NCBI GenBank assembly: GCA_018401695.1 | Contig: JAGYKD010000001.1 | Span: 1,116,016-1,180,015, forward strand | DNA length: 64,000 bases | Origin: Flavobacteriales bacterium | Lineage (GTDB): Bacteria > Bacteroidota > Bacteroidia > CAIKAF01 | Direction of reading: 5' to 3' | In this document: one piece after another, positions 1-64,000 of the stretch | Position numbering within the stretch: the stretch's first letter is position 1 | Layout: each line of letters starts with the position of its first letter | Translations under genes and position numbers: made by a program | Notes under the pieces: generated by a model | The model's database searches: none | What the model was told of the DNA's origin: nothing | What the model saw: the letters and a program-made list of their open reading frames with translations, nothing else

Positions 1-354
1 GGCCGCCGCCGAAAACTCCTCCTTAAAGGCATCAAAGCTTCCCCAAGTCTTTTTAATGGCATCGCCAACTTCGCCAACCGGCTCACCGCCTCCCTTGGGA
101 CTCATTACATTCCAAAATAAATGGTGATTCCAATAACCTCCTGCATTATTACGCAAGCCGGCAGGGTGCTTGGAAACCTGCGCCAAAATGTCTTCAATAC
201 CGGCAGAAACCAAAGCGGTGCCCTCTATGGCAGCATTCAAATTGTTGGTATATCCCGCATGGTGCTTGTCGTGGTGAATTTCCATGGTACGCGCATCCAT
301 GTGCGGTTCCAAGGCGTCAAAAGCATAAGGTAAAGGGGCTAGTTCAAAGGCCAT
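1..354 (-). CDS. Fe/Mn superoxide dismutase, 3'-truncated at the window edge (N-terminal 118 aa present)
   Basis: Reverse-strand translation from ATG at 354 gives MAFELAPLPYAFDALEPHMDARTMEIHHDKHHAGYTNNLN..., the canonical SOD N-terminal signature. Not in the ORF track because it runs off the window. Confidence 0.8.
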   Translation of the reverse strand, partial: MAFELAPLPYAFDALEPHMDARTMEIHHDKHHAGYTNNLNAAIEGTALVSAGIEDILAQVSKHPAGLRNNAGGYWNHHLFWNVMSPKGGGEPVGEVGDAIKKTWGSFDAFKEEFSAAA

Positions 355-915
355 ATCTCTATTGTTTTAATGTAATTATGCAACCTCTGTTTACACAAAG
401 GGTTCTCTTACAAAGGTAATGATTCTGTTAAGCTATACCTTTTTGAGGGTTTTAATAAGGGTTAATTTGGAGGCCAAACGGGCTCTCGGCTATACTCCCC
501 AACAGAAGGGAGTGCTGTTACGGGCTTAGACGGGGCTTGCTGCGCTCCGCCGCGCCTAAGCTCCTTACAGCAAACCCCCTCCTGTTGCGGGGTGCCGCCT
601 CCATCCCTGGCCCTTACCTCAGTGTACTTTTCAGATTCTTTCAGGCCATAGATTAGGACCAGATTAGCTCTATAGAGCAGTTTGTAAAATCCTCCGAAAC
701 CATTTATGGGTATTTATATGCAAAGGCATCCAAAAACAAAAAAGCCCCTTGGTATGGCTTGTATTTGTTCTTTTTTATCCAAATGGCCAAGGCTGGTCAC
801 ATGCAGGCATTCAACTATAATAGTTTACAATCGATCAATAAAAATGCATCCGCTTGTTTGTTGCGCAACCCCAAAATTCTGGAGACCTTTTCGCTTTGGG
901 CCGGCTCCCTTTAAT

Positions 916-2757
916 TTATTCCACGGTAACCGATTTGGCTAAGTTTCTTGGTTGGTCTACGTTGCAACCTCTCAATACGGCAATGTGATAGCTCAATAAT
1001 TGCAAAGGAATAACCGAAATCAAGGGCGAAATGGGATCCGGAGTTTCCGGTATCTCAATAATGTGGTCAGAAATGGCCGCTACTTCTACGTCTCCCTCTG
1101 TTACTATCGAAATGATTTTACCCCCACGGGCCTTTACTTCTTGCACATTCGATACAATCTTTTCGTAAGAATCGCCCTTGGTGGCAATCACTACCACCGG
1201 CATTTCTTCGTCAATTAATGCAATAGGGCCGTGTTTCATTTCCGCCGCAGGATAGCCTTCCGCATGAATGTAACTGATTTCTTTAAGCTTTAGCGCTCCT
1301 TCCAGGGCTACGGGAAAATTATATCCTCTGCCCAAATACAAAAAGTTGCGGGCGTTTTGATAAATATGGCTGATTACCTGCACATTACTATCCTGCTTCA
1401 ATACCTGCGCAATCAATTCCGGAATGTTCTCCAGTTCGTTTAGTAAAGCCCGGTACTTGCTTTCCTGAATAGCCCCTTTTTTGCGACCTACCATTAAAGC
1501 CATAAGGGTCAAAACCGTTACTTGTGCTGTAAATGCTTTGGTTGATGCCACTCCGATTTCCGGCCCTGCGTGCGTATACGAACCTGCATGGGTAGCACGG
1601 GCAATGGAAGAGCCTACTACATTACAAATACCAATAATGGTGGCACCCTTTTGCCGAGCCAGCTGTATTGCTGCAAGCGTATCCGCCGTTTCTCCCGACT
1701 GCGAAATTGCGATTACAATATCGCCTTCCTGAATAATAGGATTTCGGTACCTAAATTCGGAGGCATACTCCACCTCTACCGGAATTCGCGCCAAGTCCTC
1801 GAAAAGGTACTCGCCAACCAAACCGGCATGCCAACTGGTGCCGCAAGCCACAATGATTACCCGCTTGGCCTGGGCAAAACGTGTCTCATAATCCAAAATG
1901 CCTCCAAGAGAAACACGACCGGTGTGCACGTCCAATCGACCTCTCATGCTGTCGCGCACCGAACGGGGCTGCTCGTAAATCTCTTTGAGCATAAAGTGAT
2001 CAAAACCGCCTTTTTCCAATTGCTCCAACTCAATTTGAAGTTCTTGGATATAGGGCTGAATCTCTTTGTCCGCTATGGTTCGCATACGCAAATCTTTGCC
2101 TAGCTCTACCACCGCAATTTCTTCATCCTCAAGATACACTACTTCCCTCGTGTATTCCACAATGGGAGTGGCATCAGAGGCTAAAAAGTATTCATCTTCT
2201 CCCAATCCTATAACTAAGGGGCTGCCTTTTTTGGCCGCAATAAGTTTTCCAGGCTCATGCTTGGACATGAGCACAATCGCATAGGCTCCCACAATTTCAT
2301 TCAATGCCAAACGAACCGACTCCTCCAAGCTGGTTTTTAATTGCTTTTGGATGTCTTCGATAAGGAAAATCAGAACTTCGGTGTCGGTATCCGAACGAAA
2401 AGCATAGCCCCGCTTTTCTAAGCCTTTTTTTAAGACATTGTAGTTCTCTATAATGCCATTATGAATGAGCACCAACTCTTCTGAGGCACTATAATGCGGG
2501 TGGGCGTTGGTATCGTTGGGAACCCCATGGGTCGCCCAACGCGTGTGTCCAATACCTTGACTTCCCTTTGTAGGCTTCCCTTTTGTAAAAGATTCTAAAT
2601 CAGCAACCTTTCCCTTGCACTTGTACAAATTGATGGTTTGCTCTTGGAGTAGGGCAATACCCGCACTATCATACCCTCGATACTCTAAGCGTTGAAGCCC
2701 TTTAATTAAAATGGGAAATGCTTCGCGCTTTCCTACATATCCAACAATACCACACAT
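916..2757 (-). CDS. glmS: glutamine--fructose-6-phosphate aminotransferase (isomerising)
   Basis: 613 aa with MCGIVGY N-terminus (Ntn Cys), a glutaminase domain and two SIS domains. Confidence 0.95.
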   Translation of the reverse strand: MCGIVGYVGKREAFPILIKGLQRLEYRGYDSAGIALLQEQTINLYKCKGKVADLESFTKGKPTKGSQGIGHTRWATHGVPNDTNAHPHYSASEELVLIHNGIIENYNVLKKGLEKRGYAFRSDTDTEVLIFLIEDIQKQLKTSLEESVRLALNEIVGAYAIVLMSKHEPGKLIAAKKGSPLVIGLGEDEYFLASDATPIVEYTREVVYLEDEEIAVVELGKDLRMRTIADKEIQPYIQELQIELEQLEKGGFDHFMLKEIYEQPRSVRDSMRGRLDVHTGRVSLGGILDYETRFAQAKRVIIVACGTSWHAGLVGEYLFEDLARIPVEVEYASEFRYRNPIIQEGDIVIAISQSGETADTLAAIQLARQKGATIIGICNVVGSSIARATHAGSYTHAGPEIGVASTKAFTAQVTVLTLMALMVGRKKGAIQESKYRALLNELENIPELIAQVLKQDSNVQVISHIYQNARNFLYLGRGYNFPVALEGALKLKEISYIHAEGYPAAEMKHGPIALIDEEMPVVVIATKGDSYEKIVSNVQEVKARGGKIISIVTEGDVEVAAISDHIIEIPETPDPISPLISVIPLQLLSYHIAVLRGCNVDQPRNLAKSVTVE

Positions 2758-2761
2758 AAGT

Positions 2762-4114
2762 TCAGTCTACTAGGGTGTAAATAATGGAAAGTTTCATGGG
2801 TGTTTCAGGGTCGTATGGCCCTCGAACCACCAACCGGCTAAAGCTTTCGTCTTTTCCGGTTATGGAGTGATCAATATAGAAACCGGGGTCCGGGCTAATA
2901 TCGCCCCCCAATAAGTCTTGAACATGTTGGGTAATCCTAAACCGATACCCACCTAAAGAAGACCGATATATTCCGTCGTAGAATAAATCCACTCCTGTAT
3001 TGCCAAGTGCGTTAATGTCCGAAAACAAGCCGTAATCTCCGTTGGATTTTGGGTAGTAGGTAATTAATGTAGCAGGTAGTGGATAGTCTTCCGCGGCATC
3101 CAACTGTATGGGTGCCATTAGCTCAGCCCGATTCACCACAATATTCCCCAATTTTTGCAGCTCCAACAAGTGAGGAATTTCTATAAAAATTCTCAAGCCT
3201 TGTAAAGGCTGAATGTACAAATCCGGTTGGTTTTGATAATTAAAATCTGGCTGATTCAATTTATTTTGAAGATCTGCTCTTGCAGTACTTCTATCGTATT
3301 GCGATTGGTTAATCGTCACGTTTCCATTGCCTGAGCTGGTCGTGCGCACGAGTTGGTTGGCTTGGTTGTCTGTACTATAGTATACGTAAACACCCGAAAC
3401 CGCAGCCTTGGTATTGAATTTAATGAGCGCACCCTCTCCCGGTTGTTGACCCGGGGCCTCGCATGTCAGGTAAAGACCCTTAAGAACTTCCTCTACATTG
3501 CTATTGTTCAGACTGTCTGCGTCTAAAAAGCGCTGGCCAAGAGCATTGTCTAGCCGAATACGGAAAAGGCGGCCATCTGTTCCCTGCAAAGGGAAAATGG
3601 GGGCAAATCCCCGTTCTCCTACAGGAAGGTTGCTTAGTGCAAAATTGGTATTAAAATTGGTAAAGCCTTCAGCCGGAGGGTCGGGAATAGGATCCAAAAG
3701 CTCATATACTTTTACGGTTTGGTAGCCAAATAACTTGGTGCGGTTGCCATACAAGTCTTCGTATTGCAGAACCAAAACCACCGAATCAATTTGCGGGTTG
3801 GGTCCATAGCTGAGGACAGGAGACGCAACCGAAAAGTTGGTGTAAAAGCCGGCATTACATATCCCAAAAACGGGGTCGTAGGACTGTCCTAAGATGCCAA
3901 CACTTGCTTCATCCATACGAATGGTATCGTCCGATACTACGCGTGCTTTTATCGTAAAGGTGTCCACCAAGGTCCCATGTAAAAACTGGTCTTCCGGCAC
4001 TAGGCCGGTGCCGTAATCCTGATCGGCACTGCATGAAATCAATGCCATTACAGACAGGCAAACGATGGCATTTACAGAAAAAAGGCATTGCCGCATGGAC
4101 ACAAAAATAATCAT
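2762..4114 (-). CDS. DUF4270-like lipoprotein of unknown function
   Basis: 450 aa with a lipoprotein-type signal (…ALISCSADQ). An alternative start at 4096 (MRQCLF…) is possible. The family commonly neighbours glycogen-synthase genes in Bacteroidota. Confidence 0.5.
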   Translation of the reverse strand: MIIFVSMRQCLFSVNAIVCLSVMALISCSADQDYGTGLVPEDQFLHGTLVDTFTIKARVVSDDTIRMDEASVGILGQSYDPVFGICNAGFYTNFSVASPVLSYGPNPQIDSVVLVLQYEDLYGNRTKLFGYQTVKVYELLDPIPDPPAEGFTNFNTNFALSNLPVGERGFAPIFPLQGTDGRLFRIRLDNALGQRFLDADSLNNSNVEEVLKGLYLTCEAPGQQPGEGALIKFNTKAAVSGVYVYYSTDNQANQLVRTTSSGNGNVTINQSQYDRSTARADLQNKLNQPDFNYQNQPDLYIQPLQGLRIFIEIPHLLELQKLGNIVVNRAELMAPIQLDAAEDYPLPATLITYYPKSNGDYGLFSDINALGNTGVDLFYDGIYRSSLGGYRFRITQHVQDLLGGDISPDPGFYIDHSITGKDESFSRLVVRGPYDPETPMKLSIIYTLVD

Positions 4115-4254
4115 CTGTTATACAAGAGGGTAATTCTTTTGCTCGGGTTGCCTCTTTTGCACAAATCAACGCAAAATTTGGCTAGCCTCCGCTACCAAAC
4201 GAAACATCCCCGGACTTCTTGCCCAGGGATGCTTAAAAAAATAAAAAAATGGGC

Positions 4255-5082
4255 TTAATCGGCAAGAACAGAGTCTTCAATCAGCTGCTCGTAAAGATCC
4301 AGCACAGGACCAACAATATCTTCCTCGGGATTAATAACAGCCGTAGGAATACTCATTTGGTCAATATGTTTTTGTATTTCCGTGTCCAATGGTTCCGCTC
4401 CAATGACTATAGCGTCTGCATATTTGAGGGACTCTTTTAGTACCGATACATAGCTGGTATCCTTGGGCTTAAATGTCTCTTCGGTCATATCTTCCATACG
4501 TACCTTTTCCGGAAAACTTTCCCTGAGAGGCTCGCTAAACGCATCGGATGCATATAGGCTCTGCACCACTTTGGTATTTTGGAATACAGGCTCGTTTTGG
4601 TATAGGTTTTTAAGATACACCCCAACCAAGGAGGTCATCCAGCCATGGCAATGTATTAGGTCAGGAGCCCATCCTAGTTTTTTTACGGTTTCAAATACTC
4701 CACGGGCAAAAAAAACAGCTCGTTCGTCGTTGTCTTCAAAGCAACTCCCCTCCTTGTCTTCGAGGGTATACTTTCGTTTAAAATATTCTTCGTTGTCAAT
4801 GAAATACACTTGGGTTCTGGCCGAAGGTATGGAAGCAACCTTTATGATAAGAGGTTGGTCCATATCATTAATTACCAAGTTCATGCCCGACAAACGAATA
4901 ACCTCATGCAATTGGTGCCGCCGCTCATTGATGCAGCCAAACCGAGGCATGAAGTTCCGTATCTCGTAACCTTGCTCCATCACTTGTTGGGGAAGGCTCC
5001 TAGAAATGTTTGCAATAGGGTTATCCGTAGGAAGGTAAGGGTGCATCTCCTGCGAAATGAAAAGCACTTTGCGTTTCTCCAT
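4255..5082 (-). CDS. short glycogen/starch synthase-like glycosyltransferase (GT5 N-domain type)
   Basis: 275 aa, MEKRKVLFISQEMHPY…; typical short Bacteroidota glycogen-synthase homolog. Confidence 0.6.
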   Translation of the reverse strand: MEKRKVLFISQEMHPYLPTDNPIANISRSLPQQVMEQGYEIRNFMPRFGCINERRHQLHEVIRLSGMNLVINDMDQPLIIKVASIPSARTQVYFIDNEEYFKRKYTLEDKEGSCFEDNDERAVFFARGVFETVKKLGWAPDLIHCHGWMTSLVGVYLKNLYQNEPVFQNTKVVQSLYASDAFSEPLRESFPEKVRMEDMTEETFKPKDTSYVSVLKESLKYADAIVIGAEPLDTEIQKHIDQMSIPTAVINPEEDIVGPVLDLYEQLIEDSVLAD

Positions 5083-5212
5083 GGGTGTGGATGAAATTTT
5101 AATAAAAACCGAGTAAATTGAGCCGCATTGCCCAAATGTTCTACAAAATTAACGATTTTTTCCTTGCATTTCAAAACATTCCTTTACTTTGGCCCTATTA
5201 TAGCAGAACTAT

Positions 5213-6115
5213 GTGTCGTTATTTCTGCCGCAATTACCCCCAATCTCTTTGAAAGAAGCACACACCCTCAACGACTTGAAGGCGCTCCTGCATCATGAAA
5301 ACACCTCAGGAAAGCCCATAGGTTTTGTACCTACTATGGGAGCCCTTCATCAAGGGCACCTGGCTTTGGTGCACCAAGCCCTCAACGATGAGGTCTTTGT
5401 AGTGGTCTCTATTTTTGTAAATCCCTTACAGTTCAACAACCCCAACGACCTTCGCCATTACCCAACTTCGCCCCAACAAGACAGAGCATTGCTAAAGGAG
5501 GCCGGAGCTCACTTGCTCTATGCCCCAAATTTTTCGGCGGTTTTTGGCCAGGAGCGGCCCGTCGATTTCGACTTGGACGGCTTAGACACCTATTTGGAAG
5601 GAGCCAGCAGACCCAATCATTTTCAGGGAGTAGCCAATGTGTTGTATCGGTTCTTTGACCAAGTTAATCCGCAGGTAGCCTACTTTGGACTTAAAGACTA
5701 TCAGCAGGTTATGGTGGTAAAACAATTGGTTAAACGGCACTTTCCCAAACTGACCATTAAAGCCATTCCAACCCTTAGGGACTCCCAGGGGCTTGCACTA
5801 AGCAGCAGGAATACACGCCTTTCTCCCCAAGCTTACCAACGCACCCTTTTTGTGCCTAGGTTCCTAAAAGAATTAACCCGCCAATGGAGCGATTGGAATT
5901 GGCAGGAAGCTAAAAAAGAACTTGTACAAGGTATGGCAGCCAACCACCTGAATATGGAATATGTGGCTTTGCTAGACGCGGAAAGCCTCGGAATCCTGCA
6001 TGAATTCGACCCGAACCGCCCCATGGTTCTTAGTATCGCATGGTTTGCCGACGAAGTGCGCTTAATTGATAATGTTCCCATAAACCAGCCATTCACTACC
6101 TTTGAAGCATGCTGA
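5213..6115 (+). CDS. panC: pantoate--beta-alanine ligase
   Basis: [17 protein letters not shown] motif. The track start at 5213 is GTG; the true start may be slightly downstream (e.g. TTG at about 5249). Confidence 0.9.
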
Positions 6116-6471
6116 TACATGTGGTTAAGTCTAAAATCCACCGGGTAAAAGTAACCGAAGCCAACCTACATTATATAGGAAGCCTTACCGTAGACCAAGA
6201 CCTGTTGGATGCCGCCGGAATGATCGAGAATGAAAAGGTGCAGGTAGTAAATATCAACAACGGTAGTCGCCTCGAAACTTACCTTATTCCCGGGGAACGA
6301 AAAAGCGGGGTAGTTTGCCTCAACGGCGCCGCGGCACGTTGGGTGCAACCCGGCGATTTGGTCCTCATTATTTCTTATGCCATGCTTCCTTTAGAACAAG
6401 CAAAATCGTTCAGACCAACCGTGGTTTTTCCCGATTCCGAAACCAATGCATTAATTACCAACAATGAATAA
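6109..6471 (+). CDS. panD: aspartate 1-decarboxylase
   Basis: [33 protein letters not shown]…; overlaps the panC stop, consistent with an operon. Confidence 0.92.
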
Positions 6472-7495
6472 AAAGGTAAAATCTACCCTTAAGTTGTTGT
6501 TGTTTCTCTCTATCGGGGTCGCTATGGTGTTCTTGTTTTATTTCAGAATGGCTCCTAACGATAGAGATGCCTTTTGGGAAGCTATCAAAAAAGCCAATTA
6601 CGGGTGGCTTTTGGCCTCCGTTGGGCTTGGACTGTTAAGCCATTTTATTCGTGCGGCGCGCTGGGGTGACCTTTTGCAAGGAATCGGCTATAAAACCAGA
6701 TTCCCAAACCTATTCTTTGCTGTAATGAATATGTACTTTTTCAATTTAGCTGTCCCTCGTTTGGGAGAGTTTACTCGATGTACCTTATTGTACAAATACG
6801 AGAAAGTGCCCTTTGAAAAAGCATTCGGAACCGTTTTAGCCGAAAGAGCAGTAGATATGATTTGCCTGCTCCTTGTCATGGGAGGAGCCATTCTTTGGAT
6901 GCTGCCCGAATTCAAGGAATTGATGATCTTGCTGGGAAAAGAAGATTCCCAATCTTCCTCCTCCGGAGTTCCTTGGGCGGTATGGGCAACAACGATTGGC
7001 CTGGCACTTGGGCTTCTTTTGTGGGTTTTCCGAAAACGTGTTGCCCCTATTGCAGCACTCTGGCTCAAATTGCGTGGCCTGCTGTCGGGCATTCTTGTAG
7101 GGCTAAGGTCCGTTCTGAAACTCCCCCGCCCCTGGCGCTTTTTATTCCAAACCTTGCTTATCTGGCTATGCTATTTTTTTATGACCCAAGTGTGCTTTTT
7201 TGCTCTGCCCGAAACGGCCGCACTGGGAGTGAAAGCCCCCTTAGCGGTGGTAGCATTTGCCAGCTTGGCCATCCTTTTTATTCCAGGAGGAGTTGGGGCG
7301 TTTCCGCTTATGGTAAGTGGTATGTTGGTAGTACCGGGGCTTGGCGGCTTAGAACCCTCCTTGGGATGGGCGCTAGGTTGGATTATTTGGAGTGCACAAA
7401 CGCTTATGATTCTAAGCATTGGCCTTTTGGCTCTTTTGTTTACTCCACTCTACAATCAAAAATTCCCCATTACCCATGACTCTGCCAATGCCTGA
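6464..7495 (+). CDS. flippase-like (lysyl-phosphatidylglycerol-synthase TM-region type) integral membrane protein
   Basis: 343 aa with about 8 predicted TM segments, resembling the UPF0104/TIGR00374 family. Confidence 0.5.
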
Positions 7496-7970
7496 ATCAT
7501 GGGAGCAATTGCTGCGGCAAATCCAAGTCTGGAAAATGGCTTCGGATACCATCGTTTTTACCAACGGCTGTTTCGATGTACTACATCCGGGACATTTGCA
7601 CAGTTTGGCACAAGCCAAAGCTCAAGGAGACCGCCTTGTAGTTGGAATAAACAGCGATGCTTCGGTGGCCCGTGCCAAAGGACCTCAAAGGCCTCTTTGC
7701 AACCAAGAGTGGCGATTGCAAGTGGTGCAAGCACTCCACCTGGTAGATGCCGCCGTTTTGTTTAACCAAGATACCCCCGAAACCCTCATCCGTTTGGTTC
7801 GCCCGGACGTGTTGGTAAAAGGCATGGATTATGTCCCAGACCAAGTGGTGGGAGCTCCCTTTATTCAACAATATGGCGGCCGACTGCATCTGGTGCCTCT
7901 TAAAAAAGGCTACTCTACCTCCTCTTGGCTCAATAACTTACTCAAAAACCTTGCCCAAAAACAGCACTAA
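7476..7970 (+). CDS. cytidylyl/adenylyltransferase, RfaE domain II-like (D-glycero-beta-D-manno-heptose-1-phosphate adenylyltransferase family)
   Basis: VFTNGCFDVLHPGHLHSLAQAKAQGDRLVVGINSDASV…LVKGMDY. The start was re-set to the ATG at 7476; the track ORF begins upstream at 7419, inside the preceding gene. Confidence 0.8.
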   Translation: MTLPMPESWEQLLRQIQVWKMASDTIVFTNGCFDVLHPGHLHSLAQAKAQGDRLVVGINSDASVARAKGPQRPLCNQEWRLQVVQALHLVDAAVLFNQDTPETLIRLVRPDVLVKGMDYVPDQVVGAPFIQQYGGRLHLVPLKKGYSTSSWLNNLLKNLAQKQH

Positions 7971-8033
7971 AAAGAACTTGGATTTTTGTATTTGAATTTC
8001 CTATCTTTGTGCACTACCCAAAAAGGACATTTT

Positions 8034-8438
8034 ATGTTGCGTCGTTTTTCTATTCTTTCTTTAGTAGTTGCCTCTTTGGTGCTTACCAGCTGTCTTGGCT
8101 CCGATGAAGACGATATTCTTGGAACCTGGCGTAGGGTAGAAGTAAACCCAGATTACCCATCTGTAGAGTTAACTTTCTTTCCTGATGGAGCGGTTATGTA
8201 TTACGAGCCTTATACCAATACCACCGATAGCGGCCGCTACGAAATGTCTGCTTCCATCGATCACCGCTTTCTGGAACTGTTCTATTTAGATAAAACCCCT
8301 TCTGCCGTATATCCAATGACTGCGAATTATGTAATTCATCGTTTGGATGAGGAGGTCTTGACTATTTCTACCAACCGTTTTGCAGGTGGAGGTAGCGACA
8401 GAGCCAATATTCAATACGAATTTCTTAGGGTCAATTAA
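8034..8438 (+). CDS. small lipoprotein, hypothetical
   Basis: MLRRFSILSLVVASLVLTSCLGSDEDD… lipobox; start re-set to the internal ATG. Confidence 0.5.
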   Translation: MLRRFSILSLVVASLVLTSCLGSDEDDILGTWRRVEVNPDYPSVELTFFPDGAVMYYEPYTNTTDSGRYEMSASIDHRFLELFYLDKTPSAVYPMTANYVIHRLDEEVLTISTNRFAGGGSDRANIQYEFLRVN

Positions 8439-8453
8439 GCCGAAAACTCGGCT

Positions 8454-9812
8454 GTGGCCAAGTCTAAAACCATATTTGTTTGCCAATCCTGTGGGGCGCA
8501 GAGCCCTAAATGGGTTGGCAAATGTGCTTCTTGTGGCACCTGGAACACCTATGCAGAAGAATTGCAGCAACCTAAAGTTCGAGGGGGAAGCCTCGCCCCT
8601 TCTGCTGCGCATTTGCCCAAACCTATACACGAATGGCAAGCTACCCCGGAGTCTCGTATATCCTCAGGATTGCAAGAGTTTGACCGAGTGCTTGGCGGGG
8701 GATTTTTGGCAGGATCTCTCGTGCTCTTGGGGGGAGAACCAGGCATAGGAAAGTCTACCTTGTCCCTCCAAGCCGCCTTGTCCATGGCCGGCCGGAAGGT
8801 TTTGTATGTGAGTGGGGAAGAAAGCGGCCCTCAAATAAGCAGCAGAGCCAACCGCTTAAGTCACCGAAACCCGGATTGTCAGCTGCTTACCGAAACTCAA
8901 GTGGAGTCTATCCTAAGGCATACCGATGCGCTTCGACCCGACTTGCTTATTGTAGACTCCGTTCAAACCCTCCACACCGAACTACTGGATGCTGCCCCCG
9001 GCTCCGTTTCTCAAATAAGGGAAACCACCGCTCAAATTATGCGGTTTGCCAAGCGCAGTGGAGTGCCCGTTTTGCTCATCGGGCACATCACAAAAGATGG
9101 AACCATAGCAGGCCCAAAAGTTTTGGAGCATATGGTAGATGTTGTTCTTCAATTTGAAGGCGACCGACACCATGTGTTTCGTATTGTTCGTGCCCAAAAA
9201 AATCGCTTTGGTTCTACCAGCGAAATGGGCATTTTTGAAATGCAAGGACAAGGATTGAAAGAAGTGAGCAACCCTTCGGCCTTGCTTCTGGGCAATCGAG
9301 ATCAACGCTTGTCCGGAACCGTAACAGCCATTACCTTAGATGGGGCAAGGCCCCTATTGCTCGAAACCCAAGCTTTGGTTAGCTCGGCAGTGTATGGCAC
9401 TCCCCAACGCTCTGCCACAGGCTTTGACTTGCGCCGTTTGCATATGCTTTTGGCAGTGCTCGAAAAACGCTGTGGTTTCCCGCTGGCAAGCAAAGATGTT
9501 TTTCTAAATTTAACCGGAGGAATACGCATCGATGACCCTGCCATGGATTTGGCCGTTGTGGCGGCCATTATGAGTTCAGGAGCCGATGTTCCGGTGTCTT
9601 CCAGGGTGGCTTTTGCCGCAGAAGTAGGGCTCACCGGCGAAATTCGTTCGGTTAGCCGAATAGAACCCCGCTTGAGAGAGGCCGAGAAGCTTGGTTTTGA
9701 GCAAGTGTTTGTAGCCCATGACCAGCTCCAAGGCTTGGATTTAAAAGGGTTTAAAATTCAAATCTCCGGTTTGAAGCGCATTGGCCACTTGGAACAAGCT
9801 TTAATAAAATGA
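8454..9812 (+). CDS. radA: DNA repair protein RadA/Sms
   Basis: C4 zinc finger (CQSCGAQSPKWVGKCASCGTWN), RecA-like Walker A (GGEPGIGKST) and a Lon-like C-domain. Apparent GTG start. Confidence 0.95.
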   Translation: MAKSKTIFVCQSCGAQSPKWVGKCASCGTWNTYAEELQQPKVRGGSLAPSAAHLPKPIHEWQATPESRISSGLQEFDRVLGGGFLAGSLVLLGGEPGIGKSTLSLQAALSMAGRKVLYVSGEESGPQISSRANRLSHRNPDCQLLTETQVESILRHTDALRPDLLIVDSVQTLHTELLDAAPGSVSQIRETTAQIMRFAKRSGVPVLLIGHITKDGTIAGPKVLEHMVDVVLQFEGDRHHVFRIVRAQKNRFGSTSEMGIFEMQGQGLKEVSNPSALLLGNRDQRLSGTVTAITLDGARPLLLETQALVSSAVYGTPQRSATGFDLRRLHMLLAVLEKRCGFPLASKDVFLNLTGGIRIDDPAMDLAVVAAIMSSGADVPVSSRVAFAAEVGLTGEIRSVSRIEPRLREAEKLGFEQVFVAHDQLQGLDLKGFKIQISGLKRIGHLEQALIK

Positions 9813-10987
9813 GTATGGAATTTTCCGGAACCTTGCGTACTAAGTTGCCCCGCGTAAAAACTACTATTTTTACCCGCATGACCCAAATGGCACAGGCCAA
9901 CGGGGCCCTCAATTTGGCCCAAGGGTTCCCCGGCTTTCATCCCCACCCAGACCTAGCCAAATTTATGGTAGAAGCGCTGGAAAAAGGCAAATACCAATAC
10001 GCTCCAATGACCGGACTACCGGAGTTGCGCCATGCGGTGGCTAAGGTGGTGGAATCGTTGTACTCTGCAAAGTATGATTCCGAAACCGAAATCACCATTA
10101 CCGCAGGAGCCACTCAGGGACTTTTTTCTGCCATTTGCTCTTTGGTGCGTGAAGGCGACGAGGTTATTGTGTTTGAACCGGCCTACGATTCTTATGTTCC
10201 CGCCATTGAGGCTTGCGGAGGAAAAGCTAGGCTGGTGTCTTTAGAAGGACCTGATTATAGCGTTCCTTGGGACCAGGTAAAAAAGCTCATGCGGCCGGAA
10301 ACCCGCGCTATTCTAATTAACTCTCCGCACAATCCCACCGGTACTTTATTGGGGCACCAAGATTTGCTCCAACTGGAAAAGATGCTGACTTCCACCGATG
10401 TGCTGCTCATAAGCGACGAGGTTTACGAACACATGACCTTTGATGGATACGAGCACCAGAGTGTGGCAAGATACCCGAATCTGGCTTCGCGCGCTTTTGT
10501 AGTTGGCTCTTTTGGCAAAACATACCATGCCACCGGTTGGAAAACCGGTTTTGTTTTGGCGCCCGCACCGCTCATGGCAGAATTTAGAAAAATGCACCAA
10601 TATCAGGTGTTTGCTGTTCATTCCGCCAGCCAGTATGCTTTTGCTCGCATGCTTGAAGAACCTAAACACTACAGCGAACTTTCTGCATTCTATCAGCAAT
10701 TGCGCGATATCTTTTTGGACGAATTAAAGGGAAGTGCCTGGAAATTTAGTCCTAGCCAAGGCACCTATTTTCAGGTATTGCATTATGAAGCCGACCCCTC
10801 TTTGACCGATGAGGAAATGGCAAAACAGCTGTCTTCTAAATTTAAAGTAACGCCGGTTCCTATGAGCGGGTTTTATCAATATCCTGGGCCTTGCCAGTCG
10901 CTGCGCTTTTGTTTTGCCAAAACCCCGGAGGAGTTGCGCGAAGCGGCCAGGCGCTTGGTTATGGCCGGGGAGGCATTGCTTAAGTAG
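9809..10987 (+). CDS. PLP-dependent aminotransferase class I/II (methionine-aminotransferase/YbdL-like)
   Basis: 392 aa, NLAQGFPGF…, SFGKTYHATGWKTGF (PLP lysine region). Overlaps the radA stop. Confidence 0.85.
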   Translation: MSMEFSGTLRTKLPRVKTTIFTRMTQMAQANGALNLAQGFPGFHPHPDLAKFMVEALEKGKYQYAPMTGLPELRHAVAKVVESLYSAKYDSETEITITAGATQGLFSAICSLVREGDEVIVFEPAYDSYVPAIEACGGKARLVSLEGPDYSVPWDQVKKLMRPETRAILINSPHNPTGTLLGHQDLLQLEKMLTSTDVLLISDEVYEHMTFDGYEHQSVARYPNLASRAFVVGSFGKTYHATGWKTGFVLAPAPLMAEFRKMHQYQVFAVHSASQYAFARMLEEPKHYSELSAFYQQLRDIFLDELKGSAWKFSPSQGTYFQVLHYEADPSLTDEEMAKQLSSKFKVTPVPMSGFYQYPGPCQSLRFCFAKTPEELREAARRLVMAGEALLK

Positions 10988-11116
10988 GCTTTGCCACAGT
11001 TCCTGCGCATTGTCTGTTTGGTGCAGGCGCTCGGGTTTGTACGAAAATGCTTCTAAATTGTTGTAGAACTCCGGTTCGGAGCGGAATCTGCGCCCCGGCG
11101 CAGGCGGAAACCCCGC

Positions 11117-11199
11117 AGCAGGGATGGCCTGTGCCCCTTGGCCGGCGGAGGCGGAGCGCAGCAAGCCCACGTACGGCTTAGGGGCACAAGCCATCCCTG
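11117..11199. terminator. long near-perfect inverted repeat (about 20-bp arms, one mismatch) between convergent genes
   Basis: CAGGGATGGCCTGTGCCCCT …about 40 nt… AGGGGCACAAGCCATCCCTG inside a GC-rich intergenic block; possible bidirectional terminator or structured element. Confidence 0.35.
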
Positions 11200-11246
11200 T
11201 GAGGAGTTGCAGCCGGAGACGGAAAAGGCGCCCTAAAGATTAAGCT

Positions 11247-11648
11247 TCAATAAATTTCGAGCCACTTGAGCCGCACTTCAGTGCCGTTTTCAAAACTCCA
11301 ACTTGCATCGTAACGATTGGCTTTGCCTTCGATGTCTTCGAGCAATTTGATTTCGACTTCGAGGTCGTCCTCTTTCATGCGGTAAATCTCGGCTTTGGCC
11401 AAGTCCTTCCACTCTCCCTCAAACTCACCCTGAATGGCGACCTCCTGCTTTACCAAGGGTAGCGCATAAATATCCTCGTAGTTGTCAATGCTAACGTGGC
11501 TAAACACCCCTAGGCGCTTAATCACTTTGCCTTGAATAAAAGCCTCGTTGGTGTCAACTTGAACCTCTACCACATTAGGGTTGTGCTGAGCTACAACTGA
11601 GGTGTTAAGGGCAGAGAACGCCAAGAAGAACAACAATAGGTAACGCAT
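11247..11648 (-). CDS. secreted hypothetical protein
   Basis: 133 aa with a cleavable signal peptide (MRYLLLFFLAFSALNTSVVAQ). Confidence 0.5.
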   Translation of the reverse strand: MRYLLLFFLAFSALNTSVVAQHNPNVVEVQVDTNEAFIQGKVIKRLGVFSHVSIDNYEDIYALPLVKQEVAIQGEFEGEWKDLAKAEIYRMKEDDLEVEIKLLEDIEGKANRYDASWSFENGTEVRLKWLEIY

Positions 11649-11690
11649 AGTGATCGTTTTACTTTTACATACGCAAAAACCAGGCCATGG

Positions 11691-13610
<1,920 letters not shown>

Positions 13611-13675
13611 CTACCTTGCAAACGATTATATTATGGCCAATGCAACTATGGTGTTGTATTGCCTACTTTTTGTGT

Positions 13676-14797
13676 ATGCAACAATCTATTCGATTCTCCA
13701 GAGACACCTCAGGTTTTCAACGCACGCTAAACCATCGCGTTCACCAGTATTTTAAAGATAGGGGTATCTCCCGCCATGGTGGTTTGCCCATGCGTTTCAA
13801 AACCTTTGTCATGTTTAGCCTGTATTTCACCCCCATTGTCCTGATTATTTCGGGCGTGGTGACTAACGGCTGGCTTGGCTTGCTTTGCGCTCTTTGTGCC
13901 GGTATTGGCTTAGCCGGAATCGGCTTGAGCGTTATGCACGATGCTTGCCACGGGTCCTATTCCTCCAAAGCCTGGGAAAATAAACTGTTTAGCTATTCCC
14001 TAAATATGCTGGGAGCTAGTTCCTTCAATTGGAGAATCCAACACAACGTACTGCATCACTCCTTTACAAATATTTTAGACCACGACGAGGACATCGACAA
14101 CCGTGGCCTTTTTCGGTTTAGCCCGCATGCGCCCTTCAAACCCATTCACCGTTGGCAGTATTTGTATGCTTGGCCTTTTTACTCGCTCATGACCATTTTT
14201 TGGGTATTGGTCAAAGATTTTGCCCGATTCCAACGCTACCAACGCACCGGATTGGTAAAGCAGGTAAAAGCCAGTTATGTTAAGGAATTGCTTATTATGT
14301 GGGCCACAAAATTGTTCTACGTGGGCTATGCTTTAGTATTGCCCATGATTTTTAGCCCCTTCAGCATTGGACAAGTAATTCTTGGCTTTTTGGCGGCCCA
14401 CCTGGTGGCCGGATTTTTGCTTGCCTTGGTGTTTCAACCCGCCCATGTGGCCGAAGAAGCCGAATTTGTTGAAGCAAACGCCGACGGCGAATTGCCCTAC
14501 GGATTTGCCGAACACCAAATTCGAACCACACGGAATTTTGCAAACGAGAACCGACTGTTTTCCTGGTACGCCGGAGGATTAAACTTCCAAATTGAGCACC
14601 ACCTTTTTCCCCACGTTTGCCACGTTCATTACCGTAAATTGGCCCCAATTGTGCAGCAAACCGCACAGGAATTTGGTATTCCTTACCATGCCACACCCGG
14701 TGTTTGGGGCGCTTTGGTAACGCATGGCCGACATTTAAAGAATTTGGGGGCGCCTAATCCTGCTGTCCCCTCTACTCCGGCCATGGCAGGGCACTGA
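13676..14797 (+). CDS. membrane fatty-acid (acyl-lipid/acyl-CoA) desaturase
   Basis: Histidine boxes HDACH, HNVLHH and QIEHHLFP, with N-terminal MQQSIRFSRD… typical of the family. Start re-set to ATG 13676. Confidence 0.85.
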   Translation: MQQSIRFSRDTSGFQRTLNHRVHQYFKDRGISRHGGLPMRFKTFVMFSLYFTPIVLIISGVVTNGWLGLLCALCAGIGLAGIGLSVMHDACHGSYSSKAWENKLFSYSLNMLGASSFNWRIQHNVLHHSFTNILDHDEDIDNRGLFRFSPHAPFKPIHRWQYLYAWPFYSLMTIFWVLVKDFARFQRYQRTGLVKQVKASYVKELLIMWATKLFYVGYALVLPMIFSPFSIGQVILGFLAAHLVAGFLLALVFQPAHVAEEAEFVEANADGELPYGFAEHQIRTTRNFANENRLFSWYAGGLNFQIEHHLFPHVCHVHYRKLAPIVQQTAQEFGIPYHATPGVWGALVTHGRHLKNLGAPNPAVPSTPAMAGH

Positions 14798-15043
14798 TCG
14801 GCAACTCCGCCCAAGGAGCTTCCTGTGGTCGCTCTTGGCCGTAGGCCGCTCAGGCGCCTGCCAAGTCCGGGGTGCCGGCTCCATCAGGGGCGCAAAACAA
14901 ATCGCAACTTTAGGCTGTTTCTTGCTAGGGATGGGAGCTCAAAGCTTATTTTGATTGATTCTAAATAAGTGGCCAACTTTCGGTTGGAGCCTCCTGCCTT
15001 TTGAACTTTACTAATTTTGTAGTATCACAGGAAACAGATACTC

Positions 15044-15724
15044 ATGGCGCAAAATGCATCTTACGGATTATTAAAATCTTCGATTGGGAAGAAAGTGTTT
15101 ATGGCCCTCACCGGGCTGTTTTTATGCCTGTTTTTGGTGGGGCATTTGGCCGGAAACTTGCAGCTGTTTATTTCGGGACAACCCGGGCAAATTCAATTCA
15201 ACAAGTATGCAGAGTTTATGACCACCAACCCGGCAGTAAAAATTCTCTCATACGTTACTTATTTCAGTATCCTTTTTCACGTCTTTGACGGCCTTGCTTT
15301 AACGCTTAAGAACCGCAAGGCCCGTCCACAGCGCTATCATTATAAAAAGGACAGCGCTAACTCCATTTGGTCCAGCCGAAATATGGGCGTGTTGGGTACG
15401 GTGATTCTGGTATTCATTGTTTTGCACATGAGCAATTTCTGGTTCAAAATGCATTTTGGCGACATCGGGGTTGATGCCGAAGGCCGGAAAGATTTGTATA
15501 CCGTGGTAGCAGCCTCCTTTGAGCAGCTTTGGTATGTGGCCATATATGCCATCAGTATGGTGGCCATCGGTTTTCACTTATGGCATGGTTTTGCCAGCGG
15601 TTTTCAATCCCTGGGGCTTAATCATTCGGCCTATACTCCCCTTATTCAAGGATTTGGTAAGGTCTTCGCTGTGGTAGTCCCCTTGGGCTTTGCCATTATT
15701 CCTATTTATATGTACCTCACCTAA
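15044..15724 (+). CDS. sdhC: succinate dehydrogenase/fumarate reductase cytochrome b subunit, b558 family
   Basis: 226 aa polytopic protein immediately upstream of sdhA-sdhB, the typical Bacteroidota arrangement. Confidence 0.8.
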   Translation: MAQNASYGLLKSSIGKKVFMALTGLFLCLFLVGHLAGNLQLFISGQPGQIQFNKYAEFMTTNPAVKILSYVTYFSILFHVFDGLALTLKNRKARPQRYHYKKDSANSIWSSRNMGVLGTVILVFIVLHMSNFWFKMHFGDIGVDAEGRKDLYTVVAASFEQLWYVAIYAISMVAIGFHLWHGFASGFQSLGLNHSAYTPLIQGFGKVFAVVVPLGFAIIPIYMYLT

Positions 15725-15751
15725 TTCCCATCAAACGAAAAATAGTCGACT

Positions 15752-17731
15752 ATGTCAGAGCTAAATTCCAATATACCCAAAGGACCACTAGCCGATAAGT
15801 GGCAAACCCATAAGAACAGCATTCGTTTGGTAAACCCGGCCAACAAACGCAATATCGATGTAATTGTGGTGGGTACAGGTTTGGCAGGCGCTTCTGCCGC
15901 CGCCTCTTTAGGTGAAATGGGCTACAACGTTAAAGCCTTTTGTTTTCAAGATAGCCCCCGAAGAGCCCACTCCATTGCCGCTCAAGGAGGAATCAACGCC
16001 GCAAAAAATTACCGAAACGACGGGGACTCTGTCTACCGTTTGTTCTACGACACCATTAAAGGTGGCGATTACCGGAGCCGCGAAGCCAATGTACACCGTT
16101 TGGCCGAGGTGAGCGTGAACATTATTGACCAATGTGTGGCTCAAGGTGTGCCATTTGCAAGAGAGTACGGTGGTTTGTTAGACAACCGCTCTTTTGGCGG
16201 TGTACAGGTGAGCCGCACCTTTTACGCCAAAGGCCAAACCGGTCAGCAGTTGTTGCTTGGCGCATATTCCGCACTTAGCCGACAAGTAGCCGCAGGCCAG
16301 GTTAAACTCTACAGCCGCCACGAAATGATGAATTTGGTAATGGTAGACGGAAAAGCCCGCGGAATCATTGCCAGAAACTTAGTTACCGGAGAAATTGAAC
16401 GCCATTCGGCGCATGCCGTTTTGCTTTGCACCGGTGGCTACGGCAATGTATTTTATTTGTCCACCAATGCCATGGGTTCCAACGTTACCGCTACTTGGAA
16501 AGCCCATAAAAAGGGAGCCTTTTTTGGAAACCCCTGCTTCACCCAAATTCACCCTACCTGCATCCCCGTTTCCGGTGACTATCAATCTAAGCTTACCTTG
16601 ATGAGCGAGTCGCTTCGAAACGATGGACGCATTTGGGTGCCAAAAGCAAAGGACGACAAACGCAAGCCCGTTGATATTCCGGAAGAGGAACGCGACTACT
16701 ATTTGGAGCGCAGGTATCCTGCCTTTGGAAACTTAGTACCTCGCGATGTGGCTAGTAGAGCCGCCAAAGAACGCTGCGATGCCGGTTATGGTGTGGGGCA
16801 ATCCAAAATGGCCGTTTACCTAGACTACGCCTCCGCTATAGAACGGTATGGAAAAGCCGAAGCCAATAAACAAGGACTTCCCAATGTCGATACCGCAACC
16901 ATCTTAAAACTTGGAAAGCAAGTAGTTGCTGCCAAATACGGCAACTTATTTGAAATGTACGAAAAAATCACCGGCGACAATCCCTACGAAACCCCCATGC
17001 GAATTTACCCCGCAGTACATTATACCATGGGTGGACTTTGGGTCGATTATAACTTAATGAGCAATCTGGACGGACTGTTTGTGTTAGGTGAAGCCAATTT
17101 CTCCGACCACGGGGCAAACCGTTTAGGTGCTTCTGCCTTGATGCAAGGTCTTGCCGACGGATACTTTGTAGTGCCTTATACCCTAGGCAACTATTTGGCC
17201 GACGATATCCGCACAGGGCCAATTTCTACCGATGCTCCCGAGTTTGAGCAGGCTGAAAAAGAAGTGACCGATACCATGGACCGTTTAATGAGCATTAATG
17301 GCGATAAAACGGTCGATTATTTCCACAAAGCCTTAGGAAAAATTATGTGGGATAAGTGCGGTATGGCTCGAAGCGAACAGGGGCTTAAAGAAGCCATTTC
17401 AGAAATTAAAGCCCTGCGGGAAGCTTTTTGGAGTGAAGTGCGTGTTCCCGGAGATAAAAACGAATTCAATCCTGAACTGGAAAAGGCATGTAGAGTGGCC
17501 GATTTCTTAGAATTGGGCGAACTCATGTGCTACGACGCTTTAAACCGCAACGAAAGTTGTGGTGGTCACTTCCGTGAAGAATACCAAACCGAAGAAGGCG
17601 AGGCCTTGCGCGACGACGAAAATTATACTTACGTAGCTGCTTGGGAATACAAGGAGTCCGGAGAGCCCGCCCTGCACAAAGAAGTACTGGAGTTTGAAAA
17701 TGTGAAGCCAACGACCCGCAGTTACAAATAA
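15752..17731 (+). CDS. sdhA: succinate dehydrogenase/fumarate reductase flavoprotein subunit
   Basis: 659 aa with an FAD-binding [10 protein letters not shown] motif and a covalent-FAD His region ([10 protein letters not shown]). Confidence 0.95.
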
Positions 17732-17741
17732 TACAAACATT

Positions 17742-18530
17742 ATGTCCCAGAATACCATGAATCTTAAGCTTAAAATTTGGCGCCAAAAGAGAGCCTCTAC
17801 TCCCGGAAAGATGGTAGATTATACCCTAAACGGGGTGAATCCGGAGATGTCTTTTCTGGAAATGATGGATGTGTTGAATCAGCAACTCATTGAGGGCGGC
17901 GAAGAACCTGTGGCTTTTGACCACGATTGCCGGGAAGGTATTTGCGGCATGTGTTCTATGTTTATTAATGGAAGAGCCCATGGGCCTATGACAGGAACTA
18001 CCACCTGTCAACTGCACATGCGTCACTTTAATGATGGAGATACCATAACCATTGAGCCCTGGCGCTCTGCGGCTTTTCCGGTCATTAAAGACCTTTCTGT
18101 AGACAGGTCTTCGTTTGACCGAATAATACAAGCTGGCGGCTATGTTTCTGTAAATACAGGAGCTGCTCCCGATGCCAATGCCCTTCCCATTCCCAAAGAA
18201 AATGCCGACGCGGCCTTTGATGCAGCTACTTGTATTGGATGTGGGGCATGCGTAGCTACCTGCAAAAACGCTTCTGCCATGTTGTTTGTGAGTGCCAAAG
18301 TAAGTCAATTGGCTTTGCTTCCTCAAGGAGCACCCGAGCGGCAAGAACGAGCTTTGCGCATGGTTGAACAAATGGACAAAGAAGGCTTTGGAAATTGCAC
18401 CAATACGGGAGCTTGTGAGGTCGAATGTCCAAAGGGGATTTCTATTGAAAACATTGCCCGCATGAATCGTGAATTCCTAAAAGCCTCCTTGGTAAAAAAG
18501 AAAAAGAAAGCCGGAATGGCAGCCAGTTAA
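17742..18530 (+). CDS. sdhB: succinate dehydrogenase/fumarate reductase iron-sulfur subunit
   Basis: [10 protein letters not shown] 2Fe-2S motif and CIGCGAC…CP ferredoxin cysteine motifs. Confidence 0.95.
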
Positions 18531-18540
18531 TCGTCTTCTA

Positions 18541-19317
18541 TTATTCTTTGGTTAGTTGAATGCCCAACAGCTGAATGGCCTTTTTAGAAGCCACTTGTTG
18601 GGCTTTCTTTTTACTGCTGCCTTCGCCCTCGGCAATGGACGCATCATCTACCTTAAGGTCCACAATATACTTCCGAATCTCCCCTCGGTTTTCCTCGTAT
18701 ATTAAATCAAAACGGAGCTGTTTTTTTTCTTTTTGTGCCCACATAAACAACTCGCTTTTGAAGTCATAGACATGGCTGCCTGGCCGGCTTCCAAATAGCT
18801 GTTTGTCGAGGATTTGACGGCGAATAAAGCGGTCCGCTACCGCTAAGCCTCTGTCCAAATAAATTGCCCCAACCAGAGCTTCTAAGGCATTTCCCTTTAC
18901 GTCCTCTGGAGTAATGTCTTTGTTGAACTTGCCAATAATAAGGTCTGAAATCCCCAATTCGTCGGCAACTCTATTTAGGCTCACGCGGTTTACAAGTGCT
19001 GAGCGCATACGGGTGAGTCCACCTTCGTTTTTGTCGGGGTACCTTTGGTACAGATAATCGGCAATAACCAAATCCAAGACCGAGTCGCCAAGGTACTCTA
19101 AACGTTCGTTATGGTCTTTAAAGTTTAGGGACTTCGAATGGACAGCAGAACTGTGTACTAGGGCAATTTCGTAGAGTGCGTATCTTTTGGGACGAAATCC
19201 AAGGACATTCCGGATGTTTTTACGCAAAGCTTTTTCGGTGCTTGAGGAAAGCCATTTTTCTCTAAGCGATTCCAGAAGGCTTTTTTCGCGAAGTTGATGC
19301 TGCTTTTTAGATGCCAT
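18541..19317 (-). CDS. rnc: ribonuclease III
   Basis: ERLEYLGDSVLDLVIADYLY signature plus a dsRBD C-terminus. Start re-set to ATG 19317 (MASKKQHQ…); the track begins at a TTG at 19338. Confidence 0.9.
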   Translation of the reverse strand: MASKKQHQLREKSLLESLREKWLSSSTEKALRKNIRNVLGFRPKRYALYEIALVHSSAVHSKSLNFKDHNERLEYLGDSVLDLVIADYLYQRYPDKNEGGLTRMRSALVNRVSLNRVADELGISDLIIGKFNKDITPEDVKGNALEALVGAIYLDRGLAVADRFIRRQILDKQLFGSRPGSHVYDFKSELFMWAQKEKKQLRFDLIYEENRGEIRKYIVDLKVDDASIAEGEGSSKKKAQQVASKKAIQLLGIQLTKE

Positions 19318-19341
19318 TGCTACTCCTTGCCAACCCAAGCA

Positions 19342-20598
19342 TTATGGGTTGTACTTCTTCACAATAACCGACGCGTTGTGTCCACCAAAGCCAAATGTGT
19401 TGCAGAGTGCCGCATGGACTGGTCGTTCTACTGCTTTTCCAAAGCTTAAATTTAAATGTTGATCGATTTCAGGATCGTCGGTAAAGTGGTTTATGGTAGG
19501 AGGGATGATATCTTGCGAAACCGCAAGAAGGCAGGCTATGGTTTCTATGGCACCGGCAGCGCCCAAAAGATGGCCGGTCATAGATTTGGTTGAACTAATA
19601 CTTAGCTTGTATGCGTGTTGGCCAAAGACCTCTTTAATGGCAAGGGTTTCTGCAATATCTCCGAGAGGAGTAGAAGTCCCATGTACGTTGATGTAATCAA
19701 TCTCTTCGGCTTGCATTTGGGCATCGGCCAATGCATTACGCATCACATTACTGGCTCCAAGCCCATCGGGATGAGGCGCTGTTATGTGGTGTGCATCGGC
19801 AGTGAAGCCTCCCCCGCAAATTTCGCCAAAAATAGAAGCGCCACGAGCTTTGGCGTGCTCTAGCTCTTCCAAAACCAGCGCTCCGGCACCTTCGCCCAAA
19901 ACAAATCCGTCTCGGTCTTTGTCAAAGGGGCGTGAAGCGGTCTCTGGGCTATCGTTTCGGGTAGAGAGAGCATGCATGGCATTAAAACCTCCAATTCCCG
20001 CCACATTTACTGCGGCTTCCGACCCGCCGGTTACAATAACATCCGCTTTTCCGTTGCGTATGTAATTGAAGGCGTCAATCATGGAATGCGTGCTGGAAGC
20101 ACAAGCCGAAACGGTGGCAAAATTAGGACCTCTAAAACCAAATTTAATGGAAATATGGCCTGCGGCAATATCCACAATAACCTTTGGAATAAAGAATGGG
20201 TTGAAACGCGGTGTTCCATCCCCCTTGGCAAAGGCCGAAATTTCGGAAATAAGGGTATCTAGCCCTCCAATACCAGAGGCCCAAATAACGCCGGCTCGAT
20301 CAGGATTTACCGCACCGATTTGGTGCAAACCGGCATGTTCTACCGCTTCGGTGGCAGAGACCAAAGCATATTGAATAAAAGGATCCAATTTGCGGGCCTC
20401 CTTTCGATCAAAATAATCAAGCGGGTCAAACCCTTTGAGCTCGCAAGCAAAACGGGTTTTAAATAAAGAAGCGTCGAAACGAGTAATGGGTCCAGCTCCA
20501 CTTTGGCCACTAACTAAGCCATCCCAGTACTGTTTAAAAGTATTGCCTATGGGCGTAAGCGCACCAAGACCTGTAACCACAACTCGCCTCAACGCCAT
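19342..20598 (-). CDS. fabF: beta-ketoacyl-ACP synthase II
   Basis: 418 aa with a Cys-His-His triad context (…SACASS…, HGTSTPLGD, GHLLGAAG). Confidence 0.95.
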   Translation of the reverse strand: MALRRVVVTGLGALTPIGNTFKQYWDGLVSGQSGAGPITRFDASLFKTRFACELKGFDPLDYFDRKEARKLDPFIQYALVSATEAVEHAGLHQIGAVNPDRAGVIWASGIGGLDTLISEISAFAKGDGTPRFNPFFIPKVIVDIAAGHISIKFGFRGPNFATVSACASSTHSMIDAFNYIRNGKADVIVTGGSEAAVNVAGIGGFNAMHALSTRNDSPETASRPFDKDRDGFVLGEGAGALVLEELEHAKARGASIFGEICGGGFTADAHHITAPHPDGLGASNVMRNALADAQMQAEEIDYINVHGTSTPLGDIAETLAIKEVFGQHAYKLSISSTKSMTGHLLGAAGAIETIACLLAVSQDIIPPTINHFTDDPEIDQHLNLSFGKAVERPVHAALCNTFGFGGHNASVIVKKYNP

Positions 20599-20610
20599 AC
20601 ACTTGGTGTA

Positions 20611-20847
20611 TTACTTGGAATTTTCTTCGATGTAAGCAATAGCTTCACCAACGGTGCTGATTTTTTCGGCTTGATCGTCAGGAATGGCGATATTGAATTC
20701 TTTTTCGAATTCCATAATCAGTTCCACCGTATCAAGGCTGTCGGCTCCAAGGTCGTTAGTAAAGCTGGCTTGAGCATTTACTTCAGCCTCGTCCACTCCC
20801 AGTTTGTCAACGATGATAGCTTTCACCCGGGACGCAATGTCGGACAT
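20611..20847 (-). CDS. acpP: acyl carrier protein
   Basis: 78 aa, [16 protein letters not shown] (phosphopantetheine Ser motif). Confidence 0.95.
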
Positions 20848-20981
20848 ATGTTTTCGTATTAAAGTTAATCGGCTGCAAAGTAAATAAAATTAGCCTAATA
20901 TCCTCCCAACTTTTTTTGTGCAAAGCCGCAATATTAGTTACCATGACTAAAGAAAGGGAGGGTTGGACCTACTCTTGCCGC

Positions 20982-21650
20982 CTAAATGGCTTTGGCTTCA
21001 GGACCGGATATGGGAATAATTTTTGTGTCTGTTAATACCAAAACAATGTCCGTTTTGCTTGGTTGGCAGGCCGCTAAACCGGTAAGGTTGCCAAAGGCCG
21101 GCAGTATGATTTGCCCGGGTTTTATCCACCACATCGGTAGCCTTAAGCGCTGTTTGCCACTTCCTTTTAAGCGAATACCCGGATGGATATGTCCTGCCAG
21201 GTGCGGCCCACTAGGGTGTGCAGGATCATGGCCTAATATAAGGTCATGGAAAGTGTAGCCTTCCTCCTGAACTTCTAAACCCAAACCTTGGTATTGCGCC
21301 TTCGATAAAATATCGTGATTTCCTTTAATGAGCGTGTACCGGTGCTGTGTGCATTCAGACAACAAATGTTTAAAGCATGCTAGGGCTTCGTTGGCTTCGG
21401 AATGAAACAAATCGCCCAAAAAGAAAAAAGTGGTGGGGGCGACCACCGAAAACAGCACCCTAAGCGCGGCAAGGTCTTTTTCTCCCGCATAAGCAGGCAT
21501 TCCAATGCCGGACTTGCGAAAGTGTTCTGTTTTTCCTAAATGTATATCAGCTACAAAACAGGCCGAGGCCTCAGGAAGAAATAGAGCTCCCGGGGATGCG
21601 GCAATCCACTCCTTTTTATTCCAATTAAAGCAAAAAGGAGTGGGAGACAT
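20982..21650 (-). CDS. pdeM: ligase-associated DNA damage response endonuclease PdeM-like metallophosphoesterase
   Basis: VADIHLGK…FLGDLFH…GNHD calcineurin-like motifs and the PdeM-type N-terminus, at a length of about 220 aa. Confidence 0.65.
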   Translation of the reverse strand: MSPTPFCFNWNKKEWIAASPGALFLPEASACFVADIHLGKTEHFRKSGIGMPAYAGEKDLAALRVLFSVVAPTTFFFLGDLFHSEANEALACFKHLLSECTQHRYTLIKGNHDILSKAQYQGLGLEVQEEGYTFHDLILGHDPAHPSGPHLAGHIHPGIRLKGSGKQRLRLPMWWIKPGQIILPAFGNLTGLAACQPSKTDIVLVLTDTKIIPISGPEAKAI

Positions 21651-21822
21651 AAAGAGTGGAATTGTAGATGCTCATCGGTCTTTTAACGCAAACGCATGGC
21701 GGATGTTCATTATATTCCCAAAGAATAAAAACTCATCCAAACATGTCGGGCAAAACACTTGGCTTAGCCGCTAAGCTTTTCTATTTTTGAATACTCATCG
21801 AACTACCCTCAATACCCAAAAC

Positions 21823-23166
21823 ATGCAAAAGCTTTTCTACACGGCATTCATTTTATTCAGCTTGCTTAAGCCCGTAAGCGCCCAGGGAGTTACCATTGGT
21901 GCAAATACCCCTCCCGATGCCTCTGCCGTGCTCGACCTTCAGGATACCACGCGCGGCTTTTTGCTGCCCAGGCTCAACACTGCCCAAAGAAACGCCATAG
22001 CCCAACCGGCAGACGGCCTACAGATTTACAATACCACCGACCATTGCGTGCAGATTCACCTTCCTCAGTCGGGTTGGCGCGATTTGTTGTGCGATTGCAA
22101 CAGTTTTCCCAACGCGCAGTTCAGCTACCCCTCCACCTTGCTGAGTGGAAGCCCCATAACCTTTACTCCGGCGAGCTCCGGCTTGTTTTACAGCTGGAGT
22201 TTTCAGGGAGGAACACCGGCCAGCAGCACCGCAGAGCAACCTTCGGTAACTTTTGCCCAAGGCGGCTCTTTTACCGTTAACTTAACCGTGACCGATCAGC
22301 TTGGCTGTTCGGCCTCTTTTGCAGATACCGTCCAAGTAATCAATTGCGTTACTGGAGGCTCGGTCACCCTCAATACTTGCGGAAATACGGGTAGAACCGG
22401 GCCCAGTCAAAGCCAATGCAATGCTCAATATGGTACCGGTGTGGTATCGGTAAATAATGGGTACCAAACTTGGACCGTTCCCAATGGCGTGTGCTCCTTA
22501 ACGGTTGAAGCCTGGGGCGCTCAAGGAGGAACCAGCAGCACAAACAATGTAGCCGGTGGGCTTGGCGGTTATGTCAAGGGGGATTTTGCCGTGCAGGGCG
22601 GCAATCAACTAGTCATATTGGTTGGTCAACGCGGAGAGTCCGGTAATGGAGGCGGCAACTGGTGGGCCGCCGGAGGTGGCGGAGCCACGGTAGTTGCCTT
22701 CGGAACCAATCCTGCCAGTGCTACGCCTTGGATGGTTGCCGGCGGCGGTGGCGGTGCCGGTAGAAACAGCGGAGAAGTGGGCGGCGCCGGTGGTGCAACC
22801 CTGAGCTTGGGAGGAAATGGAAATGCGGGCACCGGTTCTGGAAACGGTGGAAGCGCCGGCTCAGGATACCACAGCAGTGCAGGAAACGGTTCGGAATCTT
22901 TCGTCAACGGAGGTGCCGGTGCCAACAACAACAGCTATTGCAGTACCTGTGGCATTGGTGGTTTTGGCGGCGGCGGTGCCGGCGGAGGAAATCCCGGCGG
23001 CGGCGGTGGCGGTTATGTAGGCGGCAATTACGGCGCCAACTCCAGCCAGCCAGGAAGCTCTTATAATCGTGGTGGCATGGGCGGAACAAGCTACAATACC
23101 GGCAGCAACCCAAGCAACCAAGCCGGACAACGCATAGGAACCGGTCAAGTAGTGATAACATGGTAA
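21823..23166 (+). CDS. secreted multidomain protein: conserved N-terminal domain + PKD-like domain + long glycine-rich (ALK/Gly_rich-like) C-terminal region ending in GQVVITW
   Basis: Start re-set to ATG 21823 (MQKLFYTAFILFSLLKPVSAQ signal). The PKD-like repeat follows (…SWSFQGGTPASS…FTVNLTVTDQLGC). Then comes …QTWTVPNGVCSLTVEAWGAQGG… and about 250 aa of G/N/S-rich sequence. This protein is paralogous to 59416-61002. Confidence 0.7.
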   Translation: MQKLFYTAFILFSLLKPVSAQGVTIGANTPPDASAVLDLQDTTRGFLLPRLNTAQRNAIAQPADGLQIYNTTDHCVQIHLPQSGWRDLLCDCNSFPNAQFSYPSTLLSGSPITFTPASSGLFYSWSFQGGTPASSTAEQPSVTFAQGGSFTVNLTVTDQLGCSASFADTVQVINCVTGGSVTLNTCGNTGRTGPSQSQCNAQYGTGVVSVNNGYQTWTVPNGVCSLTVEAWGAQGGTSSTNNVAGGLGGYVKGDFAVQGGNQLVILVGQRGESGNGGGNWWAAGGGGATVVAFGTNPASATPWMVAGGGGGAGRNSGEVGGAGGATLSLGGNGNAGTGSGNGGSAGSGYHSSAGNGSESFVNGGAGANNNSYCSTCGIGGFGGGGAGGGNPGGGGGGYVGGNYGANSSQPGSSYNRGGMGGTSYNTGSNPSNQAGQRIGTGQVVITW

Positions 23167-23188
23167 CCAAACTCAAATTTTAAAGCAT

Positions 23189-23809
23189 ATGAAACCTAGT
23201 AAAATTTGGATTCCAATAGCCATAGCAGGCCTCTTTTCGCTTGCCTCCTGCGGCGGTGGCGCTAAAAACGAAACACCAACAGAGGGCGATACCAGTGCTG
23301 TGCTTACCGACACCAGTGCCGAGGCCAGCTTTTTCCCTTCACGAACCGAAATTAAAGAAGACGGAGTTTCCCCAAAAAAGCTCACTACCGGAATGGTGGG
23401 AGAGGTTAAAGTGAGTGTCCAATACGGCTCTCCATCGGTCAAAGGCCGCGAAGTTTGGGGCGCTTTGGTGCCTTATGGCGAGGTTTGGCGAAGCGGAGCC
23501 AACGATGCATCCTGGGTAGAGTTTAGCCAAGACGTAATGATCAACAACCAACCTCTAGCCGCCGGAAAATATGGGTTTTTTACCATCCCCGCCGAAGGAG
23601 AATGGACCGTTATTCTAAATGAAGTGTGGGACATTTGGGGCGCTTACGATTACGATGAGTCACGGGATGTGCTTCGCTTCAATGTGGAACCCCAAAGGGT
23701 GGACGATAACCAAGAAAGCCTGGAGTTTGAAATTACCAACGGAAACCTGGTTTTGAAATGGGAATATTTACGGCTACCCATTCCCGTGGAACCAGCCGTC
23801 CCCTCCTGA
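23189..23809 (+). CDS. DUF2911-family lipoprotein
   Basis: Lipobox LASCGG, and a family-typical core GREVWGALVPYGEVWRSGANDAS…AGKYGFFTIP…WTVILN. Confidence 0.65.
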   Translation: MKPSKIWIPIAIAGLFSLASCGGGAKNETPTEGDTSAVLTDTSAEASFFPSRTEIKEDGVSPKKLTTGMVGEVKVSVQYGSPSVKGREVWGALVPYGEVWRSGANDASWVEFSQDVMINNQPLAAGKYGFFTIPAEGEWTVILNEVWDIWGAYDYDESRDVLRFNVEPQRVDDNQESLEFEITNGNLVLKWEYLRLPIPVEPAVPS

Positions 23810-23990
23810 AATTCTAAGCAAAATCCAACCCATGTTTCGCCTTCGGTTGAGGCAGACCCTTGACGTTTCGGTCAGGGCAGGCAAGTGACGCTCCGGTAAA
23901 GGCGGGCATCCGAAGTTTCCTTGTTAACTGAGGTTTACTCAAAGTAAATTCGTGAGTTTTAATGGTTTGTTTTTGTGCGCCTTATTCGTC

Positions 23991-24356
23991 TTTGGTTATT
24001 TATTGGTCATTGGCTGTTGGCCGTTAGCTATTGGCCGTTAGCTATTGGCCGTTAGCTATTGGCAGTTAGCTATTAGCCGTTAGCTATTGGCAGTTAGCTA
24101 TTAGCAGTTAGCTATTGGCAGTTAGCAGTTAGCTATTGGCAGTTAGCAGTTAGCTATTAGCTATTAGCAGTTAGCAGTTAGCCAACACCCAATACCCAAA
24201 AGCCAATACCCAAAAGCCAAAAGCCAATACCCAAAAGCCAAAAGCCAAAAGCCAAAAGCCAAAAGCCAACACCCAATACCCAAAAGCCAAAAGCCAAAAG
24301 CCAAAAGCCAAAAGCCAAAAGCCAAAACCCAAAACCCAAAAGCCAAAACCCAAAAA
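23991..24356. repeat. heptanucleotide-based microsatellite arrays, blocks A and B
   Basis: Block A (about 23991-24182) consists of TATTGGC/CGTTAGC/AGTTAGC heptamers as 14-mers GTTAGCTATTGGCC. Block B (24181-24356) consists of CCAAAAG/CCAATAC/CCAAAAC heptamers. A and B are partly inverse-complementary (TATTGGC vs GCCAATA). Block B ends 1 bp before the ATG of the four-helix-bundle gene. Confidence 0.9.
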
Positions 24357-24357
24357 C

Positions 24358-24735
24358 ATGCGAAACTTCAGAGAACTGGATATATGGATCAAGGGGATTT
24401 TAGTAGTAAAAGAGACGTATTTATTAACGAAAGCCCTGCCAGACATAGAAAAATTCGGCTTAATAAGCCAAATGCAAAGATGTGCTGTTTCTATTCCTTC
24501 CAATATTGCTGAAGGGTGTAGCAGAAATAGTCAAATAGAATTTAAACGTTTTTTAGAGATTGCCTTAGGATCTGCATTTGAACTTGAAACTCAACTTATA
24601 CTTTGTTCCGAAATAGGTTATCTCAGTAGTGAAACATTGCAGAGGTCGCTATCTGAATTGCATCTTCTTCAAAAGCAAATGAACGCACTAATTACCAAAA
24701 TTGCTAAAAGCCAACCCCCCAAAACCAAGAGCTAA
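24358..24735 (+). CDS. four-helix-bundle protein (23S rRNA intervening-sequence protein / DGR Avd-like family, PF05635-type)
   Basis: 125 aa with MRNFRELDIW…ETYLLTKALPDIEKFGLISQMQRCAVSIPSNIAEGCSRNSQIEFKRFLEIALGSAFELETQL…, a textbook match to this family's signature. Confidence 0.85.
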   Translation: MRNFRELDIWIKGILVVKETYLLTKALPDIEKFGLISQMQRCAVSIPSNIAEGCSRNSQIEFKRFLEIALGSAFELETQLILCSEIGYLSSETLQRSLSELHLLQKQMNALITKIAKSQPPKTKS

Positions 24736-24852
24736 AACCCAAAACCCAAAAGCCAAAACCCAAAAGCCAAAACCCAAAACCCAAAACCCAAAAGCCAAAA
24801 CCCAATACCCAAAACCCAATACCCAAAACCCAATACCCAAAACCCAACCCCC
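24707..24852. repeat. heptanucleotide microsatellite array, block C (CCCAAAA/GCCAAAA/CCAATAC units)
   Basis: Begins inside the last about 9 codons of the four-helix-bundle gene and runs about 115 bp past its stop codon. Confidence 0.9.
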
Positions 24853-25160
24853 ATCGCGTTTCCGCAAGTGCCCTTGCCTCCGCCGATTAACCGTATCAGC
24901 TATTTTACTATAAATCAACCCAATATGATAACCCTCCTACACAAATGAAAAGCTTTGGTGCAAACAAAAGTGGTGCTTCTACATTATTAAATGCAGGTAA
25001 AAACCACCAATTTTGTTTACGAAATCGAGAAGAGTATTTTAAAAGATGACCAAATTCAAGAAATCAATGAAGTTGCTTCAAGATGTAAAATAAAGGACAG
25101 GATAATAATGGAACATTAAGTCTTAGAAAAATAGAAAGCACAATTTTCGCAAAAAAACAC

Positions 25161-25565
25161 TTGCCTTTATGGATAGTTCATTTCCTAAAAATTCTTGCCG
25201 AAATAGTTTGTCTGTTTTTTACATCTGTACATTCCAAAACGCTGGATTTGGTTAATGAAATTTCGAGATTAACCCCGCTCGATTTCAACCTTGAAAAGAA
25301 TTATTCGTTTTGTTCCTACGAAATCAAGCGATTCCTGAAAGACAGTGCATTGGGAATGATGCCTTCAAAAGTTTGGACTGGAGAGCCGGATTTAACAGGC
25401 GTTTATTTGCTTGTCAAAGAAGAAGGGGAGGTTCTTTGTTGTTTTATTTCCAATAGAAATGAATGTGAGGACTATTTACTAAACAACACTAAACTTGAAT
25501 CAGCTAGTAGTACAAGACACAATTTTGGTACAGTTTTCCGTAAAGATTCAAAGCAATTTTTTTAA
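25161..25565 (+). CDS. hypothetical small protein in an AT-rich islet
   Basis: The track ORF starts on TTG. The first ATG is at about 25356, which would give a 69-aa product (MMPSKVWTGEPDL…). No recognisable family; coding status uncertain. Confidence 0.3.
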   Translation: MPLWIVHFLKILAEIVCLFFTSVHSKTLDLVNEISRLTPLDFNLEKNYSFCSYEIKRFLKDSALGMMPSKVWTGEPDLTGVYLLVKEEGEVLCCFISNRNECEDYLLNNTKLESASSTRHNFGTVFRKDSKQFF

Positions 25566-25862
25566 CTGAATTTGCAAATTGGATTTTTAAAATAATGCCA
25601 ACGCTTCTTAGCCACACCTTTAGGCCGTCGTTAAAGCCAGACATACAAGCCAATGCTTGTCAAACAGTATGTCTGTGCTAAGACACAGGTGAAAAGAATG
25701 TAGGTTTGCACCACATGGTATAAGAGCCATAGCAAGCAAAGTCCTAAATTCAAGGTCTGTACATTTAATTATCTTTAGTGGTGGCGGACAGGTAATCGCC
25801 TTGAAATCCGCTGCTGCTGGTAAAACTGACCGTTAGGCAAAATGTATTAAACCAAATCGAAC

Positions 25863-26747
25863 ATGAATCTGCTAAATAGGCTTTACCAAATATTTCTATC
25901 GGAGTACGCTAAAAGGAAGATTGAAAAAGCAATTTTATATATTGCATTAGTTGGCTTTTTCATCCACTTGATTTTAATTTACTTATCGAATTTCGGCATA
26001 GTAAACTTGTTTTTAGAATCGGAATTATTTAAAAATCCGATATCGGCAATTTACACCCCATTCTCATTTATTCTTGTTTATGAGGTTTACCTGCTGATCT
26101 ATTACTTGCCCAAGTCGTTTACTACTTACATAACCAAGCAATATGAAATTATAACCCTTATAATTATTCGAAAATTATTCAAAGATTTATCCGCTATTGA
26201 ACTATCGGCAGATTGGTTTCAAATAAAAGGGGATATACAATTCACCTATGATATCTTGGCATCGGTAGTTCTTTTTTACTTGATTTTTCAGTTTCAAAAA
26301 CTAGGAAAGCAAGCATCGGCTGCACAAATGGACAACAGTATGATCATTGAAAGATTTATACGTAGAAAGAAAATAATTGCCCTCACCCTGGTCCCGATAT
26401 TCTTTGTTATGGCTATAGTTACACTTGTGAACTGGATTTCTGATGTTTCTCTGGCCTCGAATGACCTGCCGAGTTTTGAAACCATTAATAATTTATTCTT
26501 TGATGAATTTTTTACCGTACTAATCTTAGTGGATGTCGTACTTCTGTTAATTTCCTTCTTTTATACCGACAAGTTTCATAAAATAATTAGAAATTCCGGA
26601 TTTGTAGTTTCCACGATTTTAATTCGGATGTCATTCGGAGTAAGTGGATTAATTAGTACAATTTTAATTGTAGTAGCTGTCTTGTTCGGGTTAGCAATAA
26701 TTGTAATCCATAATAAATTTGAAAAAAATGCTTTACCCAAGAACTAA
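25863..26747 (+). CDS. polytopic membrane protein (6-7 TM segments), unknown family, in an AT-rich islet
   Basis: 294 aa, very hydrophobic and I/L/F-rich, in a region of markedly lower GC than its flanks. Confidence 0.5.
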   Translation: MNLLNRLYQIFLSEYAKRKIEKAILYIALVGFFIHLILIYLSNFGIVNLFLESELFKNPISAIYTPFSFILVYEVYLLIYYLPKSFTTYITKQYEIITLIIIRKLFKDLSAIELSADWFQIKGDIQFTYDILASVVLFYLIFQFQKLGKQASAAQMDNSMIIERFIRRKKIIALTLVPIFFVMAIVTLVNWISDVSLASNDLPSFETINNLFFDEFFTVLILVDVVLLLISFFYTDKFHKIIRNSGFVVSTILIRMSFGVSGLISTILIVVAVLFGLAIIVIHNKFEKNALPKN

Positions 26748-27009
26748 GCTTTCCCTGGCCCTCTAATGCCCGTAAGCAAACCGCAGTGCACCCGCCGCCT
26801 GCGCACGGGGCAGTTGCCATCGTTGGGCTTGTCATTTAATTTGAGGTTTGGGTAAAGCGGCTTTTCAAGGGCTCCGGAACGGCAGAAAGAAAGGAGAGAG
26901 CAAGGCGGATGGTTCGATACTCCGGCGCGTAATGACCCCTTCCAACACACATTTCCCTACCCAAAAAGCACAGCCGGCTTCCTCCCAGACAAAATGCACT
27001 ACCTAAAAC

Positions 27010-27185
27010 AATGCATTAAAATCATTTTTTTGCCGGTGCGTTGTCCGGAAAGATGCTCGATATTCACTTTTTTGGCAGTGAATTGTCTGGGAAGCCCCTT
27101 GATATCTACTTTTTGGGTAATGCATTGTCCAAAAAGCCCCTCGATCTACCAACTTTTGGCAGTGAATTGGCACGCACCCACCCAA
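27010..27185. repeat. imperfect tandem repeat (about 42-bp period, 3-4 units) upstream of rpoN
   Basis: Recurring TTGGCAGTGAATTG…, AATGCATTGTCC…, GCCCCT(C/T)GAT(A)TCTAC segments in AT-rich intergenic DNA. Confidence 0.5.
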
Positions 27186-27344
27186 ACTTCATGGTTTTGG
27201 ATAGCTCCCATTCGGCGGCCCTGCGCCCCCCCCCTTCCTAACCTTCAGGCGATGAAGAATCCCAATTTGCTGCCGACCAAGTGTTATTTTTTTTGTCCAC
27301 ACCCACCATACCCAACTCGTTTTCCAACTCTCCCTCTGTTATTG

Positions 27345-27492
27345 CCCCCCGGGGCAAAGGGAGGCTCCTGCACAGGGCGGCTGTAGGGACTGTTGGGCGA
27401 GGAAGCGACCGCAGGAAGCTACCGCAGGCCTACAGCCCCTAAGCTGCCCAAAGCAGAGCCGGAACAAGTCCCGGATAGGATACTTGAACTTC
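27345..27492 (+). repeat. copy of an about 150-bp GC-rich dispersed repeat family (head CCCCCGG.CAAGGGAGG… tail …GCCGGAACAAG.CCGGATAGGATAC)
   Basis: Shares both termini with the copies at 42036-42190 (reverse), 42961-43100 and 55801-55935. Confidence 0.6.
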
Positions 27493-27602
27493 ATTGGAAG
27501 GAGGGCCCAAATCCCTCTTATTCTCGCTTAAAATGCATATGCACCGCTTGAATTTTGGCTATCTTTGTAGGAAGGTTCGTTGGAATCGTTTACAGGTGTG
27601 TG

Positions 27603-29045
27603 ATGCTTAAACAGAGTCTGCAACAGAAATTACAACAGAAGCTGAGTCCTCAACAGATTCAGCTAATGAAGCTTTTGCAGGTGCCCGTGGCGGCATTGGA
27701 GCAGCGGATAAAGGAAGAATTGGAGGCCAACCCGGCTTTGGAAGAGGGGCAAGAAGAGCTTGCCGATGCCGATGACTATGCACAGGAAACAGAAGATACT
27801 GCCGCCCAGGACGATTTGGATTTAAGCGATTACTTGGACGACGACGATTTTCCTTACTACAAAACTCAGATATCCAATCAAGGGGTGGACGAGGAACAGC
27901 GTTCTATGCCGCTGTCGGCGGGAACCAGTTTTCATGAGAGCTTGCTCGCGCAGATTGGTCTAGGCAGCTTTACTGAGGAGCAGGCCGGCTTAGCTCGGCA
28001 CTTGATAGGGAATTTGGATGAGGACGGCTATTTGATGCGTGATTTGGCTTCGGTGGTAGACGATTTGGCCTTTTCGCAAGGCATTGAAACCACCGAAGAA
28101 GCCTTGGAGGAGGTGTTGTCTTTGGTTCAGCGTTTTGATCCGGCCGGAGTGGGCGCCCGCGATTTGCGCGAATGCTTGCTCATTCAGCTTTGGCGGAGGT
28201 CCAAAAGCCCGGAAGTGCTGGCGGCCATAGAATTGTTGGAAAAGTATTTCGAAGAGTTTACGCGCAAGCACTACGACAAGATTCAGCGGCGCATGGGCCT
28301 GGACGATGAGATGCTAAGGAAGGTGGTTCAGGAGATTTTGCATTTGAACCCCAGGCCGGGCGGAAGTATGAGTCATACCGACCGATCTGCGCAGACCATT
28401 ATCCCGGACTTTTTACTTTTGGTGGAAGAGGGGAAGCTCGAGTTGAGTTTAAATAGCAAGAATGCCCCTGAATTAAGGGTTTCCAAAACCTATGCCGATA
28501 TGTTGGAAGGTTTTGCCCACAACAAAGAGCAGGCCGATAAGAGTCAAAAAGAGGCCGTATTGTTTGTAAAACAAAAGTTAGACGCGGCCCGTTGGTTTAT
28601 TGATGCCATACGTCAACGGCAAGAAACTCTAATGGCGGTAATGGGAACCATACTTGAATTGCAAAGGGCCTATTTTTTGAGCGGGGATGAGCGGGACTTA
28701 AGGCCCATGATATTGAAAGATGTAGCCGACATTGTGGGTTTAGATATTTCTACCGTAAGCAGGGTGGCCAACTCTAAATATATAGAAACTCCCTACGGTA
28801 CATTTTTGCTCAAGAGTTTTTTCTCGGAGTCTTTGTCCACCGAAAGTGGAGAAGAAGTAAGCACTAGGGAGGTGAAAAAGATTCTGTTGGATTGCATCAG
28901 TGGCGAGAACAAGAAGAAGCCATTGACCGATGAAAAATTGGCCGAAATATTAAAGGGGCATGGCTACAATATAGCGCGCCGTACCGTGGCCAAGTACCGA
29001 GAACAACTGGGCATAGCCGTAGCCCGTTTGCGTAAGTCCTTATGA
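27603..29045 (+). CDS. rpoN: RNA polymerase sigma-54 factor
   Basis: Start re-set to MLKQSLQQKLQQKLSPQQIQLMKLLQ… The C-terminal RpoN box/HTH (…ARRTVAKYREQLGI…) is present. Confidence 0.9.
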   Translation: MLKQSLQQKLQQKLSPQQIQLMKLLQVPVAALEQRIKEELEANPALEEGQEELADADDYAQETEDTAAQDDLDLSDYLDDDDFPYYKTQISNQGVDEEQRSMPLSAGTSFHESLLAQIGLGSFTEEQAGLARHLIGNLDEDGYLMRDLASVVDDLAFSQGIETTEEALEEVLSLVQRFDPAGVGARDLRECLLIQLWRRSKSPEVLAAIELLEKYFEEFTRKHYDKIQRRMGLDDEMLRKVVQEILHLNPRPGGSMSHTDRSAQTIIPDFLLLVEEGKLELSLNSKNAPELRVSKTYADMLEGFAHNKEQADKSQKEAVLFVKQKLDAARWFIDAIRQRQETLMAVMGTILELQRAYFLSGDERDLRPMILKDVADIVGLDISTVSRVANSKYIETPYGTFLLKSFFSESLSTESGEEVSTREVKKILLDCISGENKKKPLTDEKLAEILKGHGYNIARRTVAKYREQLGIAVARLRKSL

Positions 29046-29650
29046 GTTTTTGGAAATTGGTTAGCTACCTGTTGCATCCCCTGTGGGTGCCTAGTTTGGC
29101 TATGGCATTGGTTTTAGCGACCCATCCAAGTTTATCGCTGATTATTCCTGCGGCAGGGCAATGGCGTTTGGTGGCCTTTGTCTTTGTGTTTACTGCGGTG
29201 ATTCCGGGGGTTACCGTGGTGTATATGAAGCGGTTTGGATTGGTTAAATCCTTGGAGTTGCCCCAAAGAAAGCAAAGGCGTTTGCCTTTGTTGGTGGCTT
29301 GTCTGAGTTTTTCGGCTGCCTTTTATATGCTGCGATCGGCCATTCCTTTGCCTTTGATTGAGTTACTTATGTTGTCGGGCATGTTGCTTATGGGCCTGGC
29401 GCTTATGATTACCTTATTCTATAAGATAAGCATGCATACGATGGCCTGGGGAGCCATTACCGGTCAGGTGTTGGCGCTTGGTCCCTGGCAAGTGCAGGGC
29501 TTTTTGTTTTGGTTTTCTTTGGCGATTCTGTGCAGCGGTTTAGCGGCTTCTTCGCGCCTTGCATTAAGGGCGCATGTCGGGCATGAGCTGGTAGCCGGTT
29601 TTGGCCTGGGTTTTGTGGTGACCGGAGGCTTGTTTCAAATGTTGCTGTAA
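29042..29650 (+). CDS. integral membrane protein, unknown function
   Basis: 202 aa, about 6 TM segments, overlaps the rpoN stop. Confidence 0.45.
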   Translation: MSFWKLVSYLLHPLWVPSLAMALVLATHPSLSLIIPAAGQWRLVAFVFVFTAVIPGVTVVYMKRFGLVKSLELPQRKQRRLPLLVACLSFSAAFYMLRSAIPLPLIELLMLSGMLLMGLALMITLFYKISMHTMAWGAITGQVLALGPWQVQGFLFWFSLAILCSGLAASSRLALRAHVGHELVAGFGLGFVVTGGLFQMLL

Positions 29651-29773
29651 GTCAAAATTTTAAGGCTTTCATTCCCCGTAAAGTGGGGGCGAAGAAGTAG
29701 GGGGTATACCTATCCATAGGTATCTAAATTACCCACTCAACGGGATTGTGGAAGCCCGGGGGCGCCTGTACTT

Positions 29774-31054
29774 TTGTCTCAGAAAATGTCAAATGTCATG
29801 AAACAACTTTACTTTGCCGGAGCGCTTATGCTTTGTACCGGTTTAACCGCTCAAAATCCCGTGATTGAAGACTCGGTGATTTTGGGACCCAGCTATGTAA
29901 ACAAAGCCTTCTATAGCCTTGCCAATGGAGAAGAAGGCCAAATGGTCAATACCGATTGGGATTTGCAATTTGCTTCCCATACCTCTATGAGCAGCACCAT
30001 TCGCTTAAATGGCGGATTTAATGTAGCCTTATGGCAGTATACCAACGGCGATACCACCGATTGGGCAACTATCGACACCTCCGGCTTGGCCATGGGAAAT
30101 GGTTGGGATCGTTTGCGCGACGAAACCACGGCCTACGAATCGGGAGCTTTTGAGCAAAATGCGACCGGCTTTCCAAACTACGGCTGGGGAAATTACAACC
30201 AGGTGAGTCACGATGTAATTGGCGACCAACTTTTTGTAATGACCACAACCAATGGAGCCTGGAAAAAAGTGTGGATCAAAGGTTTGTTTGCCACTACCCA
30301 ATCTTATGTGGTGCGTGTAGCTGATTTGGATGGCCAAAACGATACCGAGTTTACGGTAAGCCGTTCCGGTCAAGCTTCTAAAAATTGGTTGTATTACGAT
30401 GTAGATGCGGGCCAGCTCCTCAACAATGAACCCGAAAAAACCGACTACGATTTGGTTTTTGAAAAATATGAGGGTTTGTTGGCTCCCGGTACGTATTATC
30501 CGGTAACCGGCGTGCGCTTAAACCGCAACGTTATGGCGGCTCGCGTAGGCGGATTGCCACCCAATGAAGCGGACTACACCACTGTTACCCTCACCGACGA
30601 TATTTCTACCCTCGGACACGATTGGAAAAGTTTTGCAGGCATGGGCTTTGTACTGGACGATTCCTTGTCTTTCTTTATTGAAGACCAATCCGGCGATATT
30701 TGGCACCTATGGTTTACCGGTTTTGTAGGTTCTTCTGCCGGCAAATTTATCTTTAACAAGCAACAGGTAGGGTCTATGTCGGTAACAAATGAAGTAGCCC
30801 AAAACAACAGCTTGGAGGTATATCCCAACCCGGTTGGCGAAACCCTGCATTTGCGTGTTGGTTCCAACCAAGGAGGAGGAAGCTTGCAAATTGTAAGCCT
30901 CCAGGGCCGGGTGGCGTATGCCCAGCAATGGACAGGAAACCAAAGCATGGAATTAAGCTTAGACATAGCCTCTTTAGGTTTGTCTGCCGGGCTGTATGTG
31001 GTGCAATGGGAGTCCGCTGCCGGTCTGCTTGCTCAAAAGTTCGTAGTACGTTGA
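29774..31054 (+). CDS. HmuY-like protein with a T9SS C-terminal sorting domain
   Basis: Signal peptide, then …FYSLANGEEGQMVNTDWDLQFAS…IRLNGG (HmuY-like motif shared with 33334-34341). The C-terminus is a type-A Por/T9SS CTD (…LEVYPNPVGETLHLRV……LYVVQWESAAGLLAQKFVV). Confidence 0.55.
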   Translation: MSQKMSNVMKQLYFAGALMLCTGLTAQNPVIEDSVILGPSYVNKAFYSLANGEEGQMVNTDWDLQFASHTSMSSTIRLNGGFNVALWQYTNGDTTDWATIDTSGLAMGNGWDRLRDETTAYESGAFEQNATGFPNYGWGNYNQVSHDVIGDQLFVMTTTNGAWKKVWIKGLFATTQSYVVRVADLDGQNDTEFTVSRSGQASKNWLYYDVDAGQLLNNEPEKTDYDLVFEKYEGLLAPGTYYPVTGVRLNRNVMAARVGGLPPNEADYTTVTLTDDISTLGHDWKSFAGMGFVLDDSLSFFIEDQSGDIWHLWFTGFVGSSAGKFIFNKQQVGSMSVTNEVAQNNSLEVYPNPVGETLHLRVGSNQGGGSLQIVSLQGRVAYAQQWTGNQSMELSLDIASLGLSAGLYVVQWESAAGLLAQKFVVR

Positions 31055-31069
31055 TTTTATAAACAAACT

Positions 31070-33337
31070 GTGGCCAACGCGCACAAACAAGTGTTCTTTC
31101 GATTCCATTTAGCGTTACTCATCGGTTGGGTCTGGGCAAGCGTAAGCTTCGCTCAGGCTCCGCTGGTGAACATATTGGACTCCGACGGATTGCCGCTTTA
31201 TGGAGCGCATTTGAGTTTTAGCAAGGACAGTTTGGAGGCTCCGGTGTATAGGGTAACCAATGCCAAGGGCGAAACCGAAATCCCCCTGGCTTTGCCGTGC
31301 AGCGTGGAAGTGCGCTATTTGGGCATGCAGCCACAACGTTTAGTGCTGCAAGGAGCCGGCCCATTCCGAATTCAGTTGCAAGCCGATGCCGTTTTTGCTC
31401 CGGAATATGTGGTTACTGCCCATAGTACGCCTACTCGAATGGAAGAAACGGTGTATCAAGCGCGGGTTATTGACCGGAAACGCATCGATGCACAAGGCGC
31501 TCAAAACCTGCGCGATTTATTAAGCAACGATTTGAATTTCAGACTTTCGCAAGATGCCGTGCTTGGTTCCTCTGTGCAAATGATGGGTGTTGGCGGAGAG
31601 AACATTAAATTGATGATTGACGGCGTGCCGGTTATTGGACGCCTGGACGGCAATATTGACTTGTCCCAAATCAATCTGCAAAATATTGAACGGGTCGAAA
31701 TCATTGAAGGCCCGATGTCTGTCCTCTATGGCTCCAACGCCTTGGGAGGAGTAATCAACCTAATTACCAAAAAGAATCAAGCCCATCAATGGGAAGGCCA
31801 TACCACCTTATTTTACGAAACGGTAGGCAATTACAATGCCGATGCGCGCGTAGCCTGGCAAAAAGGACGGCACCAAGCCTCACTGAGCGGAGGACGTTAC
31901 TTCTTTGATGGGTTCCGCAGCAACGACAGCCTGCGCAGAGTTCAAACCTGGAAACCCAAGGAGCAGTATTTTGCCGATGCGGCTTATGGACTTTCCATTA
32001 AAAAAATGAATTTAAGGTATCAAGGGCAATACTACCGAGAAACCATGCAGTTTAAAGGAAGTCCCGAAATGCCCTTTGGAATTGCCGCTACCGACAAATA
32101 TTTCTATACCGATCGAATAGGCAACAGTCTTTTTTTGAATGGTTTTCTTAAGGATCGTCATCACTTGGATGTAACTGCGGCCTACAACTACTTTTTCAGG
32201 GAGCGGGAAGTATTGCGCAAAGATTTGGTAAGCCTGGACGAAACCCCGGTGGAGACCAGCACCGACCGTTTTGATTTATGGATGAGCCGCGGTATTTATA
32301 CCTGGCAAATAGACACCGCCAAGTTGAGCTTGCAAGCCGGTTATGAAGTGAATTATGAAACCGGACAAGGGCCCCGTATTTTGAATCAGGAACAAGACCA
32401 GTTGGATTTGGCAGGCTTTGCCGCTCTGGAATATAGGCCGCACCGAAAAATTTCCCTTAAACCCGGCATACGTTACGGGTACAACTCCTCTTTTGACGCC
32501 ATTCCTATTCCTTCGTTTCATGCCCGCTTTCAGCCAATAAAATTCCTCACTGCCAGAGCATCTTATGCCCGCGGTTTTAGAGCACCTTCTCTAAAGGAGT
32601 TGTTTTTTGAGTTTGTGGATGTAAATCACAACATTTATGGAAATCCGAACTTGCTTTCGGAGGCCAGCCACAATGCGCAAGTCGGATTAAGTTTTGATAA
32701 ATCATTGAACAAAAACCTCCGATTTAGTGCTGAAGCCAATGGATTTTACAATTATATAGACAATCAAATTCGATTGACCCTGGTCAATGTCACCGACGAT
32801 TCCCTAGTGTATCGGAACGAAAACATCAGTTATTTTCGTTCGTTGGGGACGCGGGTGCAAAGCAGCTTGCAATGGAAGGGACTGCAGCTGCAAGCCGGCT
32901 GGTCCTACACCGGGGTAGAAAATGGCCTTCAAGACATCCCGGAAGACCAAAATCGTCTGGCATTTTTCCACGAAGGGCGTTTGAATTTGGGCTACGATTT
33001 GCGCCGCTACCGCACCTCTTTTCAACTCTTTTTTAAGTATACCGGACGTCAGCCCTTTTTGTACAGTAGTTTTGATGAAAGCTTGCAAACCTCGGTTGTG
33101 CAAGAGGGTTATATCGACGGCTTTGCGAATATGGACGCCTCCCTTACCCAACGGTTCTTAAAAAATAGAGTTACGGTTACCTTTTTGGCCAGGAATTTAA
33201 TGAACATTACCGATGTTCGTCAAACCGCCGGAGCTTCCGGCGGCGCCCACAGTTCGGGAAGCAATGCCTTACCAACCCTTTGGGGGCGTAGTTTTGCGGT
33301 GTCCCTTAGGTATCAATTTTTAGCAGGTAAAAAATGA
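31070..33337 (+). CDS. TonB-dependent outer-membrane receptor (HmuR-like context)
   Basis: 755 aa with a plug domain (…VVTAHSTPTRMEETVYQARVIDRKRID…), a beta-barrel, and a C-terminal aromatic residue (F at -5). Confidence 0.85.
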   Translation: MANAHKQVFFRFHLALLIGWVWASVSFAQAPLVNILDSDGLPLYGAHLSFSKDSLEAPVYRVTNAKGETEIPLALPCSVEVRYLGMQPQRLVLQGAGPFRIQLQADAVFAPEYVVTAHSTPTRMEETVYQARVIDRKRIDAQGAQNLRDLLSNDLNFRLSQDAVLGSSVQMMGVGGENIKLMIDGVPVIGRLDGNIDLSQINLQNIERVEIIEGPMSVLYGSNALGGVINLITKKNQAHQWEGHTTLFYETVGNYNADARVAWQKGRHQASLSGGRYFFDGFRSNDSLRRVQTWKPKEQYFADAAYGLSIKKMNLRYQGQYYRETMQFKGSPEMPFGIAATDKYFYTDRIGNSLFLNGFLKDRHHLDVTAAYNYFFREREVLRKDLVSLDETPVETSTDRFDLWMSRGIYTWQIDTAKLSLQAGYEVNYETGQGPRILNQEQDQLDLAGFAALEYRPHRKISLKPGIRYGYNSSFDAIPIPSFHARFQPIKFLTARASYARGFRAPSLKELFFEFVDVNHNIYGNPNLLSEASHNAQVGLSFDKSLNKNLRFSAEANGFYNYIDNQIRLTLVNVTDDSLVYRNENISYFRSLGTRVQSSLQWKGLQLQAGWSYTGVENGLQDIPEDQNRLAFFHEGRLNLGYDLRRYRTSFQLFFKYTGRQPFLYSSFDESLQTSVVQEGYIDGFANMDASLTQRFLKNRVTVTFLARNLMNITDVRQTAGASGGAHSSGSNALPTLWGRSFAVSLRYQFLAGKK

Positions 33338-34341
33338 GAAATTCGGTCTACAGCATAATCCTTGCCTTTGCCCTCACCGGGTGTTTTAAGGAAGACGAAC
33401 CGGTGCCTCCTTACGTTTCACCGGAAGGAGTTACCACCGTGGTAGCTGAAATTGGACCGGACTACGGTACCCAACTCTTTTACGATTTGGAAACCAACAC
33501 CTTTTTTCCGCCGGTGCATCGGAATTCCTGGGATTTGGCCTTTTCATGCGAAGCCAACAACCCGGAAGTACGCATAAATGGCGCAAAGCTCATGCGGGTA
33601 TACGATTTGGGGGCCGTAGGTTTTGAGGCTGCTCAACTGCCTACGGGGAGCTTGGAATGGGAAGTAGATGCCCCATCCGGCAGTTCCGATTCCTTGGCCT
33701 TTGGCAGCTGGGGTAATCCACAAGACAACAAAGTGCTTTCCAACAACCACGTATATGTGGTAGATTTGGGTTTGAGCGTTACCGGGCAGCCTTTGGGCCG
33801 CAAAAAGGTCCAGTTTATTTCTTTCGAAAACCAAGTATTTACCCTGCGTTTTGGCGATTTGCAAGATCCCAATGGGTATCAGTTTCAGGTAGCCCAAGAC
33901 CCCAATTACAGCTTTCGATACCTGAGCTTGCAGGGACAGGGAGAGCTGGTGCAAGTGGCTCCCCCTAAAGAAGATTGGGACCTGATGTTCAGCCAATATA
34001 CCTCCTTGGTGCTCAATAACGAAACCGGCATTAAAGAACAGTATTCCGTGAATGGAGCATTGCTGAACCCTTATTTGGTGCAGGGCGACGTGCTTTTTGA
34101 TCTGGACTTTGAAAACATTGACTATACCGCGCTCAACCAAGTTTCTTGGACGGCACAATGGGATATCATTGGCTACGATTGGAAGGTTTACGACTTTGAT
34201 ATTTCCGGATACTACATTGCCACCGACCGAACGTATGTAGTGCAAAGCGTAGAGGGCAACTATTTTGCCTTTCGCTTCACCAGTTTTGTGAATCAGTTGG
34301 GGCAGCGTGGGTATCCTACCTTGGAGCTTCGACGACTGTAA
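33334..34341 (+). CDS. HmuY-like lipoprotein
   Basis: Lipobox LTGCF, …LFYDLETNTFFPPVHRNSWDLAFSCEANNPEVRINGA…, overlaps the receptor stop (operon). Confidence 0.6.
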   Translation: MRNSVYSIILAFALTGCFKEDEPVPPYVSPEGVTTVVAEIGPDYGTQLFYDLETNTFFPPVHRNSWDLAFSCEANNPEVRINGAKLMRVYDLGAVGFEAAQLPTGSLEWEVDAPSGSSDSLAFGSWGNPQDNKVLSNNHVYVVDLGLSVTGQPLGRKKVQFISFENQVFTLRFGDLQDPNGYQFQVAQDPNYSFRYLSLQGQGELVQVAPPKEDWDLMFSQYTSLVLNNETGIKEQYSVNGALLNPYLVQGDVLFDLDFENIDYTALNQVSWTAQWDIIGYDWKVYDFDISGYYIATDRTYVVQSVEGNYFAFRFTSFVNQLGQRGYPTLELRRL

Positions 34342-34430
34342 GCCTTTTTATTTCCTTTTTTTCTTTAGCATTGCTTTCAGTCTTTCTAGTATGGCAGGGT
34401 ATTGTACATTTGCCCTATTAAGGAAGCCAT

Positions 34431-36176
34431 ATGCTACGTAGCCATACTTGTGGAGAATTAAGCGCCGAACATTTGGGAGAGGAAGTGCGCCTGTGCGGCT
34501 GGGTGCAACGCAACCGTGACTTGGGAGGAATGACCTTTGTCGACTTGCGTGACCGCTATGGAATAACCCAATTGGCCTTTAACATGGAGGCCCGCCCTGA
34601 ACTGTGTGCCGCAGCGCGTAAACTCGGACGAGAATTCGTTATTGAAGTGCAGGGAACGGTTACCGAACGCGAAAGCAAAAATCCCAATTTACCCACCGGT
34701 GATATTGAGATCCGAGTGCTTCAGCTCAAGGTCTTGAATGCCAGCGAAACGCCGCCTTTTACCATCGAAAGCCACAGCGATGGGGGCGAAGAACTCCGCA
34801 TGAAATACCGCTATTTGGACCTCCGCCGGCCTCCTTTGCAACAGCACATGGAATTGAGGCATAAAACCGCCTTGGCAGTGCGCAACTTTTTGAGCGGTGA
34901 AGGGTTTTTGGAAATCGAAACTCCTTTCTTAATCAAATCCACACCCGAAGGAGCCAGGGACTTTGTAGTGCCCAGTTCCATGCACCCGGGCCAAGCCTAT
35001 GCTTTGCCTCAATCGCCACAAACCTTTAAGCAATTGCTTATGGTGGGCGGCTACGATCGATACTTCCAAATTGTTCGTTGTTTTAGAGACGAGGATTTGC
35101 GTGCCGACCGGCAACCGGAGTTTACGCAAATCGACTGCGAAATGGCCTTTGTAGAACGCGAAGACATTTTGAAAACCTTTGAAGCCCTTACCCGCCATAT
35201 TTTTAAAGCAGTGCGGGGCATTGAATTGCCCGAATTTAAGCGCCTGGCCTACGACGAAGCCATGCAACGCTTTGGCTCCGACAAACCCGATCTCCGATTT
35301 GGTATGGAGCTGAACAACCTGAGCCAACAAGCCAAAAACGGAAAGTTTACCATTTTTGAGTCGGCACAATCCATTCAAGCCATTGTGGTTCCGGCTGCGG
35401 CGGAATGGACCCGGAAGCAAATCGATGCCTGGACCGACTGGGTAAAACGTCCTCAAATTGGCGCCTCCGGCATGGTTTGGCTTAAATGCCAGGCCGATGG
35501 CAGTTTTAAATCTTCGGTCGATAAATTTTATGCCGAAGAAGAGCTGGCCTCCATGGCCCAAACAGCAGGCGCCGGCCCTGGCGACCTAATGCTCTTTCTT
35601 AGCGGCGACACCGCCAGGGTGCAAAAGCAATTGGGGCAGCTGCGGCTTGCCATTGCCGAGAGCTTGGGACTGCGCAACCCCGATGAATTTTGTCCCCTTT
35701 GGGTGCTTGATTTTCCCATGCTTGAATTCGATGAGGAGGCAGGCCGTTGGTTTGCCATGCACCACCCATTCACCAGTCCGTATACCGACGACCTCCAAAA
35801 AGTGCATAGCGATCCCGGGGCCATTCGCGCCAATGCTTACGACTTGGTGCTTAACGGCAACGAAATTGCCGGAGGCTCCATTCGTATTCACGACCGTGAA
35901 ATTCAGGCTAAGGTTTTCGACTTGCTTGGCTTTACCCAGCAAGAAGCGGAACAGCAGTTTGGTTTTTTACTCAATGCCTTTCGCTACGGAGCCCCTCCCC
36001 ACGGAGGTATTGCTTTTGGATTTGACCGGCTTTGCGCCTTGCTTGGCGGTAGCGAAACCATTCGCGATTTCATCGCATTCCCCAAGAACAACGCCGGCCG
36101 AGATTTAATGATCGACGCACCTTCCCCCCTTGCCCCCCAACAATGGAACGAACTCGGACTCAAAACCGACGCGTAA
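34431..36176 (+). CDS. aspS: aspartate--tRNA ligase
   Basis: 581 aa with an OB anticodon-binding domain and class II motifs ([18 protein letters not shown]; [10 protein letters not shown]). Confidence 0.95.
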
Positions 36177-36913
36177 GGGCGGTTTTTTCGTCCCTTTGGC
36201 AAGCTTGGTTTGCTCTGCATTTTTTGGGTACACTATTCTTGTACTATGCGCCCCTCAAGTGGTGTTTTAGCAAAAAAAAGTTCGCAACAGCTTTGTGGCT
36301 CCAGCGGCGGTGGGCCGCCTACCTTAGGTTGGTTACCGGCATTCGCCTCCGGCAAAGCGGCCCAAAGCCTACGCAGTTCCCCGTGGTTTATATAGCCAAC
36401 CACGCCAATTTTCTGGACATAATTTTGGCCTACGGCCTCGTTCCCGACTATTTTCATTTCATGGCCAAACACAGTTTAGCTAAGGTGCCTTTGTTCCGCA
36501 TTCTTTTTCACAACAGCCATATTCCCTTCGATCGACACAACCCGCGCGAAGCCATGCGCGCTTTTATTCGTGCCCGCAACGACCTAAAGGCCGGTCGATC
36601 CATTTTTATATTTCCGGAGGCTACCCAAAACACCGGCGCACCACAGTTGCTTCCCTTTAAGGACGGGGCTTTTCGACTGGCATTGGCCACCGGAGCTCCC
36701 ATCGTTCCTTTGGTTTTTCACAACAATTACCGTTTGCTGGCGCACCAGCGCAAACTTTTTGCACGCGACACCTGGGGACGCCCCGGCAAGGCTCAAGTGA
36801 GCTTTTTGCCGGCCATCGACGCCCGCATGAGCCACTGCGACCCGGAAACTCTGGCCGAAGAAGTCCGTGTTCAAATGCAAGAATGTTTGAATCGAGGCTT
36901 TTCGAAGGGGTAG
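36143..36913 (+). CDS. plsC: 1-acyl-sn-glycerol-3-phosphate acyltransferase (lysophospholipid acyltransferase)
   Basis: NHANFLD and FPEATQ acyltransferase motifs. The ATG at 36143 overlaps the aspS 3' end by about 34 bp, so the start is uncertain. Confidence 0.8.
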
Positions 36914-37199
36914 TTTTTGGCGCCCAACCGGGCCCTCCCTTCAAGTCCTCCTTTGGAAAGCACCGAGGGCTAAGGCATGCGTGGGCCCCAAAAGAATCGG
37001 GGCCTCCGCGGCCCAAGCCCCCGGGCATTCCAAAGTCCGGGCTTTCCGTACCGGTCCCTGGGCGGTGTATCTTTGGTGTTTCTTAATAAACAATGAAACG
37101 CTTGCAGCAGCTTCAAAATGGTTTATCCCTATTGGAATGGCCCTGTTTTTTACCCTCCAACTTAGAAAACGCTCAATGGCTTGGGCCTTTTGTTTAGAT

Positions 37200-38450
37200 T
37201 TATTCGTGCTTGCTTTGCTCGCTATCCTCGCTTTCGCTATCGTCCGAAGCGGTCCCATTGTCTTCCAAAGCTTCTTTTTCGGTCCTGGGTTTTTTATGCA
37301 CCATTAACCCCACCATCATTACCAAGGCGGTCAAAATAATGACCTGAATAATTAAGGGTTTGGTTACCAAGGGTATTCGAAACGCTGCCGGAATAGACAA
37401 AAACAGCAAAATGGTAATTAGACCGCGCGGGGCAATAAAGAGCAAGGGAAGCGGATGCAAGCGAAGCAGGCGTAACTGTATGTAGCGAACCAGAAAAATG
37501 CCCCCGCAAATGCCGCCTGCCCAAGCCAGGGATTGAAGATCTAACAGCTCTTGAACGTCAATAAGAAAACCGAAAAGCAAGAAAAACAGCGACCGTACCA
37601 AAAAAGTGGCTTCGGTGGTTAAATCCTTGAATTTGCCTACTTCCTTATCCAACACGTCCGGTTTAAAAACCTGCATCCATTTAAAGCGCCTCAGTTCATC
37701 TAAGTTGCCTAAGAACAAGCCAAACACCATGATAAATATCAGGGCCGGCAAATGGTAAATTTTTGAAATACCGTAAATAATGAGCACCAATAAAATAATA
37801 GGTACAAACTTGATGTGGTGGTTTATTTTGGAGAGTAAAAAGGAAAGGCCGGCTGTGGCCACAAACGAAATGAGGCACATTAATAAAATTTCCCACAAAA
37901 ACAGCAGCACTTCGGAGCCTCCAATGCCCTCGTTGAGCAAAAAAAAGTTGAAAAAGATGACGCCCAGAATATCGGAAAGGCTGGATTCATACACCACAAA
38001 CTCCTGCCTGGGCTTGCTTAAGTTGCGTGCACTGGGAATGGCAATGGCACTGCTAATAATAAAAATAGGAATAGTGCTCAGTAAGCTGGCTTTAACCGGG
38101 TAGTGCAACACACCAATGAAAACGGCCGCCAAACCACCACTCAACAACACCAAAGCCAACAAAGCCATCCAAAAGGCCCGATTTAATAGGGTAAGCTTTG
38201 ATTTGTTGAACTCCAAATCAAGCGAGCCTTCCAACACAATTAAAATAAGACCAACCGTCCCTAAAAGGGGCAATAATGGCTCCAAATCCGGAACATCGAC
38301 CCATAAATAAACCGTAACCTCCTTTGCCAACCAGCCCAGCACCAACAACAAAATCACCGAAGGGATTTTGGTTTTTGCCGAGGTAATATCAAAGATATAT
38401 CCCAACAAAATTAAGGTGCACAAGGTGATAAGAATGATTTCCATAGACAA
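37200..38450 (-). CDS. cation:proton (Na+/H+) antiporter, CPA1 family
   Basis: 416 aa, about 11 TM segments with an acidic C-terminal tail. Confidence 0.75.
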   Translation of the reverse strand: MSMEIILITLCTLILLGYIFDITSAKTKIPSVILLLVLGWLAKEVTVYLWVDVPDLEPLLPLLGTVGLILIVLEGSLDLEFNKSKLTLLNRAFWMALLALVLLSGGLAAVFIGVLHYPVKASLLSTIPIFIISSAIAIPSARNLSKPRQEFVVYESSLSDILGVIFFNFFLLNEGIGGSEVLLFLWEILLMCLISFVATAGLSFLLSKINHHIKFVPIILLVLIIYGISKIYHLPALIFIMVFGLFLGNLDELRRFKWMQVFKPDVLDKEVGKFKDLTTEATFLVRSLFFLLFGFLIDVQELLDLQSLAWAGGICGGIFLVRYIQLRLLRLHPLPLLFIAPRGLITILLFLSIPAAFRIPLVTKPLIIQVIILTALVMMVGLMVHKKPRTEKEALEDNGTASDDSESEDSEQSKHE

Positions 38451-38525
38451 TTTGGCTTAAGCGTAAAGATAGGGCTCCTGTGGCAACTAATTTTCATTCG
38501 CTGCTTTGGCAATGTATCTTTAGGT

Positions 38526-39467
38526 ATGAAATCCTTGTGTTTAATTCGACTTTCGGGTAAGCCTGAGCAGCAAGCCGACTGGCCATGGTTGCATGCTTGG
38601 CTCTTACATCACTATCCTGAATTCAGCTCCTTCAGCTCCACACGGCAAAAAGTACCGGCCCATGCCCGATTGGTGTTTTTTACCGATTCGGATACTAAGG
38701 AAGCTATTCAGGTTTGGAAGGTTTGGAAAAATAGGCTTCAAGGACCTGAGGGAAAGCTCCCTGCCGATATGGTGCTATGGGCTCCAGGCACACCTTCGGA
38801 AGAATGGCTTAAACAAGGCTTTCATTGGTTGGTCCATGGACCCGGCACTTACTCCCTAGTGCTTTTGCTCCAAGCCTTGGAACAGCCTTTGAATCCTTTT
38901 TTTGATAAAATCCCCGGCATTGCTTTTCAAAATATGCTGGGTAAAATGAGCGTACAAGAGGCTGTTTTTTCGCACGACTCGGAGGAGTGGTGCGCCTCCC
39001 TTGTTCCTATCAAGCATGCCGTTCCTTTTGTTCCCATAGATCATGCCGGGCCGGCCATTCCCCTTGAACTTTGGCCCCAAACCCCTACACTTTTGTATGC
39101 CCAAAACAGCCCTGAAGAAGTTCCGGAGGCACAGGATAGTCCTTATTCGGTGGTGCTTTCGCCCCAAGCTTCGCGTGAGGCTACCGGACCGGTGCCGGGG
39201 ATTCGTTCGGTGTTGACCGCATGGCCGGCAGCTTGGCCCTCAGAAGCACCCTTGTATGTGCTCCCATGGCAAGACCACTGGCCGGGATTGCCGGGACATT
39301 TGCCCATTCCCCAAGTGGTTCAACCTTTGGAATGGAAGGGTTGGCACCCTTTGTTTCCAAAACATTCGGCCAAACAACGCAAGCGCATACATAGGCATTG
39401 GTCCGGAGCTATAAAACAACTGCATAAAGCGACCCAAAGGCCATTTTTTATGTTTTGGAAACGTTAA
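38526..39467 (+). CDS. hypothetical protein (Trp/Pro-rich)
   Basis: 313 aa with no recognisable motif. Confidence 0.35.
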   Translation: MKSLCLIRLSGKPEQQADWPWLHAWLLHHYPEFSSFSSTRQKVPAHARLVFFTDSDTKEAIQVWKVWKNRLQGPEGKLPADMVLWAPGTPSEEWLKQGFHWLVHGPGTYSLVLLLQALEQPLNPFFDKIPGIAFQNMLGKMSVQEAVFSHDSEEWCASLVPIKHAVPFVPIDHAGPAIPLELWPQTPTLLYAQNSPEEVPEAQDSPYSVVLSPQASREATGPVPGIRSVLTAWPAAWPSEAPLYVLPWQDHWPGLPGHLPIPQVVQPLEWKGWHPLFPKHSAKQRKRIHRHWSGAIKQLHKATQRPFFMFWKR

Positions 39468-39556
39468 GCATGCTTAATTTGGTAACCAAGTCCCTGATTT
39501 TTCGTTCATTATATATGCAAGTTTTGATGTTGCTTGCCGCTTTTTAAAACGAAATT

Positions 39557-40105
39557 ATGCGCTTTACTTTTGTGATGTGTCTGTTTGTATTGTTGGGTTC
39601 GGTTCTTGTTCAAGGACAAGTGCCCCAGTGGCATATAAACCCTGAAAAGATTGAGGTAAACTTTAAAATAAAAAACTTTGGATTCTGGGTGGACGGAACC
39701 CTAAGTGGAGTAGAAGCAACCATGTTTTTTGACCCTTCCAATTTGGACGAGAGCAAGATAGAAGGTGCGGTAAGTGCTTCCAGCATCCATACCGATAACA
39801 ATACCCGCGATAAACATTTGCGTAGCGAAGATTACTTTCATGTAGATAAGTTTCCAAAGCTTCGCATGGTATCCACCAAAATTACCCAAGGAGAAGGCGT
39901 ATTTAATTTCTTTGGAACGCTCACCATGCATGGCATTTCTAAGGACATAAACTTCCCCTTTATTTTTGCTTCCAAAGATGGAGAGGCCCTTTTAACCGCG
40001 AGGTTTGTGGTTAATCGTCAAGATTTTGAAATTGGCCCTTCCGGCCCTCCCGGAGATGAGGTGCACGTAAGTTTAGGGATAGCTTTTAAAAAAGCGAGTC
40101 CTTAA
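39557..40105 (+). CDS. YceI-family periplasmic protein
   Basis: Signal peptide plus the YceI-like core (…HTDNNTRDKHLRSEDYFHVDKFP…). Confidence 0.8.
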   Translation: MRFTFVMCLFVLLGSVLVQGQVPQWHINPEKIEVNFKIKNFGFWVDGTLSGVEATMFFDPSNLDESKIEGAVSASSIHTDNNTRDKHLRSEDYFHVDKFPKLRMVSTKITQGEGVFNFFGTLTMHGISKDINFPFIFASKDGEALLTARFVVNRQDFEIGPSGPPGDEVHVSLGIAFKKASP

Positions 40106-40971
40106 ATCAAACGAATCGGGTCACCTTCCCCCGGAATAAGTTTGAATTTTCCTGTTTGCCAATCCTGCTTGGCCTGCGCTAAACGCTCCTGGGAAGAGGC
40201 TACAAAATTCCAGTAAATAAAGCGTTCCTCCGGAAAAGCTTCTCCTCCAAAAATCAGCAAGCGGCTGCCTGCTTCCAGTTCAAACTGGCAAGGGGCACCC
40301 GGTTTGGCTGCCAACATATTTCCCGGTCCAATACGTTCGCCACAGGTGCTGAATCCCCCTTCGACTACAGATATTCCCCATTCCCCCAAAAAGCGCTCGT
40401 CAGGGCTTATGCTTGCCGGGTTTTCGGTGTTCCATTCCATCATATAGAGTGGAGAATAGACCGGTACCGGACTTTTATGGCCGCCAAAACTACCCGCCAC
40501 CAAACGCATCTGTACGCCCGATTCTTCCCAATAGGGCAAGTCTTTGGCCGCTACATGGTGAAACTCGGCAGGCATGTGCTCTTTTTCTTTGGGAAGCGCC
40601 ACCCAAACCTGGTATCCGTGCACAAGATAGCTACCTCCATCTCTCCAATGCACAGGAGTACGTTCGGTATGCACTACGCCGCTACCTGCGGTCATCCAGT
40701 TTACCGAGCCGGGTCGAATGATTTGGTCGCTGCCCAAACTGTCTTTGTGGTGTATGGCCCCTTCGAGCAACCAAGTGAGGGTAGACAGACCAATGTGCGG
40801 GTGCTGGCCTATGTCCATATAATGACCCGGCCCCACCGTGGAAGGGCCCATATGGTCAATGAAAATAAAAGGTCCTACCATGCGCTTTTTGCGGAAGGGC
40901 AAAAGCCTGCCTACTAAAAAATCGCCGATGTCTCGGCTTCGTTCGGGGATGATTTGGTGGATGTTGGACAT
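40102..40971 (-). CDS. pirin-family cupin protein
   Basis: 289 aa with HPHIGLSTLTWLLEG and related pirin signatures. Confidence 0.9.
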   Translation of the reverse strand: MSNIHQIIPERSRDIGDFLVGRLLPFRKKRMVGPFIFIDHMGPSTVGPGHYMDIGQHPHIGLSTLTWLLEGAIHHKDSLGSDQIIRPGSVNWMTAGSGVVHTERTPVHWRDGGSYLVHGYQVWVALPKEKEHMPAEFHHVAAKDLPYWEESGVQMRLVAGSFGGHKSPVPVYSPLYMMEWNTENPASISPDERFLGEWGISVVEGGFSTCGERIGPGNMLAAKPGAPCQFELEAGSRLLIFGGEAFPEERFIYWNFVASSQERLAQAKQDWQTGKFKLIPGEGDPIRLI

Positions 40972-41072
40972 AAAAATCTTTTTGGGAAGGTAGCTAATCC
41001 GGTCAATGTTTGGAATGGCTTACAATATTCTGACGCATCAAAACCATATGCCCCCAATCTTGTTTTTTAGCC

Positions 41073-41738
41073 ATGTACAACAAAAAGCGGAGCATTAAAG
41101 GTCAAAAATGGATTCTAGCAGGGACCCAAAGCCCTTGGGCTTTGGGTTTGGCCGAAACCTTGCTTGTGGCGGGGGTACAATTGCTGGCTTTTTCTATGAC
41201 AGAAACAGAGAATCAGCGATTCCGGAAACAAATGGCCGCTTGGGGCGACCAGCTCATTTGCCTCCATGGAGATTTGTATGCACCACAGGCCCAGAAAGAG
41301 TTAAAAGAACACGTGCAAGAAGCATGGTCCTATGCCGATGGCATTGTTTTTCCGGGTTTTGAACCCCAATACACCGGACCTTTCAGAGCGTTAAACCACG
41401 AAACTTGGCTCGCTGTGTTCGAAAGAACCTTGAATTTTCCTGCCCGCATGCACCGTTGCTTTTTGCCCTTGCTCGAACGCAGTCCCGAAGAAGCTTTTTT
41501 GGTACAGGTGGGACATACCGGTATTTTAGAGCCTATGCCCAATGCTGCGGTGTATGGCATGGTAGCTGCCGCACAACACAATTTATTGCTCAGCCTTAAG
41601 GAAGAATGGAAAGCCGCCCATATATATCCTTTAGAAATTATGTTGCCTTGGCAAGACTTGAAACAAAACGAAGACTTTAAGGCTCTGGGCCTAGAATTAG
41701 GTCGACAAATATTACGCTTGATTCAAAGTCCTTCTTAA
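41073..41738 (+). CDS. divergent SDR-like hypothetical protein
   Basis: Rossmann-like N-terminus (ILAGTQSPWALGLAETLLVAGVQL) but no clear YxxxK catalytic pair. Confidence 0.35.
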   Translation: MYNKKRSIKGQKWILAGTQSPWALGLAETLLVAGVQLLAFSMTETENQRFRKQMAAWGDQLICLHGDLYAPQAQKELKEHVQEAWSYADGIVFPGFEPQYTGPFRALNHETWLAVFERTLNFPARMHRCFLPLLERSPEEAFLVQVGHTGILEPMPNAAVYGMVAAAQHNLLLSLKEEWKAAHIYPLEIMLPWQDLKQNEDFKALGLELGRQILRLIQSPS

Positions 41739-42035
41739 CGAGTTTTCTCTAACCATTTGTTAGACACCTAAGCCTTGAACGATTTTTTGCCAAAGCGCCC
41801 TAAGTTAAGACTTTGTGGAGCTATTGGTTACCCAGCTCAGGTAGTTGTTGGGGTGAATGAGTTGGTAGGAAGCTTCGGGATAGGCGTTTATCCATGCTTT
41901 TGGAGCATGGATTTTGCGGTTGGGGTACCATTTAAAGCTCATTTAACGCCCTTTTTGAGCTACAAAAGACAATGGTTTGAGCTGTATGTGTTTCAATTCC
42001 TTATAACCTAGCGGTCTTTTTGGGGCCTTGCCTAT

Positions 42036-42190
42036 AGGAAGTTTTAGTATTTTATCCGGCACTTGTTCCGGCCAGCCTTGGCTCCGGTGCTTGGGGGCGG
42101 GTTCCGGGTTCCGAGCTAAGGCTCGGAATCCTCACCCTGCCCCCAACAACCCCTTTGCCTGCGGCGGGTCCTCCCTTGGTGCCGGGGGCC
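42036..42190 (-). repeat. GC-rich dispersed repeat, reverse-orientation copy
   Basis: The reverse complement reads …CCCCCGGCACCAAGGGAGGACCCGCCGCAGG……GGCTGGCCGGAACAAGTGCCGGATAAAATACTAAAACTTC, matching both the head and tail of the family. Confidence 0.6.
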
Positions 42191-42283
42191 ACACCTTTTG
42201 AAATCCTTTACGCTAAAGCAACCCGGCCTTCCGCCATTTTAAAACCATTTTTGGGAGGGCAGAAGACCTTAACTCTAAGGAGC

Positions 42284-42916
42284 CTAAGCCAACCGCTCCT
42301 CCAAAGCCCCAAAAAAGTCGCCCAAATCCCTGCCGTCCATGAGGGAGTGGTGCACTTCCAAGGACAAGGGCATAAAATGTCTGCCATTGATTTCCTTGAT
42401 TTTTCCACTCACAATTCTGGGCCAATGGTCGCTGTAAGCTTCCCGATGCGGGTTTTTAAATGCCGTAAAATGCACCCAAGGCAAAACGCTAAAAAAGGCA
42501 ATGTCGTTGCGGGAATCGTTGGGTTGCAGGCCGGGTACTTCTTTTTGGGAGGCCAATACCGATTGTCCATGGACCACAAACTGTTCCAAGTCGCATTGGT
42601 ACCCAAAATCGGCAAAATAAAAGCTACCGTCTTCGCGTGCTACGGTGCAGCCGGCATCTACATGATCGTACAAACACAAGTTTTCTTGGTCGTGAAAGCG
42701 CAAGCGCCAGGCCGGAAGTTCGTCCATAACCATTAAGGCTTGGTGCACATACTTTAGAAAGAATGGCGTATTGGAGTCTTGGCGCGCCCTGCTGACTTCA
42801 ATTTGAGCGGTAAGCATAAAAAAGGGGTCTTGGTAATCCCTAAAAAAAAGGTACGTTCCTTTGCGTTTCCAGCTGTCCAAAGGAAACCATTGAAAGGCAT
42901 GTTTTTCCTGAGCCAT
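42284..42916 (-). CDS. chloramphenicol O-acetyltransferase-like (CAT family) protein
   Basis: Start re-set to MAQEKHAFQWFPLDSWKRKGTYLFF (CAT-like N-terminus). The catalytic-region motif LEVHHSLMDG corresponds to CAT HHAVCDG. Length about 210 aa. Confidence 0.7.
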   Translation of the reverse strand: MAQEKHAFQWFPLDSWKRKGTYLFFRDYQDPFFMLTAQIEVSRARQDSNTPFFLKYVHQALMVMDELPAWRLRFHDQENLCLYDHVDAGCTVAREDGSFYFADFGYQCDLEQFVVHGQSVLASQKEVPGLQPNDSRNDIAFFSVLPWVHFTAFKNPHREAYSDHWPRIVSGKIKEINGRHFMPLSLEVHHSLMDGRDLGDFFGALEERLA

Positions 42917-42960
42917 GAACAAAGGTACAAACACACAGCGGAAGGAATGATAGAGAGTAG

Positions 42961-43100
42961 GCCCCCGGCCGGGTGGATGCCCGGCGGCTGCGGCCTGCGC
43001 CAAGGGCGGGCCGAGGAGGCGGACCTTTGGGGAGCCACCGCAGGCCCTTGCCCTTGGCAGCAGGGGGCCGCCGAAGGCAGGAACCGGGGCCGGATAGAAT
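42961..43100 (+). repeat. GC-rich dispersed repeat, forward copy
   Basis: …GCCGAGGAGGCGGACC…GCCACCGCAGGCCC……GGCCGGATAGAATAC. It sits between the cat-like start and the pepP start. The track ORF 42973-44469 wrongly reads through it. Confidence 0.6.
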
Positions 43101-43176
43101 ACCGGCACTACCCATGGGCGAGGCCCCGCTTCTTCATTCCCTCTTTTTATTGGTAGTTTTGCAAAAACCGAAGGTT

Positions 43177-44469
43177 ATGCGTTATCGTCCCATCGACTCC
43201 CAACTTTTTGTAGAAAACCGAAAAAGGCTGGCCGGGCAATTGGCGCCGGGAGGCATGGCCGTGGTCTGTTCCAACGATATTATGCCCACGAATGCCGATG
43301 GTACGATGGGTTTTCGGCAGAATTCGGATTTGCTGTATTTGACCGGAGTAGATCAGGAGGAAAGTACTTTGGTGTTGTTTCCCGGAGCGTCGAATCCTGC
43401 GCATCGGGAAATGTTGTTTTTGCGCGAAACCAACGCGCATATTGCGGTTTGGGAGGGCGACAAGCTCAGCAAAGAACAGGCGTTTGCTCAATCGGGAATA
43501 CAAACGGTGTATTGGAACCAAGATTTTCCTGCCGTTTTTAGGGCTTTGATGGCCGAAGCAGAGACCGTGTATTTGAACCGGAACGAGCACATTCGGGCGA
43601 ATGTGGAGGTGCAACGCAGGGAAGACCGGTTTACTTTATGGTGCAAGGAGCATTATCCATTGCATCAATATGCGCGTTTGGCGCCTTTGCTCATGCGTCA
43701 GCGTGCCCTAAAACACCCTATAGAGGTTGCATTGATGCGCGAGGCTTGCAGGATTACCGAGCTTGGATTTCGTCGCCTCCTATCCTTTGTAAAACCCGGT
43801 GTTTGGGAGCACGAAATTGAAGCCGAGTTGTGGCATGAGTTTATACGGAACCGAGCGGGAGGGTTTGCTTATACGCCCATTATTGCCTCGGGAGAGCGTG
43901 CCTGTGTGCTGCACTATATCGAGAATAATCAGCAATGCCAGGACGGCGATGTATTGCTTTTGGATATCGGTTGCCATTATGCTAATTATGCTTCGGATTT
44001 GTCGCGCAGCATACCGGTGAATGGGCGCTTTTCGCCGCGTCAAAAGGCGGTGTACGAGGCGGTGTTGCGGGTGCAAAAGCAGGCCACGGCTTTGTTGAAG
44101 CCGGGCACCTTGTTTGGCGACTACAATAAGGCAGTGGGAGAATTCATGGAAAAAGAGTTGGTCGACTTAGGCTTGCTGAGCATGGAGGAGATAAAGCAGC
44201 AAGATCCGGCAAAACCCGCCTACAAAAAATACTTTATGCATGGCACCTCGCATTTTATAGGCTTGGATGTGCACGATGTGGGGTATTTTCATGAGCCCAT
44301 GCAAGCGGGCATGGCTTTTACGGTGGAACCCGGCATTTACATTCCCGAAGAAGGGCTTGGCGTGCGGATTGAGAACGATGTGGTGATTACCGAAAGTGGC
44401 ATCGACGACTTGATGGCCAATATACCTCGTGAAGTAGAGGAAATTGAAGCGTTGATGAAAGGCCAATAA
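43177..44469 (+). CDS. pepP: Xaa-Pro aminopeptidase (M24B family)
   Basis: Start re-set to MRYRPIDSQLF…; 430 aa with an M24 metal-binding region (…DIGCHYANYASDLSR…, HGTSHFIGLDVHD). Confidence 0.85.
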   Translation: MRYRPIDSQLFVENRKRLAGQLAPGGMAVVCSNDIMPTNADGTMGFRQNSDLLYLTGVDQEESTLVLFPGASNPAHREMLFLRETNAHIAVWEGDKLSKEQAFAQSGIQTVYWNQDFPAVFRALMAEAETVYLNRNEHIRANVEVQRREDRFTLWCKEHYPLHQYARLAPLLMRQRALKHPIEVALMREACRITELGFRRLLSFVKPGVWEHEIEAELWHEFIRNRAGGFAYTPIIASGERACVLHYIENNQQCQDGDVLLLDIGCHYANYASDLSRSIPVNGRFSPRQKAVYEAVLRVQKQATALLKPGTLFGDYNKAVGEFMEKELVDLGLLSMEEIKQQDPAKPAYKKYFMHGTSHFIGLDVHDVGYFHEPMQAGMAFTVEPGIYIPEEGLGVRIENDVVITESGIDDLMANIPREVEEIEALMKGQ

Positions 44470-44495
44470 CCTTAGCTTAACTTTAAGGCTGCAAT

Positions 44496-45704
44496 TTGGT
44501 AACTTTGCGGCCTATGTGGAAAAAAGCAGGGTTAGTTGCCTTTTTCTTTTTCTTGGTTTTTGGCTTAGATATTCGGGCACAACAAGAAAACGAGACCGAT
44601 GAACGGCCATTGATAAATGTAAAAAAGGGGCTAAGTTTTTCAAAGGATAGCTTGTTTCAACTGAATTTAAGGTTTCGGATGCAAAATCGGGCCAGTGCGT
44701 TTAGCCGGGCGGGCAATGATTTGGGCGTGGATCGCTTCGATTTTCGGGTGCGCCGTTTGCGTTTGCGTTTTGACGGGTATTTACTCAATCCCAAAATTGC
44801 CTATTACATTCAACTTAGTTTTAGCAAGAATGATTTGGATTTGGAAAACGGGGGCTTGATTCCGCAGCCCATTCGTGATGCCATGGTCTACTACTTTTTT
44901 CACGACAATTTTTACCTAGGCTTTGGTCAAAGCAAACTGCCCGGCAACCGCCAGCGGGTGAATTCTTCCGGGAACATGCAACTGCCGGATCGTTCCATTG
45001 CCAACAATCGCTTGACTTTGGATAGGGACTTTGGTTTTTTTGGGTATTGGAAAATCCCATTGGGCAAGCCCTATCTTCGTCTTAAGGGCGCGGTTTCTAC
45101 GGGCGATGGACGGAATGCTTCGGATATTGACGAAGGATTGGCCTACACCCTTCGGGCAGAATACTTTCCTTTGGGCTCATTTGCCAACAACGGTGCCTAT
45201 TCCGAAGGCGATTTGGAGTTTGAGCCTAAGCCGAAATTGGCGGTTGCCCTTGGCGGTCATTTTAACCATAGGGCGAATCGGGCCGGAGGCACTTTCGGGC
45301 AAGAGTTGACCCATCCCAACGATGTTCGGGCGCTGATGGCCGACATGAGTTTCAAATGGCAAGGATGGAGCTTAAATGCTGAATACTTGTACAAGCACGC
45401 ACGTGTCAGCGGTCAGCCGGGAGTACCCCCTCTGATTGGGCAGGCATGGCTTTTTCAAGCCGGTCGTATGTTGGGAAAAAAATCGGAACTGGTTCTCCGT
45501 TATGCAGGCTGGCGTCCCGACGCTCAGGTGCAATGGCGGTATATAGCAGAAGACGAATACGGCTTAAGCTATACTTATTACATCAATGGCCACCGCATTA
45601 AATGTCAAGGCTTTTTGGGTTATCGAAGCTTTGACCAACGGCCGGCGCTTGATGCACCACGTAATTTTTGGCAGTTAACCTTTCAGGTAGAGTTTGGGAT
45701 TTAA
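44496..45704 (+). CDS. outer-membrane beta-barrel (porin-like) protein
   Basis: Signal peptide, alternating amphipathic strands, and a terminal aromatic residue (…QLTFQVEFGI). The start may be MWKKAGL at about 44514. Confidence 0.5.
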   Translation: MVTLRPMWKKAGLVAFFFFLVFGLDIRAQQENETDERPLINVKKGLSFSKDSLFQLNLRFRMQNRASAFSRAGNDLGVDRFDFRVRRLRLRFDGYLLNPKIAYYIQLSFSKNDLDLENGGLIPQPIRDAMVYYFFHDNFYLGFGQSKLPGNRQRVNSSGNMQLPDRSIANNRLTLDRDFGFFGYWKIPLGKPYLRLKGAVSTGDGRNASDIDEGLAYTLRAEYFPLGSFANNGAYSEGDLEFEPKPKLAVALGGHFNHRANRAGGTFGQELTHPNDVRALMADMSFKWQGWSLNAEYLYKHARVSGQPGVPPLIGQAWLFQAGRMLGKKSELVLRYAGWRPDAQVQWRYIAEDEYGLSYTYYINGHRIKCQGFLGYRSFDQRPALDAPRNFWQLTFQVEFGI

Positions 45705-45753
45705 GCTCTTGGAGGGCTTTTCCGCTCATCATTTAGCATTAAGCGACGGGAGG

Positions 45754-46122
45754 CATCTAGTCATGGGAGACGTGAGGCATCTAGTCATGGGGGACGTGAG
45801 GCATCTAGTCATGGGAGACGGGAGGCATCCCGTCTTTACTTAGGCCTGGGAGACGGGAGGCATCTAGTCATGGGAGACGGGAGGCATCCCGTCTTTACTT
45901 AGCCATGAGCGACGGGAGGCATCTAGTCATGGGAGACGGGAGGCATCCCGTCTTTACTTAGCCCTGGGAGACGGGAGGCATCTAGTCATGGGAGACGGGA
46001 GGCATCCCGTCTTTACTTAGCCATGAGCGACGGGAGGCATCTAGTCAAGAGAGACGTGAGGCATCCCGTCTTTACATAGCCCTGGGAGACGTGAGGCATC
46101 CCGTCTTTACCTTATTATTCCT
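45754..46122. repeat. higher-order tandem repeat array (alternating 24-nt and 35-nt units, 59-bp super-unit, 5 copies) rich in perfect hairpins
   Basis: 24-nt unit GACGGGAGGCATCTAGTCATGGGA; 35-nt unit GACGGGAGGCATCCCGTCTTTACTTAGCC(A/C)TG(A/G)G(C/A). Each 35-mer holds a perfect 7-bp stem and 4-nt loop, GACGGGA-GGCA-TCCCGTC, followed by TTT. There are no unique spacers, so it is not CRISPR. Confidence 0.9.
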
Positions 46123-46213
46123 CATCCCAACCGCTTATTCTTTTATCTTTGCTGCGATACATATCGGAACACAGAGTTCCGTTGCGTTCGTATAACTTAA
46201 ATAAAGCTTTGGA

Positions 46214-47294
46214 ATGGCCATCACGCAAGACCATATCAAAGGACTTTTGAAGCGCCTGGAAGCGCTGAGGGGGTCACTTTGACATACCCGGCAAACAAGT
46301 AGCGCTGGAAGAAGAGAACCTTAAAAGGCAAGATCCGGATTTTTGGAACGACCCCAAAGCGGCAGAACTGGTCGAAAAGTCCATTCGAACCAAAGAGAAA
46401 TTGGTAAAAGAGTTTGAGCATGCGCAGCAAAGCTTAGAAGACTTGCAGGTGTTGTTCGACTTTTACAAGGAGGGGGAAGCCGAAGAAACCGATGTAGAAT
46501 CGGCTACCAAAACCTGCCAGGATGGCCTTGATGCCCTGGAATTCAAGAAAATGCTTTCGGGCAAAGAAGATGCCATGGGTGCAGTGGTGCAAATCACCGC
46601 AGGAGCCGGAGGTACCGAGAGCTGCGATTGGGCCTCCATACTTATGCGGATGTACCTTATGTGGGGCGAGAAACATGGGTATTCCATAAAAGAAACGGAT
46701 TTTGTGGAAGGCGATGTGGCCGGGATTAAATCTGTAACCTTGCAATTTGACGGAGAATATGCCTATGGCTACCTAAAGGGCGAAAATGGGGTACATCGCT
46801 TGGTACGGATTTCACCTTTTGATGCCAATGCCAAACGCCATACCAGTTTTGCTTCGGTTTACGTATATCCTGTAGTAGACGACACCATCGAAATCGAAGT
46901 CAAAGATGCCGATATCGAATGGGAAACCTTCCGGTCCGGCGGTGCAGGCGGTCAAAACGTAAACAAGGTAGAAACCGCAGTGCGTCTTTACCACAAACCC
47001 TCGGGAATAATAATAAAGAATCAGGAGAGCCGAAGCCAACTTCAAAACAAAGAAAATGCCCTGCGCCTGCTTAAGTCGCAACTGTACGAAGTAGAAATGC
47101 GCAAACGCAACGAGGCCCGTGCCGAGGTCGAGGGCAATAAAAAGAAAATTGAGTGGGGAAGTCAAATTCGCAGCTACGTGCTGCACCCGTACAAAATGAT
47201 CAAGGATTTGCGCACCGACCACGAAACTTCTAACGCCCAAGCGGTATTGGATGGAGGCTTAGACGGCTTTTTAAAAGCATACCTTTTGAGCTGA
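46214..47294 (+). CDS. prfB: peptide chain release factor 2, requiring programmed +1 ribosomal frameshift
   Basis: Frame 0 runs ATG 46214 … AGG GGG TCA CTT TGA (stop at 46280-82). The +1 frame from 46281 (GAC ATA CCC…) continues into the 297-aa track ORF. Canonical motifs (SPF region, GGQ: …[12 protein letters not shown]…) are present. Confidence 0.9.
46268..46283 (+). promoter_or_regulatory. RF2 autoregulatory +1 frameshift site (internal SD-like AGGGGG + CUU UGA C slippery/stop context)
   Basis: Sequence AGGGGGTCACTTTGAC; a classic prfB recoding signal. Confidence 0.85.
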
Positions 47295-47650
47295 TGGCTA
47301 AAAATAGATACACTATTTTTCATAATCCCCGCTGCGGTAAAAGCCGGGAGGCACTGGGGCTTCTGTTGAAAAAGGGCGGGGACATTAAGGTCATTGAGTA
47401 CCTTAAAAACCCGCCAAGTTTAGAAGAACTCGAAGAGCTTAGTCATTTGTTGGATTTGGAGGCAATGGAGATGCTGCGGCTCAAAGATCCCAAATACAAA
47501 GCCTTGTTTGGTGCGGATGTACCCGACCATTATACCGCTTTAGAGCGTTTGGCAGCGCATCCGGAGCTTTTGCAGAGGCCTATTGTAATTAAGGGCAGTG
47601 CCGCTGTAATTGCCCGGCCTGCGGAACGGATAGAGCGGCTGGAGGATTAA
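47294..47650 (+). CDS. ArsC/Spx-family (YffB-like) thioredoxin-fold protein
   Basis: [21 protein letters not shown]… with CxxS/redox Cys near the N-terminus, 118 aa. ATG overlaps the prfB stop. Confidence 0.75.
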   Translation: MAKNRYTIFHNPRCGKSREALGLLLKKGGDIKVIEYLKNPPSLEELEELSHLLDLEAMEMLRLKDPKYKALFGADVPDHYTALERLAAHPELLQRPIVIKGSAAVIARPAERIERLED

Positions 47651-47801
47651 GTGTTGTTATCCTTTATGTGACTGGTGACGCGTTGTGTTTTCAAGACGGA
47701 GTGTCTGACCGAAGCGTCAAGGGTCTCTTTTTGCATATTATGACAGCGAATGTTATACGGGAAAAATTGCTTTATTGCAGTCTGATTGCGGTGTAGCAAA
47801 C

Positions 47802-49028
47802 TTATTTGAGGACCTGGATGGCGTCTTCTTTTTTGAATTTTACCAGCTGCATGCGCCACCAAGAAATGAGGAGTCCTACGGAGAAAACGGTGGCAAAAAC
47901 GAGGGCTAAGTCGCTGAAATAGACCACGACGGGGTAGGGTTCTCCGGCGGCGTTGAGGGGGTACCAGCCGGTGAGGGCTTGGAGGCCGACAACGGCCAAG
48001 CCCAGCAACATTCCGGCGATGCAGCCTAAGAAGGAAACCAAACTGCCGAGCAGGGTAAAAATGCTGCGGAGCATGCCGGCGTGGGCGCCGAGGGACCACA
48101 AAACCATCAGGTCTTTGCGTTTTTCAACCACCAAAAGGGTTTGTACGCTCATAAGGTTAAAGCTGGCAATGAGCATGATGAAGGCCACGATTAAAAAAAC
48201 GGCCAGCTTTTCGGTGCGGAGGATTTTGTAAATAAGGGCATGTTGTTCCAGTCGGTTTTTTACGGTCCAGGCTTCGCCCAGCAATTCCTTGAGTTGTTCT
48301 TGTAGCGCGTCGAGATGGGCACTGCTTTTTGGGTAGATGTATAGGGCGCTGATTTTTTTTCCGGAACCGGTGAGTTTTTGTGCCTCTTCTAAGCCAATCA
48401 GGGCGAGGGTTTCGTTGCTTTCCTGGGGGACAAAAAAGATACCCGAAGGATTGAGGCTTAGGTCGCGAAAAGGTTGAAACAGATTGATTCCTCCACTTTT
48501 TGGACAATAGGCCACTAGCTGTTTAAAAGGTTCGCCAATGCGAATGCCTAGAGAGGAGGCGAGACCTTGGCCAAGCAAGGTTTGTGCAGGGCCTTGGCTT
48601 TGTGGTTTGGGGAGGCTTCCGGAAATAAGTAGCGTATCTAAGGCCACTTGTTCCAAAAAAATGGGTTCAATGCCCTTGATTTGTCCTACCTTTTGTTGGG
48701 TTCCATAAGTAAAAAGCACGCTTTCTTCGAGAATTCGGCTAAAACCGGCCAAATCCGGGTGTTGGTTTAAGGCGGCTTCTTGGTTGGCGCTTAGTTCTTG
48801 GCGTTTGCCTTGTGCCGGTTGCACCAGAAGGGGAGGGTCGAGCATGTCGAACATGCCAATGACCTTCCATTCAAGGCCGTTAAAAGCTGAGAGCAGAATA
48901 ACCAGGGCTGCGGAAACCACTCCAATGGCCAGCATAGACAAGCCGGTGATTAAATGAATGGCGTTTCTGCTTTTCTTGGAGAAAAGGTACCGCCAGGCCA
49001 TACGTAGGGCAAAACGCCGGGTTCGCAT
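47802..49028 (-). CDS. FtsX-like ABC transporter permease (LolC/E family)
   Basis: 408 aa with N-terminal TM, large periplasmic loop and 3 C-terminal TMs. Confidence 0.8.
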   Translation of the reverse strand: MRTRRFALRMAWRYLFSKKSRNAIHLITGLSMLAIGVVSAALVILLSAFNGLEWKVIGMFDMLDPPLLVQPAQGKRQELSANQEAALNQHPDLAGFSRILEESVLFTYGTQQKVGQIKGIEPIFLEQVALDTLLISGSLPKPQSQGPAQTLLGQGLASSLGIRIGEPFKQLVAYCPKSGGINLFQPFRDLSLNPSGIFFVPQESNETLALIGLEEAQKLTGSGKKISALYIYPKSSAHLDALQEQLKELLGEAWTVKNRLEQHALIYKILRTEKLAVFLIVAFIMLIASFNLMSVQTLLVVEKRKDLMVLWSLGAHAGMLRSIFTLLGSLVSFLGCIAGMLLGLAVVGLQALTGWYPLNAAGEPYPVVVYFSDLALVFATVFSVGLLISWWRMQLVKFKKEDAIQVLK

Positions 49029-49127
49029 GATGCAAATATGAGATATTTTGGCGGTAGGGCTTGGGGAATGGTTGGTATATTTTGCCTAATTGCCCGTTGT
49101 ATGTACCTTCGTTGCCACTCAAAAACG

Positions 49128-51449
49128 ATGTGGGCATCCTTAGCATCTTTTATTATTCGGCAGCGTATATGGCTGTTTCTTTCGGTAGTGCTCAGTACCG
49201 GGCTTATGGCTTTTTTTGCCAAAGACACCCGCATGAGCTATGCTCCTGGGCAGGTATTGCCCTCTAACGACAGCACTTGGATTGAATATCAAAACTTCCG
49301 TTCCACCTTTGGTGAAGAGGCCAATGCGGTGGTTATGGCGGTGGATCACCCCGATTTTTTTGATGCCGAACATTTGGCCCATTGGCAAGGCTTAGAACAG
49401 GGTATGCGTGAGGTGCAAAAGGTAGATTGGACCTTAAGTTTGCTTTCAGCCATGGAGCTGAAGCGCAACGACAGCCTCAAAAACTTTGAAAGCCTTGGCT
49501 TGCATGGGCGAAGGTTGAGTAGGGCTATACTGGACAGTTTGCCCTTTTATGAGTCGGTTTTGTGGGACAGTTCGGGGCAGGTGTTTATGTTGTTTGCCGG
49601 TTTAGATGAGCAAGTAATTCATACCGAAGAGCGTGAAAGGGTGGTTACGGATATGCTGCATGTGATTGAGACTTACGAGGAGAAGACCGGTAAGAATCTG
49701 CGGATTTCGGGCTTGCCTTTTATCCGAACGGAGACCATTCGTCAATCAAGCCGCGAAATAGTGTTGTTTATTTTGTTAGCGGCCTTGGTAACTTCTCTAG
49801 TGCTTTGGTTCTTTTTTCGTTCTCTTACCTCCATTTTGGTTCCTTTGGTGGTGGTGGCCATGGGTGTGGTTTGGAGTTCGGCCATTATGGGCCTGCTGGG
49901 CTATAATATTACTTCTTTAACGGGCTTGATTCCTCCTTTGCTGATTGTTATTGGCATTCCCAATGCGGTGTATTTAATCAACAAATACCATCAGGAATAT
50001 CAAATGCACCAGAACAAAATGAAGGCATTGAGCCGGATGGTGTATAAATCGGGCAAGGCTATATTTCTAACCAATTTAACTACGGCCACCGGATTTGGGA
50101 CTTTGGTAATAACCAATGCCAAGGTCTTGGTAGAATTTGGAGTTGTGGCTTTTTTAAGTATTCTGGTACTCTTTGTGCTCTCTTTGGTTATGATACCGGT
50201 GTGTTTTAGCTTTTTGCCTCCTCCGGGCGGTGTTCAGTTGAAGCACTTAAAGCGTAAGGGGGCCGGCTTTTTAAACAAATGGTTGGTGGTAACGGCTGCT
50301 CGTCAGCGCAAGTGGGTGTTTGGACTGAGTATATTGGTGGCGGGGTTTGCTTTGGCAGGAGCAGTGCAGGTTGAGCCTAGTGGCAAGATTTCGGACGACA
50401 TTCCCAAAAATAGCCCTGTATTTGAGGATTTGACCTTTTTTGAGCAGCATTTTGAAGGGGTTATGCCCTTTGAAGTGATGATAAACACCGGAAAGCCAAG
50501 ACGGATTGAGCGGGACAAAGATTTGTGGGGGCGCATTTCGGATTTGCAAGACAGTATGTGGGTCCGTCCCGGCATTTCGCGTCCTGTAAGTATGGTGGAG
50601 CTTATCAAATTCTCCAATCAGGCCCTTTATAAAGGAAGTCCAGAGTTTTATGCCTTACCCAGCCATCTAGATATGGGTTTGTTGCGGTCTTATCTGGGAC
50701 GCAGCTCAACCGATCAAGATTCTTTGCTGAATATGTATGTAGACAGCACGCGGCAGTTTGTGCGAATTCGTGCACGCTTGGCCGATGTTGGAACCTACGA
50801 ATTGAGCCATTTGTCTTCGGATATTGGGCAAGTAGCGGACGAGCTTTTTGAGGGCACCGATATGCAAGTGAGCTTTACCGGAGCATCGGTAGTGATGATG
50901 AAAGCCACCGATTATTTGGTTCGTAATTTGTTTATGAGCCTATTGGTGGCCATGACCTTGATAGCCGTATTGATGTCGGTGATGTTTAAGTCACCTAAAA
51001 TGGTGCTTATTTCTTTAATTCCTAATCTTTTGCCGCTTTTGTTTACGGCCGGAGCTATGGGATGGTTGGGCATTCCGCTTAAGGCCTCGACTTCTTTAAT
51101 CTTTAGTGTTGCTTTTGGGATTTCGGTGGACGATACCATTCACTTTTTGTCGAGGTATCGTCAGGAATTGTGGCATACCAAGGGCAATATTCGGGAGTCG
51201 GTCTACAGAGCCCTTGGCGAAACAGGTTTAAGTATGACTTATACCTCTATTATTCTTTTCTTTGGATTCTCCATCTTTATGGCCTCGGAGTTTGGTGCTA
51301 CGGTGGCCCTAGGTATGTTGGTGAGTTTAACCCTTTTGGTGGCTATGTTTACCAACCTTACCTTGTTGCCGGCCATGCTTATTGGATTTCAAAAGAAAGA
51401 AATGGACAAAAATTACGCAAAACATGGATCTTTAGAACCGGAAAAATAA
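49128..51449 (+). CDS. MMPL/RND-superfamily transporter (HpnN-like, two 6-TM bundles with SSD-like region)
   Basis: Start re-set to ATG 49128 (MWASLASFIIRQRIWLFL…). Two hydrophobic 6-TM blocks are separated by soluble domains. Total about 773 aa. Confidence 0.7.
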   Translation: MWASLASFIIRQRIWLFLSVVLSTGLMAFFAKDTRMSYAPGQVLPSNDSTWIEYQNFRSTFGEEANAVVMAVDHPDFFDAEHLAHWQGLEQGMREVQKVDWTLSLLSAMELKRNDSLKNFESLGLHGRRLSRAILDSLPFYESVLWDSSGQVFMLFAGLDEQVIHTEERERVVTDMLHVIETYEEKTGKNLRISGLPFIRTETIRQSSREIVLFILLAALVTSLVLWFFFRSLTSILVPLVVVAMGVVWSSAIMGLLGYNITSLTGLIPPLLIVIGIPNAVYLINKYHQEYQMHQNKMKALSRMVYKSGKAIFLTNLTTATGFGTLVITNAKVLVEFGVVAFLSILVLFVLSLVMIPVCFSFLPPPGGVQLKHLKRKGAGFLNKWLVVTAARQRKWVFGLSILVAGFALAGAVQVEPSGKISDDIPKNSPVFEDLTFFEQHFEGVMPFEVMINTGKPRRIERDKDLWGRISDLQDSMWVRPGISRPVSMVELIKFSNQALYKGSPEFYALPSHLDMGLLRSYLGRSSTDQDSLLNMYVDSTRQFVRIRARLADVGTYELSHLSSDIGQVADELFEGTDMQVSFTGASVVMMKATDYLVRNLFMSLLVAMTLIAVLMSVMFKSPKMVLISLIPNLLPLLFTAGAMGWLGIPLKASTSLIFSVAFGISVDDTIHFLSRYRQELWHTKGNIRESVYRALGETGLSMTYTSIILFFGFSIFMASEFGATVALGMLVSLTLLVAMFTNLTLLPAMLIGFQKKEMDKNYAKHGSLEPEK

Positions 51450-51469
51450 AACCAAAACCCAATTAAGAA

Positions 51470-52339
51470 ATGAAAGGCATTATTTTGGCAGGCGGCTCCG
51501 GCAGCCGGCTTTACCCCATTACCCTAGGCATTTCCAAGCAATTGATGCCGGTGTACGACAAGCCCATGATTTATTATCCCTTGTCTGTGCTCATGATGGC
51601 AGGAATTCGGGATATTCTAATCATTTCAACTCCGGAAGACCAAGCCGGCTTTAAACGTTTGCTGGGCGATGGTTCCCGTTTGGGTTGTAATTTTGAGTTT
51701 GCCATACAAGAGGTTCCCAACGGCTTGGCCCAAGCCTTTGTCATTGGCAAATCCTTTATCGGAAATGAACCGGTGGCCTTGGTGCTGGGCGACAATATTT
51801 TTTATGGCAGCGGTTTAGGCCGACAACTGGCCAATTTAGAAAACCCGCTCGGGGGCATTGTTTTTGCCTATCATGTAACCGACCCCCACCGCTATGGCGT
51901 GGTAGATTTCGACGAAAATGGGAAGGTACTTTCTTTGGAAGAAAAACCCGAAAATCCCAAAAGTAATTTTGCTGTTCCCGGTCTTTACTTTTACAGCAAT
52001 GATGTAATTGCAATTGCCGAGCATTTAGAGCCAAGTGCCCGAGGCGAATACGAGATTACCGATGTAAACAAGGAGTATTTGAAGCAAGGACGTCTCAAGG
52101 TGCAGATTTTGGAGCGAGGAACCGCTTGGCTGGACACAGGTACTTTCCCTTCCTTAATGCAGGCTTCGCAGTTTGTGCAGGTTATTGAAGAACGCCAAGG
52201 CCTTAAAGTGGGATGCATCGAAGAAATTGCCTGGAGAAAAGGCTTTATAAACAATAAACAATTGATGGAAATAGCCAGACCTTTGGAAAAGTCCGGTTAC
52301 GGAACCTATTTAATGAACTTACGTAAGCACAACTTTTGA
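51470..52339 (+). CDS. rfbA: glucose-1-phosphate thymidylyltransferase
   Basis: [18 protein letters not shown]… signature, 289 aa. Confidence 0.95.
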
Positions 52340-52343
52340 GCGC

Positions 52344-53279
52344 ATGAGCAAACATATTTTACTCACCGGAGGCGCCGGATTCATTGGAGCCAACATGGCC
52401 GAGCGATTGGCCCATAACCCCGAACACCAAGTCGTGGTAGTCGATAACTTCAGAACCGGAGAGCCAACCAAACTTCCTAACCCGGACCAGTACCCCAACG
52501 TTCGGTTTATTAAGTGCGATGTAAATGTTTTTCAAGACATTAGCAGCATTTTCTATGCCTTTAAGTTCGATTATGTGTTCCACTATGCCGCTTTGGTTGG
52601 CGTTAAGCGTACCTTGGCCAATCCGGTCTCGGTTTTGAACGACATCCATGGCATTGAAAACATCCTAAAACTTTCCAAAAACACCGGCGTAAAGCGTGTG
52701 TTTTTCAGCTCTTCTTCCGAAGTGTACGGCGAACCGGTGGAGTTTCCTCAAAATGAACGAACTACCCCTCTTAATTCCCGCCTTCCCTACGCCGTGGTTA
52801 AAAATATCGGCGAATCTTTTCTTCGCAGTTATTACCAAGAGTATGGCCTCGAATACACCATCTTTAGGTTTTTCAATACCTATGGCCCAAAACAAAGCCG
52901 TGATTTTGTCGTTAGCCGTTTTATGCATTTGGCCTTAGAAGGAAAACCCCTCACTATTTACGGCGACGGACAGCAAACCCGAACTTTTTGTTTTATCAAA
53001 GACAATATAGACGCCTGCTATGCCGCCTTCGAAAAAGACATGTTCATCAACGATGTAGTGAATGTAGGCGGAAATATCGAAGTCACTATTAAGGAATTGG
53101 CAGAAGTCATTATTGATGTGACCCAATCCTCTTCTACGCTGAAACATTTGCCCCCATTGCCCGAAGGCGATATGACCCGCCGCCTGCCGGATACCACCAA
53201 AATGGACCAATTGCTGCAAAGACCTCGTATAAAACTTAACGAAGGACTCAAAACGCTGCTGGAAAGCAAGGCCTTTTAA
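52344..53279 (+). CDS. NAD-dependent epimerase/dehydratase (extended SDR; UDP-glucuronate decarboxylase/dTDP-glucose dehydratase-like)
   Basis: TGGAGFIGAN Rossmann motif and YxxxK (YAVVK). Confidence 0.85.
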   Translation: MSKHILLTGGAGFIGANMAERLAHNPEHQVVVVDNFRTGEPTKLPNPDQYPNVRFIKCDVNVFQDISSIFYAFKFDYVFHYAALVGVKRTLANPVSVLNDIHGIENILKLSKNTGVKRVFFSSSSEVYGEPVEFPQNERTTPLNSRLPYAVVKNIGESFLRSYYQEYGLEYTIFRFFNTYGPKQSRDFVVSRFMHLALEGKPLTIYGDGQQTRTFCFIKDNIDACYAAFEKDMFINDVVNVGGNIEVTIKELAEVIIDVTQSSSTLKHLPPLPEGDMTRRLPDTTKMDQLLQRPRIKLNEGLKTLLESKAF

Positions 53280-53284
53280 CGCTT

Positions 53285-54319
53285 ATGAGTACTCGCCTGC
53301 CTCTTTTTGCAGCCTTTTGTTTAGCCTTTTGTCTCAAGGCTCAACAACTTCCCCTCGGACAAGTCCCCGGTGGAACTTGGAGGAGTGCGGAAGCTTTGGC
53401 TCAAAAGGCAGGACAGCGCACCTTTAATTTGGCCGATTTACAATCCGGATTCCTTCGTTATTGGTCTATTGGGCAGCAAGCTGCTCCCGGTGACTCGGCT
53501 TTAGCCTACATTACCGCAGCTTTTGACACGCTTTCCGATGGCATCCAAGGCTATGTGCCTGCTCAAGACGGGGCTTTGGAGCTCGATTCGGTGGGTTGGC
53601 TCCTAAGGCACCAAAACCTGTCAGGACAAAACAACCGGTTGGTTTGTGAACTTATTATGTTGGATACTTCCGGATTTCCGGGAACGCAGCTTTTGCTATC
53701 GGACACCATCAGCACCAACCAGAGTCTAAGTGGCACCCAGGTTCAGCGTATTTGGTTCAAAACCCCTTATCGCATTGGCCCGGACACTTCTTTTGGCCTT
53801 CGCTTGCGCTTTGTAAACCGGGGTCCCGGCGACAGCCTTTGGGTAGCCAATTTGCATCCCATAAAAGACACTTGCCAAGGCCAAATTCAAGCGCTAAACA
53901 GCGATTTTTATCCCCAATCTTTTGGCTACTGGTTGGGTTATCAATTGGAATTGCCCAGCCCTTCGGGTGGAGATTTTTATGCCGATTGCAACGGAAATGG
54001 CCTATTTGACAGCCTGGTGGATGGCCAAAGTCCCATTCAATTGTGGGATGTGAGCCTAAGCATGCGCGCCTCTTATTTTACCGGATTGGCAGATGCCTTA
54101 ACGGACAATCAAGCCCCTCTTTTCTGGCCTAATCCGGTGGAAACAGATTTGCACATGCATCCGCAAACCGAAATAGTGCATCTATGGGATATGCAGGGAC
54201 GTTTGTTGCTGAAAGGCCAGGGTAACTACCTGTCTTTGCTAGGCATTCCCTCAGGAACCTATGTGTTGCAGCTCCACGTGGCGGGGCAAAGCCATAAAAA
54301 ACTGCTCATTAAATTATGA
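53285..54319 (+). CDS. secreted protein with T9SS C-terminal sorting domain, unknown function
   Basis: Signal peptide. C-terminus is …LWDMQGRLLLKGQGNYLSLLGIPSGTYVLQLHVAGQSHKKLLIKL. Confidence 0.5.
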   Translation: MSTRLPLFAAFCLAFCLKAQQLPLGQVPGGTWRSAEALAQKAGQRTFNLADLQSGFLRYWSIGQQAAPGDSALAYITAAFDTLSDGIQGYVPAQDGALELDSVGWLLRHQNLSGQNNRLVCELIMLDTSGFPGTQLLLSDTISTNQSLSGTQVQRIWFKTPYRIGPDTSFGLRLRFVNRGPGDSLWVANLHPIKDTCQGQIQALNSDFYPQSFGYWLGYQLELPSPSGGDFYADCNGNGLFDSLVDGQSPIQLWDVSLSMRASYFTGLADALTDNQAPLFWPNPVETDLHMHPQTEIVHLWDMQGRLLLKGQGNYLSLLGIPSGTYVLQLHVAGQSHKKLLIKL

Positions 54320-55281
54320 CGCGAATTATACTTTTTCTCTTAGGATTGGCTTGCTTTCAAGGCCTATGGGCGCAACAGAGCCCCAAAACAGCCCTTCCCA
54401 CGCATTTTAAAGGCCATGTGGGGCAAGGACCAAGCGTTAAGGCCGTAACCGACACCTTGCATGCCGACTTTTTGGAAGATCAAATCACCTTGTATGGCGC
54501 GCCCAACGGAGGTTTTTTGTCCGGCACCAGCGGCTATGGCGAATACGCCAAAGTACAGGAGTTTAAGGTGGACTCCGCCATTGGGGTGAGCGGTTTTTTG
54601 TTTTGGTTTGCCTACAAGGCCCAAAACTCGCTTCCCGAGGACAGCAGCCGCCTTGTTTTGGCTTGGTACGATTGCGATACGGCCGGTACCGTGGTAGACA
54701 GCAATCGGCTGTTTCCCAATCGGCTTTTAGCGGCCGACACCTTGTTTTTGAGCGATGTGGATACCTCTTCCATATTTGATGCCAGCGTCTATTTGTGGGA
54801 GCCTGAGGGCGACATTGCCATCCGGAATTTTGCGGCAGGAATCGTATTGGATTTGGTGCATTCGAGCGATACCATTGCTCTATGGAGCAGCACCGATGGG
54901 GACCCCAACCGCCCCAAAACGGCCTGGGAACAGTATCAAGGGGAGTGGACCCCCATATACCACAACTGGGGCGTGGACGTAGGCCTGAGTGTTTTGTCCT
55001 TGGTGGACCGCTTTGCCGGGCTTGATGCCTCGCCCAAATTATCGGTACGTATGGGGCCGAATCCGGCGGTAGACCATGTGGATTTGAAATTGAAGCAAGT
55101 CATAAATCAACCGAAAGTTAGCTTGTTGGATGGGCAAGGGCGCATGGTGCATTGCTTTGATGGCTTAGCTTCGGGGGACGCGTTTCGCTTAAACCTTTCG
55201 TCCATAGCTAAAGGTTCCTATATTCTGCTGATTTTCGAAGGAAGCACCCCCATTCATGCAGGCCGTTTGGTGAAGCAGTAA
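54316..55281 (+). CDS. secreted protein with T9SS C-terminal sorting domain, unknown function
   Basis: Signal peptide. C-terminus is …LLDGQGRMVHCFDGL…LNLSSIAKGSYILLIFEGSTPIHAGRLVKQ. There is a 4-bp overlap with the upstream gene. Confidence 0.5.
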   Translation: MTRIILFLLGLACFQGLWAQQSPKTALPTHFKGHVGQGPSVKAVTDTLHADFLEDQITLYGAPNGGFLSGTSGYGEYAKVQEFKVDSAIGVSGFLFWFAYKAQNSLPEDSSRLVLAWYDCDTAGTVVDSNRLFPNRLLAADTLFLSDVDTSSIFDASVYLWEPEGDIAIRNFAAGIVLDLVHSSDTIALWSSTDGDPNRPKTAWEQYQGEWTPIYHNWGVDVGLSVLSLVDRFAGLDASPKLSVRMGPNPAVDHVDLKLKQVINQPKVSLLDGQGRMVHCFDGLASGDAFRLNLSSIAKGSYILLIFEGSTPIHAGRLVKQ

Positions 55282-55524
55282 ACAAGGTTATGTGTTCTCC
55301 GATGGACCGGCTAATGGGTCCTAAGCTATCTGAGACCGAAAGGGAAGAAATCCGTGAAAAAAGGAAATGGGTGGAGGCGCAAGAGTTTTTGCGGAGCATG
55401 ATCATGACTTCGCAGTGGGTGTCGGGAGGAGCGGCACACTTGGAACGATCCGCATTCAGGAAACAATTCAGGCTGGATGGCCGAAGGGAAATCATACTCT
55501 AAGTTAAGGATTTCTACCGGAATA

Positions 55525-55612
55525 TGGCTAGGTGGTGGGGTTGGCTTTTGGCAGGGTTGGCTTTTGGCTTTTGGCAGGGTTGGCTTTTGGCTAGGTTGGC
55601 TTTTGGCTGGGG
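55525..55612. repeat. tandem GGTTGGCTTTTGGCA-type repeats (reverse-complement relatives of the GCCAAAAGCCAAC heptamer family at 24181-24852)
   Basis: GGTTGGCTTTTGGCAGGGTTGGCTTTTGGCTTTTGGCAGGGTTGGCTTTTGGCTAGGTTGGCTTTTGGC. Confidence 0.75.
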
Positions 55613-55618
55613 TTCGAG

Positions 55619-55697
55619 AAACGTTTACAAGCGTTTAATAAACGGTTTTGGCTTTGAAAAATGCGAAATTTGTCGTGTGGGTGGGCACGGAGTGCTG
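55619..55697 (+). repeat. about 80-bp direct repeat, copy 1 (TTTACAAGCGTTTAATAAACGG…GTGGGCACGGAG)
   Basis: About 80% identical to copy 2 at 56009-56087. Confidence 0.7.
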
Positions 55698-55800
55698 CAC
55701 AGGATAAAAAACCAGATGAATTCTATTTTTTGGAGAGAAACCAGCCGTAAAACTCCAAAAGAACAGCTCCATAGATGCGAAAAACCCCAATATAAAGCCT

Positions 55801-55935
55801 CCCGGCCCCAAGGGAGGACCCGCCGCAGCCGCTGCTTTGGTTTGGGGAGGCCGAGGAGGCGACCAAAGGAAGCCACCGCAGGCCCCCCAAACCAAGAAGG
55901 GGCAAGGCTGGCCGGAACAAGGGCCGGATAGAGTA
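55801..55935 (+). repeat. GC-rich dispersed repeat, forward copy
   Basis: CCCGGCCCCAAGGGAGGACCCGCCGCAGC…GCCGAGGAGGCGACCAAAGGAAGCCACCGCAGGCC…GGCTGGCCGGAACAAGGGCCGGATAGAGTAC, lying between the two 80-bp direct repeats. Confidence 0.6.
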
Positions 55936-56008
55936 CAAGATGCAGCTACGGAGGAAAGGCCCGAAAGAGGACGAAGGAGAAGGCATGGCTTTTGTCGCCG
56001 GCTTCGGT

Positions 56009-56087
56009 AAACCTTTACAAGCATTTAATAAACGACTTTGCTTTTGAAATTTCCGAAATTTGCCCTAGGGGTGGGCACGGAGGGCTA
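56009..56087 (+). repeat. about 80-bp direct repeat, copy 2
   Basis: CCTTTACAAGCATTTAATAAACGACTTTGCTTTTGAAATTTCCGAAATTTGCCCTAGGGGTGGGCACGGAGGGCT. Confidence 0.7.
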
Positions 56088-56184
56088 AAAAGTATAGAGG
56101 GCATTCTCGAACCCTTTACACACCTTTTTAGACACTACTGTTGTTCTGCTTAGGCTAACTACCACACCTGCCCCTTTTTGAGGT

Positions 56185-56712
56185 TTAGTCTTCCTTTTTA
56201 ATTTTAAATCCAATGGGAGTTCTTGGGGTTTCTTGATCTTTCACAAACTGCTTCAGGTAATTGAAAATCAGTTCAATTTTCTCGTCTTGTTTACCTACCC
56301 TTTTCCGCATACTTTCTACTTCAAGAAGCAATTCCTTATGCGTCAAAAGCATTTCTCGCATTTTGGTAAACACCCTGATAATTTGAATATTCACTTGGAT
56401 GGCAACGCCACTATTTAAAACACTTGATAACATGGCAACACCTTGTTCTGTAAAGACAAAAGGCAAAGTTCTTCGACCTCCCCATCTTGAGGTCACATTT
56501 TGTGACTTCAAGTCTCCCCATTGTTCGGCTGTCAACCGAAACATAAAGTCATCAGGAAACCTTTCTATATTTCTTTTTACTGCTTGGTTTAAAACTTTTG
56601 TCTCTACTTGATAAAGCTCTGCTAAGTCACTGTCTAACATAACTTTTATTTCATTTATTATGTAAATTTTACTCATTAATACCTCTTCAGGAATGGAAAC
56701 CTTTTTACTCAT
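56185..56712 (-). CDS. ORF6N-domain protein (KilA-N-related; mobile-element/phage-associated DNA-binding family)
   Basis: …KVMLDSDLAELYQVETKVLNQAVKRNIERFPDDFMFRLT…TSRWGGRRTLPFVFTEQGVAMLSSVL…; start is probably MSKIYIINE at 56676. Confidence 0.8.
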   Translation of the reverse strand: MSKKVSIPEEVLMSKIYIINEIKVMLDSDLAELYQVETKVLNQAVKRNIERFPDDFMFRLTAEQWGDLKSQNVTSRWGGRRTLPFVFTEQGVAMLSSVLNSGVAIQVNIQIIRVFTKMREMLLTHKELLLEVESMRKRVGKQDEKIELIFNYLKQFVKDQETPRTPIGFKIKKED

Positions 56713-57389
56713 ATTTGTTCCTAAAATTGATTTGGAAAAACTAAGCTCGCTCGGTTTAGGTGTCGCCGCTGCTATTCATAAAACGGAAAACAATGGACTC
56801 ATTTACTTATGAAGGTCTTGCTTGAAATTTATTAAGCAATTTTCCGGTGAACAAAGCTATGGACAGCCGAGGCGAAATCACACCCTAAGTTAAGCACTTC
56901 TACCAAATATAGAAATAGGGGATAGGTTTTTTGGCCCTCGCCCATATCAAATGTGTGCTCCGTGGCCGGCCCTTGCTCCAGGCTCTCTTGCACCAAAGCT
57001 AGCCGCCCTAAGGCTGTGGTGGTTCCGCAAAGCTCCACCTCCTCGCCCAAGGGCGGCTAGCTTGGTGCATCAAGCGGCCTTTTGCTGGGCCTTGGGGCGG
57101 TTTTTTTGAAGTTGATTAATTTTAGGGGAGCTGTTTCTTTGTTTGCTCATAAACGAAATGTAAGCTTTTGGATTTAATTGCCCGGTTTTGGCCGGCCACT
57201 ACAGTGCCATAACTCAAACAAGATGAAAAGATCCTTAAGCATGGCAGGATGTCTAAAGGCCAACAAAGTAAGCTTGGCGCAAATTTGCGGACGGATTAAA
57301 TGGCCGGTTTCAAAAAAAAAAATTCGGATAATGCTTTGTAGGATATGGCCGGGCTGCTATATTTGCACTCCTGAAAATCAGGAATGTCT

Positions 57390-57463
57390 TCCTCGGTAGC
57401 TCAGTTGGTTAGAGCATCTGACTGTTAATCAGAGGGTCGCTGGTTCGAGCCCAGCCCGAGGAG
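57390..57463 (+). tRNA. tRNA-Asn (anticodon GTT)
   Basis: Cloverleaf by eye: acceptor TCCTCGG/CCGAGGA, D-arm GCTC…GAGC, anticodon stem TCTGA/TCAGA with loop CTGTTAA, T-arm GCTGG-TTCGAGC-CCAGC, discriminator G. CCA is not encoded. Confidence 0.95.
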
Positions 57464-57508
57464 CTTCAAAATCAAAGGCTTACAGCGTTTTCGTTGTAGG
57501 CCTTTTTT
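57418..57508 (+). repeat. direct repeat copy 1: 3' 46 nt of tRNA-Asn plus about 45 bp downstream (attL-like)
   Basis: Near-identical (1 indel) to 59296-59385. Confidence 0.9.
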
Positions 57509-57541
57509 TATTTGCGCATAATTTGCGCATGAGGGTTGCTC

Positions 57542-57868
57542 TTAGTTGCTCTGTGTGGTTCCTTGGTACCGGTCGCCTCCGGGGTTGTGTACTTGAAAAA
57601 CTACTTCCGCCGGCCATGTCTGCGTAGATGTGTTGTCGCTTTCGGCTGCCGGCGGTGGCGTTACTAAGGCCAATAGCTTCACCATGATTTCAAGGTAGGC
57701 TTTGGGGTTTGTTTTTGCCAAGGTGTTTAGGCTTGCCTCCATTTTTTCGCCTTGCCCCTGCAAAGCTTGGCCGATTAACTTCCGGGCTTGCTCTGTAATC
57801 TTATTGGGGATTCCTTTACGGCTGCCACGTTTACCTGCTTTGGATCCGGTGTCGAAGTTGTATTGCAC
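57542..57868 (-). CDS. hypothetical small protein with a basic N-terminus (…KAGKRGSRKGIPNK…), possibly phage/mobile-element derived
   Basis: 108 aa inside the remnant element; KRGxxKG-type basic patch. Confidence 0.35.
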   Translation of the reverse strand: MQYNFDTGSKAGKRGSRKGIPNKITEQARKLIGQALQGQGEKMEASLNTLAKTNPKAYLEIMVKLLALVTPPPAAESDNTSTQTWPAEVVFQVHNPGGDRYQGTTQSN

Positions 57869-58184
57869 TTTCCGTTACTTTGGTTTTTGTGATGGTGTAC
57901 GATGGGTGCGAATTACTGTTTCAAAATGCTGCATCCATTTTTACCTGTTACATTTTTACTCCCCCCTATAAATAGGGGGGGAGGTAAATAAAAATCGGCT
58001 TTTAGGAAAAATTTTTAGGTAAAAGCCCTGAAAATCAGCACCTTTTTAATTGGTGGCAAGCGTATCTAAAAATGCACCAATACCAGCAAAAACCTTGTAA
58101 CACTTTGTTTGTCAATGACTTTTAAATAAATTTTACCTGCTTAAAAATGTAAAAATCCTTGATTATCAATAGGTTAAAAACTGC

Positions 58185-58622
58185 TTAAAAGCGGTATGAA
58201 AGGCCGATGCCGTTGTCTGAACTTAGCTGCAAACCTGCTTTTTTGATGTTATGAGCCCCGGAAATGAAAAATACCAAACCCGTAAGCCATACGGCACCGC
58301 CGGCGCCTATAATTAAAGGTATTTGACTGCCGCCTTTACCGCTATCTGCAAAACTTGCAGCTGCGGCGATTCCCGGGCCCGCTACCATAATCAAAGTACC
58401 TGCTAACATTTGATTGCCGCCTTTGGTAAGCAATTTTGCCGCCTCTTGAAAACGGGGAGGCTCTATTACAGGCTGCTGCATTACCAATGATTGCGGATTA
58501 TTACTTTCGGGCTGTTGGCAATAGCTGGCTATGCCGCAAGTAAGAAGTAAGACGGTAAGGAATGTACTTTTCATTTTAGAAATTTCTTTAAAAGTAGAAA
58601 AATCAAAAGTAGGAGATTTCAC
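58185..58622 (-). CDS. hypothetical secreted/membrane-anchored protein
   Basis: Probable start is MKSTFLTVLLLTCGIASYCQQ (signal peptide), with Gly/Ala-rich hydrophobic stretches near the C-terminus. Confidence 0.4.
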   Translation of the reverse strand: MKSPTFDFSTFKEISKMKSTFLTVLLLTCGIASYCQQPESNNPQSLVMQQPVIEPPRFQEAAKLLTKGGNQMLAGTLIMVAGPGIAAAASFADSGKGGSQIPLIIGAGGAVWLTGLVFFISGAHNIKKAGLQLSSDNGIGLSYRF

Positions 58623-58635
58623 AAAACGGCATGAT

Positions 58636-58902
58636 TCAACAGGCTACCGGCAACCATGTGGTACCGGCTAGCGTATAGATACCCATTCGCTGCATAGTAT
58701 TTAAAGCTTCAAGCTGCTTATTGCCTCCGATGGTTTGCCCATGTGCGGCCTCATAAGCTTCTCTAATGGCTTGTTTTGCCTTTGCCTTGGTATTTACACC
58801 TTGCCTTGGTAGATGTGGCAAAATAGCCCTTAATGCGCCTTCGCTTAGGTCAATTTTTCGCCCGGAACGTTCGGCCTCGGATACGATGGGCACGCCGTCC
58901 AT
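58636..58902 (-). CDS. hypothetical protein (88 aa)
   Basis: ORF only; no recognisable motif. Confidence 0.25.
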   Translation of the reverse strand: MDGVPIVSEAERSGRKIDLSEGALRAILPHLPRQGVNTKAKAKQAIREAYEAAHGQTIGGNKQLEALNTMQRMGIYTLAGTTWLPVAC

Positions 58903-58926
58903 TCCCCAAGTTAATTAACGACCTAC

Positions 58927-59150
58927 TCCCGTGGAGTGCAGAAATGAATACCCACATTGTTTGTGTTTTGCACCAAAACAAAGGAAACGAACATTTGCGT
59001 GGCCATCTTGGAACCGAGGCCACCATCAAAGCCGAAACCGTTTTGAGCCTAAAGAAGGAGGGCGAAGGAAGTTTGGCAAGTTGTGTGAAAGCCCAGAACC
59101 GGGAATTTTCACCGCTGTTCTTACAAAATAGGTCTTTTTGCTCATTTTAG
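58927..59150 (+). pseudogene. possible C-terminal fragment of a RepA/DnaB-like AAA helicase-primase (gene remnant)
   Basis: …IVCVLHQNKGNEHLRGHLGTEATIKAETVLSLKKEGEG… resembles the HHxxK…RGSSAL…D.V..L segment of AAA_25/RepA-like helicases. No upstream part is present. Confidence 0.25.
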
Positions 59151-59295
59151 CGGGGTTAGAAATTTGCGCATAATTTGTGCAAGAGAGTACGAAAAAGAGG
59201 AAAAAAGAGAAAAGAAATGAAAAAGAAAATGACCCCTTATGTATTGATTTACAACAAAAAGGGTGTTTTTGAAATAAGAAAAAAGGGAATTCCCT

Positions 59296-59385
59296 CTGAT
59301 GTTAATCAGAGGGTCGCTGGTTCGAGCCCAGCCCGAGGAGCTTCAAAATCAAAGGCTTACAGCGTTTTCGTTGTAGGCCTTTTTT
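59296..59385 (+). repeat. direct repeat copy 2: partial tRNA-Asn 3' half plus downstream sequence (attR-like)
   Basis: CTGATGTTAATCAGAGGGTCGCTGGTTCGAGCCCAGCCCGAGGAGCTTCAAAATCAAAGGCTTACAGCGTTTTCGTTGTAGGCCTTTTTT. Confidence 0.9.
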
Positions 59386-59415
59386 CTATCCCTCCATTTG
59401 TATTAATTTCACCCT

Positions 59416-61002
59416 ATGCGTTTTCTGTTCCCTACCCTTACGGCGTTTTTCATTTTTTCTGTTGGCCTATCCGCTCAATCCGTTGGCATCAACACCCAAA
59501 CGCCGGACCCCTCGGCCGCACTCGATGTGCATAGCACCCAAGGGGGCTTGCTGGTGCCGCGCATGACGGCCGCTCAAAGAAACAGCATCAATCAATCCGC
59601 CGACGGCCTACTGATTTTTAATACCACGTCCGGCTGCCTTGAAATTTTTTTCCAAACCATCGGTTGGCGAAGCATAGAATGCAATTGCCAACAAGCGCCG
59701 GCCATGCCCTCCGCCATTCAGGGGCCAAATTTGGTGTGTCCGGGTCAACAAGGACTGGTGTATTCTGTGCCCGCCGTGCCCGGCGCCTCTCAATACCAAT
59801 GGACGGTGCCGCAAGGGAGTCAGATTGTAGCGGGTCAGGGTACCGATACCATAACCGTACTTTCGGGCAACAACTCCGGAAGCATTAGCGTATTCGCTTC
59901 CAACAGCTGTGGACAAAGCGCTACGCAAAATTTCAATCTAACCGTGCAGGTACCTGATGCTTCTTTTTTTACTACTCCTTCCAGTCCGGCCATAAATTCC
60001 AATGTGCAATTCACTTCCGCCACTTCAGGGGCAAACAGCTACAGTTGGACCTTTCAAAATGGAACGCCGGCCAGCTCTATTCAAGCAAACCCTACGGTGC
60101 AATGGAGCCAAACAGGCACCTATACCGTTACTCATATCGTTTCGTTTGGAACCGGTTGCGCCGATACTACTACCCAGCAAATAACGCTTACCAATTGCCA
60201 ACCGGGAAGTCAGACCTTTAATTATACAGGACAAATAGCCACGTGGACGGTTCCTCCCTGTGCCGCAAATGCTACGATAACCGCTTATGGAGCTTCCGGG
60301 GGCGACCGTGCACAGAATTATTCCGGGGGCTTTCAGGCCGGGGGAAATGGCGCCCGCATTACCGGAGACTTTGTCTTGACTCCCGGCCAAACGCTTTCCA
60401 TATTGGTGGGAGGTGAAGGAAGTACCGGTTTCAGTGGTTCCAACGGCTCCAATGGCTCCGGGGGCGGCGGAAGTTTTGTTTGGGTCAATGGTTCCAATAA
60501 TTTATTGGTGGCTGCAGCCGGTGGTGGTGGAGCTGCCGATACGCCCGGCGGGAACGGTTCGGCGAGCAGCAGTCCCAGCAGCGGCGGGGGATCGGGAAGC
60601 GGCGCACCCGGCGTCAATGGAAACGGCGGCGGCGGCGGAAGTCAATCCGGCTCACCCGGCAATCCGGGCACCGGCGGTGGCGGTTGCGGCTGGCTTAGCA
60701 ACGGCAGCAACGGCCAGGTATTTTCGCAAGGTGGAGGTGGTCAACGCCCCTTGGCAGGCGGTGCCGGTGGTCAGGCAGGGAACGATGGCGCTGCCGGAGG
60801 TTTTGGTGGCGGCGGCGGAAGTGCAGGACACCGCGGTGCCGGTGGCGGCGGTGGCGGTTACAATGGCGGTCCCGGAGGCAACGGTTGGAGCGGCAGCTCT
60901 TGGGGCTCCGGCGGTGGTGGAGGTTCTTTCAATGGAGGTGCCAATCAAATCAACCAGTCCGGGGTGCAAAACGGGCATGGGCAGGTGGTGATTACGTGGT
61001 AG
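59416..61002 (+). CDS. secreted multidomain protein, paralog of 21823-23166: conserved N-terminal domain + two PKD/Ig-like repeats + glycine-rich (ALK/Gly_rich-like) region ending GQVVITW
   Basis: Signal MRFLFPTLTAFFIFSVGLSAQ, then …VGINTQTPDPSAALDVHSTQGGLLVPRMTAAQRNSINQSADGLLIFNTTSGC…, two PKD-like repeats, …QTFNYTGQIATWTVPPCAANATITAYGASGG…, and a long Gly-rich tail. Confidence 0.7.
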   Translation: MRFLFPTLTAFFIFSVGLSAQSVGINTQTPDPSAALDVHSTQGGLLVPRMTAAQRNSINQSADGLLIFNTTSGCLEIFFQTIGWRSIECNCQQAPAMPSAIQGPNLVCPGQQGLVYSVPAVPGASQYQWTVPQGSQIVAGQGTDTITVLSGNNSGSISVFASNSCGQSATQNFNLTVQVPDASFFTTPSSPAINSNVQFTSATSGANSYSWTFQNGTPASSIQANPTVQWSQTGTYTVTHIVSFGTGCADTTTQQITLTNCQPGSQTFNYTGQIATWTVPPCAANATITAYGASGGDRAQNYSGGFQAGGNGARITGDFVLTPGQTLSILVGGEGSTGFSGSNGSNGSGGGGSFVWVNGSNNLLVAAAGGGGAADTPGGNGSASSSPSSGGGSGSGAPGVNGNGGGGGSQSGSPGNPGTGGGGCGWLSNGSNGQVFSQGGGGQRPLAGGAGGQAGNDGAAGGFGGGGGSAGHRGAGGGGGGYNGGPGGNGWSGSSWGSGGGGGSFNGGANQINQSGVQNGHGQVVITW

Positions 61003-61026
61003 TTGTTATGAAATAGGGTAGTTGGT

Positions 61027-62364
61027 TTATTCCGTTTCTTCTTCCGGCGGTTCTTCCATGGCGCCTAACAAGCGTTGGGCTTGCTCTTCGGGCAGTTCGG
61101 TAACGCCTCTCAATTTGGAAAGCATCATCCGGGTGCGGGTGCCTACCAGTTTGTCGATTTCGTTGTTGGCCTCGCTGATTTTCTTTTGGGCTTTGCCCAG
61201 GACGTCTCCAAAGCGTTGGAATTCGGTTTTTACGGCGCCCAAAATTTCCCACACCTCGCTGCTGCGTTTTTGAAGGGCCAGGGTTCGGAATCCCATTTGC
61301 AGGCTATTCAAAATGGCCGCCAGGGTAGTTGGTCCGGTAACAATGATTTTAAACTCCCGTTGCAGTTGGGCAATCAAATCGGGTTGACGCACAATTTCGG
61401 CAAACAAACCTTCGGTGGGCAGAAACATGATGCCAAAATCGGTGGTGTGCGGCGGCTCCAGGTATTTGTCGCGAATGTCTCGGGCAAATTTTTTCACCGA
61501 TTGGCTCAGGGCGCGCTGGGCGGCATCAATAGCCACTAAGTCGCCGGCATCGTAAGCGCTTTGCAGGCGTAGGTAGTCTTCTTGGGGGAATTTGGCATCG
61601 ATGGGCAAATAGACAGGGCTGTCGTCTTCTTGCCTGCCGGGGAGTTTTATGGCAAACTCTACGGATTCGCTGCTGCTTTTTCGGGTGCGTACGTTGGTGT
61701 CGTATTGCTCTGGGGCCAACACCTGTTCGAGCAGGTTGCCCAGTTGGATTTCGCCTAAAACGCCGCGGGTTTTTACGTTGCTCAGCACCTTTTTGAGGTC
61801 GCCCACGCCGGTGGCCAGGTTTTGCATTTCGCCGAGGCCTTTTTGGACTGCTTCCAGGCGCTCGCTGACCAATTTAAAGGACTGGCCTAAGCGTTCCTCC
61901 AGCGTTTTGTGGAGTTTTTCGTCAACGGTTTCCCGCATTTTTTCGAGTTTTTGCTCGGTAGTTTGCACCAATTCTTGTTGGCGGAGCGACATTTGGTCGA
62001 ATTTTTGTTTTTGGAGTTCATTGAATTCCCGCACGCTGTCCGAAAAGCGTTTTCCAAAGGCGTCGAGTGCGCGCGAAAGTTCTTCGCGGTTGTCTTTGTT
62101 GCCTTTTTCTAAGCCTTCGCGCATGGCGCTTAAGCGCAGCTCCAGTTGTTCGCCCAAGCGGTTAAGCCCCTGCGCCAGCTCTTCTCGATTGTCCTTTAAG
62201 GATTGGGACAATTCGCTGCGGTGTTCGCGCATGCTTTGTTCTATGTAAGGCCGCAGCTTTTCGACCGGATCTTGCTGCGCTTTTTCTGAATGCTTATGTT
62301 TAAAAATTAGGTAAATCAGCAGCAGCAAGGTCATTGCCTGTGCCACCATCCAAAGAATTTCCAT
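61027..62364 (-). CDS. rmuC: DNA recombination protein RmuC
   Basis: N-terminal TM, long coiled-coil, and a C-terminal RmuC nuclease-like domain (…FGIMFLPTEGLFAEI…). Confidence 0.85.
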   Translation of the reverse strand: MEILWMVAQAMTLLLLIYLIFKHKHSEKAQQDPVEKLRPYIEQSMREHRSELSQSLKDNREELAQGLNRLGEQLELRLSAMREGLEKGNKDNREELSRALDAFGKRFSDSVREFNELQKQKFDQMSLRQQELVQTTEQKLEKMRETVDEKLHKTLEERLGQSFKLVSERLEAVQKGLGEMQNLATGVGDLKKVLSNVKTRGVLGEIQLGNLLEQVLAPEQYDTNVRTRKSSSESVEFAIKLPGRQEDDSPVYLPIDAKFPQEDYLRLQSAYDAGDLVAIDAAQRALSQSVKKFARDIRDKYLEPPHTTDFGIMFLPTEGLFAEIVRQPDLIAQLQREFKIIVTGPTTLAAILNSLQMGFRTLALQKRSSEVWEILGAVKTEFQRFGDVLGKAQKKISEANNEIDKLVGTRTRMMLSKLRGVTELPEEQAQRLLGAMEEPPEEETE

Positions 62365-62660
62365 GCTTTTTGCGTTTAGGGTTGAGCTTTGGCAAAAATA
62401 GGGAATATTAGACGCCCGACTTAGCTAAATTTCAGGAAAATAATGGGGCTTTTTATTTCTTTTAATATATAAAACTTTGGTTCTTTATTTTCATTAGAAT
62501 GGAGAAAATCAACGTGTTAAACTTTGCAAAACCTTACATATTTAAATTTATGTGCATTTTAACAAAACGTGAATAAATCTTACTTTTGTTGATTATGTAT
62601 TTGCCTTGCTCACGCATACCATCCGCAAATTAGGCCAAAGGCAGGCCAAACAATACGCTT

Positions 62661-63404
62661 ATGTCCACACACATTATACCCGCCTCCGAAGGTTTAGATA
62701 TTCGTCAACCCGAATCTGTTCAATGGGCCTTTTTGCAAAAGCAAGAAGCTGCCTGGCAGGCCTTATATAGTAAAGAAAAAGAGGGTGGGAGTGCCCGCGC
62801 TTGGCTTCGAAAAGTGGGGCAAGTGTTTGCGGGTCAGCGCTTTCAAATGCTTACGGACCAACATGCGGCAGATTTGGACAGGTATTTGATTACCCACCGC
62901 AAATCGTACCGCAAATTGGCCGAAGAAAATGTAGAATTGTTGGCCCAAGACAAATTGAAGCTCAAGGTTACGGCGCGTCGACGAGGGTGGCTGGGCGGCC
63001 ACGCTACCGCATTTTCCGGCAGGGTTAGGCCCAAAGGACAAAGCGAACTTTTTGCTCATGCCTCCGCCAGCTCCTTGGGCATCCATGACGACCTGTGCTT
63101 TCCTACTGCATTTGAGGGCAATATCGACCACTGGGGCAATATGAAAATGGCAGTAACCGCTTTTGGATGTGGCCCTTACAGAACTTTGCCCAAATCTTAC
63201 AAGGCCGTAATTCATGCCGACGGTCGTATTGATGCCAACATTCATCAGACCCAATGGTTGGGCGGAGCTTTTGGAGCATTGTTTGTAGACCGTATGGGCG
63301 GTAAACATTTTTCGCCTGCCGGTAAGCGTGCCCTTACCTTTCAGAAAAACCTGAATGCACTCCACGAAATGATGACCGATGTCAGGTCAGAACTAAAGCG
63401 TTAA
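62661..63404 (+). CDS. hypothetical protein
   Basis: 247 aa with no recognisable motif. Confidence 0.35.
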   Translation: MSTHIIPASEGLDIRQPESVQWAFLQKQEAAWQALYSKEKEGGSARAWLRKVGQVFAGQRFQMLTDQHAADLDRYLITHRKSYRKLAEENVELLAQDKLKLKVTARRRGWLGGHATAFSGRVRPKGQSELFAHASASSLGIHDDLCFPTAFEGNIDHWGNMKMAVTAFGCGPYRTLPKSYKAVIHADGRIDANIHQTQWLGGAFGALFVDRMGGKHFSPAGKRALTFQKNLNALHEMMTDVRSELKR

Positions 63405-63508
63405 TTTTCCTTTATTCTTACTAAGGCTGCCCTAACGCCGCTTGGCCGTTTATCTTCAAATGCGCAACTTTGAAGCGTCTATGAAAAAAACCAATAAAGA
63501 CGCAGATT

Positions 63509-63985
63509 TTGCTACGATTAAATGGTATGGAGTTGCTTGTTCTTTCCTCATTGACCCTAATCGGTCGTTCCTTTCCCTCTAAGGGACACCACCTGGCCAA
63601 TCGCAGTTTTAGAACCGACGATTTGCCCCAAGACCTTTTTCAGGAGTTGGTGCAGTTTGCCCTTCCGGCATGCCCTTATAGGGTTATTTACCGCATTCAT
63701 AGCATTTTTCCAAACGAAGCCAAGCCACCTGAAAAGGCTTCGCTTTACTTTTTAGGCTGCCCAGAATGCCATGGGGCAGAACCGCCCACACCTTTTGAAC
63801 AATTCGTTATTCCTGCCGGAACCTATGGCCGCCAGGGAATCTTACCCGGGCTATCTTACAACAATCCGGAATTACCCGAGGGCTATCACACAAATGAGCA
63901 CTTATCCTTTGAGCGTCTGCAAATGGACGAAAACTTCAACCGCATTCAGGACATCGACTTTTTTTGTGCCTTGCAGGAAAATTAA
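63509..63985 (+). CDS. hypothetical protein
   Basis: 158 aa with no recognisable motif. Confidence 0.3.
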   Translation: MLRLNGMELLVLSSLTLIGRSFPSKGHHLANRSFRTDDLPQDLFQELVQFALPACPYRVIYRIHSIFPNEAKPPEKASLYFLGCPECHGAEPPTPFEQFVIPAGTYGRQGILPGLSYNNPELPEGYHTNEHLSFERLQMDENFNRIQDIDFFCALQEN

Positions 63986-64000
63986 AAGCAACAGCAACAG

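Follow-up and report, generated by a model that had tools for sequence, protein, structure and literature searches.

A PF05635 four-helix-bundle gene between complementary heptanucleotide arrays resembles the ORF-bearing intervening sequences of 23S rRNA

Introduction

Intervening sequences (IVSs) are inserted in the 23S rRNA gene at helix 25 or 45. In Coxiella burnetii, the S23p open reading frame (ORF) of the IVS lies in the loop of a 28-bp stem that is cut by RNase III, and just upstream of its ATG stand two or three tandem GACAGAT heptamers, the number of which varies by strain (PMC4990558). The function of PF05635 is unknown; the family includes the rRNA IVS proteins and has the fold of Avd, a protein of diversity-generating retroelements (DGRs). 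A homopentameric ring is known for the homologues 2GSC and 4DWL.

Heptamer repeats have been described separately as over-represented in bacteria, the cause being unexplained (PMC4692102). Cyanobacterial STRRs, the GGGAATC repeats of Xanthomonas and the TAACTGA repeats of Beggiatoaceae all have a 7-nt period, are intergenic and often lie by start codons; the length of such intergenic repeats varies among related species, and those of Xanthomonas are often convergent inverted pairs (70 cases). Xanthomonas repeat #15, of the GGGAATC type, overlaps the start of XCC0516, the archetype with structure 2GSC (PMC4692102 supplement). The papers on heptamer repeats treat them as genome-wide elements, proposed to be G-quadruplexes or regulator sites, and draw no link to PF05635 genes. 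Here we describe a locus, and many relatives of it, in which arrays of this period are tied to that one gene family.

Results

Layout of the locus

The locus lies in a 64-kb stretch of Flavobacteriales DNA, which we call the window. A preliminary description of this DNA had noted three 7-nt arrays around a gene of the PF05635 type, and Tandem Repeats Finder and a register parse recover all three. The features are as follows.

23991..24345, no strand assigned: predicted long imperfect hairpin between blocks A and B, tip near 24180 (RNA/DNA folding)
24001..24182, + strand: block A, the X arm; Tandem Repeats Finder score 215, period 14/28, 7-nt units TATTGGC / NGTTAGC
24180..24355, + strand: block B, the upstream Y arm; Tandem Repeats Finder score 247, period 7, 25.1 copies, consensus AGCCAAA
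24358..24735, + strand: four-helix-bundle ORF of 125 aa; PF05635 / TIGR02436, S23p/XCC0516 type
24706..24847, + strand: block C, the downstream Y arm; Tandem Repeats Finder 24718-24847, score 190, period 7, 18.7 copies, consensus CCCAAAA

Block A consists of about 26 heptamers of the form TTRGC-NN (TATTGGC, AGTTAGC, CGTTAGC, TATTAGC) with a higher-order periodicity of 14 and 28 nt, its earliest degenerate units lying at about 23991. Block B, with 25 heptamers in the register parse (AGCCAAA, ACCCAAA, ACCCAAT, AGCCAAT, AGCCAAC), complements block A in inverse orientation and repeats block C directly, sharing 85% identity with the latter over 149 nt when the two are compared in register. It abuts the start of the gene as first reported, the gap being 2 nt rather than 1, since the block ends at 24355 and the ATG stands at 24358. 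Block C comprises about 19 C-rich heptamers (ACCCAAA, AGCCAAA, ACCCAAT; GC skew −0.82), starts inside the ORF and extends 112 nt beyond the stop codon. Its first Y-type unit (AAAAGCC, at 24706) lies 27 nt ahead of the stop codon at 24733-24735, and block C therefore begins in the last 9 codons, in agreement with the preliminary description. The layout is thus X-Y-ORF-Y, with a predicted local hairpin between the first two blocks and with C as an additional Y arm.

The locus has more than its share of these units: of the copies in the window, it holds 9 of 10 AGTTAGC, 4 of 4 TATTAGC and 15 of 26 GCCAAAA. Tandem Repeats Finder found only two such array sites in the 64 kb, the PF05635 locus being one; the other, at 55533-55608, is the related repeat previously placed at 55525-55612 and consists of (GGTTGGCTTTTGGCA)-like units, which are X-type, the inverse-orientation unit.

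Heptamer arrays break short-read assemblies, and independent read support at the locus is limited to the first 60 nt of block A: a Logan contig from SRR14300309, the only one from the same species, carries an identical upstream gene and reaches 60 nt into the block before its assembly breaks, and contigs with the downstream 294-aa gene begin only 80 nt upstream of that gene, beyond the arrays. Blocks B and C rest on the source assembly. The same layout recurs in many independent assemblies, closed plasmids included.

The encoded protein

The 125-aa product matches PF05635 (E 5e-35; 120.4 bits, cut-off 33.8) and TIGR02436 (E 1.8e-33; 115 bits, cut-off 24), which bears out its initial assignment as a four-helix bundle of this family. 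AlphaFold2 predicts helices at residues 8-24, 29-54, 59-85 and 91-117 with a pLDDT of 95. The closest solved structure is XCC0516 (2GSC; Foldseek TM 0.88/0.94, rmsd 1.2, 41% identity), which is also the sole match in a phmmer search of the PDB; the BT_0352-type fold 2RLD matches at TM 0.76, and the Avd entries 4DWL and 8UB7 match in fold at TM ~0.77 with an identity of 10-11%. One homologue (P0041) bears the source annotation ‘bAvd family’. The protein is mildly basic (pI 8.8). Its last 9 codons are built from Y-type heptamer units; the tail that the array encodes shows no conservation and, with a pLDDT of ~60 for residues 121-125, is predicted to be disordered.

The public record for this gene holds a shortened product of 87 aa in place of 125 (P0020), which is 100% identical over 70% of the ORF and apparently starts at an internal Met. 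The exact 125-aa product was absent from the protein collection searched, as was the 87-aa product from the contig index. A DUF2911 gene lies on one side of the gene and a restriction-enzyme (HpaII) fragment on the other, and the host's RNase III gene is present at 18541-19338.

Predicted folding of the arms

The inverse complementarity of blocks A and B, and with it the hairpin originally proposed, is borne out by folding. The predicted energies are −106 kcal/mol (z −5.5) for + strand RNA, −183 kcal/mol (z −14.9) for − strand RNA and −49.9 kcal/mol (z −3.2) for DNA, the centroid of the last being unstructured. Helices between A and B are only about 5 bp long in the sense RNA and far better in the antisense RNA, a two-strand comparison of minimum free energies in which base composition is a confounder, strands rich in G and U folding better. 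In the minimum-free-energy fold of the locus, A pairs with the upstream arm B and not with C. Rfam yields only sub-threshold matches of the arrays to microRNA-precursor models, attributable to a long hairpin of no particular kind.

We also asked whether one strand is favoured at the RNA level. Arm mismatches comprised 53 sense-compatible G-U pairs, 49 antisense-compatible pairs and 82 transversions (p 0.77), and a unit-level test of TTAGC against GCTAA gave 29 versus 23 loci (p 0.49); neither shows a bias, and therefore no strand can be assigned. The region 23701-24900 contains no Bacteroidetes −7 box that could serve the gene as its own promoter, the only promoter-like matches being two sigma-70-like elements on the minus strand, inside or beyond the gene.

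Arrays accompany PF05635 genes in many lineages

PF05635 is very large: 7991 of the best 8000 candidates scored were matches. A metagenome sample of 80 loci was assembled by protein similarity (48-69% identity). Arrays with a 6-8-nt period were present on at least one side of 60/66 metagenomic relatives, compared with 25/89 position-shifted controls, and on both sides of 39/66 relatives, compared with 2/89 controls; this enrichment over the shifted controls has a Fisher p of ~1e-16. These Tandem Repeats Finder counts were used in place of a comparison of the 6-mers of the upstream flank with those of the reverse-complemented downstream flank; the overlap is significant (p 5e-9), but the measure is noisy in AT-rich DNA. 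In the 150 nt on either side of the gene, period-7-type arrays occupy 14% upstream and 16.5% downstream, and within the ORF they take up 10% of the final 30 nt; coverage is ~1.3% farther off and 0.2% in the gene body, so that arrays are enriched more than 10-fold beside the gene relative to the remainder of the same loci. The norm among relatives is an array of only 3-5 imperfect units. The closest relatives, 72-74% identical, are wedged between hsdM genes of type I restriction-modification operons, where Tandem Repeats Finder detects TTGGCTT / AGCCAAA arrays that are short but positioned as in the window.

On complete plasmids of cyanobacteria, Azospirillum and Gemmatirosa, arrays were found in all 17 of the loci fetched, and 16 of the 17 have complementary upstream and downstream arms. 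The units are specific to each lineage: AGTAGGG / TCCCTAC, TCAGGAG / CTCCTGA, AGGGAAC / CTGTTCC and GAGGACG / CGTCCTC, together with the octamers GAGGGCAG / CTCCTGCC. Pseudanabaena, with AAAAGCT / AAAAGCC units, has the X-Y-ORF-Y layout of the window. Common to the lineages are upstream and downstream arms that are reverse complements of each other, the ORF occupying the loop between them; folds of such mini-cassettes contain 30-87 long-range pairs between the two arms, and most relatives give clear ORF-in-loop stems. The arms also have a polarity. The upstream arm is G-rich (TTRGCNN in the window), whereas C predominates in the downstream arm (NNGCYAA in the window), which begins at the stop codon or slightly ahead of it; of 69 loci, 55 have a C-rich and 10 a G-rich array as the first one at or beyond the stop codon. 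The loci share ancestry and are not independent samples, so this polarity could be inherited rather than selected.

The cassettes occupy varied sites. One in Azospirillum lipoferum (L213) is contained entirely within an LSU rRNA gene (Rfam RF02541, 2135 bits), with the ORF on the same strand, and is a 23S rRNA IVS whose arms are heptamer arrays. Others are embedded co-directionally in tight operons, with the four-helix-bundle gene between cas6 and cas4, cas10 and cmr3, or gmd and fcl, and still others lie, also co-directionally, upstream of hemE, wecB and hsdM. Three plasmid cassettes (L207, L209 and L210) are antiparallel to both neighbours; excision from a host operon cannot therefore be the whole story. 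The co-occurrence of PF05635 genes and arrays spans at least five phyla. No relatives were found in a viral-contig scan with alignment or by tblastn against phage genomes. Complementary tandem 7-base arms around PF05635 genes in many phyla seem not to have been described before.

The same repeats were also viewed from the opposite direction, without reference to the gene. At least 120 genome loci from many phyla contain (SCCAAAA)3, and 3 of the 120 listed have a PF05635 gene within 8 kb. The association that had been put forward for checking is thus uncommon for this particular unit, even though two of those three genes are flanked by other complementary heptamers. Solitary (SCCAAAA)n tracts are common across many phyla, a partner arm being present in 8 of the 120 listed loci. 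Heptamer-rich genomes have arrays flanking toxin-antitoxin genes as well, and three genomes (L015, L143 and L166) have them in most intergenic regions. The earlier idea of a genome-specific repeat that favours certain loci holds as regards a preferred gene family; the genome-specific part is wrong because the arrays travel with that family, in an architecture conserved across phyla.

Comparison with known systems

The nearest likeness is to the ORF-bearing 23S rRNA IVSs of Coxiella burnetii, Leptospira and, in L213, Azospirillum lipoferum, which have a PF05635 ORF like that of the window, set in a terminal-inverted-repeat stem loop. The window locus differs in that it lies outside rRNA (the only match in the window at Rfam gathering level is a tRNA at 57390), in that its arms measure 182, 176 and 130 nt compared with the 28-bp stem of Coxiella, and in their X-Y-ORF-Y arrangement. 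With no rRNA in the window and protein-coding neighbours, the locus is therefore IVS-like but not an IVS; by analogy, it appears to have the design of an ORF-bearing IVS placed outside rRNA.

Other systems are more distant. Avd shares the four-helix-bundle fold, and both are small genes beside structured RNA that is important to the element, but near the window gene there is neither a reverse transcriptase, among the ORFs at 19342-33337, nor a template/variable repeat pair, in 16000-33000, and its flanks are short-period tandem arrays. At the contingency loci of Haemophilus and Neisseria, repeats adjoin and overlap the coding region as they do here, whereas the window repeats are two-sided, mutually complementary and devoid of promoter-spacing or frame logic, and the heptamer-arm pattern is conserved across phyla rather than variable between strains. 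REP/BIME elements and MITEs are intergenic hairpin-forming repeats, often within operons like the cassettes, but they are dispersed palindromic units without a gene, in contrast to tandem arrays that enclose a specific ORF. Integron attC sites, whose consensus GTTRRRY / RYYYAAC the units resemble, were considered and set aside as an improbable match: one position is mismatched, the motif order is reversed and there is no integrase.

Discussion

A heptamer-armed cassette and how it might work

The window locus is very probably a heptamer-armed PF05635 cassette of a widespread kind, in which the repeats are mostly of 7 nt. From the observed architecture, its conservation, the complementarity and polarity of the arms, the predicted stems and the RNase III gene of this genome, we infer that the cassette may act at the RNA level through RNase III cleavage, possibly with a role for its protein. 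The arms of the transcript would come together as a long stem whose loop contains or adjoins the ORF, and the stem would be a substrate for RNase III; cutting it would remove the cassette RNA from its host unit, or insulate it, whether that unit is an operon, an rRNA or read-through from DUF2911. The arms would lengthen and shorten by replication slippage and, since arrays of the same period can pair in any register, complementarity should survive insertions and deletions, copy-number change being a by-product and not a switch. We propose RNase III processing as the function of the arms only tentatively, at somewhat less than an even chance. The reading as a whole, in which the arms of an IVS-like cassette make up a long stem and RNase III probably acts on it in the transcript, we hold to be about evenly balanced.

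Alternative explanations

An explanation that we consider unlikely, though it has several observations in its favour, is that the arrays function as DNA, being substrates, in recombination or as hairpins, for the movement, capture or deletion of the cassette. Recombination between B and C, which are direct repeats, would excise a circle with the gene and one Y array and leave a solo A/Y hairpin, and Campbell-type integration into a resident Y array would create X-Y-ORF-Y. Solo X-Y hairpins do exist (L092, L115, L121), and in two loci of the form XY-gene-XY (L128, L129) the flanking hairpin modules have the same loop sequence and are therefore direct duplicates. The absence of wobble bias is expected if complementarity is kept in DNA, and the many unrelated sites, rRNA included, also favour movement. 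At the cas6-cas4 junction of two cyanobacteria, moreover, the four-helix-bundle genes are 44% identical compared with 73% for the adjacent cas4, a divergence which, on sequence comparison, suggests that the cassette was replaced. Yet no transposase, integrase or target-site duplication occurs with the cassettes, and the flavobacterial cassette sits at a conserved syntenic site in genomes that are 82-87% identical, where conservation is higher in the gene than in the sequence around it. The weakness of the window hairpin as DNA, with its unstructured centroid, also argues against this explanation, which leaves the polarity relative to the ORF unexplained. A role in protein binding is quite unlikely. 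TRAP binds spaced triplets, and in a TRAP-like manner a pentameric ring would bind the units in RNA or DNA, one per subunit, and would autoregulate translation or processing, with arm pairing competing with binding. In its favour, the 2GSC entry holds five chains and is described as a homopentameric toroid (PMC4990558), the fold is common to Avd, part of a DGR ribonucleoprotein (8UB7, 4DWL), the window protein is mildly basic, the period is held at 6-8 nt while the units change, and the arrays abut start and stop codons. What is conserved, however, is the complementarity of the arms and not the sequence of the unit, and proteins 43-49% identical to that of the window adjoin unlike units (AGTAGGG in L207, AAAAGCT in L208).

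The preliminary description had read the locus as a phase-variation architecture, in which slippage in block B alters the promoter-to-ATG spacing and slippage in block C alters the C-terminus, switching expression. Long simple-sequence repeats are mutable, the heptamer number upstream of the Coxiella S23p ORF varies by strain (PMC4990558) and array length differs between related species (L142 versus L140). Nevertheless, we now judge this reading decidedly improbable: no promoter-like element whose spacing could change lies beside block B, and the repeats fall outside the conserved fold, the array-encoded part of the protein being only a tail that is unconserved and predicted to be disordered; gain or loss of units in block C would not turn off the protein. 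A spacing switch, besides, needs no complementary arm pair on both sides, and the arrays of relatives are mostly of 3-5 imperfect units; four population variants of a related cassette, 97-99% identical, have equal array lengths, which is weak evidence as these arrays are short. It is very improbable that the arrays are heptamer microsatellites of the common kind found throughout a genome, such as cyanobacterial STRRs, and adjoin the gene by chance. Nearly all of the listed (SCCAAAA)3 loci lack a four-helix-bundle gene, some genomes have arrays in most intergenic regions and heptamer over-representation in bacteria is documented, but against chance stand the more than 10-fold enrichment beside the gene, the excess of loci with arrays on both sides, the complementarity of the arms, their position at start and stop codons and the presence of only two array sites in the window. 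That the gene is an Avd accessory gene of a DGR has a negligible probability in spite of the shared fold and the annotation of one homologue, given the low identity to Avd and a PDB search that returns 2GSC alone. There is no reverse transcriptase among the 10 Pfam-annotated ORFs at 19342-33337 and no TR/VR-like pair in 16000-33000, where direct repeats of at least 40 nt are the arrays, a 42-nt tandem repeat and one chance-level pair. The check for DGR partners advised at the outset thus came back negative, and the missing reverse transcriptase and TR/VR pair rule out a DGR role in this neighbourhood.

Implications

The regularity of the arms gives a handle on the PF05635 family, the genes of which nearly always have such complementary arrays around them, in restriction-modification, CRISPR-Cas, polysaccharide and haem operons as well as in rRNA, and the rRNA IVS is recast as one landing site of a broader cassette. 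The link between PF05635 and the arms is also a lead on why heptamer repeats exceed expectation in bacteria. A more far-reaching and quite doubtful proposal is that PF05635 pentamers are dedicated partners of the heptamers, the protein recognizing the arms and perhaps helping to make or keep them, in modules that would insert in transcribed DNA and be removed at the RNA level. The co-occurrence in at least five phyla, the constant period with changing units, the conserved polarity, the solo hairpins and the solitary arrays are compatible with such a partnership. If it were true, it would yield both the ORF-bearing intervening sequences of rRNA and, through decay and spread of the arms, part of the heptamer excess of bacteria.

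Tandem arrays and protein at the window locus

The preliminary description placed heptanucleotide arrays around a four-helix-bundle gene at window 23991-24852, and Tandem Repeats Finder together with in-register reading of the units confirmed them as described. The ORF encodes a full-length PF05635 / TIGR02436 protein, with the profile match starting at position 1. We refer to TTRGC-core arrays as X arms and to their inverse complements as Y arms.

Features of the locus and its neighbourhood (window coordinates; arrays by Tandem Repeats Finder)
18541-19338: RNase III gene (annotation of an identical Logan contig)
23189-23809, +: DUF2911 gene, upstream, same strand as the cassette
24001-24182: block A, X arm, 7-nt units with 14- and 28-nt higher order
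24180-24355: block B, Y arm, period 7, 25 copies, consensus AGCCAAA
24358-24735, +: four-helix-bundle ORF
24718-24847: block C, Y-type, period 7, 18.7 copies, consensus CCCAAAA
25161-25565, +: HpaII restriction endonuclease fragment, downstream (PF09561 positions 224-351 of 359, E 2e-38)

Read in register, the units of block A (TATTGGC, AGTTAGC, CGTTAGC and TATTAGC) share the core TTRGC, and those of block B (AGCCAAA, ACCCAAA, ACCCAAT, AGCCAAT and AGCCAAC) the core GCYAA or CCCAA. Such units cluster at the cassette locus, where, for instance, nine of the window's ten AGTTAGC occurrences fall. Block A is inversely complementary to block B, which block C repeats in direct orientation (85% identity in register across 149 nt), the layout being X-Y-ORF-Y. 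The ATG lies 2 nt beyond the end of block B, and in block C the Y units start 27 nt 5' of the stop codon. The A/B hairpin was predicted to fold better from the minus strand because plus-strand A-C mismatches turn into G-U pairs.

Predicted folding of the A/B hairpin
+ strand RNA: -106 kcal/mol, z -5.5, helix of about 5 bp per unit
Minus-strand RNA: -183 kcal/mol, z -14.9, 6 of 7 positions paired
DNA: -49.9 kcal/mol, z -3.2, centroid unstructured

An AlphaFold2 model of the protein (pLDDT 95) has four helices, the last ending at residue 117, and the tail encoded by the array is predicted to be disordered. The model superimposes best on XCC0516 (2GSC; TM 0.88/0.94, 41% identity), followed by BT_0352 (2RLD), and 2GSC was the sole match in a PDB sequence search. 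Avd, the accessory protein of diversity-generating retroelements (4DWL, 8UB7), is a distant structural match at just 10-11% identity. The only public product for the gene, P0020, has 87 of the ORF's 125 aa, is 100% identical to it over 70% of its length and apparently starts at the internal Met39; gene callers may avoid this gene's start codon, adjoining the array as it does.

The preliminary description had asked whether the locus is a diversity-generating retroelement. No reverse transcriptase was present among ten annotated ORFs at 19.3-33.3 kb and no TR/VR-like (template/variable) repeat pair in window 16-33 kb, so we rejected this reading for the neighbourhood. Neither a sigma-70-like promoter on the + strand nor a Bacteroidetes -7 box (TAnnTTTG) was found in 23701-24900, which makes read-through transcription from the DUF2911 gene plausible. 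The HpaII fragment, directly 3' of the cassette, comprises the C-terminal third only and seems to be what is left of a truncated restriction-modification system; genes closely related to the four-helix-bundle gene are located within type I restriction-modification operons. Beyond it lie a membrane protein gene and rpoN (27555-29045). Judging by family distributions, the T9SS sorting domains and TonB receptors encoded in the window suggest that the organism belongs to Bacteroidota.

Several other repeats occur in the window. The spacer separating the DUF2911 gene from block A holds 1.9 copies of a 25-nt unit, TGACGCTCCGGTAAAGGCAGGCAAG (23861-23908), within a segment bounded by complementary CCTTCGG and CCGAAG. 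This region is covered by a short-read contig assembled independently from the same species (L124 4621-4858, Logan SRR14300309, equal to window 23809-24046), which matches the window exactly across the DUF2911 gene and stops 60 nt into block A; since arrays break short-read assemblies, surveys are biased against finding long ones. A 42-nt tandem repeat lies upstream of rpoN (27022-27169; 3.5 copies, 68-73% identical). Another tandem repeat, with a 59-nt unit (45742-46110; 5.3 copies, 92% matches) and periods of 24 and 35 nt inside it, separates a porin-O/P-like gene (44496-45704) from a release-factor gene (46401-47294) whose product has PCRF and RF-1 domains; its alignment to the PCRF profile begins at position 38. 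A solitary X-type array of GGTTGGCTTTTGGCA-like units lacking a Y partner (55533-55608) is followed immediately by 97-nt direct repeats (55610-55706 and 56000-56096; 78% identical, 390 nt apart) enclosing a GC-rich segment with a 24-nt inverted repeat. This site (55533-56096) adjoins an ORF6N-domain gene (56185-56712), 1.3 kb from a tRNA gene (57390-57463), and contains no four-helix-bundle gene and no gathering-level Rfam match.

Arrays accompany the gene family

We surveyed the association from both sides. On the repeat side, a scan for (SCCAAAA)3 in one genome per species gave at least 120 loci spanning Bacteroidota, Cyanobacteriota, Acidobacteriota, Verrucomicrobiota, Proteobacteria and others. 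Among the 120 matches listed, just 3 had a PF05635 gene within 8 kb and just 8 an X-type partner arm within 500 nt, always upstream; Y-type arrays are thus common and mostly solitary. On the protein side, 59 of 80 metagenome loci encoding relatives (48-69% identity to the window protein) had, no more than 300 bp from the gene, arrays of period 7, 14, 21 or 28; some ten others had period-6 arrays near it. Arrays covered 14% of the 150 nt upstream, 10% of the ORF's final 30 nt and 16.5% of the 150 nt downstream, against about 1.3% past 300 bp and 0.2% of the gene body. Where flanks were complete, a 6-8-nt array lay on at least one side in 60/66 loci and on both in 39/66, compared with 25/89 and 2/89 for coordinates moved 1.8 kb in the same loci; owing to shared ancestry and some near-duplicates the loci are less independent than the p-values imply, but the difference is large. 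The nearest relatives (72-74% identity), between two hsdM genes, carry short TTGGCTT / AGCCAAA arrays positioned as in the window. The association is therefore real and much more general than first proposed: the tie to the PF05635 family holds, but the repeat is not genome-specific, occurring across phyla.

Nor are heptamer arrays exclusive to this family, since in heptamer-rich genomes they also flank toxin-antitoxin genes inside polysaccharide operons. The genes concerned (MazF/PemK, PIN, HEPN with nucleotidyltransferase, AbiEii and ParE) are interspersed among sugar-nucleotide genes. Throughout four fetched loci (L143, L166, L009 and L015), heptamer arrays occupy nearly every intergenic space.

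Cassette architecture across phyla

The Bacteroidota-like subfamily shares the window's units, TTRGCNN 5' and NNGCYAA 3' of the gene. X-type cores prevail upstream (347 versus 101 downstream) and Y-type cores downstream (411 versus 222 upstream), in two layouts: X-ORF-Y, where the loop holds the ORF, and XY-ORF-XY, in which two hairpin modules, one either side of the gene, have a loop sequence in common. Tblastn against complete plasmids gave 20 hits (33-49% identity), and all 17 loci fetched had arrays, 16 with complementary arms; in the remaining one (L212) the upstream side adjoins an ISL3 element. In Pseudanabaena galeata (L208) both layout and units are those of the window: X, (AAAAGCT)x15.6, ATG, ORF, stop, (AAAAGCC)x14. 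Elsewhere the units differ.

Arm units in other cassettes (upstream; downstream)
Nostoc edaphicum, L207: AGTAGGG x7.9; TCCCTAC x4.9
Nostoc punctiforme, L211 and L223: TCAGGAG; CTGACTC / CTCCTGA
Nostoc sp. C052, L215: AGGGAAC; CTGTTCC
Calothrix brevissima, L220: AGGGTGT; CTACACC
Picosynechococcus, L221, octamers: AGGAGATA; ATCTCCTA
Gemmatirosa, L214, octamers: GAGGGCAG; CTCCTGCC
Bacteroidetes, L009, more distant relative: CAAGGAG; CTTGCGT
Acidobacteriota, L015, more distant relative: GAGTTAT; ATAACTC

Mini-cassettes (upstream arm, linker and downstream arm) were predicted to form 30-87 long-range pairs, often in continuous helices of 30-48 bp. Strict unit-level reverse complementarity (at most 1 mismatch, any rotation) was found in 26/79 loci, a figure that Tandem Repeats Finder consensus units make too low where arrays are imperfect. 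Of 69 loci, 55 have a C-rich and 10 a G-rich array at or beyond the stop codon; by inspection of the listed units, this array is C-rich in 16/17 plasmid loci.

In L009 the first ~73 nt of the gene, including the ATG, are duplicated upstream (100-174 and 270-344), and the upstream array (CAAGGAG / CAAGACA...) starts exactly where the duplicate reaches the gene's CAAGGAG; gene sequence appears to have served as the seed of this arm. Heptamer X-Y hairpins with no intact gene between the arms occur at L109 4135-4577, L092 2358-2708, L115 7808-7880 and L121 7428-7517. The L109 loop gives a weak partial four-helix-bundle profile match (E 0.016) and could be a decayed cassette.

Genomic contexts and possible turnover

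Cassettes are tightly packed within operons and mostly co-directional. They lie between cas6 and cas4 (L208 1201-1560, Pseudanabaena; L219 483-851, Anabaena sp. 90), cas10 and cmr3 (L221 492-848, Picosynechococcus), gmd and the next epimerase gene (L143), or two hsdM genes (L001-L003), and in conjugation gene clusters (L215); as read from sequence, others lie upstream of a gene with a HemE-like N-terminus (L140 and L150 groups) or of WecB-like / HsdM-like genes (L141, L144, L127). Three run antiparallel to the genes on both sides: L207 (flanked by nrdB and nrdA), L209 and L210. Among flavobacterial groups, synteny of the cassette is maintained across genomes 82-87% identical, its gene being 92-98% identical and more conserved than its own flanks; array lengths vary between species, yet are equal in four variants 97-99% identical. 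At the cas6-cas4 junction of the two cyanobacteria the four-helix-bundle protein is 44% identical whereas the adjacent Cas4 is 73%, which hints that the cassette was replaced.

Relation to rRNA intervening sequences

The whole 2.7-kb locus from an Azospirillum lipoferum plasmid (L213) is LSU rRNA on the ORF strand by Rfam, with no annotated feature, and its arms are heptamer arrays (GAGGACG / CAGAGGA upstream, the complement downstream). It is a true rRNA intervening sequence (IVS) with heptamer-array arms, and the rRNA on either side seems to correspond to the helix-45 region of the E. coli sequence.

In the Coxiella burnetii IVS, terminal inverted repeats pair into a 28-bp stem that RNase III cuts internally and whose loop contains an S23p ORF; 2-3 tandem GACAGAT heptamers, their number strain-dependent, lie just 5' of the ATG (PMC4990558). 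In Xanthomonas, repeat #15 (GGGAATCGGGAGTGGAGAATCGGGAATC) extends over the start of XCC0516, whose product was solved as 2GSC (Rehm et al. 2015 supplement, PMC4692102). A general link between heptamer repeats and the PF05635 family is absent from these two papers and from the TAACTGA-repeat paper (PMC4679880), and a full-text search of openly accessible literature returned no other report. The window cassette would work like an ORF-bearing rRNA IVS, but it lies outside rRNA and is therefore not one.

Function of the arms

The window locus is very probably a heptamer-armed PF05635 cassette. Its arms would pair within the transcript, and the stem would be processed or would insulate the cassette from the transcription unit around it; slippage would alter arm length while pairing survives, because two arrays of equal period pair in any register. 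Phase variation, proposed in the preliminary description, is not supported at the cassette. For rRNA IVSs, cutting of the stem by RNase III is established in the literature; for the cassette, RNase III processing of RNA as the function of the arms is a tentative proposal, which we hold slightly less probable than not. It is weakened by arm mismatches that show no sense-strand G-U preference (53 sense-strand G-U versus 49 antisense-compatible, with 82 transversions), by a window A/B hairpin that is much better as antisense RNA and by some cassettes being antiparallel to their neighbours; the unit-level strand count was 29 versus 23 loci. The main rival, a DNA-level role, could involve recombination between like arrays, excision, Campbell-type capture or quasi-palindrome correction, and fits both the direct repeats B and C of the window and the XY-ORF-XY duplicates. 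TRAP-like binding of the repeats by a four-helix-bundle pentamer would be an attractive further possibility.

Whichever level the arms act at, the family's ORF is bracketed by complementary tandem arrays, a G-rich arm 5' of the ORF and a C-rich arm at the stop codon, and this arrangement is kept in at least five phyla despite turnover of the unit sequence.

Follow-up and report, generated by a model that had tools for sequence, protein, structure and literature searches.

Genomic islands of the Islander type restore the tRNA gene that they split on integration, and the regenerated gene and a displaced fragment mark the two ends of the island (PMC4383910). Decayed ICEs or IMEs that keep both attL and attR are known as CIMEs (PMC5704250). 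The DNA analysed here, a stretch of 64,000 nt referred to as the window, contains at a tRNA-Asn gene a segment of 1,877 bp that is very probably what decay has left of a small integrative element. As in islands integrated into tRNA genes, an intact tRNA is found at one boundary and a displaced 3′ fragment at the other.

The tRNA-Asn(GTT) gene (57390–57464, + strand) is intact. It was detected with ARAGORN and, in agreement, with Rfam RF00005 (71.3 bits, with the gathering score at 29), and is regarded as the regenerated target gene at attL. A repeat search showed that 57423–57508 and 59300–59385 form a direct repeat of 86 nt with 100% identity and a spacing of 1877, consisting of the last 42 nt of the tRNA and a terminator hairpin region of 44 nt. 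The duplication of the tRNA 3′ half and its downstream sequence stated in the original prediction is thereby confirmed, and an exact repeat of an 86-mer cannot have arisen by chance within 64 kb. In alignments the full identity block starts within the anticodon stem, on its 5′ strand at tRNA position 28; this corresponds to 57417 on the left and to 59295 on the right. The left-hand block (attL, 57417–57508, + strand) has 92 nt and comprises tRNA positions 28–75 and the 44-nt hairpin region, called T, with its terminator-like hairpin at 57474–57505 followed by a T-run. The right-hand block (attR, 59295–59385, + strand) has 91 nt and comprises the displaced tRNA-Asn 3′ fragment (59295–59341) and a second copy of T (59342–59385); it shows a single 1-nt deletion, of the C at loop position 33 (TCTGA-TGTTAA). 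The tRNA share of the duplication, previously given as 46 nt, is 48 nt as measured here. On the 5′ side of the tRNA lies the expected ORF6N gene (56185–56712, − strand; Pfam E = 9e-36).

Beyond attR follow chromosomal flank and a Gly-rich gene with PKD_6 and PKD domains (59386–61002, + strand). Its ATG is at 59416, exactly 30 nt past the end of the repeat and thus where the start of this second paralog had been placed; the other copy, 36% identical, lies at about 21823–22728. In a related Bacteroidia MAG (L015) the same tRNA-Asn, hairpin T, flank and Gly-rich gene are all contiguous. Window positions 57238–57509 align to it at 91.5% and 59295–61002 at 88% (L015 2398–689), the two alignments overlapping on a single copy of tRNA-Asn plus T, and the tRNA-Asn of this uninterrupted target is identical to that of the window. 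Because L015 has the locus contiguous, the 1,877-bp segment is an insertion, which accounts for the tRNA fragment lying 30 nt upstream of the Gly-rich gene, and the tRNA did formerly stand directly upstream of that gene, as proposed. The site may be an integration hotspot, as the original prediction suggests; the one related genome found for this comparison has it empty.

Relatives of the segment that carry an integrase were found among metagenome contigs assembling as circles of 3.9–4.8 kb (L007, L019/L021 and L003). These contigs unite homologs of the right and left ends of the relic around a tRNA-like core, and this junction is an attP. It adjoins a tyrosine integrase of 414–447 aa and an HTH_17 excisionase-like gene. 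In L007, window positions 59120–59384 and 57468–57927 correspond to adjacent, overlapping stretches (700–435 and 474–17) next to a 447-aa ORF with PF13102 and PF00589, followed by the HTH_17 gene, and the arrangement in L019, L021 and L020 is the same. Terminal overlaps define units of 4770 bp for L003 (123 nt, exact) and 3916 bp for L007 (30 nt). Integrated relatives occur at other tRNAs, namely at tRNA-Arg(ACG) in L018 and at tRNA-Met(CAT) in L014. In the Met case as in the Asn case, identity starts from tRNA position 28; hairpin T is constant across the Asn, Arg and Met cores, and integrases with 87% identity are associated with different tRNA cores. Taken together, the empty site, the attP junctions beside integrases in these circle-assembling relatives and the integrase stub described below uphold the interpretation of the repeats as attL and attR of a tyrosine-integrase element inserted into the 3′ part of the tRNA.

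A search of 185k species genomes with a 20-mer of the T hairpin returned mostly chance proteobacterial matches and two useful loci, L015 and L014. The junction of the Asn core with T gave no match in one metagenome scan, and scans of viral contigs with the arm-repeat pattern and with the 108-aa protein (see below) gave none either and no element relative. No intact Asn-specific relative, as attP or as an integrated copy with its integrase, was found in the metagenome and viral collections. In the plasmid and phage collections searched the only matches were to the tRNA, and the parent family, i.e. mini integrative circles with swappable tRNA-mimic cores, had none. The 316- and 317-aa proteins of the relatives have no match in Pfam, NCBIfam, PHROG or PDB sequences. 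A prophage or phage satellite was considered and rejected, as there were no PHROG structural matches and none in the phage collection or IMG/VR.

Paired direct repeats of 11 nt (ATTTGCGCATN twice) are present on both arms. On the P′ arm (57510–57532, + strand) the two units are ATTTGCGCATA and ATTTGCGCATG; on the P arm (59162–59184, + strand) one unit, ATTTGCGCATA, is intact and the other, ATTTGTGCAAG, has two substitutions. Both pairs, revealed by a repeat search, are candidate arm-type integrase binding sites. An A-rich spacer (59185–59294, + strand) connects the P-arm sites with the core and has about 80% identity with its counterparts in the attP of L007, L019 and L021. The same P′ pair is found at the same position in attP or attL of L007, L019, L021 and L018, and different units occur in L020/L014 and in L003, alongside different integrase N-termini. 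Each of the three repeat types (ATTTGCGCATN, TTGCCATAT and TTTGTAGACACA) is present on both arms, repeats thus lying on both sides of the core in every variant. The integrases of L020 and L019 are ~93% identical after residue 160 and only ~35–40% identical in the N-terminal 155 aa, and these two elements share the Met core but not the arm repeats; the L019 integrase shows a weak Arm-DNA-bind_5 match. The arm repeats therefore appear to covary with the N-terminal domain of the integrase, as arm-type sites would, and repeats on both arms that match this domain are, on sequence grounds, suggestive of a heterobivalent system; the function as arm sites we infer.

The interior of the segment, described as AT-rich in the original prediction, is so only mildly (GC 0.438 vs 0.478 for the window). 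Next to the P′ arm it does contain the predicted ORF with the basic KRGSRKG N-terminus (57542–57868, − strand), which encodes 108 aa with a three-helix core, has homologs P0006–P0009 at 73–90% identity and always adjoins the P′ arm in relatives. Its dN/dS is 0.125 against L018 and 0.185 against L003, values indicative of an intact family gene under purifying selection and not of debris. The AF2 model of the protein has a mean pLDDT of 65, with three helices (residues 23–69) at 76–95. There was a weak match to PHROG 11043, a family of unknown function, and none in PDB, Pfam or NCBIfam; comparison of the AlphaFold model with BFVD gave nothing significant, the best hits (E = 0.02) being uncharacterised phage proteins. 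Exact-protein look-ups with the 108-aa and 528-aa proteins returned no record.

An AT-rich non-coding spacer follows (57869–58184), with a palindrome CCCCCCTAT/ATAGGGGGG (57961–57980) and short repeats. It is part of the element and lies inside a stretch that is 88.7% identical to L018 (window 57585–58288). The next ORF (58185–58622, − strand) has 145 aa, among them a signal peptide and a hydrophobic segment rich in Gly, and represents element cargo; its probable start at 58574 gives 129 aa, as also called in L017, and its C-terminal 57 aa are homologous to an ORF at a contig end of L018, upstream of a 96-aa gene. It has no family match above cut-off in Pfam, PHROGs or NCBIfam. An orphan ORF of 88 aa (58636–58902, − strand) has no Pfam or PHROG match, its sole database match being the identical protein of the source genome. 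When this ORF and the spacer were compared with the HTH, 116-aa, 316-aa and 317-aa proteins of the relatives, no resemblance was seen.

The part of the interior nearest to attR is truncated on both strands. On the + strand, 58923–59117 encodes ~65 aa of an AAA_25-family replicative helicase with both ends missing (tblastn against P0001–P0005, 52–60% identity). A profile search with this fragment found 2770 relatives with full-length proteins of 360–800 aa, in which the match lies in the C-terminal half; all six relatives scanned with Pfam contain AAA_25, and two of them have Prim-Pol or BT4734-like N-terminal domains. The suspected helicase fragment is hence real but is an internal AAA_25 piece and not the C-terminus. 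On the − strand, 59145–59119 is the start of an integrase gene, an ATG and 8 further codons (MSKKTYFVR) matching the integrase starts of L019 (MSKKIYFVS) and L007. Nucleotide homology to L007 and L019 ends at 59120, and helicase homology on the opposite strand ends at 59117; the junction at 59117–59120 is therefore a deletion scar. Among the interior ORFs, Pfam, PHROGs and NCBIfam revealed no integrase, excisionase or relaxase, and tblastn with three family integrases found no homolog elsewhere in the window. Absence of the integrase and origin of the relic by deletion, as originally suggested, thus fit the nine-codon stub at the attR side, fused to the truncated helicase.

Insertion, att anatomy, homology to integrase-bearing circles and truncated genes are shown by the sequences, and a history can be proposed from them. 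The parent would have been an element of probably ~4 kb or somewhat larger with a heterobivalent tyrosine integrase. In its attP a mimic of tRNA-Asn, reaching from the anticodon stem (5′ strand) to the 3′ end, would have been followed by a terminator hairpin belonging to the element. The tRNA-Asn gene of the chromosome would have been split when the two recombined, with the crossover most likely in the anticodon loop, to judge from where the identity begins. The 3′ part brought in by the element would then have restored a functional tRNA at attL, while the chromosome's own 3′ part ended up at attR, beside the Gly-rich gene. Internal deletions, at least two of them and all later, probably removed nearly the whole integrase, both ends of the AAA_25 helicase and presumably the excisionase, leaving the nine integrase codons, the 108-aa gene by P′, the small secreted or membrane ORF and the orphan ORF; the order and number of these deletions we infer.

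Two features complicate this scheme. T looks element-borne, yet it also occurs in L015, where the site is empty, and in attR on the side of the chromosome; a simple insertion model does not predict this. Furthermore, the 86-nt repeats are 100% identical, down to two variants that are private to this genome, and to explain this either gene conversion or an attP of local origin is needed. An AAA_25 helicase, the 88-aa ORF and the 145-aa ORF are all missing from the 4-kb relatives, apart from the partial one in L018; either the interior is therefore a mosaic, or the true parent was another variant that has not been seen. A broader reading, which we offer tentatively and with more doubt than confidence, is that the relic may represent an undescribed family of ~4-kb integrative circles, as its one Asn-specific member known so far. 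In this family near-identical integrases would be retargeted among tRNA genes (Asn, Arg-ACG and Met-CAT, which all have the CTGA/TCAG anticodon stem in common) through exchange of nothing but the tRNA-mimic core of attP, with arms and element-borne terminator remaining constant. The tRNA-Asn terminator of this lineage might then be a footprint of the family or its source, at a locus visited repeatedly.

Lacking a recombinase, having lost 1 nt from the attR core and carrying two substitutions in one unit of the P arm, the relic is by now most likely fixed in place. These same lesions weigh against a still-mobile passenger, i.e. a functional CIME or satellite-like mini-element without integrase that is moved in trans by Int and Xis of an intact relative, since the core deletion falls within the anticodon loop, where the overlap region is presumed to be. 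In favour of a passenger, the CIME category is an accepted one (PMC5704250), core, T hairpin and arm repeats are kept at both att sites, the repeats have not diverged over their 86 nt, and the intact gene by P′ evolves under purifying selection in the family. However, the interior shows scars and not design, with a nine-codon stub fused to a doubly truncated helicase, an Asn-specific integrase was found neither in the window nor in metagenome or viral collections, and no second copy or circular form of the 1.8-kb unit was seen. We consider such a passenger improbable.

An assembly artefact, in which the assembler placed a free circle of 1.88 kb at the tRNA locus on account of the 86 nt that it has in common with the chromosome, is more improbable still. 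A Logan unitig from an independent raw-read assembly (L017, run SRR14300309) matches window 57479–59329 at 100%. Built at k = 31, it consists of the interior and 30 nt of each repeat, and the integrated and the episomal state would give the same graph shape. The relic, however, has no replication or recombination gene to maintain an episome, the attR copy departs from attL just left of the repeat as it would at a real P-arm/core junction, and reads of 150 nt and large assembly k-mers span the 86-nt repeat. In a last alternative, which involves no mobile element, the tRNA 3′ region was duplicated locally in tandem and the two copies enclose unrelated chromosomal DNA. The perfectly identical repeats and the orphan and small membrane ORFs without family assignment might point to this, but it has practically no chance of being correct and is refuted by the precise empty site and the homology of both interior ends to attP arms of integrase-bearing circles, next to the presence of an integrase start codon with eight more codons.

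A decayed remnant of an integrative element is a common, well-understood kind of genomic scar, and the finding as such is ordinary. The segment is a dead insertion of little import for this genome, and annotation should treat it as the remnant of a mobile element and not as genes of the host. Of wider value are the relatives, which form a modular and compact set of int/attP pairs in which swapped N-terminal domains go with swapped arm repeats, offering a natural series for studying or borrowing the retargeting of tyrosine integrases.

With Islander-type islands (PMC4383910) the relic shares the regenerated tRNA at one end and the repeat of the displaced 3′ fragment at the other, an identity block starting in the anticodon stem and an empty site in a relative. 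Unlike in these islands, only 9 integrase codons (59145–59119) are left inside, the size of 1.8 kb is very small, and the repeat does not stop at the tRNA but includes another 44 nt with the terminator hairpin, which belongs to the attP of the family as well. As in CIMEs (PMC5704250), both attL and attR are retained, integration and transfer genes are lost, and the relic derives by deletion from a larger element, its descent from an integrase-bearing one being shown by the arm homology and the integrase stub; by definition, it would seem to be a CIME-like decayed element. In contrast to CIMEs, the parents seen are circles of 3.9–4.8 kb with no recognisable relaxase or conjugation gene, and attR is slightly damaged.

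NBU1 has a size of about 10 kb, and the relatives are under half that size. They also differ from NBU1 and NBU2 in that no Mob relaxase or oriT was identified, and at neither the DNA nor the protein level did the plasmid collection contain a match; an NBU-type IME was rejected, as neither a MobP-type relaxase of its own nor an oriT was found in relic or relatives with Pfam, NCBIfam, PHROG and PDB sequences. Common to both are a Bacteroidota host, the 3′ part of a tRNA as target of a tyrosine integrase (IntN1 in NBU1/NBU2; PMC5704250), the Phage_int_SAM_5 and Phage_integrase architecture seen in the relatives, a small HTH_17-like excision helper, and AAA_25 or primase-type replication genes as typical neighbours. 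Compared with lambda (P1, P2/P′1–3), the arms have two units each, and hosts and sequences are unrelated. In the layout of the relic family, ~110 nt separate the P-arm repeats from the core, and the P′ repeats directly follow the hairpin. What the family appears to share with lambda-type heterobivalent systems are the paired direct repeats on both arms, which covary with the integrase N-terminal domain, and the excisionase-like HTH gene of the intact relatives.

The window contains a single tRNA gene, tRNA-Asn(GTT), at 57390–57464 on the + strand (ARAGORN; 71.3 bits with the Rfam tRNA family). A repeat search returned an exact direct repeat of 86 nt (57423–57508 and 59300–59385, spacing 1877), while sequence reading and alignments place the true onset of identity at tRNA position 28, in the anticodon stem (5′ strand, TCTGA); in the copy on the right the anticodon loop is one base short, C33 being absent. 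The identity block spans tRNA positions 28–75 and the 44 nt downstream. This 44-nt segment (T; 57465–57508 and 59342–59385) consists of a 14-bp hairpin with a T-run after it, and each copy has a terminator-like score on the + strand. Positions 57479–59329 were recovered at 100% in L017, a unitig from an independent k=31 assembly of the raw reads of SRR14300309. The exact repeat and this assembly bear out the original prediction that the 3′ half of the tRNA is duplicated around the intervening segment.

A 20-mer from T was used to scan 185k species-representative genomes and led to L015 (JAUHWY010000012.1), a contig of a Bacteroidia MAG. L015 2575–2306 matches window 57238–57509 (91.5%), L015 2398–689 matches 59295–61002 (88%), and the match goes on across 61040–61554 at 81%. 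Because the two main matches overlap on one copy of tRNA-Asn plus T (tRNA at L015 2425–2351), the tRNA, T, a 30-nt flank (CTATCCCTCC...) and a 528-aa Gly-rich PKD gene are contiguous in L015. The L015 locus is the empty site, compared with which the window has an insertion of 1,877 bp. The Gly-rich PKD protein (59416–61002) has a paralog at 21823–22728 with 33–36% identity.

The ORF adjoining attL (57542–57868, − strand, 108 aa) has homologs of 96–102 aa (73–90% identical) whose contigs reveal a family of small elements. In one of these, L007, positions 700–435 correspond to window 59120–59384 (the insert's right end together with the repeat) and 474–17 to 57468–57927 (its left end). Here, as in L019 and L021, a single core copy links both ends of the relic. 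In window orientation the order of attP is the integrase start (− strand), two direct 11-nt units (ATTTGCGCATA ATTTGCGCATG), an A-rich spacer of about 110 nt, a tRNA-like core from the anticodon stem, T, a repeat of the two 11-nt units, and the 102-aa gene (− strand). The core mimics Asn(GTT) in the window, Arg(ACG) in L007, in agreement with L018, a relative integrated beside a complete tRNA-Arg, and Met(CAT) in L019, L020 and L021, in agreement with L014, whose attL lies at a complete tRNA-Met. A CTGA/TCAG anticodon stem is common to the three tRNAs, and as identity starts there in every case, we infer that the crossover takes place in the anticodon loop.

In L007 the 102-aa-like gene is separated by 190 nt from an ORF of 447 aa (Phage_int_SAM_5 and Phage_integrase), after which come an HTH_17 gene, a winged-helix-like gene (116 aa) and a gene of 316 aa. 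Gene order in L019 is identical; its integrase has 414 aa and also matches Arm-DNA-bind_5 weakly. L003–L006 encode a different integrase (432 aa, 22% identical) and an additional 317-aa gene. The 119/316/102-aa module of L003–L006 is 95–97% identical in DNA to that of L007, whereas the integration modules of L003 and L007 are unrelated, differing in attP cores, arm repeats and HTH_17 genes as well as in the integrases; the whole int/attP cassette seems to have been swapped recently. The attP core of the 4.77-kb circle (L003 3340–3525), between TTTGTAGACACA arm repeats, is unlike a tRNA 3′ half, and ARAGORN reported no tRNA in it. L003, L007 and L019 assemble as circles, since the first has an exact terminal overlap of 123 nt (4770-bp unit) and the second one of 30 nt (3916-bp unit; k−1 for that assembler), and the ends of L019 are bridged by L021. 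The circular contigs are consistent with excised forms, although tandem copies are possible. Taken together, these relatives outside the window are a modular family: integrative circles of about 4 kb in which the tRNA-mimic cores and the arm modules are swappable.

A doubled short repeat occurs on both arms in every variant, and its sequence varies: ATTTGCGCATN in the window, L007, L018, L019 and L021, TTGCCATAT-type in L020 and L014, and TTTGTAGACACA in L003–L006. The integrases of L020 and L019, which have the same Met core, are about 93% identical from residue 160 on but only about 35–40% identical over the N-terminal 155 residues, and their arm repeats differ. Conversely, those of L019 and L007 are 87% identical throughout, with common arm repeats and different cores (Met versus Arg). 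Such covariation of repeat and N-terminus is what arm-type binding by the integrase N-terminal domain predicts, making these candidate arm-type sites, and the L019, L007 and L020 integrases a natural retargeting series.

The relic itself has decayed. An integrase start is left on the − strand (ATG at 59145, MSKKTYFVR, matching MSKKIYFVS of L019), homology ending at about 59120, and no other integrase homolog was found in the window. A helicase fragment of about 65 aa (58923–59117, + strand) is 52–60% identical to five homologs (P0001–P0005). A profile built from these homologs retrieved 2770 relatives, of which the full-length members have 360–800 aa with the matched part in the C-terminal half, so the piece is truncated at both ends; AAA_25 was found in 6/6 relatives scanned with Pfam, two of the six having in addition an N-terminal domain of the Prim-Pol or BT4734-like type. 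The 3′ break of the helicase abuts the integrase stub within 2–3 nt. A single deletion that began within the helicase and ended at codon 10 of the convergent integrase would account for this junction; a second break lies near 58903–58922. The attR core carries the 1-nt loop deletion, and the second unit of the P arm (attR side) two substitutions. With the empty site, the attP homology and the integrase stub, the main interpretation of the locus, a tRNA-targeting tyrosine-integrase element now reduced to a relic, holds; the relic is a decayed tRNA-integrated element of an ordinary kind.

The 108-aa gene looks intact, and its dN/dS (0.125 against L018, 0.185 against L003) indicates purifying selection within the family. 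Its AF2 model predicts a three-helix core; neither fold nor sequence searches gave an informative match. Window 57585–58288 is 88.7% identical to L018, and therefore the AT-rich spacer and the 145-aa ORF (with a signal peptide; probably 129 aa) belong to the element cargo of at least one further variant; the 88-aa ORF is an orphan. The non-coding spacer (57869–58184, about 89% conserved with L018) holds a perfect palindrome, CCCCCCTAT-AA-ATAGGGGGG (57961–57980), which could be a terminator, origin or operator, and several short TTTTAC-type repeats.

The hairpin T poses a puzzle. It is found beside the core of each attP and attL (L007, L014, L018–L021), whichever of the three tRNAs is mimicked, and because of this constancy it looks element-borne. 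It is also present 3′ of tRNA-Asn at the empty site (L015 2350–2306) and, in the window, on the side of attR that faces the chromosome; among the Bacteroidota of the 185k species genomes its 20-mer occurs in L015 and L014 only. Two variants, CTTCAAAA and GTAGGCC, are common to both T copies of the window and absent from L015 and all other elements. The pattern may stem from gene conversion that acted on the 86-nt repeats, from a footprint which the element family left here at an earlier time, or from an evolutionary origin of T in this lineage's tRNA-Asn locus.

Leftwards, similarity to L015 reaches as far as 57238, a short way upstream of the tRNA promoter region, and beyond this point none was detected in DNA or protein. 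The adjoining patch (56000–57237) has a GC content of 0.37 against 0.478 for the window and carries an ORF6N/KilA-N-like gene (56185–56712, − strand); two read sets contain unitigs of almost the same sequence (L001, 100%; L002, 99.3%). Because of the low GC and the end of similarity, the sequence to the left of the tRNA may come from a second acquisition, unrelated to the first, or from a rearrangement. Direct repeats surround the ORF6N gene (97 nt at 78%, 55610/56000; 45 nt at 82%, 55474/56860); they span 55474–55706, 56000–56096 and 56860–56904 in an order unlike a simple duplication. Between this gene and the tRNA lies a long imperfect palindrome (56989–57069, about 80 nt, 75% self-complementary) with no match to an Rfam family. 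A G+C-rich sequence of about 90–140 nt recurs at 71–74% identity on both strands of the window (55801–55936, 42047–42186, 27395–27478, 43009–43102) and may be a dispersed REP/MITE-like repeat.

With no structural hits among the PHROGs and no match in the phage collection or IMG/VR, the relic is not a prophage or phage satellite; relic DNA and the 108-aa protein matched nothing but the tRNA itself in phage and plasmid collections. Since both att sites persist after the loss of the integration genes, the relic can be classed as a CIME-like decayed element. No relaxase is recognisable in the relatives, so that a conjugative or mobilizable parent is no more than a possibility and the relic cannot be filed with NBU-type IMEs. 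The damage to attR makes trans-mobilisation less likely. In the standard layout of tRNA islands, the split tRNA gene is restored by the island, and the regenerated gene and the displaced fragment form the island ends (PMC4383910); the relic and its relatives show this same arrangement of att ends.
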